A stretch of 64,000 nt of DNA from Candidatus Hadarchaeota archaeon. GTDB taxonomy: Archaea; Hadarchaeota; Hadarchaeia; Hadarchaeales; JAGGTB01. The position numbers were made by a program, and so were the translations under genes. Numbering within the stretch: the first letter of the stretch is position 1; every line of letters starts with the position of its first letter. The notes under the pieces are model-generated. The model saw only the letters and a list, made by a program, of their open reading frames with translations, did not search any database and was not told where the DNA came from. Where the stretch lies: NCBI GenBank assembly GCA_964384105.1, contig CAYLJV010000003.1, positions 96,001 through 160,000 of the forward strand. Reading direction: 5' to 3'. This document shows, in pieces, positions 1 through 64,000 of this stretch.

Positions 1-454
1 CAAGGAAATAAGGATCAATTCTCTTTTAGAGAAAGTGGTTGAGGATTATCAGAGTATGACGGAAAATGGAGATATAGAATTTGTCTACTCTGGGGACTCT
101 ATTGAGGCCCTAGGGGGAAATCTCCTTGAAGAGGCTCTATCAAACCTAATAGAAAATTCCGTGAAACACGGGGATTGTGACAAGATTAGAATATCTTGTT
201 GTGAGAATGATGGTGAGGTAATAATTGTTGTGGAAGATGATGGAATTGGTATATCTGATGAGGTTCGAGGGAAGGTGTTCCGGAGAGGTTTTAGGGAAGG
301 TGAGAATGCGGGTTCTGGACTGGGTTTGTATCTTGTAAGAGAGATAGTGAATAGCTATGGCGGTTCCGTTGAAATAAAAGATTCTGAGCTGGGTGGAGCT
401 AGGTTTGATGTTTTTTTGGAGAAAGTACGAAAAGATTCAACTATCTTTTCTTAG
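1..454 (+). CDS. Sensor histidine kinase, C-terminal HATPase part (5' end outside window)
   Basis: NLIENSVKH, VEDDGIGI, GSGLGL, SELGGARF motifs. Confidence 0.9.
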   Translation, partial: KEIRINSLLEKVVEDYQSMTENGDIEFVYSGDSIEALGGNLLEEALSNLIENSVKHGDCDKIRISCCENDGEVIIVVEDDGIGISDEVRGKVFRRGFREGENAGSGLGLYLVREIVNSYGGSVEIKDSELGGARFDVFLEKVRKDSTIFS

Positions 455-1074
455 TCGTTGCTCTCTTCTATTTTTCTTTTTTCTTCTTTTCGGTTGGAGT
501 CCTTGTCAGAGAACTGAAATATGGTTCCTGCGATGAAGAGTATCGCTCCGATAATCAGGGAAGCCTCTCTGGAACCAGTTAGCTGGAAAACAGCAGTTCC
601 TGCTAGAATGCCTCCTATTAAGGCGGTCATAGCGGGCAGAAGTAGTCGGAAAAGAACTACTGCAATAGCAGCAAAAAGGATCCCCAAAACGATTGCTAAG
701 GGTGGTGACAATCCAATAAGTAGGCCAGTTCCGAGGGCAAATCCGACTATACCTATCCAGAGATACGGTGCGAAGAATCCGATAACTCCACCTATTAGAA
801 ATGAACCAATTAGTATTATGATTAGCAGGATTCCAGAGCTTGGGAAATACGAGTACATAAAGCCAAGAGCTAAGAATCCACCTATTAGAAAATTGAAGAT
901 ATCGAATAATCTCTTTCCATAAAAACTGTAGAGGACACCTAATATCAGGAAGATTATGGGAAATGCGATTATCAGTTCATTTAGGTCTGATATCATTTCC
1001 ATTAGGCTAATCCCTTTGAGAGCTCCCATCCCTCCGAATCCAGCTAAAGTAGCGAACAATTTGCTTCCCTCCAT
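451..1074 (-). CDS. Multi-pass membrane protein (DUF4203/TM7S3-like)
   Basis: About 7 glycine-rich hydrophobic segments. Confidence 0.6.
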   Translation of the reverse strand: MEGSKLFATLAGFGGMGALKGISLMEMISDLNELIIAFPIIFLILGVLYSFYGKRLFDIFNFLIGGFLALGFMYSYFPSSGILLIIILIGSFLIGGVIGFFAPYLWIGIVGFALGTGLLIGLSPPLAIVLGILFAAIAVVLFRLLLPAMTALIGGILAGTAVFQLTGSREASLIIGAILFIAGTIFQFSDKDSNRKEEKRKIEESND

Positions 1075-1160
1075 AAATCTGCCTTTTTGGTATTTTTATC
1101 TTCCGAAAATTTTCTAAAAAATATTAATAAAAGGATAAAATTGTGGATTTTTAGCAGCTT

Positions 1161-1259
1161 TTACATTTTTTTAGCTTTTCCTGGGTGTTTCTTCTTTGCG
1201 TGCTCTTTTAGTTTCTCTTTAGAGTCGAATTCTTTTCCACATATATCACATTTTGGCAA
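1161..1259 (-). CDS. 32-aa C2H2 zinc-finger microprotein (MPKCDICGKEFDSKEKLKEHAKKKHPGKAKKM), not in ORF track
   Basis: TTG start after GGAGGTG Shine-Dalgarno; C-x2-C-x12-H-x4-H. Confidence 0.8.
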   Translation of the reverse strand: MPKCDICGKEFDSKEKLKEHAKKKHPGKAKKM

Positions 1260-1384
1260 ATTTGGACACCTCCCCATTTTATTTCTCTTTTAAGAAACTA
1301 AAACTCTTACTAAAACTTTTGTGGGTATGGTTATGGGAAAAATAAATATTATCTAAACTTTAATTTTCGAGTAGGAGGCTTATT

Positions 1385-1699
1385 ATGCCAAAATTAAAAA
1401 TAACTGTTTTGAAGACTTCTACGGAAAAGCAGTTTATTGAAGAGTATGGGGCTGAAGGGTGCGAAGAAGAGTGCCCGCTATTCGATGAAGGCGACGAATT
1501 CGTCGTCGATCCCGAAAAACCGTTTGTTCCAGATGGTTTCTGTAGTTACGCTTGGGATTCGATAATGAACTTAGTAACTCCTTTATTGCTGGGCGGAGAT
1601 TTTAGTATTTGGGATTGGACAGAGGATGATAAAACCGCAATAGCATGTTGCAATGATGGTCTTAGACCTGTTTTCTTCAAATTAGAAGCGCTCGATTAA
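1385..1699 (+). CDS. TIGR04076-family Cys-containing protein
   Basis: CPLFDEGDEF, GFCSYAW, CCNDGLRPVFFKLE pattern; GGAGG SD. Confidence 0.75.
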   Translation: MPKLKITVLKTSTEKQFIEEYGAEGCEEECPLFDEGDEFVVDPEKPFVPDGFCSYAWDSIMNLVTPLLLGGDFSIWDWTEDDKTAIACCNDGLRPVFFKLEALD

Positions 1700-1954
1700 T
1701 CTGATTAGCTTTCTATAATGAGGTTTCAGAAAAAGGCGAGTTAGGAAAATATTTAGAGGAAGAATAGACATATTAATACTTCAGAGAGTTTGGGGCTAGA
1801 GTTAGTTTTAAAATGCGAACATTTTTATTGATTAACGAAATTGTGAAATGTAAAAGTTATTTAGAAAAATCCAATGATTTGGTAATCAGGAGCTAGTTGT
1901 TTAAAATATTTGATTTTCATACCATTTAGAGCTGATTTTTAGGAGGTGAGACTA

Positions 1955-2152
1955 ATGAAAGGAACTGTGAAATTTTTCAACGATAGAAAAAATTACGGGT
2001 TTATAGAACCTGAAGAAGGAAGTAAAGACGTCTTTGTACATAGAAGTGACATTGAAGCGGATACTCTTAAAGAAGGTGACATTGTTGAATTTGATACAGA
2101 AGAAGAAGAAAAAGGTCTTAGAGCTGTGAACGTTAAGAAGGTTGAAGAATAA
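1955..2152 (+). CDS. csp: Cold-shock protein
   Basis: KGTVKFFN..KNYGFI and DVFVHRSDI RNP motifs; AGGAGGTGA SD before ATG 1955. Confidence 0.95.
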   Translation: MKGTVKFFNDRKNYGFIEPEEGSKDVFVHRSDIEADTLKEGDIVEFDTEEEEKGLRAVNVKKVEE

Positions 2153-2403
2153 ATTCAATTTTTAATATTTCGGAGATAAAAAAGCGATTTTAGTACTTTC
2201 AGTTGGCCTTGTCTTAAAAGTTAACTATAAAACCAGATACCATTCAAGATCTCAAAATTTTTTGTTATTTTTTATTTTTATAATGCCTATTTGCGTTTTC
2301 TAGGAAAGATAATTTAGATATTTTGATCTTTTTCGATCTAAATTTTAATTTGTCTTAGATTCTCGTAAGGGATTAATATCGCTCTTAGAAGAGATGATGT
2401 TTT

Positions 2404-2958
2404 TCAGGATTTAGAGATCATTACCTCTGTAGCTTTTATTACGGCTTCTACTTCGTCTCCTTCTTTTAGATCTAAATCCTCTGCTGCCTCTTTTGTTATG
2501 AATGCTGTCATCTTTGAAGGTTCTACCTTTATTTTTATTTTTGCTCCGACTTCTCCAAGTTCGATATCCTCTATTTTTCCTTTTAGGTGATTTCTAGCGG
2601 ATAGTTTTGTAGACATATTTTCCCAAAACATTTTTTCTTTAATCATCTTATTTAACGTATCGTTCATCCAGTTGTATTTTCTTATGAGTTCTATCCCTTG
2701 ATCTGTAAGTTTGGATCCTCCGCCTCCGGTCCCGCCTTTTTCTGATTCAACTAATTTCAGATTTAGTCTTTTCTCAAGTTTCTTTAGTATTCCCCATGCA
2801 TGTCTATACGACATTCCCAGTATTTTGGCGGCCTTGTTCAGAGAACCCTCTTCCTCTATTGTCTGTAGAAGCTCAATTCTACCTTCTCCACCTATGGCCT
2901 CCCCTTCTATCTGCAGCCACAATTTTATTGTTGGTTCTAATTGATTCTGTTTGTTCAT
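2404..2958 (-). CDS. modE: ModE-type molybdate/tungstate regulator (wHTH + TOBE)
   Basis: GSLNKAAKILGMSYRHAW HTH; SARNHLKG and IKATEV TOBE motifs. Confidence 0.9.
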   Translation of the reverse strand: MNKQNQLEPTIKLWLQIEGEAIGGEGRIELLQTIEEEGSLNKAAKILGMSYRHAWGILKKLEKRLNLKLVESEKGGTGGGGSKLTDQGIELIRKYNWMNDTLNKMIKEKMFWENMSTKLSARNHLKGKIEDIELGEVGAKIKIKVEPSKMTAFITKEAAEDLDLKEGDEVEAVIKATEVMISKS

Positions 2959-3006
2959 CTTCAGTTACCTAGTTACTTTTTAGTGATTCGATCTAATAAC
3001 TACCAG

Positions 3007-3726
3007 TTAGAAAATTAATTCACCTGAAACAAATTTTTTCGTTTTTTCATCTCTTGGGTTTTTAAATAGTTCCTTAGTTCCCCCTTCCTCGACTATTTTC
3101 CCCTGATAAAGGTGAACTGTTCTATTTGAAAGCCGCTTAGCTTGAAATAGTGTGTGGGTTGCTATTGCTACAGTGGTATTTTTTTCTTCTACAATTTCCT
3201 TAATAGCTTCTTCAACGATTTTTGCATTCCCTGGATCAACGTTTGCTGTAGGTTCGTCCAAGAGAAGGAGATCCGGGTCGATAACAAAGGCTCTTGCCAG
3301 TGCAACTCTCTGCTGTTCTCCCCCAGATAGGTTTTTTGCGTTTTTATTCACATGATCCTGCATCTTCACAAGTTTCAGAGCTTCTGAAACTTTATTATCG
3401 ATCTTTGATTTCGAGAAGTTCCGTACTTTTAAACCATAAGCTATGTTATCTTTGACAGAAGAATTAAACATGGTCGATTTTTGAAAAACTAGTGTGACTC
3501 TTCTATTCAACTTGTAGAGTTCATCTATCTCGTCACCTCTGTATATATACTTCCCGCTAGTTGGGATGTCAAGGCTTGCTAATATCCGTAATAAAGTGGT
3601 CTTTCCAGAGCCGTTATGACCGATGAAAGCTAGGAGGTCTCCTTCCTTTATTTCTAGAGATATTGATTTTAAGGCCTCAAAGGAGCCGAACTTTTTAGTG
3701 ATATTTTCCAATTGAATGAAACTCAT
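3007..3726 (-). CDS. tupC: Tungstate ABC transporter ATPase
   Basis: GHNGSGKT, LSGGEQQR, LLLDEPT; operon context. Confidence 0.85.
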   Translation of the reverse strand: MSFIQLENITKKFGSFEALKSISLEIKEGDLLAFIGHNGSGKTTLLRILASLDIPTSGKYIYRGDEIDELYKLNRRVTLVFQKSTMFNSSVKDNIAYGLKVRNFSKSKIDNKVSEALKLVKMQDHVNKNAKNLSGGEQQRVALARAFVIDPDLLLLDEPTANVDPGNAKIVEEAIKEIVEEKNTTVAIATHTLFQAKRLSNRTVHLYQGKIVEEGGTKELFKNPRDEKTKKFVSGELIF

Positions 3727-4436
3727 TTTCTTTCCCTTCTAAAAAGGTTTAATATCATGCTAATGGTGAAAACTATTAGGAGTAATATTATCCCAAGAGC
3801 TAATGCGATACCTATTTCTCCTCGAACTGTATACATTTGGATCGAGGTAGTTAGTACTCTGGTATTAAGGGCACTACCACTAACTAGAATATTACCTCCG
3901 ATCATCATTGCTAGCCCCAGCTCTGCTATGGCTCTATTAAATCCCGAAACGACTGAGAGAATAACTCCATTTATTCCTTCTTTTAGAACTGTTATTGTTG
4001 ACTCGAGCCGACTAGCTCCTAAAGTGATAGCTAGTTCTCTGACGTTTGTCTCAACCGCTTCAATAGAACCGGCTGTGAAGCTTATTATAATAGGAGTAAT
4101 CAAAAATGCTTGACCTACGCTGATTCCAAGAGGGGTATAAATAAGATTAAGGAAACCGAAAGGCCCAGCTGGTACCAGTAAAAGGTACAATACTAGCCCT
4201 AAAACAACTGTTGGGATACCAATCAGTGAATTAAAGAGACCCCTTACGAACCGTATTCCCCTGAATTCATGCATTCCCAAATAAACTCCTATAGGAATGC
4301 TCCAAATTGAAGCGATCAAGGTAGCGATTCCTGAGACATATATCGATCTCAGAGCGATACTCATCACTAAGGAGTCTCCAGTAATTATCAGGTGTAGAGC
4401 CTTTCGGATTCCCTCTAAAACAAATTCAAGTGACAT
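3723..4436 (-). CDS. tupB: Tungstate ABC transporter permease
   Basis: TupB-like PTVVLGL, AELGLAMMIGGNI, TRVLTT. Confidence 0.88.
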   Translation of the reverse strand: MSLEFVLEGIRKALHLIITGDSLVMSIALRSIYVSGIATLIASIWSIPIGVYLGMHEFRGIRFVRGLFNSLIGIPTVVLGLVLYLLLVPAGPFGFLNLIYTPLGISVGQAFLITPIIISFTAGSIEAVETNVRELAITLGASRLESTITVLKEGINGVILSVVSGFNRAIAELGLAMMIGGNILVSGSALNTRVLTTSIQMYTVRGEIGIALALGIILLLIVFTISMILNLFRRERK

Positions 4437-4474
4437 TTTTTCTTTTGCTAATTGGTAACGTCTATTTTATACTT

Positions 4475-5482
4475 TTACTGATTACTGTGGAACTCTAGGT
4501 TGTGTTTAGATGCTTGGTATCTGTATTCCATTGGGCACTCAGTTCCGTTAATAAATCCGTATTCTGTTATCCAATTGTATACTGGTCCAGCACTCTCTTC
4601 TCCTTCTAGAACACTTACAGCCGGATGAAAAAGTTGACGGCCGAATTCTACAACAGCGTATTCTCCAATTAATTCTTGTGCGTCACTAGAAGTAAGCCAT
4701 TTCGTAAATCTCATTGCTCCTTCGAAATCTTTGTCATACTCCTCTGGATTAACAGGAATAACTCCGTATACATTAGTTAACTCTTTTCCTTCATCCACAA
4801 GTACTTCTAGATCTATGAGTCCTCCTGCAGAGTACGCCAAATATGTACCCATGTCGGCGAGCGTGTAGGCATCGTTGTTGTTACAGTAGTTTAGGGTAGC
4901 ACCCATTCCCTGCCCGGTACTCCTGAACCAATTCTTTCCTTTGATATCTTCCTCGTAGGAGCAACCTGCAGCGTTCCAAAGTCCGATTTCTTTTGTGTTA
5001 GTGCCTGAACCATCGTCTCTAGAAGCCCAAATTACATTTCCTTCTTCTCCTGATTTGTAAATCTCCTTTAGGGCTTCCGATGGTGTCATCCCCCCTATTC
5101 CTGCAGAATCATTAGGGGGCCCTACGATCGTGAAGAAGTTATAGGCAATTACTTTCCTATTCACTCCATAGCCGTCCCCCATAAAGGCTGCTTCTTTACT
5201 TTTTGCATGCACTAAAATTACATCCGAATTCCCCATTTTCGCATCTTCGATTGCGGCGCCTGTTCCTTTGGGTATAAAATGCAATTCTATCCCTGTTTCT
5301 TCTCTGAAAGCAGGTCCGATGGAGTTCTCGAGTAAACCGGTGTCATAAAGACTAGTCGTTGTCGAGACGGTGAGAATTCTTTGTTCTTGTGCATACTGCG
5401 TCTGGTAGTACCATATTCCTCCAGATACCGCTACTATAACCATAATTCCTACAACTAAAGCTGTTCTATTTGTAGATTTCAT
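4475..5482 (-). CDS. tupA: Tungstate-binding protein
   Basis: TTTSLYDTGLL signature, SRDDGSGT, STGQGMG; N-terminal anchor. Confidence 0.92.
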   Translation of the reverse strand: MKSTNRTALVVGIMVIVAVSGGIWYYQTQYAQEQRILTVSTTTSLYDTGLLENSIGPAFREETGIELHFIPKGTGAAIEDAKMGNSDVILVHAKSKEAAFMGDGYGVNRKVIAYNFFTIVGPPNDSAGIGGMTPSEALKEIYKSGEEGNVIWASRDDGSGTNTKEIGLWNAAGCSYEEDIKGKNWFRSTGQGMGATLNYCNNNDAYTLADMGTYLAYSAGGLIDLEVLVDEGKELTNVYGVIPVNPEEYDKDFEGAMRFTKWLTSSDAQELIGEYAVVEFGRQLFHPAVSVLEGEESAGPVYNWITEYGFINGTECPMEYRYQASKHNLEFHSNQ

Positions 5483-5527
5483 TCTTTTTTCACCTCTTTA
5501 CTAAAAAAGTAGATAAGCTTATAACCC

Positions 5528-5547
5528 TTATGCTTTCTTTAACATAT
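5528..5547. promoter_or_regulatory. Putative ModE box 1 (TTATG-N10-CATAT)
   Basis: Imperfect palindrome upstream of tupA, same geometry as box 2. Confidence 0.6.
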
Positions 5548-5594
5548 TGAATAGATTGAAGTGAAAATCTAATCAACACAAAATATTTATATCT

Positions 5595-5614
5595 TTATGT
5601 TTATTTAAGCATAA
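5595..5614. promoter_or_regulatory. Putative ModE box 2 (TTATG-N10-CATAA)
   Basis: Palindromic half-sites upstream of the tup-modE operon. Confidence 0.6.
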
Positions 5615-5884
5615 CCGGCCAGATTTGTGAATAATCGGGGATGCTGAAATACTATCAAGAAGACCTCCTGGATGATTTTTATCGGCATTGACTCCACTGG
5701 TCTGGACCCAATATCCTTAACCCCAGGTTAACCCACAGCCTGGGGTTGACTCTTAATCCTTCTGAGACTTCCTTTTGACTCACTTGGATAAGAGCAGAAA
5801 GCATCTGGGTTTGAAAATGGGAGGGAAGATGCTAAATTCGAAGTTTATTTTTTGGGACTTACCGTTTTTTTAATCTCGGAGTTC

Positions 5885-6820
5885 TCAGATAAGATCAAAA
5901 TCCTTGAGGACTCTCTTTATCTCTTTCCTGTTTTCAGGAAGGGGTTCCCGGTCGAGCGGTGGTCTTGGAATGCCGTGATCAAATCCCATTAAATTCAGAG
6001 CGTATTGTACTGACATGGGATTCTTTTCATTTGTCTGGAACATTGCGTTATGGATTGGCATGAGTTCTTTATTTAGTTCGTAGGCTTTGGCCGTGTTGTT
6101 TTTTCGATAGGCCTCTTCCCAGACTTCAACTACTCCACTTGGATGGACATTTGCACTGACACTTATTGCGAAACTTCCACCTTGCTCGAATATGTAATCA
6201 TTTGCGGCGTCGTCACCGGATCCTAAATGGAAATCTAGACTGCGAGTTTGGATTTCTTTTCCTATCTTTCTTATTTGTTCGTAATTACCGGATGCTTCCT
6301 TTATCCCTATAGCTCCTGCGACTTTCTCGGCGATTTCGAGGGTCGTTTCGGCTTCGATATTTCTCCCTGTTCTGCCGGGCACATTGTATATTACTATTGG
6401 CAGTTCAATCTCCTTTGCGATCATATCATAATGGGAGACTATCCGGTCTTGAGGAGGGCAGTTCTGGTAGGGTGAGATCATTAAATGGGCGTCCGTTCCC
6501 GTTTCTTCCTCGACCTTTTTGGCTAGTTTGATGGTTTGCCGTGTGGTGTTCATTCCATCTCCTGCGATGACTGGAAGTTTTGTCATTTCTGCGGTTCGTG
6601 ATATGAATTCGACGTGTTCCTCGAACATTGTTTCTCCGTAATCTCCTAGAGTTGCCGCGTGTCCCGTGCAGCCTGCGGGGACTACACCGTGAACACCGTT
6701 TTTCTCAAGATAGTTGAGATGTTCTTCAAGAGCATCATAGTTTATGGATCCATCTTCGCTTATCGGGGTCGGAAGAGCGGGAAAGACTCCAATTGGTTTA
6801 AATTTTGAATCTCTACTCAT
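5885..6820 (-). CDS. dapA: 4-hydroxy-tetrahydrodipicolinate synthase family protein
   Basis: GCTG, IYNVPGRTG, GIKEASG, GSGDD. Confidence 0.85.
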   Translation of the reverse strand: MSRDSKFKPIGVFPALPTPISEDGSINYDALEEHLNYLEKNGVHGVVPAGCTGHAATLGDYGETMFEEHVEFISRTAEMTKLPVIAGDGMNTTRQTIKLAKKVEEETGTDAHLMISPYQNCPPQDRIVSHYDMIAKEIELPIVIYNVPGRTGRNIEAETTLEIAEKVAGAIGIKEASGNYEQIRKIGKEIQTRSLDFHLGSGDDAANDYIFEQGGSFAISVSANVHPSGVVEVWEEAYRKNNTAKAYELNKELMPIHNAMFQTNEKNPMSVQYALNLMGFDHGIPRPPLDREPLPENRKEIKRVLKDFDLI

Positions 6821-6934
6821 TACTACTTGTTAAATCTAAGATTTCCTATAAAATTTGTTAGTAAGATTCTTTGGCTTTTAAAGAAAGTTAATATTTTTTT
6901 AGTTATTTTTGACATATTTCTAGTCAGTGAAATA

Positions 6935-7174
6935 ATGGACTATGAAGACCTGGACAAGATGGTGAGGGAGGAGGGTAAAAAACCTAAGGGAGAAGTTTTC
7001 TGTCCCGAATGCGGATCCCATAGATTATATTATTTCGTAGGGGGTAGAGCGGGCTGGATTTACGAATGCAAGAATTGCGGTTATCACGGTTCGGTAGTTA
7101 TAGAGGATAGTAAAATAGCGAAGGATTTATGGAAGAGATGGAAAAAGGGTGTTAAAGAAGACGAGGATATCTAG
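6935..7174 (+). CDS. Small zinc-ribbon protein
   Basis: CPECGS and YECKNCGY; ATG 6935 more plausible than track start. Confidence 0.75.
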   Translation: MDYEDLDKMVREEGKKPKGEVFCPECGSHRLYYFVGGRAGWIYECKNCGYHGSVVIEDSKIAKDLWKRWKKGVKEDEDI

Positions 7175-7223
7175 TAAAAAGGAAAATGTGGTTCTGATTT
7201 ATCTGAACGAGATCGTTGAAAAT

Positions 7224-7448
7224 TTATTTAGATTCTTCTTTATCGTATTGTATTTTTTTCCATTTTTCCAATAGTTTACTGGCATCTCTTGTGGCTTTCA
7301 TGGATTTCTCTATGTATTTTTTTGGCTCTTCAGGAAGGTCGGCATCTTCCAAGAGGCTAAGATAGCCTTCAATAATCTGGAGCTTGTTTCTCAGATCGTG
7401 CCTTATGTCTGATTGATAGTCCTCCTCTTCATTACTCTTTTTTGGCAT
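7224..7448 (-). CDS. Stand-alone HisKA (DHp) domain protein
   Basis: RHDLRNKLQIIEGYLSLL matches the H-box of neighbouring kinases. Confidence 0.75.
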   Translation of the reverse strand: MPKKSNEEEDYQSDIRHDLRNKLQIIEGYLSLLEDADLPEEPKKYIEKSMKATRDASKLLEKWKKIQYDKEESK

Positions 7449-7627
7449 TTCAACAGCTCTTTCCTTGTTTTTTTGGTCTCGGTGACAAAAGATTTTCGGT
7501 GTGGAGTTTGTTTTGTTTTTCCAAGTTCATAATGAAATTTGAAATCCAGCTATGGTTTAGGTTATATCTTCTGGTTAGATTTAAAAACAAAGTTAGGTAT
7601 CTTCTCATAGCATGTTGGGTGGATTAA

Positions 7628-9775
7628 TTGAAGATTCTTCTAGTCGATGATGAAAAAGATATTTTAGAACAAGCTAAAATCTTTCTTGAAAGAAAAGAAA
7701 AATTAAAAGCCGAAACGATTACTTCTCCAAAAGAAGCTCTCAAGAATTTAGTTAATGGAGAGTTTGATGCTATTGTTTATGACTATCAAATGCCGGGAAT
7801 GAATGGCTTGGAGTTTCTTAGAGTAGTGAGGGAAGAAAAGAAGAGTGACATACCATTCATCATCTTCACGGGGAAGGGTCGAGAGGAAGTAGCGATGAAA
7901 GCTCTCAATCTCGGAGCAAATCGATACCTTAGAAAGGGTGGGGACCCTGTGACACAGTATGAAGTTTTAGCCGGTGCGATTATCGATGAAGTTGAACACA
8001 AGAGAGCTGAGAAAAGGGCGGAATCCTACGCTAGAGACTTGAAAGAGACTTTCAACTCCCTACAGGAGATAGCTTTCCTGTTAGATGAAGACCACAATAT
8101 TATTTTGGCAAATGGTCATGCCGAGAAGTTTTTTGGGAAATCGGAAGAGGAACTTAAAGACTTCAAATGCTACGAACTGGCTCACGGGACCGATGAGCCT
8201 ATCGAGGGGTGTCCTTTGAAAAAGACTTTTGATAGTAGGGAAATGGAGGAGCTGGATTTTTATGATTCAAATAAAGGGAAATATTTCCTCGCCAGAACAC
8301 ACCCGATTTTTACAGGGGAGGGGGAACCAGAAAAGTTCGTTCATCAGGTAATTGATATCACGAAGAGGAAAAAGAAGGAAGAAGATTTGAAAATCTACAA
8401 GGATCGACTAGAAACTGCCATGGAGGCGGGTAATCTAGCTTGGTGGGAGATGGAGCTACCTTCGGGGAAAGTGAGATTCAACGATAGGAAGGCGGAGATG
8501 CTGGGATATTCTCCTGGCAGATTCGAGCATTACGAGGATTTTACAGATCTTTTGCACCCTGAAGATCACGATAAAGCGATGCATGCTATGAGAGATCACC
8601 TTGAAGGTAGAGCACCTAGATATGAGGTTGAATATAGAATAAAAATGAAATCGGGCGATTATAAGTGGCTTAGGGATGTAGGTGCGATTACTGAGGACAG
8701 CGAATCAAACGATTACAGAAAAGTCACGGGCGTTGTTATTGATATTGATGAAAGAAAGAAAAAAGAGGAAAAATTACAATTTCAATCAGATATATTGGAA
8801 CAGATAGAAAATGCAGTAATAGTCACGAATTTGGAAGGAAAGGTTACCTATTGGAACAAAAAAGCTGAGGAGCTATACGGTTGGAAGGAAGAGGAAGTTC
8901 TAGGAGAGAACATTGTCGATGTTACTCCTTCGTTAGCATCTAAAGATCAAGCAGAAGAGATAATGGAGAAATTACAAAAGGGAGAGAAGTGGTCTGATGA
9001 ATTTCTGGTTCAAAGAAAAGATGGTACTGAGTTTAATGCTATCGTGACTGATGCACCCATATACAATGAAGATGGAGAAATTACGGGTATCGTTGGAGTT
9101 TCCACTGATATTAGCAAGCGTAAAGAGTTAGAGGAAAGGGAAAAGTTTCTACATTCCTTGTTGAGGCACGATGTTAGAAATAAGATGCAGATCGTCCAGG
9201 GTTACCTCGAGCTTTTGAAAGATTTTGATCTCCCAAAGGAAGCGGAGTCTTTTCTCGAAAAAGCTATGAGAAGTAGTTACGAGGGTATGGAAGTTATTGA
9301 GAAAGTTAGAACTCTAAGAAAGGCTAGTGAGGAAGAGACCAAGAGTGTAAACATTTGCTCGATGATCTACGATAGTTTGGATAATTGGAAATCTTGGGCC
9401 GAGGACGCGGGAATGGAAATAAATGTAGATTTTCCAGAGTCGAAGTGCGTGGTGAAAGGTGGTTCTCTCTTAAACGAGTTATTCTCTAATCTTGTGGAGA
9501 ATTCCATACAGCATTCCGGTGGAGAAATAATCGAGATTTCAGGTGAAATAATTGATAGCGAATTTGTCTGTGTAATAGAGGATAATGGACAGGGTATTGC
9601 TGACGAGAATAAAGATAGGATCTTCGATAAGGGATACACGACGGATGAGGGTCGTGGATCCGGCCTTGGACTGTTTCTGGTAAAGGCGCTTTTGGATATC
9701 TATGGTGGGGATATTGAGGTTGGGGACTCCGAGCTCGGCGGAGCTAAGTTCGAGATTCGGTTGAAAATGGCATAG
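7628..9775 (+). CDS. Hybrid sensor kinase REC-PAS x3-HisKA-HATPase
   Basis: LLVDDE/DYQMP receiver, PAS repeats, RHDVRN, GSGLGL. Confidence 0.92.
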   Translation: MKILLVDDEKDILEQAKIFLERKEKLKAETITSPKEALKNLVNGEFDAIVYDYQMPGMNGLEFLRVVREEKKSDIPFIIFTGKGREEVAMKALNLGANRYLRKGGDPVTQYEVLAGAIIDEVEHKRAEKRAESYARDLKETFNSLQEIAFLLDEDHNIILANGHAEKFFGKSEEELKDFKCYELAHGTDEPIEGCPLKKTFDSREMEELDFYDSNKGKYFLARTHPIFTGEGEPEKFVHQVIDITKRKKKEEDLKIYKDRLETAMEAGNLAWWEMELPSGKVRFNDRKAEMLGYSPGRFEHYEDFTDLLHPEDHDKAMHAMRDHLEGRAPRYEVEYRIKMKSGDYKWLRDVGAITEDSESNDYRKVTGVVIDIDERKKKEEKLQFQSDILEQIENAVIVTNLEGKVTYWNKKAEELYGWKEEEVLGENIVDVTPSLASKDQAEEIMEKLQKGEKWSDEFLVQRKDGTEFNAIVTDAPIYNEDGEITGIVGVSTDISKRKELEEREKFLHSLLRHDVRNKMQIVQGYLELLKDFDLPKEAESFLEKAMRSSYEGMEVIEKVRTLRKASEEETKSVNICSMIYDSLDNWKSWAEDAGMEINVDFPESKCVVKGGSLLNELFSNLVENSIQHSGGEIIEISGEIIDSEFVCVIEDNGQGIADENKDRIFDKGYTTDEGRGSGLGLFLVKALLDIYGGDIEVGDSELGGAKFEIRLKMA

Positions 9776-9913
9776 TATTTCTCTTGGCCCGGTCAAATTA
9801 TACTACTAAGATGAAGATCCGAGCACATTCCCACCTTTTTTAAACTAAGATAACATGTGTAGAAACTGATTCTACTGTCAATTGTTTTTAGGATTCAATA
9901 TTTGGAGGTGTAA

Positions 9914-10306
9914 TTGATGCAAAGTTTGCAGAATCTACCGTCCCAAGCTCAGGAGAAGCTAGAGGAACTTCAAAAGCAGAGGGAAAAGCTTCAGGAGATC
10001 GAAGAAGAGAAAAGCAGGATTAAAGTGAGGAAGGAACGTCTAGAAAGAGGTGAGAATGCTTTAAAAGAAGTAGATCGGGGAGATGAGGTCTTCAAAGCTT
10101 CCGGCCCCGTTATAGTCAAGACTAGCAAGGAAGATTTCATGGAAGAGATATCAGAGCAGAAGAAAAGCATGGAGGAGAGGTTAGAGTCCATAGAAAGCAA
10201 AAAAGATGAGATCAAGAAAAAAGCTATAGAAAACCAAAAGGAACTGAAGAAGAGAGCCAAGCGAAACAAAAAGGAGTCTAAAGACAAAAATTCGATGTTC
10301 AGTTGA
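9914..10306 (+). CDS. Prefoldin beta-like paralog
   Basis: Coiled coil with central VFKASGPVIVKT hairpin; similar to 60545-60907. Confidence 0.7.
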   Translation: MMQSLQNLPSQAQEKLEELQKQREKLQEIEEEKSRIKVRKERLERGENALKEVDRGDEVFKASGPVIVKTSKEDFMEEISEQKKSMEERLESIESKKDEIKKKAIENQKELKKRAKRNKKESKDKNSMFS

Positions 10307-10386
10307 GCTAATTTTCAGTATATTTGATACCGTTGAGTGAACGGGTTAAAAAACTAAATAAAAAATAAAAGTGGAAGAAAACGGTC

Positions 10387-10668
10387 TTACCCGCTTTTTC
10401 CTAGTCTTATCGATATCGAGGATACGTTTGAAGTACTTCCGTCCTCATTTTCGAGTTCTTCCGTTTCTGTTTCTATGTCGAGAATTTCTAGGTCCTTCAA
10501 AAATCTGTTTTTGGTTATCTCCGCAGTATCTACAGCTCTGCTGATAGCTCCTCCACGAGCCTTCAGAAAAACTTCGTCACTTCCTTTGTTAAACTGTGTC
10601 ACTACGGCGAGAACATAGTCCATTGGACCCTTCTTGCTCCCAACGTAAACAACGTTGTCATCTGCCAT
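10387..10668 (-). CDS. albA: DNA/RNA-binding protein Alba
   Basis: [26 protein letters not shown]. Confidence 0.93.
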
Positions 10669-10831
10669 TATTTCACCTCCTTATTGTCTGCTTGACAGCT
10701 AGGTTCAGTATTACATCAAATATTACCGTATTTCTGTTCCAGCTGAATCAGTTTCTATTATATCGTTTTCAGGTTTAATGTTTATGCCTTTGCCTGGTAT
10801 TGGTAACAATACCATTTAAAAGCGGTTCCTT

Positions 10832-11062
10832 CTAATCTCCGTAAGTGATTTCAACACTGTCCGAATGCTCTTCGCATAGATATTTTACTTCGTCTTCTTC
10901 ATAGACCAGCCTAGTTGGCTTTTTTCCGCAAACTTCGCATGGTTGTGTATTGCCAAAAGTTACTGGTGGCCAGGGTTCATTAGGATGTTGGCCTTTTATG
11001 TGCTTTTTCCATCCTTTGTATTCCTTTCCACAGTACGGACATTCTCTTTTACCATCTGTCAT
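10832..11062 (-). CDS. Small two-zinc-finger protein
   Basis: CPYC..H..H and CEVC..CEEH; GGAGGT SD. Confidence 0.7.
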   Translation of the reverse strand: MTDGKRECPYCGKEYKGWKKHIKGQHPNEPWPPVTFGNTQPCEVCGKKPTRLVYEEDEVKYLCEEHSDSVEITYGD

Positions 11063-11329
11063 TCTATTTCTTCTACCTCCTTACGGGTTTACTAGTTGCT
11101 TTTTCTGTCTCGCTCAGGACACAGAGCGAATATTAAACCTAAAGTGAGAGATATCTTTCAGTAATAATATTTATTTTCATGCATTTCAATCCTTTGTTCC
11201 CCTTTTTGATTTTTTCCCCCCTGTTTCTCGGAATTATAGTTAAAAATAATGTGTTAAGGTTTTATTTTCAAGTTATTCAATTATATTCTATGAACGAGAA
11301 ATAATTCAATTGATAAAATAGATGATACT

Positions 11330-11749
11330 ATGAGAAATAAAAAGGAAATGTTAGAAGACGTGAGAAATGATGCTAGAGAAAATGGATATTATGTCTGTCC
11401 GGATGAGGACCTTTTAGATGATCTGATAGAGGGGTTAGTAAAGAACGAGAAAAGATATGGGTATGCTTTTTGTCCATGTAGGTGGGCCAGCGGAGTTCCA
11501 ACGCGTGATGTAGATGTTATTTGCCCTTGTGGGTATAGAGTTCCGGATGTTGAAGAATACGGTCAGTGTTACTGTGGTCTTTTCGTTTCGAAAAAGCTTA
11601 AAGATGATTCGTCCAAACTCGGTTCAATCCCTGAAAGACGTCCGAAAAAATTGATAGAAGCAGCGGATGAAGCAAGAAAGAAAAAGGAACACGGAGAAAT
11701 AGACCGGAAGATTTTGGAATCAGATGTGAGGAAGGGACTTGGTCGATAG
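11330..11749 (+). CDS. Ferredoxin-thioredoxin reductase catalytic subunit
   Basis: CPCR, CPC, CYCGLF motifs. Confidence 0.9.
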   Translation: MRNKKEMLEDVRNDARENGYYVCPDEDLLDDLIEGLVKNEKRYGYAFCPCRWASGVPTRDVDVICPCGYRVPDVEEYGQCYCGLFVSKKLKDDSSKLGSIPERRPKKLIEAADEARKKKEHGEIDRKILESDVRKGLGR

Positions 11750-11879
11750 GGCATTGCGAAGTTCGGATACAGTGGAAATAAGTCTTTTTCGAAAGGTTTG
11801 AGAGATTATTGAGATAATTCTGAGCATTGGATTTCGTGAACATACACATACAATTATTTTTTGACAATTCTGGGAAGTA

Positions 11880-12001
11880 TTCCGATTGATCTGATTCTTT
11901 TATTGAAGAACTTGTATTCTTGAACATACTTACAAATATTAAGATCTTTTTGAGCTTTTGCTAAGAATATTCGATAATTCGACTGGTAATTTCTCGTTTA
12001 T
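11880..12001 (-). pseudogene. Possible decayed 5' end of an RHH-integrase gene
   Basis: With one frameshift reads INEKLPVELS..LAKAQKDLNICK..KRI, weakly like integrase IEDKITVQIS..RAEEEGLNVSK..RRI; same position relative to the 55-bp repeat. Confidence 0.35.
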
Positions 12002-12003
12002 AA

Positions 12004-12058
12004 GATTCAGGGCACAGTGCACTCTAACTCGTACATAAAGGTCGCTCGGAGGAGGATC
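12004..12058 (+). repeat. 55-bp repeat, copy 1 (other copy 27441-27495)
   Basis: 51/55 identity by eye; both copies precede REC-kinase genes. Confidence 0.9.
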
Positions 12059-12129
12059 GACCATAAAAAAGGAAAATTATTGAAATTGAGGTAATTTTTA
12101 ACCTCGAATACATATTAATATTAAGTGAT

Positions 12130-14661
12130 ATGAGGGTTCTGTTTGTTGATGACGAGCCTGACATCTTAGAACAGGCAAAACTCTTTCTCGAGAAAGAGAA
12201 AGATGGACTGGATATTGACACTGTTATTTCTGCTGGGAAAGCTCTGGAATTGTTTGAGAAAAACGATTATGATTGTATTGTTTCGGATTACCAGATGCCT
12301 GAGATGGATGGGCTTAGCTTTTTAAAAATTTTAAGAAATGAAAGGCAAAATAGCATTCCATTCATAATGTTCACCGGTAAAGGTCGTGAAGAAGTTGCTA
12401 TAGAAGCCCTTAACTTGGGAGCAGATCGTTATCTACAGAAGGGTGGAGATCCACGGTCACAATATGATGTTTTGGCTCAGGCGATAATCCAAGAGATTGA
12501 ATACAGTCAAATGGAGGAAAGGGAAAACTTCTTCGAGATTTCAGCTACTCACGCCCCCGAAGCTATTTTCGTGTCCGATAAGAATGCAAATATTATTTAT
12601 GTTAACAAACAAGCATCTGAAAATCTAGGTTATTCTATCGAGGAATTGGAAGATATGAAAATTTTTGATCTTGATCCAAACTTTTCCTCGAAAAATTGGA
12701 ATCAACATTGGAAAAAGTCACGTAAAAAAGGAAAAACAAGGATTGAATCTGACCATATAAAAAAAGATGGAACAAAATTCTCTGTAGAGCTTCTGATTAA
12801 TCATATAGAACATATGGGTGAAGAATATCACTTCACATTTGCAAGGGATATCACCGATAGAAAGAAAATGGAGAAAGAGCTCTCTTTTGAGTCTGATTTG
12901 ATGGAGTCTCTTATGGATAATCTCCCTGATTTCGTATACTTCAAGGATGAGGATGCCCGTTACGTGGAAGTTAGTGAAAGTTACGCTGAAATGATTAATA
13001 TGGAAAAGGATGAGATTATCGGGAGGAAAGTGACGGATCTTTATTCTGAAGACGAGGGCAATAGGATGCATGAGGATGATTTGAGAGTGATAGAAGAGGG
13101 TGGAAAGATAGTCGACAAGGAAGACAAGATTACCATCCCTAATGGAGAAACCAGATGGATGTCCACTACAAAAATTCCAAGGTATGACGATGAAGGTAAT
13201 GTTATAGGAATGTTTGGTGTTTCTCGAGATATTACGGATAGAATGAGGTTAGAGAAGAGAATCGCTAATGAGAGAGACATGTTTGTGGAGGGGCCGGTTG
13301 TGGTCTTTAGCTGGTTAAACGAGTCGGGTTGGCCTATCGATTATGTTTCTCCTAACGTTGAGGAAGTCCTTGGTTACGAACCAGAGGACTTCACGGGTGG
13401 TGATCTTGTCTATACTGACGTCATAGCTGATGAGGACGTAGATAAAGTGATAGAAGAGAACCGGGAGGCTAGTGAGAGAGGGGAACCAAGGTTTGAACAT
13501 TCCCCTTATAGGATAGTCAAGAAGAACGGGGATGAGATCTGGGTTTACGATCTTACGACGATAGTTAGAAATGACAAAGGCGAGATAACTCGCTATCAGG
13601 GATATATTCTCGACATTACCCAACAGATGGAGAGAGAGGAGGAATCGAGATTATCCAAAGATATAATCACGAAGAGCCCTATTGTTGTGTTCTTGTGGAG
13701 GAATGAGGAGGGGTGGCCTGTGGAATTTGTTACTGAAGATGTTGTGGATATTTATGGCTACAGTCCTGAGGATTTTACTTTCGAAAATATGAAATTCATT
13801 GATACTATTCATCCTGATGATCGGTCAAGAGTCAGAGAGGAGGTTATTGAGAGCAGTAAGAAGGGACGAGAGAGAATCTCACATGAACCTTACCGTATAA
13901 TTACGAGGGAGGGAAATGTTAGATGGATCAAAGACGAAACTTACATCAAAAGGGACGAGAAAGGTAATATATTGAACTATCGGGGTATTCAAGAAGACAT
14001 CACTCAAAGGAAAAAGGCAGAGGAGAGGGAGGAATTTCTACACTCATTACTTAGACATGATGTTCGTAACAAGGCTCAAATTGTTCAGGGTTATTTGGAG
14101 CTTCTTAGGGATACTGACCTTTCAGAGGAGCAGAGTGAACTTATTGAGAAGGCCAGTAAAGCTTCAGAAGTAGGAGTAGATATTATTGAGAAGGTTAGAA
14201 CACTTCGAAAGGTAAGTGAAGAGAGGAGAATTAGTGAAGTTGGTATCAGAGTGATTCTTAAGAACGTGATCAGTGGGAAGGAATCACAGGCTTCGGAAAG
14301 GGATATAGAGATAGATTTTGAAATGGAGGGTTGCAAGGTTCTAGGAGGTCCCCTATTGGAGGAGCTATTCTCAAACTTAGTGGAAAATTCCATCAAGCAT
14401 GCTGACTGCGAGAAGATCCGAATATCCGGAAGAAAGACGAGTGAAGAGTGTATAATTACAGTCGAGGATGATGGTAAGGGAATTTCAGACGAAGATAAAA
14501 ACAAAATTTTCGAAAAAGGGTTTAAAAGCGGCAAAACTGGCGGTTCAGGACTTGGATTATTCCTTGTGAAGGAAATAGCTGAGTCTTACGGTGGTAGTGT
14601 TGAAGTCAATGACTCGGAACTAGGAGGCGCAAGATTCGACGTTCATTTGAAGAAAACCTAA
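12130..14661 (+). CDS. Hybrid sensor kinase REC-PAS x4-HisKA-HATPase
   Basis: Receiver DYQMP, PAS/PAC repeats, RHDVRN, GSGLGL. Confidence 0.92.
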   Translation: MRVLFVDDEPDILEQAKLFLEKEKDGLDIDTVISAGKALELFEKNDYDCIVSDYQMPEMDGLSFLKILRNERQNSIPFIMFTGKGREEVAIEALNLGADRYLQKGGDPRSQYDVLAQAIIQEIEYSQMEERENFFEISATHAPEAIFVSDKNANIIYVNKQASENLGYSIEELEDMKIFDLDPNFSSKNWNQHWKKSRKKGKTRIESDHIKKDGTKFSVELLINHIEHMGEEYHFTFARDITDRKKMEKELSFESDLMESLMDNLPDFVYFKDEDARYVEVSESYAEMINMEKDEIIGRKVTDLYSEDEGNRMHEDDLRVIEEGGKIVDKEDKITIPNGETRWMSTTKIPRYDDEGNVIGMFGVSRDITDRMRLEKRIANERDMFVEGPVVVFSWLNESGWPIDYVSPNVEEVLGYEPEDFTGGDLVYTDVIADEDVDKVIEENREASERGEPRFEHSPYRIVKKNGDEIWVYDLTTIVRNDKGEITRYQGYILDITQQMEREEESRLSKDIITKSPIVVFLWRNEEGWPVEFVTEDVVDIYGYSPEDFTFENMKFIDTIHPDDRSRVREEVIESSKKGRERISHEPYRIITREGNVRWIKDETYIKRDEKGNILNYRGIQEDITQRKKAEEREEFLHSLLRHDVRNKAQIVQGYLELLRDTDLSEEQSELIEKASKASEVGVDIIEKVRTLRKVSEERRISEVGIRVILKNVISGKESQASERDIEIDFEMEGCKVLGGPLLEELFSNLVENSIKHADCEKIRISGRKTSEECIITVEDDGKGISDEDKNKIFEKGFKSGKTGGSGLGLFLVKEIAESYGGSVEVNDSELGGARFDVHLKKT

Positions 14662-14721
14662 TCTCAAAAATTCCTTCAAGATATTCATCCGTGAAAGTTT
14701 AAGGGGCTAGAGTTAATTACG

Positions 14722-15129
14722 ATGAAACATGTTAATATTTTGAGAGATAATATGACAAAAAAAGAAAAAATGGAAGAAGAGACTAAAAAGGTAGCCGAGG
14801 AAGTAACTGAAAACATTAAAAAGGTAGCTGAAGAGGCTACTGAGGAAATAAAAAAAGCTGGTCAAGAAGCCGCCAAAGAAATAAAGAGAAGCGCTGATGA
14901 GACCGAAGTCTTTCTAGTTAAGGAAGGCTCAGCAGTAGCTGGAAAAACCGTAGAGGATATAGACAAACAGGGACTTTTGGGAAAAGATGCTTTGATCGTA
15001 GAGATAGAACGAAACGATGGAAAGGTAACACCAAAAGGAGATACTGTTCTAGAGGCCGGAGACACCGTCAAGATTACACCTTCTAGCGGAATCTCAGAAA
15101 AAACAAGGATCGCCTTCAACAAAGAATAA
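14722..15129 (+). CDS. TrkA-C (RCK_C) domain protein with N-terminal 11-mer helical repeats
   Basis: GSAVAGKTV..IERNDG..PKGDTVLEAGD; KKVAEE repeats. Confidence 0.7.
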   Translation: MKHVNILRDNMTKKEKMEEETKKVAEEVTENIKKVAEEATEEIKKAGQEAAKEIKRSADETEVFLVKEGSAVAGKTVEDIDKQGLLGKDALIVEIERNDGKVTPKGDTVLEAGDTVKITPSSGISEKTRIAFNKE

Positions 15130-15208
15130 CTCAATCGGAGTTTAACACTGATCAGATAGGCAAGTAGTATTATTACCAAAAATAGAAGTAGATTTGGAAT
15201 TTTAAGAA

Positions 15209-15535
15209 TTATTCTTCTTTTGAATCCCCATAGAAGATATTCTCATCCGCTTGTTTTGGATGTTCCTTGAACATCCTATCCTCAAGATCGCTCTTTATTT
15301 GCCTCAAATGTTTAGAAATCTGATGATACTTTTCACTATAGACCGATTTTGGAACCGAATCAAGTTCCTGAGATAATTCATGAAGTTCTCTTCGAACATT
15401 TTTTACCTTTTCGGCAATTTTCTTCCACTTCTCAAAATCTGTTTTTTCGATTTTTACACCTCCCACTTCACCAGTTAAATATGGCTTCATCAACTTTAAT
15501 CTTTTCAAACCCACAACAATTTTTATTAAACTCAA
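15209..15535 (-). CDS. Hypothetical coiled-coil protein (real start probably downstream of track start)
   Basis: ORF with typical composition; GGAGGTG SD inside 5' part. Confidence 0.5.
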   Translation of the reverse strand: MSLIKIVVGLKRLKLMKPYLTGEVGGVKIEKTDFEKWKKIAEKVKNVRRELHELSQELDSVPKSVYSEKYHQISKHLRQIKSDLEDRMFKEHPKQADENIFYGDSKEE

Positions 15536-15690
15536 AATTAGGAGATACTTACTGCAACTATCTGATTCCTTTTTGGCTAATTGTACTTATATCACTCAAA
15601 TTGAACGCTTTCATTAATTATCTTAATCTTAAACTCGATTGTACGCACAATTAAATAGGATTAAGTAGGCTTGCTTACGCGGAAAGGACT

Positions 15691-15936
15691 ATGTCAAAGA
15701 AAGCTACAACACTTTATCTTGATGAGGGAACAGTAAAGGAAGCTAAGAGATTAGGTTTTAACTTATCCAGGTCTTGTGAAATAGCGTTAGAACGGAGAAT
15801 ACTGGCTGAGAAACGCAGGTTATCATTCGATTATTCGGAAAACTCTAAAGAAGTCAAACCTAAAATTAATCCTACAGTGATTGCGGGGGTTGCCAAGTCA
15901 GGTCAACGGCGCAGCGTTGAGGGCGCTGTCCCATAG
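15691..15936 (+). CDS. CcdA/RHH-like protein, probable N-terminal fragment of a split integrase, reading into tRNA-Leu
   Basis: GFNLSRSCEIALERRI vs integrase GLNVSKSCELALERRI; stop codon lies inside the tRNA. Confidence 0.65.
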   Translation: MSKKATTLYLDEGTVKEAKRLGFNLSRSCEIALERRILAEKRRLSFDYSENSKEVKPKINPTVIAGVAKSGQRRSVEGAVP

Positions 15937-15970
15937 GGGTTCCGGGGTTCGAATCCCCGCCCCCGCACCA
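15883..15970 (+). tRNA. tRNA-Leu (GAG)
   Basis: GCGGGGG/CCCCCGC acceptor stem, CAGCG-TTGAGGG-CGCTG anticodon arm, long variable arm, GGTTCGAATCC, encoded CCA. Confidence 0.97.
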
Positions 15971-16249
15971 TAAACCTCAATTCACGGGGGGAGATTAATT
16001 GTAAGTTTCAACCAACTGGTTAATTTTAACTCTTTTATAGAGTTCCTAGAATAACCTGTGAAGTGATATTTACCCCGCTAAGAGCAATCTAATGGGCAAC
16101 ACCTCAGGAACGAAAAATGAAGTAATAAACCTGTCCAGTTAAGACGGTATTAACTTTCTCAAAATAGAAGTATATACTCCCACCTTCTGTTCTTCCACTT
16201 GAAAATAGTTATTCACCCGACAAAGAGAGTGAAGTTCGTTATATTTCTG

Positions 16250-16930
16250 CTATTCTATTTTATCCAAAATGTAATCCGCACCACCCTGGGTTACCCAATA
16301 ATCTGCGGATAGTCCTGAAGGAAAATAAGTTTCAATCTTCTTTGGTTCATTTTCCAACTTATCTTCAATATATTCTCCATACCAGTCCTGAACATTTCCT
16401 CCCATAAGTACAATCTTCTCAGGCTCAAAGTCTTTAATAATCTGACGAAGGTAAGGATGACAAAATTCAGCCGCCTTATCAGGATTATTATCCTTATCAG
16501 ATACATAGCAGTGTATGAAGTCCGTCATGACCCATTCTTTTTCTTGATGATTTAACGCATTCAAGAGTTTGTATATCTCCCTACAATTAAACGAGGGGAA
16601 CTGATAGGATTTATCCAAATAGACCGGTTCTTTCTTATTGCCTGGCTTAGCTACTTTCTTATCATTTCTAAGATAATAATCTGCCATTTCCTCGGCTTGT
16701 TCTTCGGCGGAGTTCAATCCTTTCCATGTGTGACCGCCTCCATGCCCTTTTGAGACAATCAGAACATCAATAGGGGATTTTATTGGAGAAGGATTGGATA
16801 TAACTCCGACAAAAGGAGAATATTCATTGCCGAACTTCTTCTCTTCATCTTCAAATTTACTTCTGCTTTCTCGGCATTTTTGACAACGGTCTTTCTTTTC
16901 AAGTTTTGCAGAGTATTCCTTATAATCCAT
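16250..16930 (-). CDS. Uracil-DNA glycosylase superfamily-like protein
   Basis: CQKC, TDFIHC, C.PYL..I....P..IVLMG, YFPS motif order. Confidence 0.6.
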   Translation of the reverse strand: MDYKEYSAKLEKKDRCQKCRESRSKFEDEEKKFGNEYSPFVGVISNPSPIKSPIDVLIVSKGHGGGHTWKGLNSAEEQAEEMADYYLRNDKKVAKPGNKKEPVYLDKSYQFPSFNCREIYKLLNALNHQEKEWVMTDFIHCYVSDKDNNPDKAAEFCHPYLRQIIKDFEPEKIVLMGGNVQDWYGEYIEDKLENEPKKIETYFPSGLSADYWVTQGGADYILDKIE

Positions 16931-17117
16931 ATATCTCTAATAAGCATGACTCAAGAATAAATAAAAATTCTGGACAGATGGAGAAAAATTTTCTGTAAAG
17001 TCAAAAAAATTGAAGCTAATAGTGTGTTAACTTTCTATTTTCTCTGACCTGAACCGGAATGCTTGTTCTTCGGTCACGCACCATAATCTTAATCTTTTGG
17101 ATGTCTAAACTCCATGT

Positions 17118-17612
17118 ATGTTCAAAGGAAGTAATTTACAGGGTAAAACAGAAAGCATGTTCAGGGCTTTTTCCTGGTGTCTGGTTCTAACACTGGTTGT
17201 GATATTCTCTGTTTATCCTATTGCCTCAAGAAATCTTACCAGTTTAGCAGGTCCAATACTTTTAATTCTCGGACTTACACCTCTTGCTGTTCTGAAAGTA
17301 AACAACGAATCTTTAGCATCTGTAGGTGCTGATATTGCCTTCGGAGCCTTTGATACAGGTTTCATGACTATAGCAACTCTTGCTGGAGCTACATTTGCAG
17401 GAATTTTGGGAGCTGTAATATGAGCTGAAGCTGGAGATGCTATAACCGATGCTTGGGCTGGTCTAATTGAGGGAAAAGTAGCATCTTGGCTCCGTGAGAG
17501 GGGGATAGATGAAGCTCGCAGGCCTTTTACTACTTCGATGGGAAAAATGTCAGGATGTTTATTAGGAGCTGGAGTTACAGTTTCCATAGCTAGCATAATT
17601 GGAATTTTTTAA
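17118..17612 (+). pseudogene. Membrane protein gene with one in-frame TGA (17421-17423)
   Basis: Frame continues 63 codons after TGA with the same hydrophobic, Gly/Ala-rich character. Confidence 0.7.
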
Positions 17613-17756
17613 TAGAAACCAAACTTTATTCTGTAATTTCAATAAAAGAACTAGCCCAGAGAGTTGAATTTATCCAAAATATCTTTTTTAATCTCTTCTT
17701 CAGTCTCCAAAGAATCTAAAACTATAATCACTTCTTCTTCAGTCAGATCATAGAGA

Positions 17757-17978
17757 TTGAATACAATTGCATCAATTAAATTATCTGTTTCTTGTCATCA
17801 GTGTGGAAAAGAAATTCAAGACAACGATGAAGTAATAGTTATGGATTATAGGGGAGATTATACAGACATAACTGATCTTTGGATTTATCATAAAAGCTGT
17901 ATAGACCCCATATCAATAGAAAGAGAGAAAGTTCTCGATAATGGAAAATGGAAAGTAGTTAAAGAAAATCTTAAATAA
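17757..17978 (+). CDS. Small zinc-finger protein
   Basis: CHQCGK..YHKSC. Confidence 0.55.
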   Translation: MNTIASIKLSVSCHQCGKEIQDNDEVIVMDYRGDYTDITDLWIYHKSCIDPISIEREKVLDNGKWKVVKENLK

Positions 17979-18251
17979 TTGTATTAATCCAATGCATTCT
18001 TTGAAAAAATGATAAGAAAAGAATTTCTGAAATAACTCACAGAATATTATTTTACGTCGAACCTAAGAAACATTCAAGTATTAATTGATGGAAATAGAAA
18101 AATCTTATTTTGCGAGTGGTTTAAAACGGTTACCAAAATAATCGGAATTGTAAACCTTCTATTCTTCCAGAAGTGTTTTACGAGTGGTATAGAAAATGAT
18201 AGGGGAAGATGAACTCTTCTCAAAAATATAAGGGGTTAGAGGTCCGATTTT

Positions 18252-18785
18252 ATGGCTGATACTAAGTATAAGGTTAACAATGTCGTCATGACTGTTTCTT
18301 ACGAGAATACTAGATTTAACTTGGAGGAACTTACTTCTAATTTAGAAGGGGCAAGATATGAACCTGAAAGCTTCCCTGGAGTAATCTATAAAACGATCGA
18401 GCCTAAAGCCGCTTTTCTGATATTTTCTTCTGGAAAAGCGAACTGTGTAGGAGCGAATAGTGTCGAAGGAGGGAAGAAGGCAATAGAAAAGCTTACAGAT
18501 AAACTTCAAGATTTAGGGTTTGGTGTTGGTGAGCCAGTCATTGAAGTTCGGAATATGGTTGCTAAAGTGGATTTTCAGAGGAGTTTCGATCTGGAGGAAA
18601 TAGCAAGGAACTTTCCTCACGCAGAATATAATCCAGAAACATTTCCAGGACTCGCATTCAGATTGGAGGGGTATAAGAGTATGATATTTCTGCTTTTTAC
18701 ACAGGGCACAGGGGTCTGTGTCGGAGCTAAGAGTGAGGAAGAGATTGAGGAAGGTATAAGAAGAATAGAAGAGGCCATCGAATAA
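18252..18785 (+). CDS. tbp: TATA-binding protein, divergent paralog
   Basis: Two repeats: YEPESFPGVIY..LIFSSGK and YNPETFPGLAFR..LLFTQG. Confidence 0.93.
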   Translation: MADTKYKVNNVVMTVSYENTRFNLEELTSNLEGARYEPESFPGVIYKTIEPKAAFLIFSSGKANCVGANSVEGGKKAIEKLTDKLQDLGFGVGEPVIEVRNMVAKVDFQRSFDLEEIARNFPHAEYNPETFPGLAFRLEGYKSMIFLLFTQGTGVCVGAKSEEEIEEGIRRIEEAIE

Positions 18786-18822
18786 GAATCTTAAAAATTC
18801 TACAAGTTAGAAAAACATGAAA

Positions 18823-18853
18823 CAATCTATGGCATGGATCAATCCAAACCTAC
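18823..18853 (+). repeat. Hairpin element copy A (partial), core CAATCTATGGCATGG
   Basis: Core identical to copies at 21029-21094 and 26333-26399. Confidence 0.8.
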
Positions 18854-18882
18854 TAGACTAGTAGTTACCCACTTATGACTAT

Positions 18883-18996
18883 TTAGATTAACATTGCAGT
18901 AGCATCCAACTCTATCTGACAGTGAATACACCTGTCCCTGCCATCTTCAATAGTTTCCTTGCTAAGTTTTTTACCACACTCAACACATTTCTTCAT
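18883..18996 (-). CDS. 37-aa C4 zinc-finger microprotein 1 (MKKCVECGKKLSKETIEDGRDRCIHCQIELDATAMLI), not in ORF track
   Basis: AAGGAG SD, TATAAATAG upstream, paralog at 21117-21230 with conserved frame and synonymous changes. Confidence 0.85.
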   Translation of the reverse strand: MKKCVECGKKLSKETIEDGRDRCIHCQIELDATAMLI

Positions 18997-19344
18997 TATC
19001 AAAACTCTCCTTGATCGGCCCTAAGGTCTGAAGCACTATTTATAGGTCACTGTTTGCAGGGTTGAAAAGTGGAAATATGAGTAATGATGACTAATTCTTT
19101 TAATTCCGGAGGATTATTTGGGAATACTTAAAGGAGAGGGGAGAGTAGTTCATACGAAGTCAAGTTTATTGGACGTTACTAAACGTCCACCTTAAACCCG
19201 AGCTGGGCGGTCCCCCCCGACCGTTCAGCTTCCTCCCCCCTTCTCAAAAATTTATTTATATTCATAGACTTCTCTCGAGAGAAGGAACTAAATCAAATGT
19301 TCACAGATGATATCTCTACAGGGAAGAGAACGTATTGTTAACTT

Positions 19345-20298
19345 TCAATACACTTCTACCTCTTCATCGAGCTCTTCAGCTAGTTCTTTGTACCTGTTTC
19401 TAACCGTGACTTCGGTAACGTCTGCAACTTCTGCCACTTCTCTCTGGGTTCTCCTTTCACCACATTTCAGCGCGGCTATGTAGAGTGCTGCTGCAGCTGT
19501 TCCAGAAGGAGTTTTGCCCGATGTCAATTTTTCTTCTTGTGCCTTCCGAATTATCTTCATAGCTTCAACCCTGGCTTCATCTGATATATTCAGCTCGCTT
19601 CCGAACCTGGCTACATACCTGCTTGAGTCCGTGGGGGGAAGATCAATGTCTAATTTTCTTGCAATAAATCGATAGGTGCGTCCTATCTCTTTTTTATCCA
19701 CTCGGCTAACTTCAGTTACCTCTTCGAGAGTTCTGGGCATTTGAGCTTCCCGACAGGCTGCGTAGAGAGTAGCTGAGACCACTCCCTCTATCGAACGGCC
19801 TCTAATTAAATCAGCGTATAAAGCTTCCCGATATATTTTGGAAGTATTTTCTCTCACGTTTCTCGGTAAACCAAGCTGAGAGGCCATCCGATCCATCTCA
19901 GAAAGGGCGAAAGCTAGGTTACGGTCCTTGGCACCTGAAACCCTAATACGTTTTTGCCATTTTCTAAGACGGTACATTTTATAGCGTTTTCCTGGAGACA
20001 GGGTCTTTCCTCGACTGTCTCTATTGCTCCAATCGATTTGGGTTGAGAGCCCCTTATCGTGAATAGTGTACGTCATTGGAGAGCCTCCCCGACTGCGCTC
20101 TTCTCTTTGCTCTTGACTGAAAGACCTCCACTCAGGCCCCCTATCCTTAATATCTTCCTTTATAACAAGGCCGCAGCTCCTGCAAACAATCGTATTCTGT
20201 TGATAATCCCTGACAGTAACACTATTCCCACAATTAGGACAATGAAACTCTGAACTTCTGTTCTTCACTTTCTTAGAGGAATAAGTATCGGTCAACAA
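19345..20298 (-). CDS. tfb: Transcription initiation factor B paralog 1
   Basis: CPNC/CRSC ribbon, [26 protein letters not shown]. Confidence 0.96.
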
Positions 20299-20409
20299 TA
20301 TTCTCTATCCTGATCATTCCTGTTAGTTTTTCCTGAAAGAACAAATTTTCAATTGGTTCCAAAAGGATTGTCCGTTAATTCTGCACTATATTCCGGCTTC
20401 TTTAGCATA

Positions 20410-20487
20410 CTACTCCTCTAAGTTTCTCTCGATCCACCTTACCTTCTCATCAGCAGTCATACTACTCCAGTTATCTGGAACTTTCAT
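20410..20487 (-). CDS. Possible 25-aa peptide (MKVPDNWSSMTADEKVRWIERNLEE) upstream of tfb
   Basis: GAGGA SD and protein-like composition only. Confidence 0.4.
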   Translation of the reverse strand: MKVPDNWSSMTADEKVRWIERNLEE

Positions 20488-20581
20488 AATTCCTCATCTA
20501 TTCAGTTATCTCAAAGTAATCAACTATCTTGTTTATGGGTAGAGTGGTCACTGGAAGTGAACAGAAAATTGACAAATCATC

Positions 20582-20607
20582 TAAGCGGACTAAATGGTTT
20601 AATCAGG
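20582..20607 (+). repeat. 26-bp motif copy 1 (TAAGCGGAC-N5-RGKTTAATCAGG)
   Basis: Also at 20928-20953 and 25649-25674. Confidence 0.8.
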
Positions 20608-20927
20608 CCACCTCTTATCATAGGTGAGGTCTTGATTGAGTAATAATAAAAACACTTTACAAGGAGAACCAAGATAGAATTGTTTGTCCTGCCGGAAAGA
20701 TATCCAAAATATATCCTTAAGTCATCAAACCTCGGAAATTTTTTAAAGTGATGCCGAGGAATTTCAGTTCTCTTTGCTTTCAATTAGTTCAAGAAATCAC
20801 GAATCAACGGGGGATTGCCAGTCCCGGCAGGGCTTTTCCCTTTATATCAAGTATGTCTTTTTATGCAAAGTCGCAGGACTCTCAAGCTATTGTAATAATT
20901 TTGAATTAAATATCTCCTATATGAAGA

Positions 20928-20953
20928 TAAGCGGACAATTTAGGTTAATCAGG
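20928..20953 (+). repeat. 26-bp motif copy 2
   Basis: TAAGCGGACAATTTAGGTTAATCAGG. Confidence 0.8.
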
Positions 20954-21028
20954 CTAGCCAAGTAATTTGGTTATTGTCTGAAGAGGGGAGATTATAATGA
21001 AAAGAGTTAGACTACCAAGTAATTTCCC

Positions 21029-21094
21029 CATGGTAGAGCGTCGATACCGCTATACCCTCAATCTATGGCATGGTTGAGTCGAAACCCGCTAATA
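21029..21094 (+). repeat. Hairpin element copy B
   Basis: Near-identical to 26333-26399 apart from the first hairpin loop. Confidence 0.88.
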
Positions 21095-21116
21095 GTAGAG
21101 GCCCAATTGCGATTTT

Positions 21117-21230
21117 TTAAATTAACATCGCAGTAGAGTCCGACTCGGTCTGACAATTAAAACAACGGTCCCTGCCCTCTTCAATAGCTTCCTTACTCAA
21201 TTCTTTTCCACACTCTATGCACTTTTTCAT
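21117..21230 (-). CDS. 37-aa C4 zinc-finger microprotein 2 (MKKCIECGKELSKEAIEEGRDRCFNCQTESDSTAMLI), not in ORF track
   Basis: AAGGAGTGA SD, TATAAATAG upstream, paralog of 18883-18996. Confidence 0.85.
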   Translation of the reverse strand: MKKCIECGKELSKEAIEEGRDRCFNCQTESDSTAMLI

Positions 21231-21780
21231 TTTCAATTCACTCCTTGATCAGTCCCAGAGAAAGAAGTTCTATTTATAAATTATGAATATCTCTTTTCAA
21301 GTTATTTCAGTTATTTCTTCTATGAACTCTCCAGCAAGCTCGACTTTATTGCCAAAACTTCTTATTAACTGTTTGGATTTACTTTCAGAGAAAAAAGCTC
21401 CTTTTACTCGCAATACATACTTTAGTTACCAACCTCGTAAATTTTTATCCCAAAAAACCGGATTTTACTTGAATTAGCTTCCTAATTGAACGAAAAATCT
21501 GAAGGAATCAAACCCGGGTCTTTTACTTATAAATAAAACCCTTGAAGTCCCTTTTCTTTATAGATAATTGGGCTTACAGGGGATTTATCTCCGAATAAGA
21601 CAAGTTGTTTTACTATATAGATAGTTTTCTTCTGTTTTTATTCCTTAGAAAGGTAAAAAAGAAAGTAAAAGCATGAAGGTGGCCTTCACGAAATTCCGAG
21701 AGAAGTTGGAAAATCAAGATTGAAATCACGAACCGAAAAGCATTTAATTTCAAATTCTGAGTTCGGGAAGGTGAGTTTGA

Positions 21781-21997
21781 GGGGCCGGGATTGTTACCCT
21801 TTCGCGGGCAGGTTGAAAAGCAGCCGATCGGTAGCCGACCGAAGCAGAGCCTGCCGGCATCGCCCGACCCCTGTGCCCCATTCTCAGTAAAAACAAGGAG
21901 GTGAGAAACCCCGAAGGGACACCAAAACCGCCAGTGTTGAAAACTCGGTTCCTAAAGAGAAGAAGTTCACCGGCGGAATCGTAAAACACATGACAAT
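21781..21997 (+). ncRNA. Unrecognised structured ncRNA, copy 1
   Basis: GC-rich, multi-stem, covaries with copy 2; CGAAAAG-CATTTAAT promoter-like element at 21734. Confidence 0.75.
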
Positions 21998-22243
21998 TAA
22001 TGTTATTAAACGAGGAATTCTTTTTGGCTTACTCCCTCCCATATATAATTTAACAATATGTTAAAAATATTCCTATTTTCTGTAATTCTACCTTCACAAA
22101 ACTTTAGCATAAGTAAATAAAAAGAATAAGGAGAGGTCCCTTGGTTCTGAAGAAGGGTCAGGGAGTTCCTCCATTTTTTTACTTTCACCCAACTCAGACA
22201 ACCGCTTAACAGTACATAACCAAAGAGTTAAATCTATGATAAA

Positions 22244-22507
22244 TTGGGAAGGCCCATACCTACTTTCAGATATGTAATCGAGAAAGAGATAGAAAATTGG
22301 AAAGAGTTCAAGAGAGCTTTGAGTAGGAAAGACAAAGAGATTTTCAATAGGATCATGGAGTACTGTAGGAAACACATTCCAGCTTGTTCTCAGACCAACA
22401 ATCCAGAACCCTTTCGGCCTATGATTATTTCTATTATTCTAGAGCAACTAAAGAAATTGAATTTTCCTGAAGAAGCTATCTCGAAAATTCAAGAGTTGAT
22501 AGAATAG
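22244..22507 (+). CDS. Small helical protein of the family usually found beside PolB2 (arCOG07300-like)
   Basis: MGRPIPTFR..W..FKRAL..DKEIF..PF..MIISIILE pattern. Confidence 0.65.
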   Translation: MGRPIPTFRYVIEKEIENWKEFKRALSRKDKEIFNRIMEYCRKHIPACSQTNNPEPFRPMIISIILEQLKKLNFPEEAISKIQELIE

Positions 22508-22571
22508 AAAGAATAAATTCAAAAGGGCAGAAACTATTTTGGTTTTTTACTTCTGTTTTTCTTTAATTGAC

Positions 22572-23507
22572 TTAATATGTTTCCAATTCAATTTCGAGTT
22601 CTTTGGCCACATCCTTATACCTGTTCCTGACAGTGACCTCGGTCACCCCCGCCACCTCAGCAACAGATCTCTGGGTTACTCTCTCCCCACCTTTCAAGGC
22701 GGCTATGTAAAGACACGCAGCAGCCGTCCCACTGGGACTCTTGCCCGAAGTCAGTTTTTTCTCTTGGACTCTCTTAATCAAATACATAGCATTCGTTTGG
22801 ACTTCTCCAGAAATACCAAGCTCACTACCAAAACGAGTCACATAACTGGCCGGATCAGTCGGGGGAAGGTGGATATCTAACTTTCGTGTTAAAAACATGT
22901 AACTACTAGTGATCTTCTTCATCTTAACTCGGCTTACCTCTTCGATCTCCTCAAGAGTTCGAGGCATCTTTGCTTCACGACATGCTGCATAAAGTGTAGC
23001 TGATACGACACCTTCGATTGATCTACCACGAATCAAGCCCTTTTCAACAGCCTCTCTGTAAATTTTTGACGCGATCTCCTGCGTACTTCTCGGCAGACCC
23101 AGCTGAGATGTCATCCTACTCATCTCACCAAGTGCAATGATCAAATTTCTATCACCTGAACTAGCGATCCTGCTTCGATTATGCCACTTTCTCAGTCGGT
23201 ACATCTGCTGGGACTTTTTTGGAGACAGATTCTTACCCTTCGCATCTCTGTTCTTCCAGTCAATATTAGTGGAAAGTCCTTTATCGTGAATAGTGCCCGT
23301 TGAAGGAGGCCCGGATCTCTTTTTATTCTGATATTCTTTGGCACTGAAAGCTCGCCATTCTGGACCCCTGTCCTTAATACTCTCTTCTATGATCCTACCG
23401 CAATCAGCACATATTCTAACGTTTTGCTGATAATCCATAATCCTGGAGGTACTACCACAGTTCGGACATTTAGCGGATGCTTTCTCAGAACCCTTAATAG
23501 AACTCAC
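22572..23507 (-). CDS. tfb: Transcription initiation factor B paralog 2
   Basis: CPNC/CADC ribbon, [26 protein letters not shown]. Confidence 0.96.
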   Translation of the reverse strand: MSSIKGSEKASAKCPNCGSTSRIMDYQQNVRICADCGRIIEESIKDRGPEWRAFSAKEYQNKKRSGPPSTGTIHDKGLSTNIDWKNRDAKGKNLSPKKSQQMYRLRKWHNRSRIASSGDRNLIIALGEMSRMTSQLGLPRSTQEIASKIYREAVEKGLIRGRSIEGVVSATLYAACREAKMPRTLEEIEEVSRVKMKKITSSYMFLTRKLDIHLPPTDPASYVTRFGSELGISGEVQTNAMYLIKRVQEKKLTSGKSPSGTAAACLYIAALKGGERVTQRSVAEVAGVTEVTVRNRYKDVAKELEIELETY

Positions 23508-24026
23508 ATTATTACTCTTCTTCCCATCTACTAGTACTTTCCTCCGATTTTTCAGAATACGCTAAGGAGGAACTTAAGTAGTTCAAAAATGATTTTGAAA
23601 AGCCAGCCAAATATAAACTCTAACTCTACACCAAAAACACTTAAAAACTCGAAAACATCAAAAATACACTCAATCGATAAATAAATACCTAAAAAGTCTT
23701 AGAATTTTGTTCCAGACCATAAATATTCTTAAATAAGGTGACAGAACACCATATTTATTCTCATAGGGAATCCAGTTAACTCTTTCATAAAAGTTAAAAA
23801 TTAACTAATTGTTTTTCAATCAAAATATCAATTTTATCCATATAAAATTCATACCTATATCATCTTAGATGATATGGTAAAATCGGAATATTGATAGTTT
23901 TTAGTTTTTAGAAGTTTTTACTGAAATGAGAAATGAATAGTTTCTAAAGAGAAAGTAGATAAGAATTGAAAATGGTGGATAAGGTTTTAATTGTATCCAA
24001 GATTAGGAGGATTTGGAGGGGTTACA

Positions 24027-24242
24027 ATGAGCAAAACTAATCAATCAGTCACAGAAGAAGATGATGAGATTTTCAGCAATGAAAGATTTGCAGAAACAAC
24101 AATACAGAGGATAAGCAAGTATGTAAAAAATTACGGTGAGAAGGACAAGGAGGATATTTACAAGCTACTGAAACGGTGTTATGTGGCTCTGTGCCGATTG
24201 AGGAATTGGGAGCCACAAGATCTCGACAAATTCAGGGATTAA
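24027..24242 (+). CDS. Hypothetical protein
   Basis: ATG after GGAGGGG SD. Confidence 0.55.
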   Translation: MSKTNQSVTEEDDEIFSNERFAETTIQRISKYVKNYGEKDKEDIYKLLKRCYVALCRLRNWEPQDLDKFRD

Positions 24243-24346
24243 TGCATTATTTGGATGGTTATCTCCGATTTAACTTGAAAAATCCTAAATAAAAAATCGA
24301 AAAGTATTTTAATTCCAAAACAGTGATTTTGATAGATTGAAAATAA

Positions 24347-24563
24347 GGGGCCGGGATTGTTACCCTTTCGCGGGCAGGTTGTTGCCTATACCAGTTTAGG
24401 TCGGTCGCCAACCAACCACAGAGCCTACCGGAACGCCCGGCCCCAGAGCCCCCTTAAACCGAGCCAATGGGGAGGTGAGAAACTCCATAGGGGGACTCAT
24501 TCCGCCGGTGTTTGTAAATTCTGTCCTCAAGAGAAGAAAAGATACCGGCGGGAGCTTGATAAT
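24347..24563 (+). ncRNA. Unrecognised structured ncRNA, copy 2
   Basis: First 35 nt identical to copy 1; compensatory changes; CGAAAAG-TATTTTAAT at 24298. Confidence 0.75.
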
Positions 24564-24817
24564 GGAAATGTTAACTAAAGCATCTGAACTAGAAAGAAGC
24601 CTTTTCTTTAATCCACCCCCCCAATTGATTCATCGGAATTAAACTCCGTATGCAAAGACCCTTTGCCATCTGAATGTGTGCATTTAAATTTTACGAATTG
24701 TGTCGAAAGTTTTAGGGCAAGGATTTTGTTTGAAACTGTGGAGCTTATGGTTCACTTAAGGTAAATAATGAGGAGAGTTCAACAAATTTTCAGTTAAAAA
24801 CTCCTATTTTTTAGTTT

Positions 24818-25075
24818 CTAGCTACGAGGAAGCAAATTCCTCATCTGATGGTATTTTTCGAGAAATTTTGAGCCCTTTTCAGTTAAATCCCACTGTAAAG
24901 GCGAGTGGGCCCTTACTTCAACGAGACCATTTTTCCGTAGCTGTTCGAGATACTCATTGCATCTCTTAAAGTTCAAGTTTGCTTTATAAACAATATGGGT
25001 TTTTCGAGATTTATGTTTAACAGCTGTTAGAAGATCTGCATAAACATCGAATCTTGTTCTTCGGTCCCTACCCAT
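24818..25075 (-). CDS. Winged-helix transcription regulator (COG3432/HTH_45-like)
   Basis: RRTRFDVYADLL..KTHIVYKANLNF..LTEKG. Confidence 0.85.
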   Translation of the reverse strand: MGRDRRTRFDVYADLLTAVKHKSRKTHIVYKANLNFKRCNEYLEQLRKNGLVEVRAHSPLQWDLTEKGSKFLEKYHQMRNLLPRS

Positions 25076-25648
25076 AATACCCTAAGTTGTTCTTACCAAA
25101 CCACCTTACTTAAGGTTAGCTTACTACTAGTACAGAACATTATTCTTAGGAAGGGTAAAAAGCGAACTTTCTGTATTTTTTAACATAATGTTTGAAGAAA
25201 ATATTTGTTAGTGTCGGATTGAAAGTTTTAGGATAGAAAATAAAAAGAATAAAGGGGTATACGCCTTTTCCCTTTCTCTCTTAAACAATATGATTAGAAA
25301 AAATATAGTGGGTTTGTTTAATAATTATTTATATGGAATAATTTTGTGAAAAAAATAGAACTCTCTAAAACTAAACAGAGAGAAAATTGGAATAGGATCA
25401 GTAATGTGATAAAAATTAGTGCAGTTAGTTTTTTGCAACTGTCCCTACCATTTTCTATTTAATTTTCGTACAATTTACCTACTATTTTGAAGGCTCTGGA
25501 TTATCATACCATACAATAATCGTTGTAGTTGTTCCTTATTTCGGATTTTCACTACTTGCTTTAAAAAAACTGGAGACCACTAAAAAGCCTCACAGAAAAA
25601 TAGGCTATACTAAAGAGATCTGAAGGTTCCCAAATGAATTGGATCATG

Positions 25649-25674
25649 TAAGCGGACTGAATGGGTTAATCAGG
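25649..25674 (+). repeat. 26-bp motif copy 3
   Basis: TAAGCGGACTGAATGGGTTAATCAGG. Confidence 0.8.
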
Positions 25675-25784
25675 TTAGGTTATTTGAAACGGTAATTTAG
25701 TTATTAATAGATTTTCTTCGAGTTTGGCTCATAGAACCCTATAAGTTTTGAAACAAGACTTGTTTATTCTTATGTGAGTCCCTT

Positions 25785-26321
25785 ATGAAAAAGGATAGAA
25801 AATCAGATAGGAAGAAAAAGGTTGCTATCGGGATAATCATAATAATTTTAGTAGTGATAGTCGCATACCTATATTTCTCTGGAGGTTCTACCGAAGCAGA
25901 AGAGGTCAACAGTGTTGACATTGAAGTAGAAGGTGATACCAATCTTGGTTTCTCTGGAGAATACAGGATGAGGGCCAGAGGTTTGCAAAAAGAGAAACCA
26001 GACGTGAGGTTGGATATAACTTCTGGAAAACCCGCTATGACTATCTGGATCTACAATAGCGAGGAGGGCGAACTATATGGGTATAATTCTGATGACGACT
26101 ATTGGGTTAACCTTTCGGAAATGCCCGACTTAGAGTATCTACAAGAATTCGCAAAATCAATGAGAGACTACGTGAGTTCAGGAGAGGGTGACATGACAGT
26201 AGAATATCAAGGGTCGAAATATGAATTGAGAATTAATGAAGTAAACCCATCACTCCCCGACAGTCTATTCACTCCACCAGAAGATGCAAAAATGGAGAAC
26301 TTAGTTCCAAAGAATCTGTAA
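25785..26321 (+). CDS. Membrane-anchored extracellular protein
   Basis: Basic N-terminus plus TM helix; C-terminal LPDSLFTPP. Confidence 0.75.
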   Translation: MKKDRKSDRKKKVAIGIIIIILVVIVAYLYFSGGSTEAEEVNSVDIEVEGDTNLGFSGEYRMRARGLQKEKPDVRLDITSGKPAMTIWIYNSEEGELYGYNSDDDYWVNLSEMPDLEYLQEFAKSMRDYVSSGEGDMTVEYQGSKYELRINEVNPSLPDSLFTPPEDAKMENLVPKNL

Positions 26322-26332
26322 ATTCAAACTTA

Positions 26333-26399
26333 CATGATAGAGCGTATCTGACGCTATACCCTCAATCTATGGCATGGTTGAGGCCAAACCCGATTAATA
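26333..26399 (+). repeat. Hairpin element copy C, about 10 bp from integrase stop
   Basis: Matches 21029-21094. Confidence 0.88.
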
Positions 26400-26409
26400 C
26401 TTACCTTAA

Positions 26410-27438
26410 TCAGAGAATTTCAATTCCAACTTTATCATATATCTTCTTCAAGTGCTTTGGTGTTTGTCCATTGTAGTTTCTCAAGTCAATACTTCCGAAG
26501 TGCCCAAGTAACATTTCCTTAATGTCAGTTGATCCGCCTTTCCTATCCCATTCTTGTGAGAAGAACTTCCTGCAGTGCTTCAGTTTTAGGTCTGGTTTTT
26601 CATCCATCTTGTTTGTAATGAGATAGATAGCCTTGTGAATGAATGGTCTTTCAGGAAACATTCCCTTCAACTTCTTCAGTCTCTTCTGTGCCTTTTTGTT
26701 GAAAACTACAATTCTTTCTCCTTTGGTCTTGGTCTCCTCCGCTGGAAGATTGATAATCCTATCATCGAGATTAATATCCTCCCAGTCTAACCTGTAAACC
26801 TCCCAGGGCCTCATCCCAGTAACAGCAGAAAGGTGAACTGCAGTCTGTGCTCTGTAAACGTATTTGTGTTCAGTGCCCTCGTGATCTAATTCATCCATAA
26901 GATTGAGAATATCTTCCTTCTCCACTATCTTAGGCCTGTGTTTACTCAAATTGGGTTTCTTGATCTTCTCAATCCAGTAAACGTTCATCTCCTTGAAGAA
27001 CTGCTTGATTGCTTGAATGTCATCGGAGAGAGTTCTGTTAGAAACCTCATCTCTTCTCTCGTTAAGATAATCAGTCACATCATTGAGACTGCAGGACCAA
27101 TTCACGTGTTCTCCCAGTTTTTCTAATTTTCCCTTAACTGCATTTATTCTTAGAGAACTTCTACCAGCCGCTTTTAGTCTGTTACAAAACTCTTCTATAT
27201 CTTTCTTCGAAAATGAGACCTTGTGATTATTGCCTTTGTTTCCATTACCATTCGGATAACTTCCATTTTGTGGTTTGAAGTTGTGATTGTTTGCTACATT
27301 GGAGTCTATTTCCTCTAGAGTTATGATTCTTCTCTCCAGAGCTAATTCACAGGACTTAGATACATTAAGCCCCTCTTCCTCGGCCCTCTCAACTAAACTT
27401 TTGGATATTTGAACTGTAATTTTATCTTCTATATTCAT
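26410..27438 (-). CDS. Tyrosine recombinase/integrase with N-terminal CcdA-like RHH domain
   Basis: TGMR, TKTK, KHCR, LGH, RNY catalytic set; ATG 27438 likely start. Confidence 0.92.
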   Translation of the reverse strand: MNIEDKITVQISKSLVERAEEEGLNVSKSCELALERRIITLEEIDSNVANNHNFKPQNGSYPNGNGNKGNNHKVSFSKKDIEEFCNRLKAAGRSSLRINAVKGKLEKLGEHVNWSCSLNDVTDYLNERRDEVSNRTLSDDIQAIKQFFKEMNVYWIEKIKKPNLSKHRPKIVEKEDILNLMDELDHEGTEHKYVYRAQTAVHLSAVTGMRPWEVYRLDWEDINLDDRIINLPAEETKTKGERIVVFNKKAQKRLKKLKGMFPERPFIHKAIYLITNKMDEKPDLKLKHCRKFFSQEWDRKGGSTDIKEMLLGHFGSIDLRNYNGQTPKHLKKIYDKVGIEIL

Positions 27439-27440
27439 TT

Positions 27441-27495
27441 GATTCAGGGTGCAGTACACTCTAACTCGTACATAAAGGTCGCTCTGAGGAGGATC
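27441..27495 (+). repeat. 55-bp repeat, copy 2 (probably contains the integrase promoter on the minus strand)
   Basis: Matches 12004-12058; TTTATGTA on minus strand about 30 nt before ATG 27438. Confidence 0.85.
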
Positions 27496-27570
27496 AAGTT
27501 TAAAAAAGGAGTTTAAAAGTGAAATCACGTGTTTTTTTAGCTTATTACTTATATAACATTAACAATAGAT

Positions 27571-30500
27571 ATGAAAGTTCTTCTCGTTGATGATGAGCCT
27601 GATATTTTAGAACAGGCTAAAATCTTTCTCGAAAAAGAGGAGGAAAGGTTGAGTGTTGAAACTGTTGCTTCAGCTAGGGAAGCTCTGAATTTATTGGAGA
27701 AAAACGAATATGATGGTATAGTATCGGATTACCAGATGCCTGAGATGGATGGGCTTAGCGTTTTAAAAATTTTAAGAAAGGAAAGGCAAAATGGCATTCC
27801 ATTCATAGTGTTCACCGGTAAAGGTCGTGAGGATGTGGCTATGAAGGCCTTGAATCTTGGGGCCGATCGTTACTTGCAGAAGGGCGGTGATCCTAGGTCT
27901 CAGTATGGTGTATTGGCACAAGCTATAGTCCAAGAGATCGAGCATTGGAAGCATAAAAGGGAATTAAGGAGTATTGGTTGGCTTCTCACAAAGGGGGTAG
28001 AAGAAACAACTTACGAACCACCTTATGACGATCTAACAGAGCTGAATACTGAAAGAACGATATTGGACTCCATAGGAAAAGACCTGCTTCAAGATATTGT
28101 GGATCATTTTATGAGCTTACTTGACACTTCAAGTGCAGTCTACGAGAAAAATGGTGATTATGCATTAGGAATCTTCGCTTCCAAATGGTGTAAATTCATG
28201 GATAAAAAATCCAGAGATCTCTGCAACAAAGATGATAATCAAGAAGCATTAGATTGTGGAAAATGGATCTGTCACGAATCCTGTTGGAATGCTGCAAAAA
28301 TCTCAATGGAAAAGGGTAAACCTGTCGACGTTGAATGCAGCGGAGGAATAAACCTGTACGCAGTTCCAATCCGAGCGGATGGAGAAATTATTGGCTCCAT
28401 AAATTTCGGTTATGGAGAACCGCCAAAAGATCCAGACAAGTTAGAAGAGCTCTCAGAAAAATACCAGGTAAGTATTGAGGAACTCCGTAAAAATGCGAGT
28501 TCATACGAACCTCGTCCTCATTTCATTATTGAAGTTGCCAAGAACAGGTTACGAACTTCAGCCAGACTGATAGGGGAAATCGTGAGAAGAAAAAGGTCTG
28601 AAAGAGAATTAGCAAAGGAAAGAGATAGAGTTCAAAAGTATCTGGAAACCGCTGAAGTAATGATAGTAGCGATAGGCAAGGACCACAAAGTTATGGAGAT
28701 AAACAGAAGAGGTTGTGAAATACTCGGTTATGATAAGAAAGAAATTATTGGAAAAGACTGGTTCGAGAATTTCATTCCTGAAAGAACGAGAAAAAGCTTG
28801 CTTAAGGAGATTCTAGAGCCGTTGATGGAAGGAAATATTGACAAAGCCCAAAGGCATGAAAATCCTGTACTGACCAAAGACGAAGAAGAGAGAATTTTGT
28901 CCTGGAGAAATACCGTGCTAACTGACGATACTGGAGAAATCATCGGAACTCTAAGCTCAGGAATGGACATTACCGAACAAAAAGAAATGGAGAACGAGCT
29001 GCGTGAGAGTGAGGAGAAGTACAGGCGACTTTTCGAGACCGCTCAAGATGGAATGCTTATACTGAACGCCGACTCCGGAGAGATAATGGATGCTAATCCT
29101 TACATTCAAGAACTTTTGAGTTATTCGAAGGAGGAGCTTGTGGGAAAGGAGCTCTGGCAGATAGGAACCTTTAGGGATATTGTTGAGAACAAGGAGAAGT
29201 TTGAGGAGTTGGTGGATGAGGATTATATTCGTTACGAAGATATGCCTCTGGAAACGAAAGGCGAAGAGGAGGCTTCGGTCGAGTTCGTCAGCAATACGTA
29301 CGAGGCCGGTGGAGAAAAAGTAGTGCAGTGTAACATCAGAGATATTACGGAGAGAAAGAAGGCTGAAGAGGAGTACAGGAATCTTTTCGAAACTATGGCT
29401 CAGGGCGTGGTTTATCAGGATTCTGAAGGAAACATTATTTCGGCCAACCCTGCTGCTGAAAGGATGTTGGGGTTGACGGTTGATCAGATGAAGGGGCGGA
29501 CTTCTAGACATCCTGAGTGGAAGGCAATTAGGGAGGATGGGAGTCCTTTTCCTGGAGAGGAACATCCTGCCATGGTTGCTCTACGAACGGGAGAGGAAGT
29601 GAGAGATGTCGTTATGGGTGTTTACCATCCTGAAAAAGAAGACCATGTCTGGATCAATATAAATGCATTACCTCGGTTTCGGGAAGGTGAGGAAGAACCA
29701 TACCAGGTGTATACTACGTTCGAGGACATCACTGAGCGGAAGAGAGCGGAGGATAAACTCCGTGAGAGAGTCAAAGAATTAAGCCTGTTTTACAATTTTT
29801 CGAAGCTTGTTGAAGAGTTGGGGAATTCTCTGGAGAATATACTTCGGGGATTAGTGGATTTGATTTCTCCTGCGTTGCAGTATCCAGAGATAACCTGTGC
29901 CAGATTAGTTTTGGATGATGAGGAGTTTAAAACAGACAATTATGAGGAATCCAAGTGGAAACTGAAAAGCAATATTCTTGTGGAAGAGGAGAACAGGGGT
30001 TTTCTCGAGGTTGATTATTTAGAAGAAAAACCTGAACTGGACATAGGTTCTTTCCTAGAAGAAGAAAGAGATCTCTTAGAGGCTATCACAGAACGATTGG
30101 GCAAGATAATAGGCCGACTTGAATTAGAAGAAAAAGTCCGAGAGAGTGAGGAAAAATTCAGGAGTTTGTTCGAGTCTTCCCAGGACGCGGTTATGGTTCT
30201 TAAACCGCCCAAATGGGAGTTTACCTCTGCCAACCCGGCTACCGTGGAAATGTTTAGGGTGGAGGACGAGTCCGATTTTTGCTCGAGACCGCCAAGGGCG
30301 TATGCCCCTGAAAAACAACCGGACGGTCAGTCGTCCAAGGTAAAAGCGAAAAAGATGATCGACAAAGCGATGAGCGAAGGTGAGGTTTTCTTTGAATGGA
30401 CACATAAACGGTTAGATGGTGGGGAATTCCCTGCCACGGTTTTACTAAGTCGAGTGGAGGTCGGAGAGGAGAGTTTTTTGCAAGCTACAGTGCGAGACAT

Positions 30501-31521
30501 CACCGAACGAAAGGAAGCTGAGGAGAGACTTAAGGAAAGTGAGGAAAAGTTTCGAAGTTATGTGGAAAATGCGCCGAATGGAGTATTTGTCGTTGATAAG
30601 GATGGAAACTACCTTGAAGTTAACAAAACTGCTTGTGAGGTGACAGGATATTCTGAAGAAGAACTGCTAGAAATGAATATATCAGATCTAGTTACCTCTG
30701 AAGCTCGCGACAAAGCTATAGAAACTTTTGAAGAGCTTCTTGAAACAGGAAAAATGAGAACGGAACTCCCCTACCTCAGGAAAGATGAAGGCAAAGGATA
30801 CTGGAGTATAAATGCTGTAAAGATCTCGGATGATCGCTATCTTGGTTTTGTCGAGGATATCACGGAGCGAAAAGAAGCGGGGGAGAGGGAGAAGTTCCTC
30901 CACTCACTGTTGAGGCATGACGTTCGAAACAAGGCTCAGATCGTGCAGGGATATCACGAACTGTTGTTGGACTGTGATATGCCCGAAGAGGCGGAGGACT
31001 ACGTGGAGAAGGCTAGTAAGGCAGTTCGGGACAGCATAGATCTGATCGAAAAGGTTAGGACGTTGAGGGAAGTTGGTGAAAAGGAAGAGTTGGGGGAGGT
31101 TAGCATTGGATCGATCCTGGATAAAGTGATTAGTGAAAGTGAGTCTCAAGCTGATGAAAAAGGAATAAAAATAGAATCGGGGAGTTTGGACTGCAAAGTT
31201 CAGGGTGGGCCCCTCTTGGAGGAACTTTTCTCAAACCTTGTGGAAAATTCAATAGAACATGCCGGTTGTAGAAAAATCCTGATTTTGGGAGAAGAGACCA
31301 ATGAGAAGTTTATAGTAACAGTTGAGGACGACGGTAAGGGAATTCCGGAGAATAAAAGAGACAGAATATTCGAAAAAGGTTACAAAGCAGGGGAAACCAG
31401 CGGGTCCGGTTTGGGGCTCTATCTGGTCAAGGAAATAGCTGAGAGTTACGGTGGCTCAGTTGAAGTCAAGGACTCCGAATTAGGTGGAGTAAGATTTGAT
31501 GTCAGTCTCGAAAAAGCTTAG
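27571..31521 (+). CDS. Large hybrid sensor kinase REC-PocR-multi-PAS-HisKA-HATPase
   Basis: Receiver, Cys-rich PocR-like segment (VECSGGINLYAVPI), about 5 PAS domains, RHDVRN. Confidence 0.92.
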   Translation: MKVLLVDDEPDILEQAKIFLEKEEERLSVETVASAREALNLLEKNEYDGIVSDYQMPEMDGLSVLKILRKERQNGIPFIVFTGKGREDVAMKALNLGADRYLQKGGDPRSQYGVLAQAIVQEIEHWKHKRELRSIGWLLTKGVEETTYEPPYDDLTELNTERTILDSIGKDLLQDIVDHFMSLLDTSSAVYEKNGDYALGIFASKWCKFMDKKSRDLCNKDDNQEALDCGKWICHESCWNAAKISMEKGKPVDVECSGGINLYAVPIRADGEIIGSINFGYGEPPKDPDKLEELSEKYQVSIEELRKNASSYEPRPHFIIEVAKNRLRTSARLIGEIVRRKRSERELAKERDRVQKYLETAEVMIVAIGKDHKVMEINRRGCEILGYDKKEIIGKDWFENFIPERTRKSLLKEILEPLMEGNIDKAQRHENPVLTKDEEERILSWRNTVLTDDTGEIIGTLSSGMDITEQKEMENELRESEEKYRRLFETAQDGMLILNADSGEIMDANPYIQELLSYSKEELVGKELWQIGTFRDIVENKEKFEELVDEDYIRYEDMPLETKGEEEASVEFVSNTYEAGGEKVVQCNIRDITERKKAEEEYRNLFETMAQGVVYQDSEGNIISANPAAERMLGLTVDQMKGRTSRHPEWKAIREDGSPFPGEEHPAMVALRTGEEVRDVVMGVYHPEKEDHVWININALPRFREGEEEPYQVYTTFEDITERKRAEDKLRERVKELSLFYNFSKLVEELGNSLENILRGLVDLISPALQYPEITCARLVLDDEEFKTDNYEESKWKLKSNILVEEENRGFLEVDYLEEKPELDIGSFLEEERDLLEAITERLGKIIGRLELEEKVRESEEKFRSLFESSQDAVMVLKPPKWEFTSANPATVEMFRVEDESDFCSRPPRAYAPEKQPDGQSSKVKAKKMIDKAMSEGEVFFEWTHKRLDGGEFPATVLLSRVEVGEESFLQATVRDITERKEAEERLKESEEKFRSYVENAPNGVFVVDKDGNYLEVNKTACEVTGYSEEELLEMNISDLVTSEARDKAIETFEELLETGKMRTELPYLRKDEGKGYWSINAVKISDDRYLGFVEDITERKEAGEREKFLHSLLRHDVRNKAQIVQGYHELLLDCDMPEEAEDYVEKASKAVRDSIDLIEKVRTLREVGEKEELGEVSIGSILDKVISESESQADEKGIKIESGSLDCKVQGGPLLEELFSNLVENSIEHAGCRKILILGEETNEKFIVTVEDDGKGIPENKRDRIFEKGYKAGETSGSGLGLYLVKEIAESYGGSVEVKDSELGGVRFDVSLEKA

Positions 31522-31526
31522 GATAG

Positions 31527-32015
31527 ATGAGTGATAAGATGGAGAAATTCAAAAAAAGGGAATTTAGACAATACCGTGAATTGATAGACGGTATGAACGA
31601 CGCCGTATTTATCCACGATCTAAATTGTAATTTCCTTTCAGTGAACCAAGTGGCTGTCGACCGGCTTGGCTACTCGGAAGAAGAACTACTTTCCATGGGG
31701 TTAGATGATATAGATGGTTCGAAAGAAGGAAAAAAGGTCAAAGATAGAATCCAAGAAATAGAAAAAAAAGAAACGATAGTTTTTGAATCCATTCATGTTA
31801 CGAAAAGTGGGGAAAAAATCCCCGTAGAGATAAGTTCAAGTCCGATAAATTATCGAGGCGAACCGGCAGTCTTCAGCGTGGTTAAAGATATTAAGGAAAG
31901 GAAAAGAGTGGAGGAGGCCTTGCGCGATATTACTTCTGCCATGGTTTCCCAAATAGGTTCCGGGGTTCGAATCCCCGCCCCCGCATCACAACCCCAATTA
32001 GCTAAAATAATCTAA
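31527..32015 (+). CDS. PAS-domain protein, apparently truncated at att site
   Basis: Single PAS; last codons run through the tRNA-derived repeat. Confidence 0.7.
   Translation: MSDKMEKFKKREFRQYRELIDGMNDAVFIHDLNCNFLSVNQVAVDRLGYSEEELLSMGLDDIDGSKEGKKVKDRIQEIEKKETIVFESIHVTKSGEKIPVEISSSPINYRGEPAVFSVVKDIKERKRVEEALRDITSAMVSQIGSGVRIPAPASQPQLAKII
31956..31985 (+). repeat. att repeat 1: tRNA-Leu 3' end
   Basis: GGTTCCGGGGTTCGAATCCCCGCCCCCGCA identical to tRNA 3' end. Confidence 0.93.
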
Positions 32016-32090
32016 CTTTAGTTTTCAAATGTTTAGTTAAATTAGTTTTTTTATGAAAATTTGAAAAAATTTTCATTTGCTTATTAATTA

Positions 32091-32108
32091 TGTTTCGTTG
32101 GCGAGACA
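32091..32108. promoter_or_regulatory. Palindromic operator TGTTTCG-N4-CGAGACA
   Basis: Same motif at 43141 and 43399. Confidence 0.55.
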
Positions 32109-32235
32109 AACTTAATTAGACCTTGAGACATACTGACCCACATTAGGTGGGTTTATAGTGGAACAAAAAATGGGTGGTTATTATGGTGGGGCTTTTAATC
32201 TCGGTGTCTGGGACTTCCGGTTATATTCTAAATAG

Positions 32236-32526
32236 GTGAAAAGAGAAGTAAATCGATTGGTGTTATTTATGGAGAGCAGAAACGTCGTAATTGTATTTTT
32301 ATGGATTTTTGTAATAAGTTTCTTGTTTGGGTTTCTCTTGACTGAAAAGATGAATGGCTTCATAATGCTTTTATTATTCTTTATTGCCCTAATATTCTCC
32401 ATAATCTTGGCTTTTGAAAAATCAGAAAAGGAAATGGAAGAAGACGAACTTTTAGAACAAATTCAAAACTTAGAGGAAAAAATAGAAGATCTGAATAAGA
32501 AAATTGATGATAAGGACGCCGAATAG
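32236..32526 (+). CDS. Small 2-TM protein with C-terminal coiled coil
   Basis: Two hydrophobic segments then acidic coiled coil. Confidence 0.65.
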   Translation: MKREVNRLVLFMESRNVVIVFLWIFVISFLFGFLLTEKMNGFIMLLLFFIALIFSIILAFEKSEKEMEEDELLEQIQNLEEKIEDLNKKIDDKDAE

Positions 32527-32644
32527 GATTGAGATTAATTAGATAGAACTTTTTTATTATTGAGACTAAGTTTTACGGTTGCCTTTTCTCTAATTCTTAT
32601 TCATAATTTATAATGAGAAATTAATTTCAAAATTCGTTCATATT

Positions 32645-33197
32645 CTATTTCTGGAAAATTCCCTCCAAGCATAATGGAGAAAGGTTTTCTGTTTCTGGAC
32701 ATTTCGAACTGAGGTCACAAACTTCACATAGTTTTTCTAACTCATCTACATGAAGGTCTAATGTCCCATTCTCTTTTTGGAGCTTGTATAACAGTTTCAA
32801 GTACTTGCCCTCGGCTATTCTTGGCATTTCGTATTTCGCTTTATCAAAATCGTATTCATCATAGAACCATTCGTAAAGTCTCTTGCTCTCTTTTCGGGAA
32901 TTACAATTTTGACAGACCCGAACAGCATTATCCGCTATATCCGGTCCCCCTCGAGAAACTGGAAGTATATGTTCTAAAGTGAGATTCTCACATTCTTTTC
33001 CACAGTAAATACATTCTCCTTCCTTTTCACTCTCTTTGATATATTCCCTAATAGACGTAGACCACTCTATTTCTCCTGACTGTAATTTCTTGAACGATTC
33101 ATTATGAAACCGTAATTCTTTTTACCCATACCCGCGGATTTAGAGATTATTTTAGAAATATTAAATCTTCAACGGTTTTCGCAGCAGAAGGCGACAT
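32645..33197 (-). pseudogene. HNH endonuclease pseudogene
   Basis: CIYCG..EHILPVSRGG..N..VCQNCNSRK in frame with track ORF 32645-32827; two apparent frameshifts near the 5' end. Confidence 0.75.
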
Positions 33198-33434
33198 ATA
33201 AAGATTAACTTTCTTGTTTTTCACTTATTGTTTTTCTCCTTGAGACATTGAATAAAGAATGCTTACTGGTTTAGTTTGTTGCACGTGCAGCAAAAAATCA
33301 GTTAAATATCTGAAAACTGAATTTTGGCAATTCACAGAATAATCCCAGTTTCTTATCCTCTGCCTTTTCCAAGAGTTTCAATAGTATATCATTCCAGCTG
33401 TCTTTTCTGGAACAGTGATCCTCAGCCCAAGACC

Positions 33435-33728
33435 CTACGATTCCTTCTCTTCTCCCTGATCCACTCTGTCTTTTAGAGCCTCCACCCTCTCTGGAATATA
33501 CGCTGACTTCCGGTGGTCAACCCCAATTACTCCTAAATCATCTCCATGTTTCCAGTAATAGATTCTGTAGTCACTGACTCGGAGTGCCCAAATTCTCCCG
33601 CGAATGTGTCTAACATCACCACGTTCAGTTTTGTAATAATTTTCTATGCTACTTATGATTCTTTCTCTTATCTCGGAGGGGAGTTTATCGAGTTCACGTA
33701 AAGCAGCTTTATGGCATTTGAGGGTCAA
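33435..33728 (-). CDS. RelE/ParE-family toxin
   Basis: ALRELDKLP..WALRVSDYRIYY..VDHRKSAY. Confidence 0.85.
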   Translation of the reverse strand: MTLKCHKAALRELDKLPSEIRERIISSIENYYKTERGDVRHIRGRIWALRVSDYRIYYWKHGDDLGVIGVDHRKSAYIPERVEALKDRVDQGEEKES

Positions 33729-33928
33729 CCGGCCCGCTCCTCTTTAAGTCGCTGGAATGAAACGTACTCCTCATCGGGAGCTCCAGCCCGACGCTCTAAT
33801 TCCTCTAATCGAGACTCATATGCAGCAATAAGATCCATAATTATCTCATCGTAAGTTTCACCCTTGTGTCCGATACCCCGAAGCCTTTCTCTTGTTTCCC
33901 GCTTGACTTGAATAGTAGTTTTAACCAT
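33725..33928 (-). CDS. Cognate RHH-like antitoxin
   Basis: TTIQVKRETRERL..GETYDEII; overlaps toxin start. Confidence 0.8.
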   Translation of the reverse strand: MVKTTIQVKRETRERLRGIGHKGETYDEIIMDLIAAYESRLEELERRAGAPDEEYVSFQRLKEERAG

Positions 33929-34105
33929 TATGTATCATTATATTCAACTTATAACTGAATATAAAAAATTTACCTTTCCGCTTATAATGATTGATTCTTT
34001 ACTAAGAAAGTCGAGAAAGATATTAATAAACATTTAATGGAAAATGGATTTCAGATTTTTAGCTAATCTAAAATCTAATGAGCTCTCGCTAGGGTGCGTT
34101 CCTCG

Positions 34106-34137
34106 GGGGTTCCGGGGTTCGAATCCCCGCCCCCGCA
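34106..34137 (+). repeat. att repeat 2: tRNA-Leu 3' end
   Basis: GGGGTTCCGGGGTTCGAATCCCCGCCCCCGCA. Confidence 0.93.
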
Positions 34138-34320
34138 ACATCCTAATTTGAGGAATTTTGCAGGTTTGTCTTCTATAAATTATTAGCAATATAAAGAATA
34201 CCAGATATAATTCTGAACTTAGTTAAGTACTGGTTTTTATCTATCAATTGGTTGTTTTATTAGTAACTGTCGAGGAGGCAGATGGAATAAAGATATCCAT
34301 TCAAAGGAGAGGGTGAAATT

Positions 34321-34488
34321 ATGAAATTCTCGGATATGAAAGTAAAATTCGCTATGATAATATTCATGACGGGTGGTATTGCTGGTGCTCATGGAGACGG
34401 AGGGCAACTCGCAGAGTTAACGTCGTCCTTAGCCTCAACAAATCCAGCTGGACTGGTTGAACATATTCTAAGCTGCTTTGGGGCTTAA
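34321..34488 (+). CDS. 55-aa small protein with signal-peptide-like N-terminus, not in ORF track
   Basis: GAGGGTGA SD; T-rich tract downstream. Confidence 0.5.
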   Translation: MKFSDMKVKFAMIIFMTGGIAGAHGDGGQLAELTSSLASTNPAGLVEHILSCFGA

Positions 34489-34727
34489 TTGGAACACCCA
34501 AAAAAACAAGTGACTTCTTATTTTTTCTTTTTTTATTATTCCAACACTTTCAATTCGATCTTTTTCCCCCAAATGACTTTACTAGTTTTATGATTAATGG
34601 TAAAGCGATAAGGTACTTCCGAGAAAAAATAAGTGGAGAACAAAGAATCTGAATGGGACAGATGGGAGACTCGAGACTAACTAAATCTGTTAAAGGAAAC
34701 AAAAAATATCAACTATGAGGAAGAATT

Positions 34728-36098
34728 GTGAAGAAAACTAAAATTATCGGGACCATCGGTCCCGCAAGCCTCCAGTTAGACGAACTGGAGAGAATGTACA
34801 AGAAAGGAATGGATTGTGTCCGGATAAACACTGCTTATGGGTCGCCGAACCTTTACAAATCAGTTATGGATAATGTTCGAGAAATTGCAGACATTCCCAT
34901 AATCCTGGACATTAAAGGCCCTGAAATTCGACTCCAAGCCGAGGAGGATAAACATGTCGAGGAGGGAGACTTGCTAGAAATTGGGTTTGAAAAAGGTGAA
35001 TTTAGGTTTAATCATGATATCTATAGTGAGATAAGTGTTGATGATGAAATTTTTATTGATAATGGAAAAATAAGGTCTCAGGTTGTGGGCAAGGAAAAAG
35101 GTAAACTAAAATTACGTTTCTTGGAAGAAGGAGGACTTTCAGATGGAAAGGGGGTTAATATACCGAGTAAACAACTTTTGACTCCTACTTTAACGGAAAA
35201 GGATTTAAGCTTGATAGAATTTGCCAAGGAGATGAATATTGATTATCTTGCTTATTCATATACTAGAAATGCAAGAGATATCAACCATCTAAGATCAAAA
35301 CTGAAAAATTCTGACATCGAGATTATCGCTAAAATTGAAAACCTTGCAGGCTTGAACAATTTTGGGGAAATTTTAGACTCTGCCGATTCCATTATGGTTG
35401 CTAGAGGGGATCTAGGAATTGAGATAAGCCTTGAAAAGGTACCCATGGCCCAGAAATCAATCATCAGACAATGCAACATTAAAGGTAAAACAGTAATAAC
35501 CGCTACAGAAATGCTCGAGTCTATGATAGAAAAACCCGAACCGACCAGAGCTGAAGTGAGTGATGTGGCCAACGCGATATTAGACGGGACGGATGCAGTA
35601 ATGTTGTCAGGTGAAACCTCTATCGGGAAATACCCGGCCAAATCGGTCTCAATGATTAAACGGATAGCAAAAGAGGTCGAAACCAATGTAAAAAGCCAAA
35701 TCTGGGAAGAAAAATCCAAAACATTATCAGAAACCATCAGTAAGGCAATACAAAGGATATGTCAAGACAAACCAATTGACAAAATAGTAACTCTGACAAG
35801 ATCAGGATTTACAGCAAGGATGATCTCAAGATTCAAACTTTCACAACCAATATTAGCGGTCGCCCCGGTCGAGGGGGTTAAAAGAAGACTCGAAATTGCT
35901 TTTGGTGTAATTCCTGTCCATTTTGACTATCTTGAAAAGGGAAATAAAGTCCTATCCACAGCGAAAAAGCTTCTCTCCTCTGGATTAGTTGAGAAAAATG
36001 AAACTGTACTGTTCACCGCCGCTTTTGGAACGGCCGTAAAACATGCAAGCAACATGATAGAAATTCATGAAATAAAGGATCTTTTAAATTCTGGTTAA
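34728..36098 (+). CDS. pyk: Pyruvate kinase
   Basis: TKIIGTIGPAS, AKIEN, MVARGDLG, PTRAEVSD, MLSGET. Confidence 0.96.
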   Translation: MKKTKIIGTIGPASLQLDELERMYKKGMDCVRINTAYGSPNLYKSVMDNVREIADIPIILDIKGPEIRLQAEEDKHVEEGDLLEIGFEKGEFRFNHDIYSEISVDDEIFIDNGKIRSQVVGKEKGKLKLRFLEEGGLSDGKGVNIPSKQLLTPTLTEKDLSLIEFAKEMNIDYLAYSYTRNARDINHLRSKLKNSDIEIIAKIENLAGLNNFGEILDSADSIMVARGDLGIEISLEKVPMAQKSIIRQCNIKGKTVITATEMLESMIEKPEPTRAEVSDVANAILDGTDAVMLSGETSIGKYPAKSVSMIKRIAKEVETNVKSQIWEEKSKTLSETISKAIQRICQDKPIDKIVTLTRSGFTARMISRFKLSQPILAVAPVEGVKRRLEIAFGVIPVHFDYLEKGNKVLSTAKKLLSSGLVEKNETVLFTAAFGTAVKHASNMIEIHEIKDLLNSG

Positions 36099-36336
36099 AA
36101 CGACGATGTTACGATTTATTCAACGCATCTTTACTGTGGATTTCCAAGAAAATCGGTTTCAACCAGACGACCCCAACAAAGATATTCATCACTACCGCTA
36201 CAGACGTTCTGGGATTTTTGTATTTTTAACCTTGTAGAGATATTAATTCTAATAATACTCTACCCTGAGGTTACTAATAATTTAAAATCCCAAAATTTAT
36301 GTCTTTGACTGAAAAGGATGTTATGAGATAAAACAG

Positions 36337-37449
36337 ATGAAGACTTCTATTGAAATTGGGAAAGTTTCCGGAATACCGGTCAAACTCCACATCACTCTTC
36401 TAATTATTATAGGATTCATAGCTTGGTCCATTGGTACTAATGTTTTTGAACTTGCTGAACTGCTGAGAGTCGATCCTACTGGGATTTCTCCCGGTTTTCA
36501 AAGCTATCTAATAGGAATAATTATGGCTATCGGGCTCTTCGTTAGTGTATTCATTCACGAGATGGCTCACTCTTTCATGGCCAGAGGGATGGGAGTGGAA
36601 ATCAAAGAGATAAGCCTATGGCTTTTTGGTGGAGTTGCCAACATGAGTGAAATCCCTCGCGAGCCTAATTTGGAAATAAAATTAAGCATTGTAGGACCTT
36701 TGACCAGCTTGGTTATAGGAAGTATTTGCTACTCTCTTGGAATGTTTTCTCCTCCCGTGATATCGTTCGTTCTGGTATATCTCGGAGTTATCAACATTAT
36801 TCTTGCCGCCTTCAACATGATTCCTGCCTTACCTATGGACGGTGGGAGAATACTGAGAGCGGTGTTTGCCAAGAGAGAATCCTACGTTTCAGCCACTAAA
36901 AAAGCTGCATCAGTTGGAAAAGTATTTGCAATTTTAATAGGAATATTCGGGATTTTCTATAATTTCTTTCTGATTCTGATAGCTTTCTTCATATACATGG
37001 GGGCCAGCCAAGAAGCTCAAAGTATAATGGTTCAAGAAGTGCTCCAAAGAATAAAGGCAAAGAGGATCATGTCCAAAGGCGTTGAAACAGTCACACCAAA
37101 TATGTCCCTTCAGGAGTTTATAGACCAGGCGCTAGAGGTCCAGCATACTGGCTACCCTGTTGTGGAAAATGGGGAGATCATGGGCATAATTACTTTGAGT
37201 GATGCCAAGAAGATCGATAAATCCCGATTAAGCGAGGCCACAGTCGGTGATGTTATGGAGAAAGATGTTATCTATTTTTCGCCAGAAGACGACTTGAATA
37301 CTCTCTGGCAAAAAATGGTGGAAAATGACATTGGTAGATTCCCCATAGTTTCCAACGGAGAACTGGTAGGGATGATTACCCGATCGGACATACTCCGCTC
37401 TTTTAGGAGAATTAGCAGGATGGAATCATACAGAGGAGACAAAATATAG
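36337..37449 (+). CDS. M50 site-2 protease with CBS domains
   Basis: HEMAH, FNMIPALPMDGGR, two CBS domains. Confidence 0.93.
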   Translation: MKTSIEIGKVSGIPVKLHITLLIIIGFIAWSIGTNVFELAELLRVDPTGISPGFQSYLIGIIMAIGLFVSVFIHEMAHSFMARGMGVEIKEISLWLFGGVANMSEIPREPNLEIKLSIVGPLTSLVIGSICYSLGMFSPPVISFVLVYLGVINIILAAFNMIPALPMDGGRILRAVFAKRESYVSATKKAASVGKVFAILIGIFGIFYNFFLILIAFFIYMGASQEAQSIMVQEVLQRIKAKRIMSKGVETVTPNMSLQEFIDQALEVQHTGYPVVENGEIMGIITLSDAKKIDKSRLSEATVGDVMEKDVIYFSPEDDLNTLWQKMVENDIGRFPIVSNGELVGMITRSDILRSFRRISRMESYRGDKI

Positions 37450-37559
37450 AGTTCCATCGTGACAGGTTTTTCCCTATGTCTTGAATATTTTTTCATAGCA
37501 CCTTTAGAAGAAAAACAATCTAATAAAATGAAAAACAGTTGCCCTAAGATGCCAAAAAC

Positions 37560-37733
37560 CTATCCTCAAGAGAAGTCTTCACAGGAATAACTACCGATGT
37601 CAGTGGAGTAAGATACTACATACTTAGAGAAATCGCAAGACACAATAATGCAGAAATTATTAGTAAAATATCCTGAGCTCGGTGGAGCAAGATTTAAAGT
37701 TCACTTGAAGAAAGCGCAAGAAAGAAAATAAAT
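37560..37733 (+). pseudogene. Decayed histidine-kinase C-terminal fragment
   Basis: YYILREIARH and ELGGARFKVHLKK in broken frames. Confidence 0.55.
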
Positions 37734-37784
37734 ACTAAAGTATTATATAGAATACCTAATATTCAAATTAATAAGGTTGTAAGC

Positions 37785-37997
37785 ATGTCGAAGACGAAAA
37801 ATGTCAGTTTCAAAGCAACTAAAGAACAGATAAGGCAGATAGAAAAAGCAGTTGAGTCGGGTAGATTCACGTCCCGTGGAGAATTTTTGCGATCCTTGCT
37901 TAGGAAAGTAGAGGATGCAGAACTTTCCGAAAAAGCAAAGCGGGACATAGAAGAAGCCAGAAAACAAGAGGGAAAACCGCTTGACGAACTCTTTTGA
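37785..37997 (+). CDS. CopG/RHH antitoxin
   Basis: NVSFK..IEKAVESGRFTSRGEFLR; upstream of toxin. Confidence 0.8.
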   Translation: MSKTKNVSFKATKEQIRQIEKAVESGRFTSRGEFLRSLLRKVEDAELSEKAKRDIEEARKQEGKPLDELF

Positions 37998-38259
37998 AAT
38001 CACTCGAACACGTAAGTTCGATGAGAGACTCGATGAATTATCTAAGAAAACGAAAGAAAGAGTAATTAGAAAACTGCAGGAGTTCAATCACCAAATCAAT
38101 GAGTATGATGTAGATCCTAGGCAGCATGGTAGCACTAAATACATTGCTCAGAAGCGTGTTTGGAGATTGAGAATTGGAGACTATAGAGCTTTTTTTGATA
38201 TTCTAGGGGACGAAATCCGATTTCTCACGGTCCTACCTAGAAGAGATGCGTACAAGTAG
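37981..38259 (+). CDS. RelE-family toxin
   Basis: WRLRIGDYRAFF..PRRDAYK. Confidence 0.88.
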   Translation: MTNSFEITRTRKFDERLDELSKKTKERVIRKLQEFNHQINEYDVDPRQHGSTKYIAQKRVWRLRIGDYRAFFDILGDEIRFLTVLPRRDAYK

Positions 38260-38532
38260 TCCATATGCTAGAATTAGTTTCTTCAGAAATTCCGTATCAT
38301 TCCCTTCGAGGTCTCCTGTTTGTTATTTGGAGATATTATTGCTTTTCGTAGAAAGCTAAAATTATAAATTCTATTTGTAATACGGATGCAACCCACGACA
38401 AATTTTTTCAACTGATAGTTAACAGTATTCTCCATATTCTGTATTCTCGAACGATAATCTACACGAAGTTGTAATTACTTTAACATTAAATCCTTAAGAT
38501 AGAGAAATAGAGATAGAAAAAGGTGTATTACA

Positions 38533-39846
38533 ATGGGTGGCGTTTGTGGAGTATACTTACCCGGAAAAGAATGCTACGATTTTTTACTCCAATCCACCTT
38601 CCACTTACAGCATAGGGGAACTCAATCCTCTGCTATCGATACGTCGGAAGCGGACCCTGAATCGAGAAAGATAAGGGCCGGAGAAATAAAGAAGGTTTTT
38701 GATGGCAAAGAAAAGGATAGTTTTAAGGGAGACCACGGTATAGCGGGCTTGTCTGGAGACAAGGCTGAACTCATCAGGCTGTCTTTTTCCGATGGAGATT
38801 TTTCCCTCATTTTTGATGGAGAGATAACTAATTCGAAGGAGCTTAGGGAGGGATTGAAAAGCCAGGGTGAAGCTTTCTCCACTAACTATGAGTCCGAGAT
38901 TCTGGGTAGACTTATTTCTAAGGGGGATAATGTGGTCGAAGGTCTCAAGCTCATGGGGGATGAAATCGAAGGTTCGTGCTCGTTGGTTCTTCTGACTGAT
39001 GAAAAATTATATGCATTCAGAAGCGCTCGAATTAGCCCGCCTCTCGTCGTCGGAGGAAATGAGGATGGATATGCGCTGGCTTCCGAATCACCGGCCTTGA
39101 CGGAGATGGGATTTGAGGACTTTCGTGATGTAGAACCTGGAGAAATTTTGAAGATTGACGAGGGGGGTGTGGAACAAGTGGGCAGACTAAGTTCTAAGAA
39201 TCATAAATATTGTGCCTTTGAATGGATGTACACTGCGAGACCTGATTCTATAATTGAAGGGGTGGAGTCAGAGAAGGTGAGAAAAAGAGCGGGAGAGCTA
39301 CTTAGCGAAAATGATGGGATTGAAGCGGATATAGTAGCACCTGTACCTCAATCAGGAATAGGCTATTCCATAGGCTATCATCATAAAAGCGGCATTCCCT
39401 ATGATGACGTGTTCTATCTAAATCGGTATTCTTCTCGGAGTTATATTCCCACTGACCCAAAGTTGAGAGAACAAATTGCGAGCGAAAAACTTTCTATAGT
39501 TCATGAGAGTATTCGGGGGAACAAGATAATCATTTGTGAAGATTCCATAGTAAGAGGGAACCAAATGTTGAGAATAAGGAACTCGTTGAAAAAGAAAGGT
39601 AAGGCTAAGGAGGTTCATGCGAGAGTTGGTTCACCTCCAATCAATGCACCCTGTTCCTATACCGATACTACGAAGCAAGAAGAAGAACTGATTTACAATC
39701 GATTCGATGGTGATGTAGATAAAATTTCGAAAAAATTGAACTTGGATTCTCTAAGATATAATACTGTGAACGACATGGTTGAAGCTATCGGCCTTCCCAA
39801 GGAAAAACTATGTCTTGGTTGTTTTGCTCACGACTATACGGGATGA
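38533..39846 (+). CDS. purF: Amidophosphoribosyltransferase-like protein
   Basis: LQHRG, CAFEWMYTARPDS, EDSIVRG, CLGCF; no N-terminal Cys. Confidence 0.85.
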   Translation: MGGVCGVYLPGKECYDFLLQSTFHLQHRGTQSSAIDTSEADPESRKIRAGEIKKVFDGKEKDSFKGDHGIAGLSGDKAELIRLSFSDGDFSLIFDGEITNSKELREGLKSQGEAFSTNYESEILGRLISKGDNVVEGLKLMGDEIEGSCSLVLLTDEKLYAFRSARISPPLVVGGNEDGYALASESPALTEMGFEDFRDVEPGEILKIDEGGVEQVGRLSSKNHKYCAFEWMYTARPDSIIEGVESEKVRKRAGELLSENDGIEADIVAPVPQSGIGYSIGYHHKSGIPYDDVFYLNRYSSRSYIPTDPKLREQIASEKLSIVHESIRGNKIIICEDSIVRGNQMLRIRNSLKKKGKAKEVHARVGSPPINAPCSYTDTTKQEEELIYNRFDGDVDKISKKLNLDSLRYNTVNDMVEAIGLPKEKLCLGCFAHDYTG

Positions 39847-40155
39847 AAAATATGGATCTCGTTTTCTGATTTTTGTTCCTGTACCATACCCTCCTGTTCA
39901 TAGCTCTTCAGCAAAACTTCATCTGGGTCTAGAGGGGGCTTATTCAAGCTGTTTAAACAGTAGTAGTGTTTTAGGATCGGTATCGAAATTTTCTGTACAG
40001 ATTATATTCTCTCGAATATTCATAGTCTTCAAAATGCTTTACCTAAAAAAGTATATTTAGAAAGTCTTTATTGTATTCTTAGTGCCTTTAAATGCTTTAA
40101 AACAAGATTAAAGAAATTAAATAACTATATATCGCATTAAGGCGATATTATTGCG

Positions 40156-40632
40156 ATGATTAATGAAACAAGTGAGAAAGTAACTGGGGTAATACCAGCA
40201 CTAAGTACGGGTTGGCTTGGACGTCAGTCTTATAGTCTTATTGTAACCGACCACCGACTCATCTTTGCTAAATACTCTAGCGAATTAATGAAGCAAGAAC
40301 GAGAAAAAGCAGTAGCTGGGTTAGACGATAAAGGGTTTTTTGGTAGATGGAAAGCATCCGTATCTTCCGGATTTAACTTTCACGAAAGATATTACGAAAT
40401 GGATCCAGAGACAATACTGAAAGAAGATGAAGATAACTACGAAATTACCCCTGAAGAAATAGAGTCCGTTAAAACGAAATCAGGGAATTGGGACCTGGAA
40501 CACAGTAAAAGCCAAGCAAATGAGATGACAATCAAATGGTCTGGGGGTAAAGAAAAATTCAAATTCCACCAGATGAACCCGAAACAAGTTAAAGGAGTCT
40601 TAAAACCATTGCTAGGAACAAGACTCGATTAA
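40156..40632 (+). CDS. Hypothetical protein (PH-like fold possible)
   Basis: LIVTDHRLIF motif. Confidence 0.65.
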   Translation: MINETSEKVTGVIPALSTGWLGRQSYSLIVTDHRLIFAKYSSELMKQEREKAVAGLDDKGFFGRWKASVSSGFNFHERYYEMDPETILKEDEDNYEITPEEIESVKTKSGNWDLEHSKSQANEMTIKWSGGKEKFKFHQMNPKQVKGVLKPLLGTRLD

Positions 40633-40856
40633 GTTAAAATTCTCATTAATAAATCCGGGAAGCGAACAATTATGCCCCGTTTTCCGGATTGTGGTGTTCA
40701 AATAGAAAAGAAACAAATTTTAGGAAACTCGATCGAATTAAACTGTTAGTCTGATTTTTTCTGACTGTCAAAATATATTTTTCGAGAAAGCTTCGAGATT
40801 CAAATCAAGCCCATTTTTATCATATGATTTACATGTGAAGATTGTTGTTTTGAAGT

Positions 40857-41234
40857 GTGGTTACCGTGATAAAAGAATCTAATTCGGGAGCACAAGGTGT
40901 TGGTTTTGGAATAGTTTTTGGCGCTGGTTTTGGTCTATTATTGGCCGTAATCACTGGAATAGAAATTAGCATTGGTCTGACGATGGGTGTCAGTGGAGGG
41001 ATTATAGTAGGTGGGATTACCGATCTGAGTTTGAAGAGGGATTGGTTTGTAAATAATAAGATGGTTGTGGTCTTTGGTCTTGGGTGGGGAACTTTAGTCG
41101 GAATGTTATTAGGGCTACTTACGGCATGGGTTCATGAATTCCCGTATACTGATGGTTTTAGTACAGGTTCTTTAGCTGGTCTGATCAGTGGAACGCTTAT
41201 TGGTGCAGTGATTTATATTTCAAAAACTGATTAA
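40857..41234 (+). CDS. Glycine-rich membrane protein
   Basis: GxxxG-rich TM segments. Confidence 0.65.
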   Translation: MVTVIKESNSGAQGVGFGIVFGAGFGLLLAVITGIEISIGLTMGVSGGIIVGGITDLSLKRDWFVNNKMVVVFGLGWGTLVGMLLGLLTAWVHEFPYTDGFSTGSLAGLISGTLIGAVIYISKTD

Positions 41235-41349
41235 GTCGGACTCAAAAAGGTGTTTTTTTTCAGATTTAATCAGGTTTATACCAATTCTAGATGTGAAAGA
41301 ATTGGATCGATTATATCCCCTTGGAGTGAGGAAAATCCTTTAACGATTA

Positions 41350-41733
41350 TTATCGATTAGAGCTTAATTTTCTCCTACAATATCCTTCGGGTCTGCAAGA
41401 ACTGGGCCTGTTGATTAGATCCCTTTTGGCTTTTTCTTTGTCTACTTCTGCCCGGGCGACTTCATCCGGCAGATACTTTAAGGTTGGAACTTTTTCGATT
41501 GGGGTCTTATGGTTTTCTAAATATCCTGCTAACTTATCATGCCTTTCTTTCAGAGATTTCAATTCAATTAGACCGAATTTTGCGAGAGTAGCGAGATTCT
41601 TTCTGTGTTTTTCCGAGTTTTCATATTTTGGTTTCGTCCTTTCTAGCGATCCTAGCAAAGCATGTAATTCTCTATGCTCTCCTAGAATATGTTGCACACA
41701 CATCAATTCTGGATCGATCATCCACATTCTCAT
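41350..41733 (-). CDS. Pyrimidine-dimer DNA glycosylase (T4 DenV-like) family protein
   Basis: MRMWMIDP..LMC..HILGEHRELH..RHD.L. Confidence 0.7.
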   Translation of the reverse strand: MRMWMIDPELMCVQHILGEHRELHALLGSLERTKPKYENSEKHRKNLATLAKFGLIELKSLKERHDKLAGYLENHKTPIEKVPTLKYLPDEVARAEVDKEKAKRDLINRPSSCRPEGYCRRKLSSNR

Positions 41734-41908
41734 GTTTCTCGTTACCCGGTTTAACAAAGCTTGTTCTATGATTAATCTTTCTCTATCGAAATCAAATTTA
41801 GATGTCTGTTCTACTTCCAAAGAGAATAATTTCTACTATATCATTGAGCATGTTAGTAAACTATCGAAATTGTTTACAGTTAGTATATTCAATAAACTTT
41901 GAGAAACT

Positions 41909-42370
41909 ATGCGGATTCTAAGCAAGAACCTCAGAGAGAAATGGAAAAATTACGTGTGGCAAAGTGCAGGAGCTGGAGTGTCTATCCTCATCCTTCTACT
42001 TGTTTTCATTTACAGTCCTATTCAGCTTGTTCTTGTTGCTGCGGCGGGTTCAACGGCGTTCACTGTTTTTGCACTTCCCCACAACCGAACGGCTAAATTA
42101 AGAAACGTGTTTTGGGGTCACGGAATTTGCGTTGGTGTGGGCTTGGCTTGTTCATATCTTTCTTCGATCTGGCTTGCTGGTGGTCTTGCCGTGAGTATAG
42201 GTTCCTTCTTGATGGTCGTTGTCGATGCGGAGCATCCTCCGGCGGCGGGAACAGCTTTGGGATTGGTAGCTTCGCCTACTCTACCGGGTGCTTTTTTCGT
42301 TTTGTCATCGGCCGTTATCTTTTCTATTATAAGAAGAGTCTTGATGCCTTGGCTCAAGGATCTGTACTAG
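41909..42370 (+). CDS. HPP family membrane protein
   Basis: EHPPAAGTAL. Confidence 0.9.
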   Translation: MRILSKNLREKWKNYVWQSAGAGVSILILLLVFIYSPIQLVLVAAAGSTAFTVFALPHNRTAKLRNVFWGHGICVGVGLACSYLSSIWLAGGLAVSIGSFLMVVVDAEHPPAAGTALGLVASPTLPGAFFVLSSAVIFSIIRRVLMPWLKDLY

Positions 42371-42526
42371 TCTTAGGAAAATTCCGTAAAAGCTATGATT
42401 TGCAGGTTTATCTTCTGATTATATTTTTGATTTTTCTCATTGTGATTATTCTTATGATCGAGACTTCAAATCAGAAATGTGGGCTAGTAGTAAAATATTT
42501 CAGTTAACTTGTGTAAATGGTATTAG

Positions 42527-42850
42527 GTGATGATTTTGATAGTTGTTAATACTGATTTTGTTCCCGGAAAGAAAATTAAAGAGTCACTTGGATTGGTGCG
42601 TGGAAATACAATCCGTGCTAAGGGACTCGGAAGTGATATTAAAGCTAGCTTCAGAAACTTAGCCGGGGGAAAAATCGATGAGTATGTCGATATGCTTTCT
42701 GAATCTAGGGAGGAAGCACTAAACGAGATGGTCGAGAAGGCTGAGGAGATGGGGGCAGATGCTGTGATAAATGTAAGATTTATGACCAGTTCTGTGATGG
42801 GCAGTGCCGCGGAGATATTATCATATGGAACGGCTGTAAAGTTTGAGTGA
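42527..42850 (+). CDS. YbjQ/UPF0145 family protein
   Basis: LGLVRGNT..GADAVINVRF..YGTAVK. Confidence 0.92.
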   Translation: MMILIVVNTDFVPGKKIKESLGLVRGNTIRAKGLGSDIKASFRNLAGGKIDEYVDMLSESREEALNEMVEKAEEMGADAVINVRFMTSSVMGSAAEILSYGTAVKFE

Positions 42851-43058
42851 TAAAATGAACTTGTGGCACATAGGCTTTGCTCTTTTGGTAATAGGTGTTG
42901 GGATACCGGTTGTGTATAGCTTGTACAAGTTTGTTCTCGCCTCTATCCCTTGGTATGGAAGGTTGTCGATTATTTGTGTGGTAGTTGGTTGCATAGTTCT
43001 CCTGGCGGCTGCAGCGAAAGATCGAATGCAGGCTCCTTCACCTGAAGAAAAATATTAG
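42843..43058 (+). CDS. Small 2-TM protein
   Basis: Overlaps ybjQ stop; two TM segments. Confidence 0.65.
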   Translation: MSDKMNLWHIGFALLVIGVGIPVVYSLYKFVLASIPWYGRLSIICVVVGCIVLLAAAAKDRMQAPSPEEKY

Positions 43059-43140
43059 TCTTGTTCTTGACTTTGGGCTTTATCATTTATTTTAAGATTT
43101 TTCTTTAATTTATGAACTTTAGTTGAATCTTTATAGACTT

Positions 43141-43158
43141 TGTTTCGTAGACGCTACA
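43141..43158. promoter_or_regulatory. Palindromic operator TGTTTCG-N4-CGCTACA
   Basis: Repeated motif immediately before AAGTTTAT. Confidence 0.55.
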
Positions 43159-43398
43159 AAGTTTATCATATAATTATAGCTAAAATGCCTCTGAGGTGAA
43201 TCATCCTTGGATATAACGGCGTTCGGTTTGTTTCCGTTATAGGTTTTGTTTAATTGAGGTTGAAAATATGATTTGGACTTTTGAAGAATATTTGGAAAAG
43301 TTAGGTAAGTAAAAAACTTGAATTTTTATTTTTATCTTTTTTAATTTCTATATATTGAATATTTTTTCATTTGTCCTACGTTATTCAGTTAAGTATTA

Positions 43399-43416
43399 TG
43401 TTTCGTAGTTGAAACA
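43399..43416. promoter_or_regulatory. Palindromic operator TGTTTCG-N4-TGAAACA
   Basis: Repeated motif upstream of gene at 43464. Confidence 0.6.
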
Positions 43417-43463
43417 AAGTTCTAATAGAATTTAACCAGATAATAAATCAAATTCAAAGAGAG

Positions 43464-43886
43464 GTGAAAATAATGAAAACAAAATTTGTTGTAGCTCTTG
43501 CGTTAGGTTTAGCAATAACATTGGTAGCTGGTGCTTCTTTGTTTTCCTATGCAGACAGCAATCCTGATTCCAATACTCTTACCGAAGGCGAAGCCAGGGA
43601 TATGGCGGAACAGTTTGTAGAGAACTCCCTGACCTATCAATTCGATGGTTCCAATCTTGAATACAAGGAGACACTTTATCCTGATGTAGTGGATTGTTCA
43701 GACTGTTGGACCTTCGTGTTTGAGTTTGAATCGGCACATGGAGGTTACAGTGATAGGACCGAAGAAATGGTAACTCAGGTTATAACACCTCATGAAGCCC
43801 ATGTCACGATTGAGGATGGAGAGATTGTCTCAGCAGTTCTCGATTTGAAATGGGACATGATAAACCAAAAAATGATCGAGGAGTAA
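43464..43886 (+). CDS. Secreted hypothetical protein
   Basis: Signal peptide; TYQFDG, HGGY, QVITPH motifs. Confidence 0.75.
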   Translation: MKIMKTKFVVALALGLAITLVAGASLFSYADSNPDSNTLTEGEARDMAEQFVENSLTYQFDGSNLEYKETLYPDVVDCSDCWTFVFEFESAHGGYSDRTEEMVTQVITPHEAHVTIEDGEIVSAVLDLKWDMINQKMIEE

Positions 43887-44047
43887 CTGTGGATGAAAGT
43901 GAATTTTTTTATTTTTAATTTTTTAATTACTTAATGGAATTGAAAGTATATTTGAATGTAGTGTGTTTAGTGATATAGAAGAGGAAGATTACAGAAAGAT
44001 TATTTTGAGAATTGGATAATAGAATCTCTTGGATATTATAAACAAAT

Positions 44048-45802
44048 TTATCTTCTTTTAAGAGCTTCCGGTATCATCTTGAGCTTTTGCAAGATTGAGG
44101 GTTTAACACCCCAAGCTCGGACCATTGCTTCTGCTCTGGCATCGAAGGAAGGTGCCTCTTCGGGATCTATCAAAACGTCTAAAACCGTTGGTTTTCCGTT
44201 TTCTAGGGCTTCTTTAGTTACACTTTCTATCTCCTCGGGTTTTTCTATTCTTAATCCTACTGCACCCATCGATTCTGCTAGCTTAACAAAATCGGGATTT
44301 ACAAAGTCGGTGGATATTCGCCTACCGTTGAATAGTATGTCCTGAGTGTCTCTTATCATTCCGAGTGTACTGTTATTCATTATGAACCATTTGACTGGTA
44401 TTGCGTAGTTTACAGCAGTGATGACTTCCATACCCTGCATCTGAAAACCACCGTCCCCACATACACATATTACATCTTTATCTGGAGCAGCGAGCTGACC
44501 ACCTATTGATGCCGCTACTCCGTAACCCATAGAAGCTAAGCTGGAAGAAATGAAGTAGGTGTCGGGTTCATTGACTTGGAAAAAACTTTCTATCCAAGCA
44601 AGATTGTTTCCGATATCACTGAAAACAATTGTATCTTCCGGAAGTGCTTCTCTGAGGGATTTCATAAATCTTTGAGGTTTAATTGGGATATCTTTGGAGT
44701 CCATCTCGGGGTCTGAGTAGTATTCTCTTTTCTTTTTCTCTGATGATATATATTCTGAGTCTCCCAAGTTCTTCTTTCCCTGTTTTTTCATTTCTTCAAG
44801 AAGCTGTTCCATCACTATTTTGGAGTCGCCTATTATCCCCACAGTTGTATCATAATTCTTTCCGATTTCCCATTCATCGATGTCTATTTGTATTAGGGCC
44901 TTATTGGGTTGAAATTTGGGGTCCCAGGTGTGAGTCGTGAATTCGCTGAAGCTGGTTCCCAAGGATAGCAAGACATCTATGCGGTCTCTCAAAACTTTGT
45001 TTGCAACGTTGGTTCCATAGAGACCCACACATCCTAGGCTCAGTTCGTGATTCTCTGGGAGGATGCCCTTTCCCCTAAGCGTGGTTGCTACAGGAATGTT
45101 GAATGTCTCGGCCAGCTCGATTATCTGACTGCTGGCCTCCAGAGCCCCTGCACCGGCTAGTATGGCTGGATTTTTGGATGATAGAATCAACGTTGCTGCT
45201 TTTTCTATATTTTCTTTTGTTCCCGCTATAGGTATTCTTTCTATCTTGCTTATTCTGGATTCCTCTATTTCGACTTCTGTGGCAAAGGAATCCGCTGTGA
45301 TATCTAGATGAGCTGGACCGGGTCTCCCATTAAGGCTGTGTCTAAGGGCATTACGGAAGGATTGCAATAGCTTGTCGCTTCTCGTTACTAGAGTGGAATA
45401 TTTTGTGATACCTTCAAAGATTTCTACGTGGTTTGGCGTCCTCCCTTCTCCAGTTGCTTCTTGCAAGCCGCCCTTTCCTATAGAGCTTGAACCTACTTGA
45501 GCGGTCAGGACGAGAAGAGGGGTTGAGTCCATAAAGGCTGATGCAACGCCGGTTATTAGATTCGTAGCTCCAGGTCCTACTGTTCCGGCACAGACTCCTA
45601 ATTTTTTACTTACCTGAGCGTATCCTGTGGCCATGAAACTCGCTCCGGCTTCGTGTTTTGTTAATATTGGTGTTATCGCTGAGCTGTCTATTAGAGAATT
45701 ATAGAACTTCAGGAGGTGACCTCCGGGGACGCCAAATATGTAATTTACACCGTTAGTTTCGAGAAGTTTAACTAAAAGTTCAGAACCAGAAGCTTTCATC
45801 AA
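44048..45802 (-). CDS. TPP-dependent enzyme, acetolactate synthase large subunit-like
   Basis: FGVPGG, HEAGA, GPGATN, GDGGF..NN. Confidence 0.9.
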   Translation of the reverse strand: MMKASGSELLVKLLETNGVNYIFGVPGGHLLKFYNSLIDSSAITPILTKHEAGASFMATGYAQVSKKLGVCAGTVGPGATNLITGVASAFMDSTPLLVLTAQVGSSSIGKGGLQEATGEGRTPNHVEIFEGITKYSTLVTRSDKLLQSFRNALRHSLNGRPGPAHLDITADSFATEVEIEESRISKIERIPIAGTKENIEKAATLILSSKNPAILAGAGALEASSQIIELAETFNIPVATTLRGKGILPENHELSLGCVGLYGTNVANKVLRDRIDVLLSLGTSFSEFTTHTWDPKFQPNKALIQIDIDEWEIGKNYDTTVGIIGDSKIVMEQLLEEMKKQGKKNLGDSEYISSEKKKREYYSDPEMDSKDIPIKPQRFMKSLREALPEDTIVFSDIGNNLAWIESFFQVNEPDTYFISSSLASMGYGVAASIGGQLAAPDKDVICVCGDGGFQMQGMEVITAVNYAIPVKWFIMNNSTLGMIRDTQDILFNGRRISTDFVNPDFVKLAESMGAVGLRIEKPEEIESVTKEALENGKPTVLDVLIDPEEAPSFDARAEAMVRAWGVKPSILQKLKMIPEALKRR

Positions 45803-46126
45803 TATTAATATCCTATAACATCTATTTTATTCTTTCTTTTCTCTGTGGACCTTAAATATTATTTTTTTGCCTCTATTACTCTTTTCCATTGAAAAAATAC
45901 TTCTTTTGGCTTTTTTCTTTATTAAAAAATTTTTAAATCATAAAAAATTCAATTTCAAAATCATTACCTAGATTAATGATAAGAGGGTTCCAATAATTAG
46001 TTTTTATTACTGAAAATAGATATACTAAGTTCTAATTCACTATTTAAAAATTAGAATTTCCTTTTTTCAGTTGCAAAGCTTCAAATAAAAGAAGAAAGTT
46101 AAAATTTATAGTAATATTCGTAGGGA

Positions 46127-46408
46127 ATGTTTATGGTTTCTGATGGAGAGCTAAGGAAAAAGGCCAAAAAGATAGCTAAGGCAAAATCGGAATTTTATAC
46201 TCATCTGGGGATTTATGTTGCAGTAAATATTTTCCTAATTGCTATGTGGTACGTTACTATTGGTCCCGGTGGTTTTCCTTGGTTTGTTTTCCCATTGTTT
46301 GGGTGGGGGATTGGTGTTACAGGGCATGCCTTTGATACATTTTATGGCAAGAGCTACATTGAAAAAAAGACTGAAGAAGAGTTTGAGAAGCTAAAAAAAA
46401 GTAATTGA
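46127..46408 (+). CDS. 2TM domain protein
   Basis: FYTHL..Y..VN..W..FP..GWGIG..H. Confidence 0.85.
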   Translation: MFMVSDGELRKKAKKIAKAKSEFYTHLGIYVAVNIFLIAMWYVTIGPGGFPWFVFPLFGWGIGVTGHAFDTFYGKSYIEKKTEEEFEKLKKSN

Positions 46409-46533
46409 GGCTTTTTGTTATAGTCATCTATTTCTTCTCAGGTTTATTGAATATCTTTGAATTTAAGAAAGAACAGTGGACCGTACTACTAGTTAGCTAG
46501 TCTTTTAACTAATTTTTTACTCGGTTTATTACA

Positions 46534-46728
46534 ATGGCTAACAGTATTGAAGAGAGTAATAGATTAATGGTATACTATTCATTGTGGATATTTGGGTGGC
46601 TTATACTAATCGTTAATGGAATTGGCTATTTCGCAGGAAATTCAATATTTCCGTTCAGTTCCTCTACCATTGGTCTAGGCTTGCTTGCAACTGGCTATAT
46701 GTTAGGGAGAAGGAACACGAAGAAGTAG
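46534..46728 (+). CDS. Small membrane protein
   Basis: Two TM segments. Confidence 0.5.
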   Translation: MANSIEESNRLMVYYSLWIFGWLILIVNGIGYFAGNSIFPFSSSTIGLGLLATGYMLGRRNTKK

Positions 46729-47100
46729 TTGAATAAATTTATGAGCATGCGTAAGACAGCGCTTTTTAATTCTCCGATCTTAGCTATTCTTTGTGTGCGT
46801 GCCAGTATTTCTCTTTTCGTGGATCATAGATAATGCTACAGCTTCTGCAATAATATAACCCTAAGGTTTCCCAACTGACCATATTTTTTCCGCATTCTAT
46901 ACAATCTGGAGATTCCATTTGATTGTCTCTTTATGTCTGGTTAGAAAGCAGAATAGAGAATTTAATTTTTTAAATTTCTAAGAAACTTCCCCTAGTTACT
47001 TTTGTGGATATTAAAGTAAAAAGATATTCCAGACAGATATTTTTCAAATTCTTTTAGCTCTTTATAATCTCTAATTAGTTACTTTGATGAATAAACGAAC

Positions 47101-47586
47101 TTAGGGCGATTTTCCATTTTTGAATCCGCTAATCTTCTTGACTTCTGTCAATTTAAAAACGAAGTTTCTTTCTTTTTCTACTAATGCCTCTAACGGTTCA
47201 TCTCTTGAGTGTCCCAATGCAATTAGTATATTTTTGGATAGTCCTTTTTCCTCCATCATCTTTACAAAAATCTTACGAATTTTTTTCTTTACTTCCTCTT
47301 CTTCGATTTTGATGAGTCTACCAGAAAGGGTGACAAACTTATAATCAGAAAGGTCCTTTTTGTAAGATTCTATTTCCACAGTCACGAGAGGGTTTTCTTT
47401 TAGATAATGGAGTTTTTTTCCATATTTCGTCACTAATATATAAATGTGGGAGCCATCGAACGTGTAGAGAAATGGCTTAATTTGAGGGTATTTTTCACCT
47501 TGGTATGAGACTCGGCATATGTACTGATTCTTTATTAAGTCATCGTATTCACTTTTATTAAGAAAAGGTAGTTTTTCAATCTTCAT
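47101..47586 (-). CDS. Pyridoxamine 5'-phosphate oxidase-like flavin-binding protein
   Basis: CRVS..YP..PF.Y..YGKK..NP.V.VEI. Confidence 0.8.
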   Translation of the reverse strand: MKIEKLPFLNKSEYDDLIKNQYICRVSYQGEKYPQIKPFLYTFDGSHIYILVTKYGKKLHYLKENPLVTVEIESYKKDLSDYKFVTLSGRLIKIEEEEVKKKIRKIFVKMMEEKGLSKNILIALGHSRDEPLEALVEKERNFVFKLTEVKKISGFKNGKSP

Positions 47587-47654
47587 ATTTATTTTTACGA
47601 ACCCTTCCTTTAATAAAACTGTTTTTTTGTTGATAAGCGTCAGTATTTTATCTT

Positions 47655-48704
47655 TTGTTGGATAAGGTAGACTTGGGGGGTATATTGAAGTCTTTTACTT
47701 GGGTAGCTTTTCTTTTTTTAGCTATTACGATGGTCTTTATTGTTCCCCTCTGTTCAGCTCATGTTCCAAAAGAAATAGAGACGAATGAGAATTTTGAGAC
47801 TGCATTTCATATCGAGGACCCTACTAAGTCTTGGGTGATATACTCCGAAATTCACGAGGGAGGGGAGGGAAATTACTACAAGCTAGAATTGGATAAAGGT
47901 CAGATACTTCGATTGAGCCTTTTTATCCCAAATAAGGATAATTTTTTACCTGTCTTGGTAGTGGCTGGGCCCAGTTTAGAATCGAACGATACTTTGCCGG
48001 AAGCCGTTAAAATCCCGGAGGATATGGGATATGTGGTTTTAGAAGGAAAACTGAAGGAACCAGAATTTGAGCCATTTACACCGGCTAGTTATTACTATCT
48101 GGTGGATTATGAGGAAGAAGTAGATCATGCAGCAACTTACTACGTTGCTGTTTTTGAACCAGATTCCGGGGGAAAATATGGTTTGGCTGTCGGGAAAGAG
48201 GAGAGATACAGTGTACTTGAATGGATTAGGATTCCTATTGATGTAATTAATATACGTCAATGGGAAGGAAAGTCGCTTTTACTTTTATTTTCACCGCTTA
48301 TTCTGACATTAGTTGGTGGTGTTTTATTTTTTGTAAAAAAAATCGACCATGACTCACCTAAAGCAATTATAAAGTGGCTGGTTATTTTTTCAGGACTCTT
48401 ATATCTTGGAAGTGGATTTACGAAATTTACAGAATTGGGCTTTTCTATAAACAATGTCAACCCTGGCCCTTTGGTAATTATAACGATTATTTTCTCTTCG
48501 CTTCCAATAATCTTAGGAATTTTTACTATCCGTCTTGGTGTAAAAATGGAAAGAGATACTAAAATTAGAGATAGGGTCAGATTAGCTATTTATGGAATCT
48601 TAGCCCTTTTCTTGTGGGCAGGTTTAATTTTTGGGTCGATAATAATATTTCTTGCAAGTATTTTACCCTCGGACTTGAGAAAAAATAAGAAAGAAAATAA
48701 CTAG
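47655..48704 (+). CDS. Membrane protein with extracellular domain
   Basis: Signal peptide ending AHVP, FEPFTP, four C-terminal TMs. Confidence 0.75.
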   Translation: MLDKVDLGGILKSFTWVAFLFLAITMVFIVPLCSAHVPKEIETNENFETAFHIEDPTKSWVIYSEIHEGGEGNYYKLELDKGQILRLSLFIPNKDNFLPVLVVAGPSLESNDTLPEAVKIPEDMGYVVLEGKLKEPEFEPFTPASYYYLVDYEEEVDHAATYYVAVFEPDSGGKYGLAVGKEERYSVLEWIRIPIDVINIRQWEGKSLLLLFSPLILTLVGGVLFFVKKIDHDSPKAIIKWLVIFSGLLYLGSGFTKFTELGFSINNVNPGPLVIITIIFSSLPIILGIFTIRLGVKMERDTKIRDRVRLAIYGILALFLWAGLIFGSIIIFLASILPSDLRKNKKENN

Positions 48705-48730
48705 TTTTTATTTCCGATTTTTAAAGACTC

Positions 48731-48835
48731 TTACTTCTTTACTGTTAATTCTGCTCCACAGATAGAACAAGTTCCTTTTTCAGTAATGGTGGGCAATTTG
48801 TCTACTTTTTTCCCACAGACACCACATTTTGGCAT
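48731..48835 (-). CDS. 34-aa C4 zinc-ribbon microprotein (MPKCGVCGKKVDKLPTITEKGTCSICGAELTVKK), not in ORF track
   Basis: GGGGTGA SD; two CxxCG motifs. Confidence 0.75.
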   Translation of the reverse strand: MPKCGVCGKKVDKLPTITEKGTCSICGAELTVKK

Positions 48836-49079
48836 TTTTATTTTCACCCCCTCAATATTTACCTATCCCCCTACAGAGAGATTTTTACAAATAGGTAATC
48901 CCAATATAATTTTCTAACAAGATTCTTAAAAAATAGTACTTAACTCGGTTCTGTTTATTGTTCAAATTCTTTGTTTTTTAGAAAAATCATTTCTGTCAGA
49001 TTTGCCTTTTTAAAAGAATTTATCTGCTGATACCTCACGATTATCAATTTTCACAGATAATACGTTGAATTTCTAATAA

Positions 49080-49325
49080 TTAACCTAGTATCATTGGGAA
49101 CAGAGTCACGATATCCTTATTTTCCAGTGTATAACTTTTGTTTTGGTCTTTACCATTAACCATTATCAGTTTAGGTTCGCCTTTTTTAATACCGATTTGG
49201 TCTATTAAGGAGAGTATTGTACTTCCTTTTGGTAGTTTGACGGATTTTCCATGTACTCTTTCATATTTACGTCTGAGATTTCCCAGTAGCCTGACTTTTA
49301 CCTTGATATATTCATTTGATGACAA
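49080..49325 (-). CDS. MoaD/ThiS (SAMP-like) beta-grasp protein
   Basis: VKVRLLGNLR..MVNG..L..KD.V.LFP; ends ILG. Confidence 0.8.
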   Translation of the reverse strand: MSSNEYIKVKVRLLGNLRRKYERVHGKSVKLPKGSTILSLIDQIGIKKGEPKLIMVNGKDQNKSYTLENKDIVTLFPMILG

Positions 49326-49525
49326 GATTTTTCCTACCAGTTCGTTTACTAATATTCAACTTTTTCTCTTTTCGTAGTTTTTCCAATATGTCTTCGTATA
49401 GACTATTTAGATCAGTTCCTGTGCATTTATCTATTCTTAAAGAAGCCACGGTGGCTTACCTTCTTGAATGGTTGTCTATTCTTTTTACGAAAGTTTTTTG
49501 CCTGACTTTAATAGCTGTCTCTGAA

Positions 49526-50554
49526 TTAGGATAGGTAGAAGAGCATTACCATAAATGCTAGGTAAATTGTTACTAATGCAATTCCCTCTTTTCTTTTTAT
49601 TTCCCAATCAGTTTCTACAAAAGTGAGGAGTAATATGCTAAGTAGTATCAGAAACGGGGCGGTTATATAGAGAGTTGATTTGGTGACTGTGATGGAGGAT
49701 ATTGTCCCGGAGATACCTAATATAAGAAAGATATTCGAGATATTTGATCCTACTATATTACCTATGGCAATGTTTTTGTGACCCTGTTTTGCAGCAGAGA
49801 TCGTTACGGTGAATTCGGGTAAGGAGGTACCGATTGCTACTAGTGTTATACCTATCATCGTGTCCGGGAGTTTTAGGTACTGGGCAAAGTAAATTGATTC
49901 TTCAACAAGATATTTGGCTCCGAATATTATGGCCACCAAAGCAATAGCCAAAATGATAAAATCTTTGAGTCTACCTTTTTTGAATTCTTCTGGAGCTTTT
50001 TTTCTCCCTTTTTTATCGGAGATTATTTTATTTTTTATTTCGTTTAGATATTCAAATTTTACAAAAAATTTAATAAATTCCTTAAAGTGATAGCTTTCTT
50101 CCGATTTCGGTTTCTTCCTAAATAGAAACAATATGTAGACTAGGTAGAATAATAAAAATACTATCGATTCTATCCGAGAGATTATACCATTGATTATGAA
50201 AAAAAGGAAGAGAAAAGAAGAAAATAGCATTATATATCCGTCTCTGCCTAGTATTTCCTTATCTGTCTTTATTGCAGTAATACTAGCCGAAACTCCAATT
50301 ATAAGGCCGATGTTTGCTATGTTTGAACCTACTATATTACCTATCACTATTCCACTAGCCATCTGTAGTGAGGCCGTTACGGATGATGCAAGTTCAGGGA
50401 TGGAGGTTCCTATAGCGACTACCGTCAGACCGATTATGAATTCGGAAACTCCATAGCTTTCAGCTATCGAGGAGGAGGATTTAACAAAATAGTCCGCTCC
50501 TTTGACCAGGAGGATAAGTCCAAATAAGAAGAGTATGATGTGGATTTCAAGCAT
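49526..50554 (-). CDS. Ca2+/Na+ antiporter (YrbG family)
   Basis: Duplicated GTSxPE and GNIVGSNI alpha repeats. Confidence 0.93.
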   Translation of the reverse strand: MLEIHIILFLFGLILLVKGADYFVKSSSSIAESYGVSEFIIGLTVVAIGTSIPELASSVTASLQMASGIVIGNIVGSNIANIGLIIGVSASITAIKTDKEILGRDGYIMLFSSFLFLFFIINGIISRIESIVFLLFYLVYILFLFRKKPKSEESYHFKEFIKFFVKFEYLNEIKNKIISDKKGRKKAPEEFKKGRLKDFIILAIALVAIIFGAKYLVEESIYFAQYLKLPDTMIGITLVAIGTSLPEFTVTISAAKQGHKNIAIGNIVGSNISNIFLILGISGTISSITVTKSTLYITAPFLILLSILLLTFVETDWEIKRKEGIALVTIYLAFMVMLFYLS

Positions 50555-50653
50555 AACCTTCTGTTTATGAAAATAGTCTTACATGCTAAATAAATTCTTT
50601 AATTGTCAATACAAATTGCGGTTTGGTAATTTTTCTGAAAATCCTTATTGATT

Positions 50654-51040
50654 TTATAAGACTGTTTCTAGTAAATCTCTAACTTTTCTCTCGATTTTGT
50701 CTCTGGCTTCTCTAAATTTTTCTATTAATTTACCGGCAGGGTCTTCTATGCTTCATTCTAATAGTAGTTTTACCTAGTGGAGCAGGGCAAGCTTCCAGAC
50801 CACACCCCATTGTCACGACAAGGTCTATATCCTCTAACTCTTTTGCTTTGATACTTTTTGGTATGTGAGAACTTATGTCGATGCCTTTTTCTTTCATTAC
50901 TATGACGGCTTTTGTTTACCTCATCCGCGGGATTGGATACACCGCTGATGGCTTTAATCCTATTCCCCCTATTTTCTCGCAAATCCTTCGGCCATCTGAC
51001 TTCTGCATGCATTCTCAATACAAGCAAATAGTATTTTCAT
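50654..51040 (-). pseudogene. arsC: Arsenate reductase (LMW-PTP fold) pseudogene
   Basis: CIENACRSQMAEG then TAG; frameshifted VTMGCG..ACP and EDPAG..FREARD. Confidence 0.85.
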
Positions 51041-51073
51041 AAACCTACCTTCTTGTTCCAAAAATAAAACTGG

Positions 51074-51538
51074 TTAGCATTTCCGGCATTCGTTAATAAC
51101 TTCTTTCAACTCTTTTGTCCTACCTTTTGGGATCTGATTTTGGACTAATCCTTCTGAATTTAGGAGACCGCATCCGATTATCTGATTTTCTAGCTTTAAT
51201 GCGACATAGCCTGGGTTTTTCTTTTTACTTTGTATTCGTTCTCCGGAGATCAGTTTTTTTGCCTGTTCTAAACTTATTTTTACTATATTCTTATTGATTG
51301 AGTCACCCAAAAATTGGAGAACGTAAGTTGTGGGTTTCGGCCCGATTTTATCTATTCTGAGGGCTCTTAGACCGGTTGCAACGAATTTTTCTTCTAATTG
51401 TAACTCTTTTGAACGTATCCATATGCTATCGCTCCTCTCGTGCGTTTTAAATTTCTTCCAAAAAGATTTCCTTACCCCAAATCTCTCATGGAAGTATTCT
51501 TCAAGCTTTCTTTTCGAATTTGGCAATGAATATTCCAC
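51074..51538 (-). CDS. NIP7/RsmF C-terminal PUA-like protein
   Basis: KPTTYVLQ..GYV.L..IGCG..NQIPK; coupled to methyltransferase. Confidence 0.75.
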   Translation of the reverse strand: MEYSLPNSKRKLEEYFHERFGVRKSFWKKFKTHERSDSIWIRSKELQLEEKFVATGLRALRIDKIGPKPTTYVLQFLGDSINKNIVKISLEQAKKLISGERIQSKKKNPGYVALKLENQIIGCGLLNSEGLVQNQIPKGRTKELKEVINECRKC

Positions 51539-52379
51539 CTGAATTTAATTGATGGGGATATACTCTGATACACTTTTTTAGTTTATTATCCATTTGAGTT
51601 CCACTCCATTTCGTTATTCCCTTGGAATGGAATAACTCAAGTTTTGGGTCTATTAAATCTCCCTTGTCCAAAAATTTGGATACGACTAACTCGTTTTCTT
51701 CAGGAGCAAAGGTGCATGTAGAATATACTATTTCTCCTCTTTCTTTACACAGCTTGAATGCTTTCTCGAGTAATTTTGTCTGTAAGTTTGAGAGTTCTTT
51801 TATTTGTTCTAAGTCAGCTCCTTCTTCAGTGAATTTCTTTCCTCTCAAATTTCCTTCTGCGGAACACGGAACGTCTACAAGAATTTTATCGAATTTTTTT
51901 GATTCAGGTAAATTTCTTGCGTCTCTTTCGGTTACTTTCACGTTTACACACCCCATCCGATAGAGGTTGGAGAGGAGGCTCCTAGTTTTTCCTGCCCTAA
52001 CATCATTTGCTAGTATATGTCCTTTGTTTTCCATCATGGCAGATATCTGAGTAGTCTTGCTGCCCGGAGCGGCGCACATATCGAGGACTTTTTCTTCAGG
52101 TTTTGGTTTTAAGACTACTGGTGGTATTCCGGAAACTGTTTCCTGAATATAGTATTTACCCAGCCAATGGCCTAGCGTTTTACTCGGATTTTGCTTTAGT
52201 TTAAAGAAATTTTCGTTCCATTTTCTTTGCTCGAAGTTGATTTGCTCTCTATTTAGGAGTTCCATCACTTCTTTGATAGAGGATTTGATGGTGTTTACTC
52301 TTATCTCAATTGGCTGTGCGATATTCAAAACTTTCTTAAAATTTTTGTAATTGGGTATTATTTCTCTATATCTTTCCAT
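51501..52379 (-). CDS. RsmB/NOP2-family RNA m5C methyltransferase
   Basis: DMCAAPGSKT, DVPCS, YSTCT..ENE. Confidence 0.93.
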   Translation of the reverse strand: MERYREIIPNYKNFKKVLNIAQPIEIRVNTIKSSIKEVMELLNREQINFEQRKWNENFFKLKQNPSKTLGHWLGKYYIQETVSGIPPVVLKPKPEEKVLDMCAAPGSKTTQISAMMENKGHILANDVRAGKTRSLLSNLYRMGCVNVKVTERDARNLPESKKFDKILVDVPCSAEGNLRGKKFTEEGADLEQIKELSNLQTKLLEKAFKLCKERGEIVYSTCTFAPEENELVVSKFLDKGDLIDPKLELFHSKGITKWSGTQMDNKLKKCIRVYPHQLNSGGIFIAKFEKKA

Positions 52380-52463
52380 TCAAGGTTAGCATGGGCGTGA
52401 CGATGAATAAATTCTGGTCATTTACTGATAGTTTTATTAATGGTATCATCTCCAATTCTCTAT

Positions 52464-52755
52464 TGCTGGCGAGCCGGTGGACGGCTCACGGGGATCTCCT
52501 GAGGAAACTCCGCCCACCGGACGGGACCGCAGGGTCGAAAGGACCCCGGCTGAGAGGCCGGACCCTGGAACAGAAACGATACCTCCCAGTCTCCAGGCGA
52601 TGATGCAGTCAATGCTGAGGTCGGGCTGGTGGAGGGTGGAACGGCCAATCTGCGGGGTGCAAGGGCAAAAAACCGCCGATGAATTCCCGTCGGAGGCGGG
52701 TGGTAGCCCGCTAAGCTGAATGCCGTCTAGAACAGAAGGCGGGTTACGGCCGGCA
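52464..52755 (+). ncRNA. rnpB: RNase P RNA
   Basis: GAGGAAACTCCGCCC and AACAGAAGGCGGGTTA (P4), GGAACAGAAAC, GGGTGCAAG; terminal P1 pairing. Confidence 0.95.
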
Positions 52756-52940
52756 CGCCGGTTTCATTTCGACTTCTAATATTCTTGATTATGGTTTTTA
52801 CAGATATCCTTAAACACTTCAGATTTTGTTATGAATCTCAGATTTCCGACTTGAAAAGACCAAATTTTCTCTATTTTTAGAAAAAGGATAGCTTTTTACC
52901 CAAAATTTACTTAAACTCTTTTCGCGAATAAGCACTTCGT

Positions 52941-53312
52941 GTGGTGTTACGAAAAATGACCAAAGCAGAAAATCCGGTCCTGAGAAGATTGGTGAAGAGG
53001 CTTCGAAAGATTAGTAAAGACTCTGGAGCTAATGTTTGGGAAGAGTTGGCCCGAGGATTGGGTAAGTCGAATAGAGCTAGGGCCGAGGTAAATGTTAGTC
53101 AGATATCTCGTCACACATATGAGGGCGATACTATAGTTGTTCCAGGAAAGGTCCTTGGATCGGGTAGATTAAATCACTCTCTCTCTGTTGCGGCTTTCGA
53201 CTTTTCGAGCCGAGCTAGGGAACTTATATTGGCTGAAGGCGGAGAAGTCTTGACGATTGATGAACTTTTGGATAAAAATCCTAAAGGGGAAGGAATTAAA
53301 ATAATAAAGTGA
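52941..53312 (+). CDS. rpl18e: 50S ribosomal protein L18e
   Basis: VVPGKVLGSG; ATG 52956 is an alternative start. Confidence 0.95.
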   Translation: MVLRKMTKAENPVLRRLVKRLRKISKDSGANVWEELARGLGKSNRARAEVNVSQISRHTYEGDTIVVPGKVLGSGRLNHSLSVAAFDFSSRARELILAEGGEVLTIDELLDKNPKGEGIKIIK

Positions 53313-53743
53313 TTTTGATGATAGTTGATGCTACTGATTTGGTTTTGGGAAGAATAGCAAGTCGAATAGCGAAGAACTTGCTTGAAGGCGAAGAAGTAAC
53401 AGTGGTTAATGCGGAGAAAGCAGTTATATCTGGGAGCAAAAAGTCAACTTTGAGCGAATACGACGCGTGGACCAATATAAGAACCTTGGTTGATCCCAGT
53501 CAAGGTCCCTTTCATCCTAAAAAACCCGAAGACCTGTTGAGAAAGACTGTTAAAGGAATGTTGCCAATGAAGAAGGCAAAAGGCAGAGAAGCCTTCAGGA
53601 GGTTGAAGGCTTATCAAGGAACGCCTTCAAGGTTCGAGAACGAGGAAATGGAAACATTCCCCAAAGCAAATGTTTACAATTTGAGTACCCGTCGTTTTAT
53701 TAGACTGAATGAGCTTAGCAAGCAATTGATGGGTGGAAATTAG
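53309..53743 (+). CDS. rpl13: 50S ribosomal protein L13
   Basis: VLGRIAS..NAEKAVISG..GMLP. Confidence 0.95.
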   Translation: MILMIVDATDLVLGRIASRIAKNLLEGEEVTVVNAEKAVISGSKKSTLSEYDAWTNIRTLVDPSQGPFHPKKPEDLLRKTVKGMLPMKKAKGREAFRRLKAYQGTPSRFENEEMETFPKANVYNLSTRRFIRLNELSKQLMGGN

Positions 53744-53753
53744 GTTAGATAAT

Positions 53754-54152
53754 ATGAAAACTATTCAAACTACAGGAAAGAGAAAATCTGCGGTGGCCAG
53801 AGCTACTGTTAAGAAGGGATTTGGGAACATATACATAAATAAGAAATCGCTAGATGTGTTTGAACCCGAAATCGCTAGATTGAAGATAAAAGAGCCTATT
53901 CGACTTGCTCCAGATGTTTCAGAAAAAGTGGATATCGAAGTCAACGTTTCGGGCGGTGGATTTATGGGTCAGGCTGATGCCAGTAGGACAGCAATAGCTA
54001 AGGGTTTGGTTGAGTGGAGTGATGATGAAGAAGTGTACAAAAGGTTTAAGGAATATGATGAAACACTAATCAAAAGCGACACCCGTCAGAAGGAATCCAA
54101 GAAACCTGGCGGTCGAGGCGCTAGGAAAAAGAGACAGAAATCATATAGGTGA
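53754..54152 (+). CDS. rps9: 30S ribosomal protein S9
   Basis: GKRKSAVARA, GGGFMGQA, QKSYR. Confidence 0.96.
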   Translation: MKTIQTTGKRKSAVARATVKKGFGNIYINKKSLDVFEPEIARLKIKEPIRLAPDVSEKVDIEVNVSGGGFMGQADASRTAIAKGLVEWSDDEEVYKRFKEYDETLIKSDTRQKESKKPGGRGARKKRQKSYR

Positions 54153-54353
54153 TTGATTATGATGCGACCTGTTAGATGTTTTAGCTGTGGAAAACCTCTT
54201 GGCGACAAGTATGAAGAGTTTGAAAAAAGGATTTCAGAAGGAGAAAAGCCTAAGGAAATCTTCGAAGACATGGGTATCAAGAGGTATTGTTGTCGTAGGA
54301 TGATCTTCGCGAGTGTTGATGCTACGGAAGAAATGATGAAGTTTAAGAGGTAA
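54153..54353 (+). CDS. rpoN: RNA polymerase subunit N
   Basis: PVRCFSCGK, RYCCRRM. Confidence 0.96.
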   Translation: MIMMRPVRCFSCGKPLGDKYEEFEKRISEGEKPKEIFEDMGIKRYCCRRMIFASVDATEEMMKFKR

Positions 54354-54379
54354 ATACTCTTTTTTACTTAATTTGGATT

Positions 54380-55738
54380 TTATTCTATTGGACAGGATAC
54401 TGAATTCCAACCTGCAGTTCCACCCAATATGACGGTCAGATTGTCCCAACCGTTCCTTTTTAGAATACTGGCAGCAATCGTAGAGCGCAGCCCGCTCCCA
54501 CAGAAGATGTATATTTGCTTATTTTTGGGTATTTTTTCTAGATTTTTTGGAATTTGTGTTAGGTGAATGTGATTGGCGTCGGAAATTCTATTTGTCTTAA
54601 CTTCTTCTTCACTTCTTACATCCAAAATCCAGGCGGATTCCTCCTTACTATCGAGTAAACCACAGAAGTCATGAACGTCGATTGTCCTTATAGCCTCGCT
54701 TTTGTGGCCTTTCTTATGCCAGGACAACATCCCGCCCGAGAGGTAACCCTCCAGATTATCGTAGCCTAACCGGATTAAATAACGAACTGCTTGGGTTGGG
54801 TCATTAGATTTATTGTTAAGGAGAATGGGTTTATCGTGGGGTATAAACCAACCTGCGAAGTTGGGTAGTCCCGCTTCCCAGATGGAGAGCGCTCCAGGAA
54901 TGTGAGCGGAGGCGAATCCGAGTTCTATTCTCGTGTCGACTACAATTGAGTCCTCCATTTTTTCGGAAAACTCGTCTGGAGAAAGAGGTTCAGGGGTTGG
55001 TAGATGTTCTAGAATGGGTGGTCCGTGGGTGTTTAATTTTTCCATCTTTCTGAAGTAGGGTGGTCTTTCGAGTTTGGCAGCGACTTTAGAGATAAAAACT
55101 TCTTTATCTTTGTGCTGAAGTTTGGGATTAGTACGTTTCTCCAAACCTACCGTAGTCCATAATCTTTCGCCTATGGATGATCCACAGACAGATCCTGCTC
55201 CATGAGCTGGGCATACTAATACCTCCTCACCAAGAGGAATTATCTTCTCGAATATCGAATCATAAAGTTTTCCTGCCATTTCTTCGGCTTTTTCCATGCC
55301 CATTAGGTCTACTCTACCTACATCCCCGGCGAATAGAACATCACCAGTGAAAATAATCCAGGGTTCTCCTTGGTCGTCTTTGAGTAGGTAGCTCATGCTT
55401 CCTGGTGTATGTCCTGGTGTGTGTATAGCTTCTATTTCTAAACGACCTACCCTCCAGAGTTGGCCTTCCTTTGCTTCTTTCCCATACTTGTAGTCTAATT
55501 GTGAGTCGGCATGCCAGATATCGGCGTTTGAGCGGGTAGCTAGCTCGGGTGAACCGATCAGGTAGTCCTCATTTCTGTGGGTTTCCAGTATATGCTTTAT
55601 ATCGTACCCTTTTTTCATTGCTTTTTCTATGTAAACTTGGCAGTCTCTTCGGGGGTCGATTACTATGGCTTCTCCGAGGTCTCCAATTAGGTAGGAATAG
55701 TGTGCTAGACCTTTTGATTCTATCCTCTCAAATAATAT
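54380..55738 (-). CDS. MBL-fold hydrolase with two rhodanese domains
   Basis: THRNED, HTPGHT, CGSGLRS; frame extends to ATA at 55738. Confidence 0.85.
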   Translation of the reverse strand: MLFERIESKGLAHYSYLIGDLGEAIVIDPRRDCQVYIEKAMKKGYDIKHILETHRNEDYLIGSPELATRSNADIWHADSQLDYKYGKEAKEGQLWRVGRLEIEAIHTPGHTPGSMSYLLKDDQGEPWIIFTGDVLFAGDVGRVDLMGMEKAEEMAGKLYDSIFEKIIPLGEEVLVCPAHGAGSVCGSSIGERLWTTVGLEKRTNPKLQHKDKEVFISKVAAKLERPPYFRKMEKLNTHGPPILEHLPTPEPLSPDEFSEKMEDSIVVDTRIELGFASAHIPGALSIWEAGLPNFAGWFIPHDKPILLNNKSNDPTQAVRYLIRLGYDNLEGYLSGGMLSWHKKGHKSEAIRTIDVHDFCGLLDSKEESAWILDVRSEEEVKTNRISDANHIHLTQIPKNLEKIPKNKQIYIFCGSGLRSTIAASILKRNGWDNLTVILGGTAGWNSVSCPIE

Positions 55739-55750
55739 TCTATCAACCCT

Positions 55751-57388
55751 TTATTTTTCTCTTAAACATAGAAAATAAAAAGACTGGTTTTCGGAATTTG
55801 ATTGATTTACAACTTGGCTACTACTAATAGTAGTGAAGACAGGACCGCGGATATCTATTTTCTTGTTATTGTTGGTAATGTACCTTCTGGCTGGTTTCTC
55901 AAGTTTTAGGTTTATATCTCCTAGTGATTCTACGATTGGGACTCTAACTTCTATTTCCCCTTTTCTGCTTTCTACCGCTTTTTCTATTTCCCGTGAAGCC
56001 ATGTTGGCAACGGCTTTCATGTACGTCAAGTCTGTTTTTATTCCCCCTTTGCGAACTTTTTGCAAAAATTCATCTTTTTTCAAACCCTCTGGAGGGACTC
56101 CTACTATATTACCGTCGAAAACATATATCTCGTTGAAGGCGGCTGGTCCTATTAGTTTAGTGTTTTCTTCTGGTTCCTTTACAAAAACAGAAATATCCTT
56201 TCCCTTCAAGTTCCCCTCGAAGACTTTAAATTCGCAGGGACTAGGCTTGTCTTTAAATTTATAAGCAACTCCTTCAATTTTTTCAGCCAGTTTTTTACCT
56301 TCTTTTGTCTCTGGTTTTTTATCAAATTCGAGCATTTCCGATATCTGTTTGTCAGAAAATTCTATTTTTTCGTATCTGTATGGATATACTATTCTTCGAA
56401 TATCTTCCTCTCCTGTTCGAATCATAAGGACCCTTTCGAGGCCAACTCCTAAATTGAAAACGGGATAAGGGATATCATAATTTGCTAACGAGACGGGGCT
56501 GTAAAATCCGGCATTTCCTATTTCAATCATCTCTCCCGTTTTCGGATGCCTTACAAAAATTTCGAATTCGGATCCCGGTGCATAATATTTTGATGTAGCA
56601 CTTTTTATTTTGCATTCGACTTTATCAAAACCGAATTTTTTCATAATCTTCCTTGCTATCCTTTTTCCATCTTCTAAACTCATTTTTTCTGACATGATTA
56701 CTATAGAACCGGTCCAAGAACGGTAAAGATGGGTTTTATCTAATTTTTGCTCTCTTCTATATTTTGGACCTACCGTAAATAGTTGGAGTGGTAGGGGTTC
56801 TCTGTTTTGCATCTCTTCTAAGATCTGAAACCAACCCGCCGTAGTGTGGGATCGAAGAGTCATATTTGAGGGAATAGGTTTCAGCTTTTTGAAGTCCTCA
56901 AAAAGTGATAGAATATGCGAAGCTTCACTTTCTTCTAGGTCAAGTTCTTCTACGAGAACTTCGGTGAGGTCATCTGATGATATTTCCCCCTGCTTGTATC
57001 TTCTAAAGATTCCTTCCAGCTCATTCGTTTTGCCGAATTCAGGAATCTCTTCTTTTATTTTTTCCAGATCTTTTTTACTTATGCCGAGATCAGAACGGTC
57101 TAGTCCAGCCAAAAAGAAAACCCTATCGAGAATTATGGGTGCTTCAGGCCCGTACTGTTTTCTAATTTCATCTTTTTCTATTAAGGTAGGAACTATCATT
57201 TCTTTGAATCCTAAATCTATCAGCTTGCTCCTCAGTTCTTGCACTAGGTCAAAAAGAGGGTGTTTTTCTCCCTTATTCTCAAGTTCGAAAAATTTTCCTT
57301 TTTCCTCGATTAATTCTCCTGATTCTTTCCATGCTTTTTCGTAGTTCTTTTCTGATTTTTCTTTCAGATTTTTGATATTATATCTCAT
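55751..57388 (-). CDS. sepS: O-phosphoseryl-tRNA(Cys) synthetase
   Basis: TLRSHTTAGWF, YRREQ, SKYY, NLGVGLER, DIRGPVF. Confidence 0.92.
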   Translation of the reverse strand: MRYNIKNLKEKSEKNYEKAWKESGELIEEKGKFFELENKGEKHPLFDLVQELRSKLIDLGFKEMIVPTLIEKDEIRKQYGPEAPIILDRVFFLAGLDRSDLGISKKDLEKIKEEIPEFGKTNELEGIFRRYKQGEISSDDLTEVLVEELDLEESEASHILSLFEDFKKLKPIPSNMTLRSHTTAGWFQILEEMQNREPLPLQLFTVGPKYRREQKLDKTHLYRSWTGSIVIMSEKMSLEDGKRIARKIMKKFGFDKVECKIKSATSKYYAPGSEFEIFVRHPKTGEMIEIGNAGFYSPVSLANYDIPYPVFNLGVGLERVLMIRTGEEDIRRIVYPYRYEKIEFSDKQISEMLEFDKKPETKEGKKLAEKIEGVAYKFKDKPSPCEFKVFEGNLKGKDISVFVKEPEENTKLIGPAAFNEIYVFDGNIVGVPPEGLKKDEFLQKVRKGGIKTDLTYMKAVANMASREIEKAVESRKGEIEVRVPIVESLGDINLKLEKPARRYITNNNKKIDIRGPVFTTISSSQVVNQSNSENQSFYFLCLREK

Positions 57389-57391
57389 TTC

Positions 57392-58024
57392 TCAGTCACT
57401 CACTTTTTTCTCAGCTTTGGTTAGAGCCTTTTCAAGTTTATTCTCTCTTACGGCTCGAGTAATATCTGCTCTTGTCTCTTCGAGAGAATTTCTTGCTACA
57501 TCGCGGCGATGTTTCATTCCGGGGAGAATTGAATCGGGGTAGTCAAACTGCTCCAATAGATCGAACATCTGCTCCATCATATCATAAGTTCTTTTTGCTT
57601 CTTTTAGCTCGTCTTCACGTAATGAGTCTAAAAAGTGCCTTCTGAGCTCTCCGATTGTTTCTGCGAGGGCTTGAGCGTAGCCTTTGTGAAGTACGCCTAT
57701 TTCAGTAGCTTTTGGTAGTTCTTCTTTTTCAATTATTGTTTTTGTTAGTACTAGTTCTGCAAATTCTCGATTTGCTGCTATAACGGCACCATGGTCTATA
57801 AATTGAGGTTCGGAATCTAATATTCTGTTTAATTTCTCGACATTTTGCCGGATTTTTTTAACTTTTTCTTCGAGTTCTTTTTTTTCTCCCCTATAAAGAG
57901 TAGCCATTGCTCTAGAACATTTTCGGATTACATTATGGGAGATATCCAGCAGGTTATCTCTAATTTCTTCTTGTTTGTCTAGATATTCTCTAATCTCGTT
58001 TACGGATTCAAACATATTGTTCAT
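57392..58024 (-). CDS. Translin family protein
   Basis: EFAE, AETIGELRR, RRDVAR. Confidence 0.85.
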   Translation of the reverse strand: MNNMFESVNEIREYLDKQEEIRDNLLDISHNVIRKCSRAMATLYRGEKKELEEKVKKIRQNVEKLNRILDSEPQFIDHGAVIAANREFAELVLTKTIIEKEELPKATEIGVLHKGYAQALAETIGELRRHFLDSLREDELKEAKRTYDMMEQMFDLLEQFDYPDSILPGMKHRRDVARNSLEETRADITRAVRENKLEKALTKAEKKVSD

Positions 58025-58078
58025 CTGAATTTAATCACTAAGTGATTTTAATTTTCTTCTTTGTTTTTCTCGGCAACT

Positions 58079-58507
58079 TTACTTTTGAAATTCCTCGGAA
58101 GGTTTGAGCATATTTGTTCGTTTGTATCGATTCTTTTCGATCGCATTTTTCTTCTCTAGGTTATTAACTAAAGCACTAAGTTTTGATTTAGAGAATTTGA
58201 GTTCTCTTCTCAGGTCATCTTGTCGGATTTCCCCGTTTTGCATTATTTTTCTTAAAACAGTCTCTTCGTCTTCGCTTAACGTCATGAGTGCAGTCTTGAT
58301 TGCTCTTTCTTTTATGTATTTATTTATGAGCCAGTAAAGGACTAGACCAATGACCGAAGAAATCGTGATTAGTATTATAATACTTACCCCTATGGAGTAG
58401 AGGTTTACTCCTGGCGTTCCTCCAGTCAGAGAGAATAGTACAATTCCTAGCCCACCCTGGAGTATGGCAACTATCAAAACGACTTGGAGAAAATCCTTGA
58501 ATTTCAT
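58079..58507 (-). CDS. Membrane-bound HTH transcription regulator
   Basis: Two TMs then LSEDE..Q..L..SKSKLS..LEKK. Confidence 0.8.
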   Translation of the reverse strand: MKFKDFLQVVLIVAILQGGLGIVLFSLTGGTPGVNLYSIGVSIIILITISSVIGLVLYWLINKYIKERAIKTALMTLSEDEETVLRKIMQNGEIRQDDLRRELKFSKSKLSALVNNLEKKNAIEKNRYKRTNMLKPSEEFQK

Positions 58508-58600
58508 TGTTAATATAAGCGTCTATTTTTTGTAAAAATTTTTGCACTCCTATTATCATTTGTGATAATAGTTTTTCTGGGGTTAATAATGGCTTTGGGA

Positions 58601-59551
58601 CTAGAATCCGGATTCAAGTAGTACTACTCTGCTTGGTTCAAATCCGTCTGTGATTCTGTAACCAGTTATGTCTGCTATTTTCTTTGCAAATTCCTTGATT
58701 TCAGAATATGTTGGCATATATTTCATACCTAATCTCGCTCTCGAGTGGCCCACTGCTACGTAGCCTTTCGGTTCAACGAAGTTCGGTTTGGCTTTTTCTA
58801 TAAGTCTGGCATAACCCGAGGGATTCTTCAGATTAAGTCCTTTTACCAAAGTTAAACGCAGAACATTGATGCTTTCGAATGATTGCATGAGTTCAAGACT
58901 TTCGTTTAATTTTTCCCATGGTTGGGGAGTCATGGGATTGCAAGTTTTGATATACGTTTTTTTATCTGGAGCGACTGTTGATATATAGAGCTGAGCTGGA
59001 TCTCTAATTTTTTCGAGATTTTCTGGGTGTTGTCCGTTGGTTACTAAAAATGGGGATATTTTTCGTTTTTGGCACTCTTCGATGAGTGTATCTAGCTTGG
59101 GATATAATGTGGGTTCTCCGTCCAACGATATTGCTGCTAGGTTAGGATTTTGGGCTTCCTTCCATTTTTCTTTGTCTGCGTTTGGATTACCCTTGAATCC
59201 GCTCAGAAGAAGTCTTTGTTCCTCTATAGCTTCCTCTATTATAGTAGACGGTTCATCAACAGGTCCATCCCATCGGGGTATATTATGTTTTACATTTCTC
59301 CAACAGAACTCGCATCTATTATCGCAGAAGGGTAGACTTGGGGTAATTTGGAGACATCTGTGACTTTTTATTCCGTGAATTTTTTCGTAAAACTTTTGTT
59401 TGTAGCAGATGCTTTCTCCTAGAATGCTTTTTTTGGTCCATCTACAGATTTTGATGGCGCTGTGTTTGTGTTTTCCGACTAATCGATATCCGCATTCTTC
59501 GATTTTTTCGATTTCTTCTGATTCAATCATCTTCCGAGCTCCGCGGTTCAA
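58601..59551 (-). CDS. taw1: 4-demethylwyosine synthase (radical SAM)
   Basis: HSAIKICRWT, CYKQKFY, CDNRCEFCWR. Confidence 0.93.
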   Translation of the reverse strand: MNRGARKMIESEEIEKIEECGYRLVGKHKHSAIKICRWTKKSILGESICYKQKFYEKIHGIKSHRCLQITPSLPFCDNRCEFCWRNVKHNIPRWDGPVDEPSTIIEEAIEEQRLLLSGFKGNPNADKEKWKEAQNPNLAAISLDGEPTLYPKLDTLIEECQKRKISPFLVTNGQHPENLEKIRDPAQLYISTVAPDKKTYIKTCNPMTPQPWEKLNESLELMQSFESINVLRLTLVKGLNLKNPSGYARLIEKAKPNFVEPKGYVAVGHSRARLGMKYMPTYSEIKEFAKKIADITGYRITDGFEPSRVVLLESGF

Positions 59552-60518
59552 GCATTTTTTCTAACTCTTTCAGAGCCTTTTCTTTGACTTCTTCCAGCTC
59601 GGCTTTGACTTTCATTCCAGCCGCACCAGCGTGGCCACCACCTGTTCCCCCGAATTGATCCGCAATATTAGACATCAGTTCGCCTAGGTGAAGATGAGTT
59701 TCAGAAGCTACTCCACTCCGGGCCCTTGAGCTAATTCTAATACTTTCTCCGTTTTGACTTGCCACGATAGATACGTCGGCTCCTATTTTCAAGAACATCG
59801 TTGCGGCGTCTGATTCATATGCCCCGATCTCAGAAAAGACGACCCAATTTCCGTGATACTTATGCGGGTCCGATCTTTGAGCTGCCTTTAGCATTGCTAC
59901 TCTTTTTGAGGGTTCTTCAGGAGTTTGAAGTGCTTCCAAAGCCTTTCTATAATCCGCTCCGTTTTCTATTAGGTCTGCCACTGCTTTGAAAGTTTGCTCA
60001 TCGGCGAATTTGAAGTGGCCGGTATCGCTTATTATTCCGGTGAGCATGAGGGTAGATGTCTTTGGACCGAATTTGTGTTTCATAGCCTGACCTAGTTTTA
60101 ATACAAGTTCTACGGTCGAAGTGGCTTCTTCTTCGACGTAGTATACATCAACTCTTTCTTCCATCCTTCCATCTGGTCGGTGATGGTCGATAAAAATAAG
60201 CTTCAAATCTGCATTTTTAATTTTTTCATAATATTCTTCTAATTGTTCTAGAGTAGAGGTATCTAGGATGATTGCAACATCTGCATCAATGTCGGGATCT
60301 ATCTCTATGTCTATTTCCAAAGATTCTAGTACACTTTTGGCTACGTTGCTTAAAGTTTTGGGGACTCCTGTTTTTACAGTTCCTCCAAGAGACTTCAAAA
60401 GCTCGGCTATCCCTATTATCGAACCGACAGCATCAGGGTCAGCGTGAGGGTGCCCAAGTACGAGAAATTTTAGTTTATCTACTTGAAGCTCTTTGAAATG
60501 CTGAGCTAATTTCTTCAT
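59523..60518 (-). CDS. DHH-family phosphoesterase
   Basis: HADPD, IDHH, SDTG, GGGHAGAAG. Confidence 0.92.
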   Translation of the reverse strand: MKKLAQHFKELQVDKLKFLVLGHPHADPDAVGSIIGIAELLKSLGGTVKTGVPKTLSNVAKSVLESLEIDIEIDPDIDADVAIILDTSTLEQLEEYYEKIKNADLKLIFIDHHRPDGRMEERVDVYYVEEEATSTVELVLKLGQAMKHKFGPKTSTLMLTGIISDTGHFKFADEQTFKAVADLIENGADYRKALEALQTPEEPSKRVAMLKAAQRSDPHKYHGNWVVFSEIGAYESDAATMFLKIGADVSIVASQNGESIRISSRARSGVASETHLHLGELMSNIADQFGGTGGGHAGAAGMKVKAELEEVKEKALKELEKMLEPRSSEDD

Positions 60519-60544
60519 ATGTCCGCCTTGCTTTTATTGTTGGG

Positions 60545-60907
60545 TTACCCTGCCTTTCCGGATGGTTGCTGTTGAATAGCGTCCTGGATTTTGGCTTGTA
60601 ATTCTTCGAGTTTCTTATTAATTCGTTCTTCTTGGCGCTCGATCTGTTTTATGCGCAAGTTAAGAGTTTCTCTTCTGTCTTCCTGCTCTTCTTTAGCGTC
60701 GGCTAAGTCAGTCTTTAACATGATTCCACCAACACTTTTGTAGAGCGTAGTTTCTTCGTTAATGTTTCCTAACTCCTCGAGAGCTCTTTCAACTTCTTTG
60801 AGGTTTATTTTCAATTGCTGCTTTTGCCTTGCTAGAGATTGTGCTTGCTGCTGGAATTGTTGCAGCTGTGCAACCTGTTGTTGGACTTGGGGTGGTAATT
60901 GTTCCAT
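60545..60907 (-). CDS. pfdB: Prefoldin beta subunit
   Basis: LPPQVQQQ..YKSVG; conserved superoperon position. Confidence 0.95.
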   Translation of the reverse strand: MEQLPPQVQQQVAQLQQFQQQAQSLARQKQQLKINLKEVERALEELGNINEETTLYKSVGGIMLKTDLADAKEEQEDRRETLNLRIKQIERQEERINKKLEELQAKIQDAIQQQPSGKAG

Positions 60908-61168
60908 TTAACTCCTCCTATATTTTGTCATATCACGTGCTATGGCTGCCCAGCGAAGGAACGAATTTATCGCCGCTCGGAGCGCAGCCGTATCTCTTGC
61001 ATTTATATCTAAACTTAAAATGTTTTTCCTGTGTGTTATATCTACTTCAGCCCTCGATGCTTTAGGGGGAAGTCCTTCAACCTTGAGTGCTTCCATAACG
61101 ACTTTCGCTGTTTTAGAATCTTTAAAAGCTATTTCAATGACTGAATTTGCTTCTAGAGCTTCAGCCAT
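60908..61168 (-). CDS. pcc1: KEOPS complex subunit Pcc1
   Basis: ARDTAALRAAINSFLRW. Confidence 0.92.
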   Translation of the reverse strand: MAEALEANSVIEIAFKDSKTAKVVMEALKVEGLPPKASRAEVDITHRKNILSLDINARDTAALRAAINSFLRWAAIARDMTKYRRS

Positions 61169-61300
61169 CTACCTCGCCTTTACTTTTCTAACCACATCAG
61201 GTCTTATTTTAAAAAGAATTCTAGACCCGCAGTATGGACAGCGATTTGTTGTCGGATCCAATTCTTCAAGTTTTCTATGACATTTTCCACATTTGTACAT
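61169..61300 (-). CDS. rpoP: RNA polymerase subunit P, not in ORF track
   Basis: MYKCGKC..RCPYCGSRILFKIRP..VKAR. Confidence 0.93.
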   Translation of the reverse strand: MYKCGKCHRKLEELDPTTNRCPYCGSRILFKIRPDVVRKVKAR

Positions 61301-61591
61301 CTATTTTTCCTCCGATGGTATACTACCGGACTCGGCCTTGATTTGTTTTTGTACTGAAGTAATTTTTGGGCTATAAGCTTTGGCAGCGAATTTTGTTCCA
61401 CAGCGATTGCACTGCCAAATCCCAGAGCCTACTCTTTTGACTTTCTTTGATTCGCATTCCGGACAGGTATGATAGCCCTTTTCTTTTTTTTCTACCGAAA
61501 GGACTCTTTGTCTTATCTTAGTCCCATATCTAGGGCCGAATCTGCCAGTAGATCCAACTTTGTGTTTTTGTTTTTTCTTTTTCTTTGGCAT
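61301..61591 (-). CDS. rpl37ae: 50S ribosomal protein L37Ae
   Basis: [21 protein letters not shown]. Confidence 0.95.
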
Positions 61592-61595
61592 AGTT

Positions 61596-62366
61596 TTACT
61601 CTAATTTCTTACGAAGCTCTTTAGACTTAACTTTTGCCCATTCCTCTGCTTTAAGGAAATCTTCCTTTTTGAGAGGTGCTGAACCACCCTTTTGCATGGC
61701 ACATATGCTCCCGTCTTCGAGAGTCGCAAGAGTGAATCTTGCATCCATTACGTTTTCTTCTTCTAGACAGGGGTCTACCATTAGGGCGTTACCGATTTTG
61801 GCAAAAGTTGTAGTGATTGGTTTCTGTGTAACTGGGAATTCAGATAGCTCCCAATTCTCATCATCTGGAGCTTCTGCAGTTAGCAGTGCGGCAACTGATG
61901 CCAAAGCGCTGGCATCAATTAGATTACCGTCATGATCCAGTACATGGATATCTACAAAGACCATCCATATTTCTTCCTCAGGTACTATACAAAGCTTATC
62001 GAGTTCGATCATTTTTGATTCTCGTATTCCTCTATCCACTACTCGAGCTAGTTCTGTAGCTTCTTCTCCAGGTGGCCCTGCTTCAAAAGATGCATGAGCC
62101 ATTGGCGCTAGTTCAGCGTTGGTCATTAGTACTCCTTCGTCGGGTTTGTCGGGATAGGGCGTTCCTATACCAACTTTTACTCCAGCGAGTACTTGTGTAC
62201 TACCCATTTTAACAAGGGCTGATCCTTCAGCGTTTCCTGCCCATCCAGTCTCTACAGTGATATTCCTGTATTGGTCCATAGCTCTGGCGTCTACTCTCTT
62301 ACCTTCTTCCGCTAAGTCGGTTATGTAATCCTTTTTAACCGTAGAAATTATATCTTCGTGACTCAT
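61596..62366 (-). CDS. rrp42: Exosome subunit Rrp42
   Basis: [25 protein letters not shown]. Confidence 0.95.
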
Positions 62367-63088
62367 TCTTTATCCTCCATTGCATATTTTTTCTTCAAGG
62401 CTTCTCTCTGTTTCTCGTATACTTTCTTGCAACCTTTGATAGCAAGTTCCAGTGCTTCTTCAAATTCTCCTTCTTCAAAATGTCCGTCCATCTGCAAAAG
62501 TGTTATGCTGTCTTTTTGTGGCATGTAAGCTATTGGCATGTCTCCTTCACCGAATTGATCCTCTTCTTTTTGAAGATCTAGGAGGATCTTACCGTCAGCT
62601 TTACCTGCGGCTATGGATGCTACTAAATCTCTCATGGGAATTCCAGCGTCTGCTAGAGCTACTGAAGCTGCGGTGATTGCAGCTGTCCTAGTTCCTGCAC
62701 TTGATTGGAGCAGTTCCATTGAGACATCTATTACAGCTCTTGGATACTGCTCTAGAAAAACTGCAGGTTCTAAGGCTTCTCTAGCAACTTTTGAAATTTC
62801 CGTTGATCTTCTGCTTGGCCCGGGTCTCTTTCGATCCTCTACGGAGAATGGGGCCATATTATATCTTACTCTGAGTACTGCTCTATCCATTCTTTGCAAA
62901 TGTCTTGGATGCATTTCTCTTGGGCCGTAAACGGCCGCAATAGCTTTGTTTTTACCTAGTTCCAAATAAGCAGATCCATCGGCTTTTTCCAGTATTCCTG
63001 CTTCGATACTTAACGGTCTCATTTCATCAGGATCTCTTCCGTCCAATCTCTTGCCGTCTATTATTAGCTTCTCGGGTTTATTTACCAT
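62363..63088 (-). CDS. rrp41: Exosome subunit Rrp41
   Basis: [24 protein letters not shown]. Confidence 0.96.
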
Positions 63089-63092
63089 TTTT

Positions 63093-63779
63093 TTAGCCTC
63101 CTTCATTCTTTTGTAAGAATTTACGAATACGATCAGTTAATCCGCTAGTATGAGCTTCTCTTTCTATCATGAATATTGCCTTAACTACTCTGTTTATTTG
63201 ACTTTTATTATCTCCCCATATCATTATCCTTCCGTTTTGCCCAATTGATAGAGTACATTTACCTATCTTTTGTAATATGGAAATCATGGAACCCTTACGT
63301 CCAATAACTCGGGGTATTTTTGAAGGTGAAATTTCGATAAGTTTTCCGCCCCCTATTTTTCCTCTTTCGCCTTCCGTGACTTCTAATCTTACGTTCATTA
63401 ATTCGTCTACATCTTGAACTTTGGCTTCAACGATGTCCCCAGCTTCTAAGAATTCGCTGATATCCTCCTCATCAAGGTCAACTCGTCTTTGTAGAAGAGA
63501 CGAAACGGATAGATTTCCTTCGTAAGGTGATTTGATATCGAGTAACCACCCTGCATAATAATCATCTATAACTACACCAAGAACCTTGTCTCCCACCTGA
63601 GGAATATATCGACCTTCGAGAGGAATTGTTCTTATTCTGTTGCCTCGCTTATCTACTAGGCCTACTTGCGAAGCTCTTATGTTGTCGCCGTCCTTGAAAA
63701 CCCCTTCCCCAATTTTGTAGTCTCCTTCTGCAAGGATTTGGCCAGGGATTACAAGCTCTCTTTTTTCGACATGCATCAT
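63093..63779 (-). CDS. rrp4: Exosome RNA-binding subunit Rrp4
   Basis: [28 protein letters not shown]. Confidence 0.95.
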
Positions 63780-64000
63780 TCATTAATCACCTCTGTTTCT
63801 ATTTCACCATGAGTTAAATTGTTAATCTTTTCAAAAAACTCTTCCTGTAGTCCAGCGGGAATCTCTACTTTCGCTGCCCAAGAACCATCATCCAGCCATC
63901 GGTCTTCCTTAAGATCAGCAAAATCAGATACGAGCTGATACGCTTTTGCCCCATATTCAGGGGGGACCTTTACCACGATGACTCTGGTTTCGAAACTCAG
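63776..64000 (-). CDS. Ribosome maturation factor SBDS/Sdo1, C-terminal part
   Basis: VKVPPEY..W.DDGSW..IPAG.Q; position upstream of rrp4. Confidence 0.88.
   Translation of the reverse strand: MSFETRVIVVKVPPEYGAKAYQLVSDFADLKEDRWLDDGSWAAKVEIPAGLQEEFFEKINNLTHGEIETEVINE

Follow-up and report, generated by a model that had tools for sequence, protein, structure and literature searches.

The window, i.e. the whole stretch of 64,000 nucleotides that was analysed, contains a region of 18.2 kb (15883-34137) which opens with a tRNA-Leu(GAG) gene (15883..15970, + strand), according to ARAGORN the only GAG isoacceptor gene of the genome. An exact 30-nt stretch from the 3' part of this gene (left repeat, exact core 15938-15967) recurs at 31956..31985 (inner repeat, +, 88% identity over 48 nt) and at 34108..34137 (outer repeat, +), giving three occurrences on one strand compared with no match in 100 shuffles. 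An 81-aa ORF with a CcdA/RHH-like N-terminus (15691..15936, +; Pfam PF07362, E 4.5e-7) reads into the tRNA gene and shares 45% identity over 33 aa with the N-terminus of the integrase discussed below (tblastn). The 9 kb between 18252 and 27438 had been put forward in a preliminary description as a tRNA-Leu-bounded mobile island with a TBP, two TFBs, a winged-helix regulator, two zinc-finger microproteins, structured RNAs and an integrase. All of these were recovered at or near the places described, between the tRNA gene and the two exact direct copies of its 3' part.

TBP2 (18252..18785, +, 177 aa) is an accessory TATA-binding protein paralog with two repeats (PF00352, E 2.9e-46), both of which carry the FPG and L(I/L)F motifs, and the M. 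jannaschii TBP 2z8u aligns with it end to end (E 6.9e-36). TFB1 (19345..20298, -, 317 aa) and TFB2 (22572..23507, -, 311 aa) are full-length TFB paralogs, in each of which Pfam recognized one zinc ribbon of the TFIIB type (E 6.6e-15 in TFB1, 4.7e-14 in TFB2) and a pair of TFIIB cyclin repeats (E 1.8e-47 in TFB1, 1.7e-44 in TFB2). They are not the sole tbp and tfb copies: a second TBP, the core TBP of the genome, is located on contig C2, and another seven full-length TFB loci in the rest of the genome bring the total to nine.

Several small elements accompany these genes. ZnF1 (18883..18996, -), a CxxC..CxxC zinc-ribbon microprotein of 37 aa for which no Pfam family was found, has a paralog of the same length in ZnF2 (21117..21230, -, 76% identical). 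A 222-nt stretch (21059-21278) that includes ZnF2 with its flanks resembles the surroundings of ZnF1 at 75%, and the 60 nt past the 3' end of ZnF2 (21029-21088) are repeated at 87% behind the integrase gene (26333-26392). One of the five congeners searched contains a ZnF homolog of 81% identity (G002:C48), and two weak matches reach 45-46%. Between TFB1 and ZnF1 a structured RNA-like element (19114..19241, +) folds better on the + strand (z -4.7) than on the - strand (z -2.2); it is 79% identical over 128 nt to a sequence beside the ZnF homolog in G002:C48 and differs from R1, a GC-rich structured repeat of ~210 nt. R1 is present in two island copies (A, 21777..21983; B, 24343..24558; neither assigned to a strand), shows four pairs with compensatory change and had no match in Rfam; seven copies were counted in the own genome, one weak match in G002 and none in 63 other genomes. 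Furthermore, a regex scan of the genome for a 26-27-nt motif returned three matches, all within the island and on the + strand (20581..20607, 20928..20953 and 25648..25674), the third lying 111 nt upstream of the next ORF. This ORF (25785..26321, +) encodes a protein of 178 aa with a hydrophobic segment at its N-terminus; the TFB2 paralog on C8 has a weak homolog of this protein beside it. An 87-aa protein (22244..22507, +) gave full-length matches to viral PHROGs (phrog_30126, E 2.8e-5; phrog_26583, E 1.6e-4). For a 71-aa ORF (24027..24242, +), whose 83-aa version starts at 23991, we found neither a PHROG match nor a homolog, whether in the genome or among the loci compared in relatives, and all Pfam matches of the longer version lay below the curated cut-offs. 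The winged-helix protein (HTH_45, 85 aa, 24818..25075, -; PF14947, E 1.6e-21; viral phrog_35756, E 4.6e-11) has a 74% paralog at C1:623720.

The tyrosine integrase gene (26410..27438, -; PF00589, E 1.3e-11; phrog_1 'integrase', E 1e-24) is intact and encodes an RHH-like N-terminal domain. Position 27438 marks the likely ATG, the mechanical ORF extending to 27528, and the catalytic columns R, H, R, H and Y are invariant across eight homologs. The gene lies 4.5 kb from the nearest tRNA-Leu repeat and not at an island end, a position that tells against an integrative island. Divergently oriented from it follows the adjacent sensor kinase of the preliminary description (27571..31521, +), a hybrid protein of 1316 aa with the architecture REC-PocR-PASx4-HATPase (Pfam), which together with its upstream region is paralogous to the kinase at 12130-14661 and to G000:C10, in the same genome. 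A 162-aa PAS fragment of a kinase-like gene (31527..32015, +) enters the inner tRNA-Leu repeat with its frame; this repeat is incomplete and joined to a PAS-kinase frame that is broken. Between the inner and outer repeats lies the gene of a ParE-type toxin (33435-33728, -; PF05016, E 2e-5), overlapped from upstream by a 67-aa putative antitoxin (33725-33928, -) assigned solely by position.

The nearest named homologs of both the integrase and the TBP belong to 'candidate division MSBL1' single-cell genomes, which places the host, an uncultured and salt-loving archaeon, in an MSBL1-like lineage and not among the haloarchaea. TBP2, carried by two of seven genus genomes, falls inside the genus TBP clade (support 100/100), where its branches are long (0.57 and 0.43). 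In a further tree the TBP2 clade comprises 22 members (100/100) with at most three per single-cell genome. Ten named single-cell genomes contain TBP homologs of 59-72% identity, nine of them in the TBP2 clade. By these trees, TBP2 is a paralog that arose within the lineage and belongs to a fast-evolving clade specific to MSBL1-like archaea. The TFBs likewise are duplications inside their own lineage, with their closest relatives in the same genome: that of TFB1 is located on G000:C6 (76%), and TFB2 falls into a clade of four copies, all from its own genome (100/100). A copy of TFB2 with 98.7% aa identity is held by contig C12, from which it differs at 1.1% of coding sites vs 5.5% in the upstream 384 nt. 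In both island TFBs the BRE-reading helix is unchanged, and the differences are found in the N-terminal tail, on the cyclin surfaces and in the stretch that follows the zinc ribbon. This makes it more probable that any specificity of these TFBs comes into play once recruitment has occurred, or via partners, than that it rests on a new BRE.

The surroundings of the orthologous tRNA-Leu(GAG) gene differ between the congeners. G001 carries one tRNA-Leu fragment 0.7 kb downstream, G006 two fragments around 0.9 kb and a 2.4-kb kinase gene, and G004 no fragment within 11.8 kb; in G002 the sequence (C6) stops 1.3 kb past the tRNA gene. A 'GCTCTCG' junction, retained at the outer repeat (34108), also precedes the tRNA-Leu fragments of G001:C1, G002:C48 and G006:C53, and in all of these places anticodon-loop sequence comes next. 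The same tRNA gene and repeat junction combined with differing cargo in relatives point to an integration hot spot. In line with the preliminary description, the region is not syntenic in relatives; integrase, TBP2, zinc-ribbon genes and the R1 family are missing from most congeners. Such accessory content further includes the ParE toxin gene between the repeats and the two proteins, the 87-aa one and the winged-helix one, that match viral PHROGs. G002 possesses a TBP2-TFB pair in a different neighbourhood, and the 10 kb examined there contain no tRNA fragment, which counts against the pair as island cargo. Among 65 class genomes the integrase was detected at E<=1e-20 in its own genome only, and the best match in the other 64 shows 27% identity. 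More similar proteins (71-77% identity) do occur, and two of these homologs come from MSBL1 single-cell genomes. The four named single-cell genomes with close integrase homologs are not among the ten with the TBP homologs, which is weak counter-evidence given that single-cell genomes are incomplete.

The idea of an imported transcription kit did not hold. TBP and TFB trees yield in-lineage paralogs, the base composition is ordinary (tetranucleotide distance of 17501-27500 at the 78th percentile among 307 genome windows; GC 0.38-0.39, flank-like), and no empty tRNA-Leu site, circle or second island copy was found in the genomes and contigs searched, each of which argues against a foreign, self-contained cassette. 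Mobility of the island as such finds support in the hot-spot repeats and the intact integrase; that the 9 kb move as one unit does not, for want of a second copy, an empty site or an excision joint. The strong form of the preliminary idea, namely an element (integrative plasmid, provirus or ICE) that is active at present, transfers itself and brings its own initiation factors for its own genes or for reprogramming a new host, is disfavoured and we regard it as improbable. An intact integrase with conserved catalytic columns within a region bounded by direct repeats would suit such an element, three island-only motif copies could be its own promoters or operators, and TFIIB homologs are encoded by all thaumarchaeal ICEs (PMC6563490). 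Against it, no capsid, replication, packaging or conjugation family was detected among the ORFs tested, in agreement with the preliminary description; these were 15 ORFs of the 14.7-33.7 kb interval for Pfam, scanned together with kinase 1, kinase 2 and G000:C10, and 10 ORFs for PHROGs. No close relative of the integrase, TBP2 or TFB2 turned up in IMG/VR, and the inner repeat is truncated. In contigs of four metagenome runs from one study, the island was present throughout at the depth of its flanks and no excision joint was seen across 15976/31956/34137.

From the observed anatomy, repeats, patchy distribution and phylogeny, the reading we favour, with slightly better than even confidence, is that the 18.2 kb form a composite accretion island, with the 9 kb as its core, which shuffles regulatory paralogs within the lineage and has grown as site-specific integration recurred at a tRNA-Leu hot spot used by the whole genus. 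The TBP and TFB genes would then have arrived as cargo. They may instead never have been cargo but belong to an ordinary chromosomal paralog cluster, in which TFB, TBP and REC-PAS kinase genes expanded via local duplication and rearrangement and around which small, unrelated insertions left the toxin-antitoxin pair, the tRNA-Leu fragments and the integrase as remnants. We hold this to be possible though clearly the less probable account. It accords with the in-lineage origin of all three factors, with the ordinary composition, with the 3-8 full-length TFB genes per genome across the genus and with the independent duplication of TFB2 alone as a 1.39-kb segment. TFB paralogs adjoin REC-PAS kinases in four other genus genomes (G001:C11, G002:C43, G006:C35 and G004:C77). 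This bears out the kinase-beside-factor arrangement of the preliminary description, but it also makes them common chromosomal neighbours whose pairing needs no mobile element. In G002:C48, moreover, each tRNA-Leu fragment follows a kinase gene at a constant spacing of ~40 nt and could therefore be a co-duplicated kinase 3' flank rather than an island boundary. The outer repeat, however, follows no kinase gene and retains the common junction, the region encloses an intact integrase whose family is not otherwise represented in the class, TBP2, ZnF and R1 are patchily distributed, and the cargo at the same tRNA gene differs between genomes. That the three factor genes are duplicates in decay that no longer serve a function, as the long TBP2 branches, the low coding density and the long intergenic stretches around them might suggest, appears very unlikely. 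Their frames and domains are complete, their motifs are kept, the TBP2 clade is retained in many genomes and the TFB2 coding sequence is five times better conserved than its upstream region relative to the recent C12 copy; by these signs all three genes look functional.

Bacterial cis-mobilizable elements lack an integrase, are flanked by att sites and accrete in tandem at tRNA genes, which may be compared with integron cassette arrays. The island may resemble both in its serial direct repeats with differing cargo between them and one integrase gene; its repeats are tRNA-derived, unlike the attC-type hairpins of integrons. Alternative sigma factors are carried on bacterial islands and phages, likewise as promoter-selectivity factors on accessory DNA, and the sigma-factor cassette analogy of the preliminary description seems reasonable in this respect, although sigma factors belong to other protein families and to a different polymerase system, and the island-borne factors are paralogs of genes that the host itself possesses.

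TBP and TFB genes on accessory replicons and TFB genes on integrative elements have already been published. Halobacterium NRC-1 carries four tbp genes on pNRC100 and one tbp and two tfb genes (tbpF, tfbC and tfbE) on pNRC200, TbpD and TfbA co-regulate genes, and alternative promoter-recognition pairs have been proposed (PMC2121645). Like these plasmids of a halophilic archaeon, the island places extra TBP and TFB genes on accessory DNA; unlike the megaplasmids of that haloarchaeon, it is a tRNA-linked chromosomal island with a tyrosine integrase, a host that is MSBL1-like by its nearest named homologs and a lineage-specific TBP clade. Across the haloarchaea the TFB expansion is described as ancient and the TBP expansion as patchier (PMC4230888). 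Thaumarchaeal ICEs share with the island a tyrosine integrase and a TFIIB homolog and often reside at tRNA genes; they possess VirB4/VirD4 conjugation genes and a TFIIB coupled to ParB, and the portion of PMC6563490 considered reports no TBP. The island, in contrast, combines a TBP with two full-length TFBs, and no conjugation or partition gene was found among the tested ORFs.

Within the favoured accretion island, the integrase, or relatives acting in trans, would recombine at the tRNA-Leu stretch that begins in the anticodon loop and reaches the 3' end, and the island would therefore gain, lose and reshuffle modules among related genomes. With either TFB1 or TFB2 as its partner, TBP2 may constitute an alternative initiation module, which would bring the RNA polymerase of the host to some of the promoters in the manner of the alternative Halobacterium pairs, and the kinase, the winged-helix protein, the ZnF proteins or the RNAs may control these factors. 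The island would offer an interesting, though not unprecedented, route to alternative promoter-reading factors in archaea.

All parts listed in the preliminary description (TBP, two TFBs, wHTH, integrase, zinc-finger ORFs and structured RNAs) were recovered from the sequence. TBP2 (18252-18785) is an intact two-repeat protein, and both TFB1 (19345-20298) and TFB2 (22572-23507) are full-length with a zinc ribbon and two cyclin repeats, matching PF08271 and two stretches of PF00382 each (Pfam). They are accompanied by an HTH_45 winged-helix protein (24818-25075), a tyrosine integrase (26410-27438) and two zinc-ribbon ORFs of 37 aa each, ZnF1 (18883-18996) and ZnF2 (21117-21230), which carry a CxxC..CxxC pattern and share 76% identity. 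The island core is neighboured by a hybrid kinase gene (27571-31521, 1316 aa, REC-PocR-PASx4-HATPase). The two structured RNAs described earlier turned out to be copies of one GC-rich element of ~210 nt, termed R1 (copy A, 21777-21983; copy B, 24343-24558), and a third structured element, different from R1, was located at 19114-19241. Capsid, replication and conjugation families were absent from the 15 ORFs of the island stretch scanned with Pfam and the 10 ORFs scanned with PHROGs, so that for these ORFs the earlier statement on such genes holds and the hallmark genes of an integrative-conjugative element or provirus are missing.

In TBP2 both tandem TBP repeats (PF00352) were matched with an E value of 2.9e-46, in keeping with the ~180-aa TBP family, and residues 5-176 align with 2z8u. 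The FPG and L(I/L)F motifs, which we take to hold the DNA-inserting phenylalanines of TBP, are kept in both repeats (SFPGV/LIF and TFPGL/LLF in repeats 1 and 2, respectively), and repeat 2 exhibits a one-residue insertion and a changed loop, with TQGTG instead of GSGK. Within the genus, represented by seven species genomes (G000, the genome under study, and its congeners G001 to G006), TBP2 was found in two, G000 and G002; a second TBP gene of G000 lies on contig C2, and repeat matches worth more than one TBP gene were counted in 29 of the 65 genomes of the class. In a tree of 35 rows TBP2 and the second TBP of G002 form a clade with long branches (support 100/99) which nests inside the genus clade (100/100). 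After addition of database proteins (TBP2-clade homologs P0020-P0040) this clade grew to 22 rows (100/100) and came to include proteins of many MSBL1 single-cell genomes, each contributing up to three. Judged by these sequence relationships, i.e. the nesting in the genus clade and the growth with MSBL1 proteins, TBP2 represents a fast-evolving family of accessory paralogs that is specific to the lineage and was not imported. The TBP2-TFB pair of G002 is convergent with 38 nt between the genes, and its neighbourhood is unlike that of G000; since gene order is poorly kept across the genus overall, such differing gene positions alone are weak evidence. A search of genome contigs with TBP2 returned only one thaumarchaeal TBP (40%), which was of no use for synteny.

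The TFB genes are multiplied further. G000 holds nine full-length TFB loci (seven besides TFB1 and TFB2) together with more divergent TFB-like genes, and genomes of the genus carry three to eight full-length TFB genes at 56% identity or more to TFB1. The zinc-ribbon cysteine pairs are visible in the alignment, and the 11-residue C-terminal helix of the helix-turn-helix, a motif that presumably reads the BRE, is identical in seven of eight TFBs of G000, both island copies included. Divergence between the paralogs is located in the N-terminal tail, the stretch after the zinc ribbon and the cyclin surfaces. The closest relative of TFB1 is a paralog on contig C6 of G000 (76%). In a tree of 39 rows TFB2 falls within a four-copy clade of G000 alone (100/100), whose sister (87/77) is a clade with the G002 TFB that adjoins the TBP2 of that genome. 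Moreover, TFB2 and its upstream region (22499-23891) recur on contig C12 (1584 nt) at 97.7% nucleotide and 98.7% amino acid identity, and read depth is doubled across this 1.39-kb segment. The flanks of the C12 copy differ from those in the island; one end of C12 overlaps the start of C5, the other overlaps a 55-nt node common to the starts of C3, C4 and C8. Coding sites of the two copies differ by 1.1% and the upstream 384 nt by 5.5%; there are four residue changes, all within the first 23 residues. The C12 copy stems from a very recent duplication event that involved a single TFB gene.

The host genome comprises 1.62 Mb on 12 contigs with ~40% GC (estimated completeness 90%) and encodes acidic proteins. 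The nearest named homologs of the island TBP and the integrase belong to single-cell genomes of 'candidate division MSBL1', placed by NCBI in Methanobacteriota incertae sedis. Consequently, the haloarchaeal frame in which the island had first been viewed serves as an analogy only and does not describe the host.

The island adjoins the tRNA-Leu(GAG) gene (15883-15970), the sole GAG isoacceptor of G000. A 30-nt part of its T-arm and acceptor end is repeated exactly on the same strand at 31956-31985 (inner repeat) and 34108-34137 (outer repeat), whereas none of 100 shuffles gave an exact 30-nt match; over 48 nt the two copies still reach 88% and 79% similarity. As in genomic islands, direct repeats of a tRNA 3' part form the bounds and an integrase gene lies inside; the deviating composition of such islands is missing, the base composition being ordinary (78th percentile of 307 windows, GC 0.38-0.39). 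The inner repeat is truncated on its 5' side and fused to a broken PAS-kinase reading frame (31527-32015). The outer repeat retains GCTCTCG followed by a degenerate anticodon-loop stretch, and this junction also precedes tRNA-Leu fragments in three other genus genomes. A ParE-type toxin gene with an overlapping upstream small ORF, a putative antitoxin, is located between the two repeats (33435-33928), where the pair makes up a 2.1-kb mini-insert. A second RelE/ParE-like pair was noted at 37785-38259.

The cargo following tRNA-Leu(GAG) varies by genome, so that the same site is occupied differently in relatives. In G001 one fragment is found 0.7 kb downstream, in G006 two fragments surround 0.9 kb and a 2.4-kb kinase gene, in G004 the 11.8 kb downstream are free of fragments, and in G002 the contig (C6) ends at 1.3 kb. 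A clean empty tRNA-Leu site with both flanks conserved was not found in the congeners examined. Pyruvate kinase was dropped as a right-flank marker, since it is present in only two of the seven genus genomes and could not define an empty site. On contig C48 of G002 (positions 1-11100, locus L132) a stretch of 11 kb holds six tRNA-Leu 3' fragments, all on the same strand and interspersed with four REC-PAS histidine-kinase genes; four fragments are each located ~40 nt past a kinase stop codon and have the preceding ~80 nt in common. The G000 orthologs of these kinases are dispersed on contigs C5, C7 and C1 and lack fragments. A stretch of G006 (contig C53, locus L134) was listed alongside this array. 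The recurrence of junction and fragments in the congeners marks the tRNA-Leu 3' segment as a place where recombination or duplication joints have formed repeatedly in the genus.

The integrase matches PF00589 (E 1.3e-11), and R210, H288, R290, H313 and Y322, which we take to be the catalytic residues of a tyrosine recombinase, are invariant among eight homologs (Arg, His-x-Arg, His and Tyr columns). Within the class only G000 gives matches at E<=1e-20, and the other 64 genomes reach at most 27% identity; outside it, there are homologs with 71-77% identity, including two from MSBL1 single-cell genomes, as well as a 60% homolog from Methanonatronarchaeum; the close homologs P0002-P0006 are encoded on contigs of 1.6-15.6 kb. 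A distant database homolog (P0012) shares the CcdA-like N-terminal domain. An integrase of the SSV type, which partitions its own gene, was rejected, as the gene is whole and without a tRNA-Leu-like stretch inside. A small ORF with a CcdA/RHH-like domain (15691-15936) continues into the tRNA-Leu gene, within its 5' half. This ORF is 45% identical to the integrase N-terminus and could be the remnant of an older integrase gene.

TFB genes and sensor kinases are neighbours elsewhere in the genus as well. TFBs of the clade sister to the TFB2 group adjoin REC-PAS kinases in four congeners (contigs G001:C11, G002:C43, G006:C35 and G004:C77). In G001 the TFB and the kinase occupy a variable slot straight after tRNA-Leu(CAG), both flanks of which are syntenic with 195-213 kb of contig C1 in G000, where transporter and ArsR-like genes are found instead, and in G002 the pair lies 1.6 kb from a tRNA-Leu fragment. 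Within G000 three kinase genes share 81-86% nucleotide identity across promoter region and receiver domain (11997-12408, 27434-27849 and C10:991-2151), and this similarity sets in no more than a few bases from where the integrase gene starts with its start codon. An 804-aa ORF on C10 (974-3388, locus L026) joins REC, PocR and PAS to the zinc ribbon and the first cyclin repeat of a TFB, with 62% identity to the N-terminus of the kinase at 27571-31521 and 61% of its TFB part to TFB2. Among 104 matches to this TFB part in proteins of 442-1407 aa no receiver- or PAS-bearing TFB was observed, the matches being intein-bearing, extended or TBP-fused TFBs. For want of a counterpart the fusion was rejected as a conserved Rosetta stone linking kinase and TFB; it may have arisen by recent recombination, or be a pseudogene or a chimera of the assembly. 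The TBP/TFB locus of G005 (C2:1-20000, L122), in which a divergent TBP (32%) and a short TFB (40%) are found together with a row made up of a RadA-like gene, a small protein and PolB, was dropped as well, because its GC content of 55% against 38-42% in five other G005 loci indicates a probably mis-binned contig. The small protein is 31% identical to the window ORF at 22244-22507.

Among the small elements the one at 19114-19241 is conserved between species, its 128 nt being 79% identical to a copy in G002 (C48:13822-13947) although other intergenic DNA of the two species does not align. A ZnF homolog (81%) was found in one of five congeners searched, again on G002:C48, and it adjoins this copy, so that the element borders a ZnF microprotein gene in both genomes. 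In both copies the strand antisense to ZnF/TFB1 folds far better than shuffled sequences (z -4.7 and -4.4). R1 occurs seven times in G000 (besides copies A and B, at C4:51007-51206, C1:397611-397827, C1:135629-135835, C4:84895-85137 and C1:153786-154027); elsewhere in the class there is a single weak match, next to an integrase in G002, and the remaining 63 genomes gave none. Its minus strand folds with z -3.4 against -0.7 for the plus strand, and G-U and A-C counts in the alignment are about even. The R1 copies have no protein neighbour in common; four of the seven lie within 0.1-1.8 kb of tRNA-Pro, tRNA-Ser or tRNA-Thr genes. That they mark the ends of elements integrated at other tRNAs was rejected, as no repeated fragment of these tRNA genes occurs within 25 kb. 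A search of 10000-36000 against Rfam (E<=1), which did not report the tRNA either, gave only a sub-threshold C/D-box match within the kinase gene (29912-29966), and the three structured elements belong to no described Rfam family. Furthermore, the 1.6-Mb genome contains three copies of a 26-27-nt motif (TAAGCGGAC..TTAATCAGG), all of them on the plus strand inside the island (20581-20607, 20928-20953 and 25648-25674), which the motif may serve as an operator or promoter. The wHTH protein and an 87-aa ORF at 22244 match viral PHROG families of unknown function.

With respect to present mobility, four metagenome runs of one study, one of which may be the source of the genome, contain the stretch, and no RNA data set was listed as containing it. 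Their contigs, which drop rare variants, display no joint across the repeats, and the island is found at flank-like depth. Two other joints, 19403>22721 with a 22-nt side linking paralogous TFB positions and 21237>19021 in one run at depth 2.6 linking the two ZnF copies, were set aside as paralog artefacts or minor variants. Single-protein queries with the integrase, TBP2 and TFB2 against IMG/VR, which reach close relatives only, returned no relatives, and a metagenome search with the integrase alignment yielded one fragment of 31 residues only.

The proposal of a transferable initiation module is borne out in part by these results. The accessory status of the genes and the island itself stand, whereas a foreign, self-contained and transferable kit is not corroborated, because the TBP and TFB trees indicate paralogs within the lineage and the composition is ordinary. 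Regarding the repeats, the fragment/kinase stretch of G002:C48 resembles either an array of cassettes or a unit that was duplicated serially. A more far-reaching explanation, which we regard as improbable, is that the tRNA-Leu-derived fragments are the recombination sites of an integron-like cassette system, in which modules end in a ~58-nt 3' segment with the conserved junction and RHH-tyrosine integrases act in trans. The modules would bear sensor kinases, TFBs, TBP2 or toxin-antitoxin pairs, and the integrases would capture and reshuffle them at tRNA-Leu genes, much like an integron; the six fragments and four kinase genes of G002:C48, with fragments ~40 nt past stop codons, would then constitute a cassette array.

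Promoter choice in archaea is governed by TBP together with TFB, and multiplied TBPs and TFBs, as in haloarchaea, behave somewhat like alternative sigma factors. For TBP2 and the island TFBs we expect by analogy that alternative pre-initiation complexes would be formed. Given the kept TBP2 motifs, the identical C-terminal helix and the diverged TFB surfaces, their specificity would originate from TBP2 and from post-recruitment steps or partners, and a new BRE is not expected. Judging from adjacency, the kinase, the wHTH, the ZnF proteins or the RNAs might act as regulators. The precedent behind the alternative pre-initiation function is Halobacterium, whose TBP and TFB genes are located on accessory replicons according to PMC2121645; likewise, PMC6563490 assigns TFIIB homologs to all of its thaumarchaeal ICEs. 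With plasmid-borne TBP/TFB and ICE-borne TFB already described, no new principle is involved. In contrast to those replicons and ICEs, here the chromosome of an MSBL1-like lineage unites a TBP and two TFBs in an accretion island which is linked to a tRNA, contains an RHH-tyrosine integrase and lies among kinase modules ending in the same tRNA-derived repeat. A literature search revealed no description of TBP/TFB expansion in MSBL1 among the matches listed.

For the biology of these organisms the results mean that a second brine lineage, MSBL1-like and unrelated to haloarchaea, independently expanded both TBP and TFB and evolved its own fast-evolving accessory TBP clade, and that some of these genes sit in variable tRNA-attached DNA together with an integrase and sensor kinases. 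TBP2, the two TFBs and the core pair (TBP at C2:71872-72402, TFB at C1:306808-307767) provide concrete proteins for the limits of TBP/TFB divergence under one RNA polymerase. If the cassette system, unlikely as it is, were real, brine archaea would have a common pool of signal-sensing and promoter-selecting parts; and if genomes truly exchange such modules by way of the island, the mobile gene pool of the lineage would extend to regulatory capacity itself.

Follow-up and report, generated by a model that had tools for sequence, protein, structure and literature searches.

Three direct, hairpin-forming repeats lie beside a tyrosine recombinase gene in a region of a Candidatus Hadarchaeota archaeon genome that also encodes paralogues of the transcription factors TBP and TFB. 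The question is whether these repeats are the recombination sites of the neighboring enzyme, arranged with the intervening genes in an integron-like array of TFB cassettes, as the original prediction proposed, or whether they arose in another way. If true, such an array would be a new way to vary archaeal basal transcription factors, but the evidence points elsewhere. The window analyzed is the 64,000-nt stretch from positions 96,001 to 160,000 of contig CAYLJV010000003.1 (assembly GCA_964384105.1), and all positions are given in its own numbering (Table 1).

Table 1. Features of the repeat locus and of the tRNA-Leu region around it
Feature	Position	Strand	Remarks
Integrase-N-like RHH ORF	15691-15936		reads into tRNA-Leu(GAG)
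tRNA-Leu(GAG)	15883-15970	+	
TBP paralogue	18252-18785	+	PF00352, E 2.9e-46; convergent with ZnF1 and TFB1
Repeat copy A	18823-18855	+	right-hand 33 nt of the repeat only; T-rich sequence in place of hairpin 1
ZnF1	18883-18996	-	37-aa zinc-ribbon microprotein; homologous unit 18823-19044, from repeat to TATA-like box
TFB1	19345-20298	-	PF00382, PF08271
32-nt motif, copy 1	20576-20607	+	the 26-bp motif of the original prediction
32-nt motif, weaker copy	20922-20953		
Repeat copy B	21029-21091	+	full repeat; two imperfect palindromes
ZnF2	21117-21230	-	76% identical to ZnF1 over 37 aa; homologous unit 21059-21278
R2a	21731-22076	+	GC-rich repeat, ~260 nt
TFB2	22572-23507	-	unit 22499-23891; 98% copy on contig C12
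R2b	24291-24595	+	36-nt exact core in common with R2a
wHTH gene	24818-25075		
32-nt motif, copy 3	25643-25674	+	91% identical to copy 1
178-aa membrane-anchored protein	25785-26321	+	no family match; paralogue beside another TFB on contig C8
Repeat copy C	26333-26395	+	full repeat, solo; 12 nt past the stop of the 178-aa gene
Tyrosine recombinase (integrase)	26410-27438	-	342 aa from M31 of the longest ORF; RHH-like N-terminal domain
tRNA-Leu 3' fragment	31956-31988	+	
Second tRNA-Leu fragment	34106-34141		

The core of the repeat, the 15-mer CAATCTATGGCATGG, occurs on the plus strand at 18823, 21059, and 26363, exactly where it had been placed, and these three are the only exact copies in the window and in the whole 1.62-Mb genome searched. 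The window contains no further match with up to two mismatches, the genome holds three matches with two mismatches elsewhere, and none of 100 shuffled controls reaches three core matches. Copies B and C are identical at 52 of 60 positions (87%; 21029-21088 versus 26333-26392), with sharp ends and flanks that show no similarity; the predicted sharing is correct, with the predicted length of about 66 nt being slightly generous. Copy A matches B at 27 and C at 25 of 33 positions. A genome search with a profile of B and C recovers C (E 1.9e-21), B (E 7.3e-21), and A (E 0.035), followed by a next match at E 2.8. The repeat was not found in the remaining five genomes of the genus, in 60 related genomes, or in two contig collections. 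Rfam 15 assigns no family to it at the gathering threshold, nor at E values up to 5 over positions 18000 to 27000, and ARAGORN detects no tRNA at the repeat, which is not tRNA-like. A genome-wide occurrence, named beforehand as an outcome that would speak against recombination sites, is not what the genome contains; the repeat is confined to this locus.

Each of the three copies follows a minus-strand gene, 14 to 30 nt past its stop, in agreement with the predicted placement: A is located behind ZnF1, B behind ZnF2, and C behind the integrase gene. Copy C is indeed close to the integrase stop codon (26410-26412), ending 14 to 17 nt before it instead of the proposed ~10 bp. Plus-strand genes end at A (the TBP paralogue) and at C (the 178-aa membrane protein). 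Repetitive extragenic palindromes (REPs) and 3'-UTR stem-loops are palindromes that follow stop codons between convergent genes. The repeats share with them imperfect palindromes of 20 to 30 nt just past stops in convergent spacers but differ in their number, three copies within one 7.6-kb stretch in place of many genome-wide copies, and in a predicted fold no stabler than that of shuffled sequences.

The flanks of A and B point to their origin. Homology between the two copies extends past the repeat for 222 nt at 75% identity, through the ZnF gene to the promoter, where both units have the TATA-like box ctatttata ~45 nt upstream of the start codon. The repeats would be paralogous non-coding copies derived from the 3' flank of a small zinc-ribbon gene unit. 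This unit of ~220 nt, comprising the repeat, a 37-codon gene, and the TATA-like box, would have been copied locally to give A and B, and C would be a solo copy of the same ZnF flank, now behind the integrase gene. Similarity between C and A runs a few bases beyond the repeat in the direction of the gene (TAATACTTACC versus TAGTAGTTACC). An origin by local copying of the ZnF unit is likely, being directly visible for A and B and extended by inference to C.

Among 64 genomes of the order, a close ZnF orthologue (81% identical) is present only in genome G002, that of a sister species, in a different genomic context. Its 3' flank matches the repeat at 20 of 32 positions in the same place, and this one weak orthologous flank, whose score is reached by 2 of 1,000 shuffles, represents the conservation of the repeat outside its host. 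The TBP and TFB1 orthologues of G002 are convergent, separated by a 36-nt spacer without ZnF or repeat in which module boundaries cannot be placed. Because the TBP-TFB1 pair lacks ZnF and repeat in G002 and the ZnF gene is located elsewhere, the ZnF gene and the repeat appear to move as one piece, independently of TFB. The repeat can be regarded as a short non-coding sequence, specific to the lineage, that moves together with a zinc-ribbon gene of 37 codons. The alternative already offered alongside the cassette proposal, a 3'-UTR-type element spread by duplication, is the better fit in view of the A-B homology up to the ZnF promoter and the G002 flank. The combined reading takes the repeat as a lineage-specific element of the 3' flank in the ZnF unit that was duplicated locally and has a putative role at transcript 3' ends; its chances are about even.

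The proposed gene order of repeat, ZnF, TFB, and 26- to 32-nt motif holds in both intervals, A-B and B-C. Interval B-C additionally contains the R2 pair, which brackets TFB2, two small ORFs, the wHTH gene, and the 178-aa gene. TFB1 and TFB2 are 66% identical as DNA. The TFB orthologues of genomes G001 and G002 show amino acid identities of 73% and 68% with TFB1, compared to 61% and 63% with TFB2, and this nearer match to TFB1 suggests that the duplication is old. The cassette-like order would have come from local duplication long ago, within a much-rearranged island next to tRNA-Leu, not from site-specific cassette capture.

Both hairpin sequences described for B and C are present, as palindrome 1 (TAGAGCG-N7-CGCTATA) and palindrome 2 (CCTCAATC-N8-GGTTGAGG). 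Copy A has neither hairpin 1 nor the right-arm symmetry of palindrome 2. The 8-nt center of palindrome 2, TATGGCAT, is invariant across the three copies, and the arms vary. Of the eight differences between B and C, five cluster in the loop of hairpin 1, which is 7 nt long (hypergeometric P 2e-4). Allowing for one small indel, the loop in C is the reverse complement of the loop in B, and the inverted repeat of hairpin 1 is therefore real as DNA. A single inversion event may account for the loop difference, which weakens the clustered differences as an argument for selection. In neither B nor C are the hairpins followed by a U tract, so the repeat is no obvious terminator.

For the 3'-flank element, a function can be proposed in which transcripts of the minus-strand genes would carry the repeat as their 3' trailer. 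Stem-loops formed by the two imperfect palindromes would mark the 3' ends of transcripts, or protect them, where convergent genes meet. Such a role would explain why the copies retain 82 to 88% likeness while the surrounding intergenic DNA has diverged beyond recognition. The predicted folds argue against it, since they are not clearly more stable than those of shuffled sequences on either strand (z of -0.4 to -2.0 for the repeats and +0.4 to -0.8 for the minus-strand 3' flanks; +0.4 to -2.0 overall). A function as a transcript 3' trailer with stem-loops is a tentative proposal based on sequence, with a chance slightly under even.

The absence of a stabilized fold can equally be read in favor of neutral leftovers, traces of local duplication and of gene conversion on a small scale, without a function of their own. 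The restriction to three copies within 7.6 kb, none of them in 60 relatives, and the loss of half of the element in A agree with this. By our own estimate, ~0.7 identical runs of 15 nt are expected in the 222-nt A-B unit at 75% identity, and a run such as the core would be no great surprise there. Neutral decay is harder to reconcile with the 87% identity of B and C over 60 nt between unalignable flanks when the TFB1 and TFB2 genes are only 66% identical as DNA, and with the old duplication suggested by the TFB orthologues. A related flank also persists behind the G002 orthologue, and the 32-nt motif, found in the genome at this locus only, shows the same pattern of local conservation. Neutral leftovers are an unlikely explanation.

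Another proposal is that the repeats are recombination sites, active or relic, with the inverted arms of 7 to 10 nt around the invariant TATGGCAT as core sites at which a tyrosine recombinase, perhaps the neighboring one, could excise or reshuffle the A-B and B-C modules, or tandem elements formerly integrated at the locus. An 8-nt center with inverted arms, identical in three copies, also resembles a recombinase core site. Three direct copies delimiting two modules give the n+1 count that tandem integration or amplification would leave, and the sharp ends of the B-C homology and the variable arms around a constant center also suit recombination sites. An intact recombinase gene, the sole full copy in the genome, lies 14 to 17 nt away.

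The original prediction put this as an integron-like array. A preprint reports integrons from archaea (bioRxiv 10.1101/2022.02.06.479319), and the locus resembles them in having a tyrosine recombinase at one end of direct, hairpin-forming repeats, each behind a gene. The integrase differs: it scores 30.0 bits with the integron integrase model TIGR02249 (cut-off 265), matches archaeal XerA best among NCBIfam models (64.4 bits, cut-off 220), and contains PF00589 (45.1 bits). Its 3' end faces the array of only three sites, where in integrons it is the 5' end, with attI and a promoter, and the integrase is transcribed away from the cassettes; the gene lies outside both intervals. The intervals contain several genes on both strands, with the ZnF units carrying their own TATA-like box, in place of mostly single promoterless ORFs in one orientation. 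attC sites are 57 to 141 nt long with the arms at both ends. In the repeat, the arms of palindrome 2 are 8 nt apart, and the left arm CCTCAAT misfits RYYYAAC of the consensus RYYYAAC/GTTRRRY, as quoted in the original prediction; GTTRRRY is matched, as it happens, by the right arm of B alone (GTTGAGT), and the symmetry is missing from A. With A and B being the 3' ends of a duplicated 222-nt ZnF unit, the integron-like reading is left unsupported, and the cassette proposal failed every test run. Against it stand the integrase type, its orientation, the multi-gene intervals, and the absence of the repeat from 102 loci of the integrase family.

Relatives of the integrase carry an att within their own ORF that corresponds to part of a tRNA gene. 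Their 102 integrase loci (724,348 nt) do not contain the A/B/C repeat. The att takes the form of a repeat of 42 to 179 nt toward the 5' side of the integrase ORF in 9 of the 51 loci, its partner overlapping a tRNA gene in all nine; a repeat near the integrase 3' end occurs only in L043 and L125, which are identical in sequence, and in L131. In L098 and L100, the N and C pieces of the integrase read the att repeat in one frame. As with the suicidal (SSV-type) archaeal integrases and their tRNA att sites (PMC8371274, PMC7253208), integration breaks these genes in two at the internal att, leaving an N and a C piece that each adjoin a tRNA-derived repeat. PF16795, the Pfam family given for suicidal integrases (PMC8371274), matches L098 below threshold (16.6 bits, cut-off 27). 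The window resembles these systems in its integrase-N-like ORF reading into tRNA-Leu. Its own integrase differs, being intact and of the PF00589 type, with no PF16795 match at E values up to 1; no tRNA-like stretch, internal att, or partner was found for it, and the A/B/C repeat is located outside its ORF.

A search for sequencing runs located six, all of DNA. Junctions between copies were also sought, and the contigs of four sequencing runs, which drop rare forms, contain none. In run X2, a single contig connects position 21237 back to 19021, which could speak for recombination sites; the joint lies within the ZnF genes, at a depth of 2.6 and with a shorter side of 48 nt, and can be accounted for by homologous exchange or by a variant strain. 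The 98% copy of the TFB2 unit elsewhere could speak for them too, but it ends at 22499 and 23891, away from the repeats. The hot-spot setting, with an integrase-N relic reading into tRNA-Leu and two tRNA-Leu fragments, would suit recombination sites; the absence of tRNA likeness in the repeat, the family's tRNA-partnered att sites, and the asymmetry of A do not, and this explanation is very unlikely. Highly improbable is its extension, that a recombinase of this tRNA-targeting family was recruited to working sites to excise, amplify, or reshuffle the TFB and zinc-ribbon modules with crossover at TATGGCAT; if true, it would provide a programmable DNA switch for the archaeal basal transcription machinery. 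The lesson is mostly cautionary: direct hairpin repeats beside an integrase need not be its sites.

Palindromes serving as DNA operators for a local dimeric regulator (the wHTH protein, the integrase RHH domain, or ZnF) that coordinates convergent gene pairs would match the conserved stems, the freely varying spacer of palindrome 1, the several small DNA-binding proteins encoded within 2 kb, and the confinement to the locus, but the position at gene 3' ends on both strands and not at promoters and the lack in A of palindrome 1 and of symmetry in palindrome 2 make them decidedly improbable.

The surroundings of the repeats are of more interest, namely the tRNA-Leu hot spot, the TBP and TFB paralogues, and the repeat families. 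Relics of split integrases accompany the integration hot spot at tRNA-Leu. The genome holds ~12 scattered TFB loci, and the region around the repeats contains two unclassified, structured-looking repeat families.

The A, B, and C repeats are real, local, and lineage specific. Their core, the 15-mer CAATCTATGGCATGG, lies on the plus strand at positions 18823, 21059, and 26363, so that the three-copy repeat of the original prediction is borne out by exact searching. None of 100 dinucleotide shuffles contained three matches, and the window holds no fourth match with up to two mismatches. The surrounding genome, a 12-contig archaeal assembly of 1.62 Mb (90% complete) with the window on contig C3, contains only these three exact copies and, elsewhere, only three matches with two mismatches. 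A profile built from B and C retrieves C, B, and then, weakly, A (E value of 0.035), with the next match at an E value of 2.8. Copies B (21029-21088) and C (26333-26392) share 60 nt at 87% identity, and their flanks are unalignable on both sides. Copy A comprises only the right-hand 33 nt of the motif, with 27 of 33 positions matching B and 25 of 33 matching C. In 60 related genomes, the motif was found neither by BLAST with copy C (best E value of 0.021, for a 17-nt word) nor by a covariance model, which has little reach since it was built from B and C only (best E value of 0.175). Neither metagenome_contigs nor viral_contigs contained a match (0 in each) to a degenerate pattern of 28 nt.

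Coordinates of the features at the TFB locus
Feature	Position	Strand
TBP	18252-18785	+
Copy A	18823-18855	
ZnF1, 37 aa	18883-18996	-
Conserved 125-nt element	19114-19241	-
TFB1	19345-20298	-
32-nt motif, two copies	20576-20607, 20922-20953	
Copy B	21029-21091	
ZnF2	21117-21230	-
Repeat R2a	21731-22076	
87-aa ORF	22244-22507	+
TFB2	22572-23507	-
83-aa ORF	23991-24242	+
Repeat R2b	24291-24595	
wHTH gene	24818-25075	-
32-nt motif, third copy	25643-25674	
178-aa membrane protein	25785-26321	+
Copy C	26333-26395	
Tyrosine recombinase	26410-27438	-
1316-aa PAS histidine kinase	27571-31521	+

The derivation of A and B as the trailer of a duplicated zinc-ribbon (ZnF) gene unit is well supported by sequence comparison. 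The similarity between A and B extends past the motif (18823-19044 versus 21059-21278, 222 nt at 75%), crosses the ZnF gene, and stops just beyond a common ctatttata located ∼45 nt upstream of the start codon. Because this homology runs through the gene to the promoter, A and B are the 3' parts of a single small gene unit that is present twice, each time from promoter to trailer. A search of 64 other genomes of the order yielded a single close ZnF orthologue (81% identical), in the sister species G002, where the gene has a different context, adjoining a series of tRNA-Leu fragments together with histidine-kinase genes. Within the first 45 nt past its stop codon, 20 of 32 positions match the motif in the same place, a value reached by only 2 of 1,000 shuffles. 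The TBP and TFB1 orthologues of G002 are convergent and separated by a 36-nt spacer, with neither the ZnF gene nor the motif between them. This indicates that the motif moves with the ZnF gene and not with TFB.

The gene order of repeat, ZnF, TFB, and 32-nt motif described for the A-B and B-C intervals is right in both, though the content of B-C far exceeds that of A-B. A tblastn search of the A-B interval for a decayed homologue of the 178-aa gene gave no match. The TFB orthologues of the relatives G001 and G002 show 73% and 68% at the amino acid level with TFB1, compared to 61% and 63% with TFB2, and TFB1 and TFB2 are 66% identical as DNA. From these values, the TFB duplication looks older than the ZnF duplication, which is a poor fit to a single ancestral "cassette" copied whole. 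Genome-wide, 22 TFIIB-repeat matches occur at about 12 loci on 8 contigs; TFB1 and TFB2 are a small part of a scattered TFB family and form no array.

For copy C, an origin as the trailer of a ZnF unit is plausible as well. This copy is isolated, and its similarity to A goes a few bases past the motif toward the gene before the integrase stop codon is reached, so the integrase sits where the ZnF gene stands in A and B. At its other end, the 342-aa integrase, read from M31 of the longest ORF, begins 2 to 3 nt from a 60-nt leader, and a nearly identical leader precedes a paralogous kinase gene at 12130. Leaders of ∼60 nt (27441-27500, 12004-12063, and positions 991-1050 of contig C10 of the same genome) precede three paralogous PAS histidine-kinase genes, and the two window copies are ∼97% identical, compared to ∼81% for the coding sequence that follows.

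The hairpins attributed to B and C are present as inverted repeats, whereas the predicted RNA folds do not clearly exceed shuffled sequences. Both copies contain two imperfect palindromes, TAGAGCG-N7-CGCTATA (palindrome 1) and CCTCAATC-N8-GGTTGAGG (palindrome 2). Against shuffles, the predicted folds on either strand give z values of -0.4 to -2.0, with no clear extra stability, and those of the minus-strand 3' flanks give values of +0.4 to -0.8. The 7-nt loop of palindrome 1 holds 5 of the 8 differences between B and C (hypergeometric P of 2e-4). Reverse complementing the B loop gives the C loop, except for one small insertion or deletion, and the difference looks like a single hairpin-mediated flip. 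This shows that the inverted repeat acts as one in DNA, and it weakens the argument for selection from the clustered differences. As a best guess only, we infer that the motif may function as a stem-loop at transcript 3' ends. Other identities were rejected: a tRNA fragment or intron-bearing tRNA (D- and T-arm patterns checked by eye; no match with ARAGORN or Rfam), a C/D-box or H/ACA RNA (B and C are without common conserved boxes), and a micro-ORF starting from the core ATG (the MAW... ORFs of 10, 23, and 35 codons have differing ends and are not coding).

It is unlikely that A, B, and C are recombination sites of the adjacent tyrosine recombinase with a putative crossover at TATGGCAT: the 8-nt center between the inverted arms is identical across the copies and an intact recombinase gene lies nearby, but no test run favors this reading. 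To the right of the integrase, neither matching at up to two mismatches nor BLAST or profile search revealed a fourth copy that could serve as the missing attR. The window's integrase is intact, with the motif outside its ORF, and the motif contains no tRNA-like match. The integrase stretch at 27201-27340, considered as an internal att, is without a significant partner in the genome (best match a 15-nt word, E value of 0.16) and without a tRNA-like match. The further proposal of an integron-like array of TFB cassettes is not supported, since the integrase scores 30 bits with the integron-integrase model (cutoff of 265), the att of its relatives lies inside the ORF, and the motif is absent from the loci of these relatives; the analogy fails on each defining feature tested, boundary variation aside.

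The integrase relatives are 28 to 49% identical and come mostly from Thermoplasmatota-labeled MAGs and metagenomes. The att screen covered the 51 of 102 fetched loci in which the integrase match had sufficient flanking sequence; a few of these may be duplicate-filed contigs. Nine of the 51 (L038, L059, L081, L085, L091, L098, L100, L104, and L107) show a direct repeat of 42 to 179 nt, one copy of which lies at the 5' region of the integrase ORF, while its partner, 3 to 8 kb away, overlaps a tRNA gene in all nine. The N-terminal RHH piece is separate in L098 and L100, and the frame in which it enters the second repeat copy is the one in which the catalytic piece leaves the first. The att of the relatives thus lies inside the ORF just past the RHH-like N-domain and equals part of a tRNA gene, and the gene is split on integration. 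This geometry is that of the "suicidal" mode of SSV-type integrases as outlined in a 2021 review (PMC8371274), which gives PF16795 as the domain of suicidal integrases. In Pfam, the integrase proteins fall in PF00589, with PF16795 only as a match below the threshold in L098. The relatives may form an undescribed branch of the suicidal mode in Thermoplasmatota-like archaea.

Among the 51 screened loci, only L043/L125 (the same sequence) and L131 have a repeat close to the integrase 3' end. L043/L125 was set aside as a possible parallel to A, B, and C; the repeat there measures 58 nt, begins 190 nt beyond an integrase fragment, has its partner 5.7 kb on, and brackets an unrelated three-gene operon. 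An nhmmer search of all 102 loci (724,348 nt) did not find the A/B/C motif (best E value of 5.7), and in 20 loci, the 150-nt stretches that follow the integrase match contain no common motif that could be a 3'-flank signature of the family.

Variation was followed in Logan contigs of four DNA sequencing runs from one study. Joints linking A, B, and C are absent from these contigs, which drop rare forms, so that this is absence of evidence only. Contigs stop within a 31-nt word common to B and C (records 1, 2, and 4 of run X1 and record 12 of run X2), where a de Bruijn graph must break. One X2 contig (depth of 2.6, shorter side of 48 nt) links 21237 back to 19021 through 16 additional nt; the joint falls in the ZnF units, outside the motif, and fits a strain variant or homologous exchange. 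A joint of 19403 to 22721 (side of 22), present in all four runs, has the look of a further TFB paralogue.

This region is a hot spot of integration. An 81-aa RHH ORF (15691-15936, plus strand), whose first 40 residues resemble the integrase N terminus (45% over 33 aa), reads into an intact tRNA-Leu(GAG) gene (15883-15970), the same form of junction as in L100. Fragments of the tRNA-Leu 3' end lie 16 and 18 kb downstream (31956-31988 and 34106-34141). In G002 (L049; contig C48, 215-11088), there are five such fragments, three of them 38 to 40 nt after a PAS histidine-kinase gene, which suggests that kinase-bearing units were repeatedly integrated or duplicated at tRNA-Leu. Just left of the second window fragment, a 67-aa RHH protein and a 97-aa RelE/ParE-looking ORF stand head to tail (33435-33928, minus strand), likely a toxin-antitoxin pair as read from the translations only.

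The TFB2 unit (22499-23891), which takes in 384 nt of upstream and 73 nt of downstream sequence, recurs at 98% identity between unrelated flanks on contig C12 (56-1448), and contig depth over the unit is about doubled in X1 and X2. The second copy reflects either a recent duplication of gene size or a strain variant. TFB2 is bracketed by R2a and R2b. The repeat family to which they belong is GC rich, measures ∼260 nt, and contains extended self-complementary tracts; its 36-nt core does not differ between the two window copies. Besides these two, the genome has four R2 copies (C4:50906-51252, C1:135633-135886, C1:397603-397781, and C4:84901-84993); R2 was not found in 60 relatives at an E value of 1e-6 and has no match in Rfam. 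The 32-nt motif TAAGCGGACT..AATGG.TTAATCAGG, described originally as a 26-bp motif, is confined to this locus, and its copies 1 and 3 are 91% identical. Given the position of copy 3, 110 nt ahead of the 178-aa gene, the motif may be a promoter or operator.

The 125-nt noncoding element located upstream of ZnF1 recurs with 79% conservation in two further species of the genus (L049, 13822-13947, and L051, 1-131), has a second copy in the genome (C4:11799-11880), and has no match in Rfam. Two GC-rich hairpins make up its consensus fold, in which changes on both sides preserve 2 of 24 pairs. Farther downstream, an archaeal RNase P RNA (RF00373, 219.8 bits) at 52469-52758 on the plus strand marks the contig as chromosomal and archaeal.

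Follow-up and report, generated by a model that had tools for sequence, protein, structure and literature searches.

Two look-alike stretches in the 64,000-nt piece of a Candidatus Hadarchaeota archaeon genome analysed here (the window) belong to a family of seven copies in this 1.6 Mb genome. We read them, with a probability of roughly 45%, as a lineage-restricted family of stable, structured, trans-acting non-coding RNAs of about 250-270 nt that have spread as DNA beside tRNA genes. The seven copies share 50-77% pairwise identity, and the covariance model R1 scores all of them at 145-206 bits, while the next best site in the genome reaches 14.9 bits. The sequence-only reading had described two copies of a structured RNA of about 215 nt. 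Both stretches are real, yet the copies number seven and not two, the likely transcript is about 250-270 nt long and the conserved unit measures about 350 bp. The transcript of copy A probably runs from 21773 to 22026 on the plus strand (model core 21781-21988, 206.5 bits), and that of copy B from 24339 to 24610 on the same strand (core 24347-24563, 194.4 bits; the tail is aligned). Five further copies lie on contigs C1 and C4 (C1:135831, C1:154023, C1:397615, C4:51202 and C4:84899).

The repeated unit of about 350 bp (about -50 to +300) contains a promoter, a GC-rich core of three hairpins and an AU-rich tail with a T-run. Sharp borders delimit it at about -49 and +297; the flanking sequences have nothing in common between copies, and a comparison of the proteins of neighbouring genes between loci found none that is shared. 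The GC content of the copies is 0.51-0.56, compared to 0.40 genome-wide and 0.25-0.35 in the flanks. On the plus strand A exceeds T in all seven copies, and A-richness of loops is usual in functional RNAs. Copies A and B are completely identical across 36 nt (21780-21815 and 24346-24381), where an identical start of 35 nt had been described, and about 73% identical outside this block. Across the family, mean pairwise identity is 80-94% at positions 1-30 versus 40-78% elsewhere. A hybrid or att-site origin of the identical block in A and B was rejected, since within each copy the parts before and after the block are of the same subtype. As had been noted, reading frames are not conserved: no open reading frame is common to the copies, the longest stop-free stretches measure 17-86 codons in frames that differ from copy to copy, and the alignment contains indels of 1, 7 and 25 nt.

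Upstream of copy A a BRE-like CGAAAAG is followed by a TATA-like CATTTAATTTC (21734-21751, plus strand), and upstream of copy B the same CGAAAAG is followed by TATTTTAATTCC (24298-24316, plus strand), both as read from the sequence. We thus see the two boxes that had been reported 47-49 nt upstream, with CGAAAAG 47 nt (21734) and 49 nt (24298) ahead of A and B and followed by TTTAAT or TTTTAAT; the distances of CGAAAAG and TTTAAT to the GGGG are 47-49 and 38 nt. A BRE/TATA promoter stands at this fixed position in five of the seven copies. Motif and spacing are those of the promoters of tRNA-Val(gac), tRNA-Tyr, tRNA-Leu and tRNA-Ser(gct) in the same genome, an example being ACGAAAAGATTTAGAT upstream of tRNA-Val(gac), so that a promoter of the organism's stable-RNA type lies at the right distance for an independently transcribed stable RNA gene. 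The family would be transcribed, more likely from the plus strand than from the minus strand. Judged from the sequence, transcription would start about 8 nt before the GGGG, some 26 nt past the TATA centre, and would end at the T-run, at 22021-22025 (T5) in copy A or 24602-24609 (TTTTCTTT) in copy B. Runs of T5-T7 lie on the plus strand 3' of the core and resemble the runs after tRNA genes. Directly past the T-run of copy A follows a C-rich box, ACTCCCTCCC (22031-22040, plus strand), that of copy B reads CCACCCCCCC (24613-24622, plus strand), and a similar box is located downstream of all seven copies. Six public runs contain this DNA, all of them DNA runs, from two studies.

RNAalifold and the covariance model recover the stems that had been listed from A and B, namely P1 GGGGCCGGG/CCCGRCCCC, P2 GGCAGGT/GCCTRCC, GTG-CCC/GGG-A-CAC, a GGAG..CYCC hairpin and CCGCCRGTG/YACCGGCGG. 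In copy A, hairpin 1 (21781-21871, plus strand) is formed by P1 (21781-21789 with 21863-21871) with P2 and P3 inside; its internal loop measures 14 by 3-4 nt, and the 14-nt strand of this loop (21790-21803) is nearly invariant. Hairpin 2 (21873-21922, plus strand) consists of P4, GTGCCCC/GGG-A-CAC, around a GGAG-GUGAGAAA-CCCC hairpin (21897-21912), and hairpin 3 (21928-21976, plus strand) of P6, CCGCCAGTG/CACCGGCGG, with a 31-nt loop that contains AAAGAGAAGAA (21954-21964). The covariation that had been claimed holds on two alignments. In the MAFFT-only alignment A2, double changes occur in 11 of 47 pairs versus 4.1±1.8 in shuffles (none of 500 reaches 11) and 1-6 in slid controls. In the model-fitted alignment A4 with one homolog added from the congener G002, they occur in 20 of 47 pairs versus 7.0±2.1 (0 of 500) and 4-10, with a double change in five of the seven P4 pairs of A4; the sample behind these counts is seven paralogs and one homolog, for which, as related sequences, shuffle controls overstate significance. 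The helices would drift, with compensatory changes restoring part of the lost pairing. A·C mismatches (27 cells) and G·U pairs (20 cells) are similarly common in them, unlike the prediction of strong selection on a plus-strand RNA, and every copy has 5-12 of the 47 pairs broken, so that decay may be under way in some of them. The predicted fold of copy A is matched in stability by 44 of 200 shuffles (z -0.73), that of copy B by 0 of 200 (z -3.26). The long-range pseudoknot that had been proposed between the 5' ATTGTTA and the 3' tail is not supported: the duplex of the 5' internal-loop strand with this tail reaches -4.0 to -5.5 kcal/mol in all seven copies, but 18-61% of 500 shuffled tails do equally well, and TGACAAT in copy A and TGATAAT in copy B occupy non-homologous positions.

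Taken as a gene, each unit would be self-contained, with a tRNA-type BRE/TATA promoter, three consecutive GC-rich hairpins and an AU-rich tail with a T-run. Its functional core is likely hairpin 1, where the 14-nt loop strand and the adjoining stem strand would be kept almost invariant. The loop of hairpin 1 might serve as a binding platform, more probably of a protein than of a second RNA molecule, and the family would act in trans. The units may have spread as DNA together with their promoter into intergenic sites, often by tRNA genes or in integrated islands that target tRNA genes. A riboswitch or cis-regulatory leader was rejected, as a same-strand downstream gene is not found in most copies. 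The next gene lies on the opposite strand in three of seven (B, C4:84899 and C1:135831) and is ambiguous at C1:154023, with overlapping open reading frames on both strands; in the three copies with a same-strand next gene, 410-460 nt separate the RNA start from the beginning of that gene, and these downstream genes are mutually unrelated.

The family had been called unrecognised, and this stands. At the families' gathering scores, a cmscan of the whole window against Rfam matched only RNase P RNA (52469-52758), and with E up to 10, Rfam 15 gave five weak matches in 21600-24700, none of them over copy A or B. The SRP RNA model (RF01857) matches none of the copies, its sole match in the genome being C4:84328-84638 (190 bits), and ARAGORN reports neighbouring tRNA genes but no tRNA within the copies. 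A literature search by keywords and by the motif as letters, with supplements outside its reach, returned nothing relevant to the RNA family. A BLAST search of 60 relatives with copy B found nothing outside its own genome. R1, run on the 60 relatives and the taxonomic family, found one real homolog, in G002, which keeps only hairpin 1, the 5' hairpin, with compensated P2 and P3 pairs. Weak R1 matches in two other genomes, G005 (18.8 bits) and G016 (17.8 bits), were dropped, most of the model being deleted in them. The model R2 added nothing when run on the class (65 genomes) and the phylum (52 genomes) at a completeness of at least 80%, searches above 40 genomes being run with stricter filters. 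The covariance-model search of archaeal genomes that had been proposed therefore yielded the one hairpin-1 homolog and no other in the class and phylum sets. The family is thus present in 2 of 65 genomes of the class, the source and one congener (1 of 64 other genomes), which means that any function is dispensable or very young. Exact-motif scans gave candidates that were all rejected. The 38 matches in GTDB species genomes are all bacterial and score at best 20 bits with R2, versus 79-111 for true copies, and by our own arithmetic 38 is about the chance number for 18 fixed bases in 596 Gb; six matches in JGI metagenomes were unrelated on reading, and the scans of viral contigs returned 0, 7 and 7 matches, none above 10.5 bits with R1.

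Copies A and B both reside in a 16-kb island at tRNA-Leu(GAG) (15883-15970, plus strand). The 3' 30 nt of this gene (15938-15967) form the left att-type repeat, a direct repeat identical at 30 of 30 nt (31956-31985, plus strand), at which ARAGORN finds no tRNA, marks the right border, and a second direct repeat of 32 nt (34106-34137, plus strand) closes a 2.1-kb segment with a RelE/ParE-type pair. The island contains a tyrosine integrase (26410-27528, minus strand; PF00589, 1.3e-11; phrog_1 integrase, 1.2e-24), one TBP gene and two TFB genes; the TFB paralog tfb2 (22572-23507, minus strand; PF00382, 1.7e-44) lies between A and B, outside the RNA unit. Repeats and integrase support the mobile island that had been suggested. 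A special tie of the RNA to tfb2 is not borne out, as the other five copies lie in unrelated contexts and the two on C4 are on a contig without a TFB gene. Among the five copies outside the island, three have a tRNA gene within 450 nt on the same strand. Positions this near to a tRNA gene make up about 2.5% of the genome, and the chance of at least three in seven is near 5e-4 by our own arithmetic, made after the pattern had been seen. One copy directly follows SRP RNA and tRNA-Ser(GCU), on the same strand and with the same promoter type, and thereby resembles the SRP RNA - tRNA-Ser gene linkage that is said to be known from work on Methanothermus fervidus. Unlike that pair, which is kept in all three congeners with readable downstream DNA, the extra RNA is not conserved, and synteny with the congeners stops exactly at the tRNA-Ser 3' end. 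In the genome G001, tRNA-Pro and a palindrome are followed by a gene without a unit copy. At the syntenic site of C4:51202 the unit is missing from four congeners, and the genus has reshuffled its genes too far for this insertion to be dated; the synteny comparisons cover three copies.

Much of this would also suit a decaying non-autonomous mobile DNA unit, or edge cargo of an integrative element, whose hairpins are relics or serve mobilisation (for example recombinase recognition as DNA or RNA) without a cellular RNA job, a reading that we regard as possible though somewhat unlikely. It accounts for sharp borders with unrelated flanks, for two copies in an att-bounded island with an integrase, for same-strand tRNA genes near three of the other five copies, for the synteny stop after tRNA-Ser and the unit-less tRNA-Pro site, and for the unit missing from the C4:51202 site in four congeners. 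The A·C mismatches, as frequent as G·U pairs, the broken pairs in every copy and the equal folding of both strands are likewise what DNA hairpins would give. However, terminal inverted repeats and target-site duplications are found in none of the seven copies, and no consistent inverted or direct repeat of at least 7 nt occurs between -110..-20 and +230..+360. The genome has six integrase-domain matches but none on C1 or C4, where five copies lie, and a single TnpB match over the cut-off (C3:6807-7001), some 110 kb from the nearest copy. Contigs of four public runs of the same mats, compared with 20500-27800, show no joints and no copy-less form; these contigs break at repeats. Neutral decay would explain neither the excess of compensatory changes over the controls nor the fact that conservation peaks in an unpaired strand. 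The units are like MITEs, palindrome elements of IS200/IS605 type and TnpB omega-RNA in being short, gene-less, dispersed structured repeats with sharp borders. They share with IS200/605 elements the lack of inverted ends and target duplications, which sets them apart from MITEs, and differ from all of these elements in the tRNA-type promoter, the compensatory changes and the highly conserved unpaired strand. An IS200/IS605 omega-RNA or PATE was rejected, as no copy follows a large same-strand open reading frame and R1 finds nothing like the RNA beside TnpB, and so was a retron or RT-associated RNA, with no PF00078 match and no reverse transcriptase in this 90% complete assembly.

Other readings accept an RNA and assign it another strand or another job. 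Predicted folding energy does not settle the strand: the consensus gives -43.7 kcal/mol for the reverse complement versus -38.4 for the plus strand, the mean single-copy MFE is -80.9 versus -73.3, and five of seven copies have their better folding z-score on the minus strand. Together with the TATA-like strings that every copy has past the C-rich box (such as TCGAAAAAAATTATAT on the minus strand at C1:397615) and with CGAAAAG read there as CTTTTCG, these values would fit a functional minus-strand transcript or convergent transcription of both strands, the plus-strand promoter then being a minus-strand T-rich end. We think this quite unlikely. The minus-strand TATA-like strings vary in their distance to the conserved core, whereas the plus-strand BRE/TATA is fixed in five copies and fits the tRNA promoter consensus; the T5-T7 runs after the core are on the plus strand, minus-strand loops would be U-rich and not A-rich, and a U·G pair in P2, conserved in six of eight sequences, would become a conserved A·C mismatch. 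It is unlikely as well that the near-identical 5' 35 nt act as the seed of a base-pairing regulatory sRNA family, even though this stretch is far better conserved than the remainder and identical in A and B, every copy has its own promoter and T-run, and several diverged paralogs occur in one genome. The bacterial sRNA paralogs OmrA/OmrB and Qrr1-5 have a near-identical 5' end, and they too are dispersed, with own promoter and terminator and the 5' 30-35 nt best conserved. In contrast to them, the RNAs described here are archaeal, three times longer and mostly helical, with the 5' end partly in P1 (9 of 35 nt) and with no complementary target found in the genome. Searched over the whole assembly with at most three mismatches, the complement of the 15-nt loop strand returns the copies plus patternless scattered matches with 2-3 mismatches; the longest complementary stretch is an 11-mer, the chance expectation by our own arithmetic, and antisense scans with the loop strand and three other motifs gave nothing above chance. 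At 90% completeness, the assembly could lack a target. Very improbable, finally, is a decoy for the ribosome, with an SD-like GGAGGUGA that would pair with the 3' end of 16S rRNA, or for TFB, TBP or RNA polymerase. GGAGGTGA is the genome's usual ribosome-binding motif, with many sites of the GGAGGTGAAAAA type, and hairpin 2 displays it in A, B and C1:397615; the genome has about 11 TFB loci, and five of seven copies are at most 10 kb away from one, which reduces to three of five independent loci (p about 0.02, own post hoc arithmetic). But the motif through which ribosome binding had been suggested is exact in only three of seven copies, altered in the other four (GGAGTTGA, GGAGTGAG, AGAGATTA and GGGGGTGA) and not found in the G002 homolog, and the model places half of it in pairs. 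TFB genes are absent from the contig of the two C4 copies, and the RNA bears no structural likeness to an open promoter.

To our knowledge, few large structured RNAs of unknown function come from archaea and almost none from uncultured lineages. The gene-like anatomy, the covariation and the conserved unpaired strand mark the family as a concrete candidate new RNA-protein particle. The siting of its copies by tRNA genes and the tRNA-Leu island with a TBP and two TFB genes link it to archaeal mobile elements, whose interplay with host transcription is poorly understood. As a long shot, the RNA might be the working part of a new RNA-protein system of archaeal tRNA-targeting integrative elements, in which the loop of hairpin 1 would recruit an element or host factor and steer where or when an element with its own TBP/TFB set acts. 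Such a system could steer insertion beside tRNA genes or switch the host transcription programme, and would be a new class of archaeal mobile-element RNA. The impact is limited by the narrow range, as the 65 genomes of the class show the family in just two species of a single genus.

Among archaeal RNAs, Pf7 is a three-hairpin H/ACA guide RNA, and multi-hairpin H/ACA RNAs share with this family three consecutive hairpins, a length of about 200-250 nt and large internal or terminal loops. The internal loop of 14 by 3-4 nt is, however, not a two-sided pocket, and the Rfam H/ACA models are unmatched. A linker of just 1 nt separates hairpin 1 from hairpin 2 and leaves no room for an ACA box between them; past P6 we find GAGCNTGATAA, and in six of seven copies ACA is absent there (GAGCATGATAA instead, on reading the alignment). 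An H/ACA guide RNA was rejected on these grounds. Inspection of the P6 neighbourhood for a K-turn or K-loop, by eye only, found no tandem G·A motif. The family also resembles the GC-rich Hgc and SscA ncRNA genes that Klein, Misulovin and Eddy reportedly described in 2002 from AT-rich Methanocaldococcus and Pyrococcus. Like those RNAs, the present ones form GC-rich islands in an AT-rich genome, with their own promoter and a stable fold and without an open reading frame or known function. They differ in that no Rfam model, those of Hgc and SscA included, matches them, and in that they are larger (about 250 nt) and form seven paralogs in a family that, among the genomes searched, is limited to two species of one genus.

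The genome of the window harbors a real family of RNA-like genes, apparently not described so far, whose structural support is moderate and to which no function can be assigned. A reading of the sequence alone had proposed two look-alike copies, and both are real. The stretches at window 21780-21815 and 24346-24381 share 36 identical nt, and copy A (window 21781 onward; C3:117781, plus strand) and copy B (window 24347 onward; C3:120347, plus strand) can be aligned end to end with about 73% identity. They are not a pair, however. In the assembly of 1.62 Mb, seven copies were detected by BLAST and by the covariance model R1, which spans 209 positions and 47 pairs. The others lie on contig C4 at 51202 (minus) and 84899 (plus) and on contig C1 at 135831 (minus), 397615 (plus) and 154023 (minus). 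All seven score between 145 and 206 bits with R1, while the next-best place in the genome reaches 14.9 bits. Pairwise identity among them is 50-77%, and from reading the alignment we recognize two subtypes with three copies each and one divergent copy; A and B fall in different subtypes. The family is narrower and less exotic than the earlier account implied.

The copies resemble each other from about -50 to about +297, counted from the GGGG at which the numbering of the unit begins. Beyond these borders they have no sequence in common, and different loci share no neighbouring protein. The promoter boxes that had been suggested are present, with CGAAAAG at -47/-49 and a TTTAAT-like box at -38. 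The same motif pair is found at the identical distance upstream of tRNA-Val(gac), tRNA-Tyr, tRNA-Leu and tRNA-Ser(gct) of this genome. The RNA likely starts about 8 nt upstream of GGGG. The GC content of the core is 51-56%, compared to 40% in the genome and 25-35% in the flanks. In the three-hairpin model, hairpin 1 (91-99 nt) is formed by a P1 helix of 9 bp with P2 and P3 inside, and its internal loop is asymmetric, the 5' strand having 14 nt and the 3' strand 3-4 nt. Hairpin 2 consists of P4 with a bulged A around a GGAG-GUGAGAAA-CUCC hairpin, and hairpin 3 has a P6 helix of 9-10 bp and a loop of about 31 nt that contains AAGAGAAGAA. The AU-rich tail (GAGCNUGAUAAYUGAAA...) is 50-70 nt long and ends in a T-run. 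Just past the T-run, at +250 to +275, all seven units carry a C-rich box (window 22031-22040 in A and 24613-24622 in B), whose forms ACTCCCTCC, CACCTCC and CCACCCCCCC resemble the 16S 3' end. Upon transcriptional read-through this box could pair with the SD-like hairpin.

The stems that the sequence-only reading had drawn were recovered, its T-A to A-T swap holds, and no reading frame is conserved across the copies, as it had stated. When the seven copies are aligned with MAFFT, without fitting to any structure, 11 of the 47 pairs show double-sided changes. Shuffled controls gave 4.1±1.8 (0/500 reach 11) and slid controls 1-6. The model-fitted alignment, which includes one foreign homolog and is biased toward the model, has 20/47 such pairs (shuffles 7.0±2.1, 0/500; slid 4-10). 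In both alignments, controls of these kinds exaggerate significance because the sequences are related. Positions 1-30, comprising the 5' strand of P1, the 14-nt loop strand and the 5' strand of P2, are 80-94% identical, compared to 40-78% elsewhere. The best-conserved portion of the unit is not a helix. The RNA reading has weak points. Of the 47 pairs, 5-12 are broken in each copy, and A·C mismatches (27 helix cells) occur as often as G·U pairs (20). Copy B alone is more stable than its shuffles (z -3.26), while copy A is not (z -0.73). The proposed long-range pseudoknot did not survive closer analysis: the best duplex between loop strand and tail has -4.0 to -5.5 kcal/mol, a value equalled by 18-61% of shuffled tails, and the two heptamers thought to pair lie at non-homologous positions in A and B.

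BLAST found no match in 60 relatives. The covariance models detected one homolog, in the congener G002 (46 bits with R1), which consists of hairpin 1 only, has compensated P2/P3 pairs and is located between pstA and pstB, in antisense orientation to the pst operon. Searches of 65 genomes from the class and 52 from the phylum added no further match, and exact-motif scans of GTDB genomes (one for each species), JGI metagenomes and viral contigs returned chance matches only. A search of the available papers for the motif as sequence letters did not find it in print.

The gene tfb2 is not what the copies have in common; those outside the window sit among housekeeping genes. A recurrent neighbour is a tRNA gene. 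The C4:84899 copy begins 78 nt past tRNA-Ser(GCU), itself preceded by the SRP RNA, and the C1:135831 copy begins 168 nt past tRNA-Pro, both on the strand of the tRNA; the C1:154023 copy starts 447 nt from a tRNA-Thr that lies downstream on the same strand. The genes for SRP RNA and tRNA-Ser(GCU) are direct neighbours on one strand (C4:84328-84821; L082:1501-1994), an arrangement kept in all three congeners with readable downstream DNA (G002, G003 and G004), where similarity and gene order break at the tRNA-Ser 3' end. The SRP RNA itself is present in 5/5 congeners searched. In congener G001, tRNA-Pro and a palindrome are followed by a gene, and the RNA unit is absent there. Neither inverted ends nor target duplications were seen at the unit. 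Contigs carrying five of the seven copies contain no integrase-domain match, and in the whole genome we found one distant TnpB and no reverse transcriptase.

The explanation that we favor, with a probability of roughly 0.45, is that the copies encode stable RNAs acting in trans and form a young family restricted to this lineage. The invariant loop of hairpin 1 would serve as a binding platform, and gene-sized units would have been copied as DNA, including the promoter, to intergenic positions close to tRNA genes as well as into integrative elements. The main rival, that the unit is decaying baggage of mobile elements, can explain why copies lie close to tRNA genes, why the distribution is patchy and why there are so many mismatches. 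However, it leaves the excess of compensatory changes and the conserved unpaired strand unexplained, and we consider it rather unlikely. A seed-type regulatory sRNA is a distinctly less probable reading. A decoy for the ribosome or a transcription factor seems very improbable; the SD-like GGAGGTGA is exact in only three of the seven copies and missing from the foreign homolog.

Transcription of the minus strand, or of both strands, has also to be considered. The reverse complement folds equally well or better (consensus energy -43.7 versus -38.4 kcal/mol for the plus strand), and the z-score favors it in 5/7 copies. We assigned the plus strand as the probable RNA strand because of the tRNA-type promoter at fixed distance, the downstream T-runs, the excess of A over T in 7/7 copies and a conserved U·G pair in P2. 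Among public sequencing runs, none of RNA was found to contain the sequence. A transcript of the minus strand or of both strands appears to be an improbable alternative, slightly more so than the seed-type sRNA.

That copies A and B reside in a mobile island was borne out. The last 30 nt of tRNA-Leu(GAG) (15938-15967) are directly repeated at 31956-31985 and 34106-34137, and these three repeats delimit two segments integrated in tandem, one of 16 kb and one of 2.1 kb, after which pyruvate kinase follows. The first segment contains both RNA copies, one TBP and two TFB genes, each TFB with a 39-aa zinc-ribbon ORF, a winged-helix protein, a tyrosine integrase, an 87-aa protein with viral relatives, and genes for a 1316-aa PAS-domain response-regulator/histidine-kinase and, next to it, a 162-aa PAS-domain protein. 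The second carries a RelE/ParE-type pair (33435-33928). The zinc-ribbon (CxxC...CxxC) and TFB genes form a duplicated module on the minus strand (window 18883-20298 and 21117-23507; TFB proteins 66% and small-ORF DNA 75% identical), and in the second module the two genes are separated by an insertion of about 1 kb that contains copy A and the 87-aa ORF. A 60-nt direct repeat (87% identical; window 21029-21088 and 26333-26392), found nowhere else in the genome, lies just past a zinc-ribbon ORF and just past the integrase stop codon, respectively. Its last 33 nt recur with about 80% identity directly behind the first zinc-ribbon ORF, at window 18823-18855. The repeat may represent an internal att site or else a common 3' element. 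With about 11 loci that carry TFIIB-repeat genes, the 1.6 Mb genome has an unusually large set of TFBs. A variant of the tfb2 region (97.7%) makes up the 1584-bp contig C12, suggesting that strains differ at the island.

Other RNA features were noted in passing. A palindrome of the TTTTTTGTTACACCCATAACAAAAAA type, about 30 nt long, is dispersed with 94-100% identity through every genome of the genus, at many sites in the genome of the window, including C1:135908-135937, and also in G001-G006. It is often located directly past tRNA genes such as tRNA-Arg(ccg) and tRNA-Pro and looks like a common terminator hairpin or a REP-like element. At C1:351151 and C1:581189, ARAGORN reported two tRNA-like genes whose anticodon loops are irregular ('atag' and 'cc'); they may be intron-containing or otherwise unusual tRNAs. 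The archaeal RNase P RNA (219.8 bits) is encoded at window 52469-52758, and a TATA-like box precedes it by about 30 nt.
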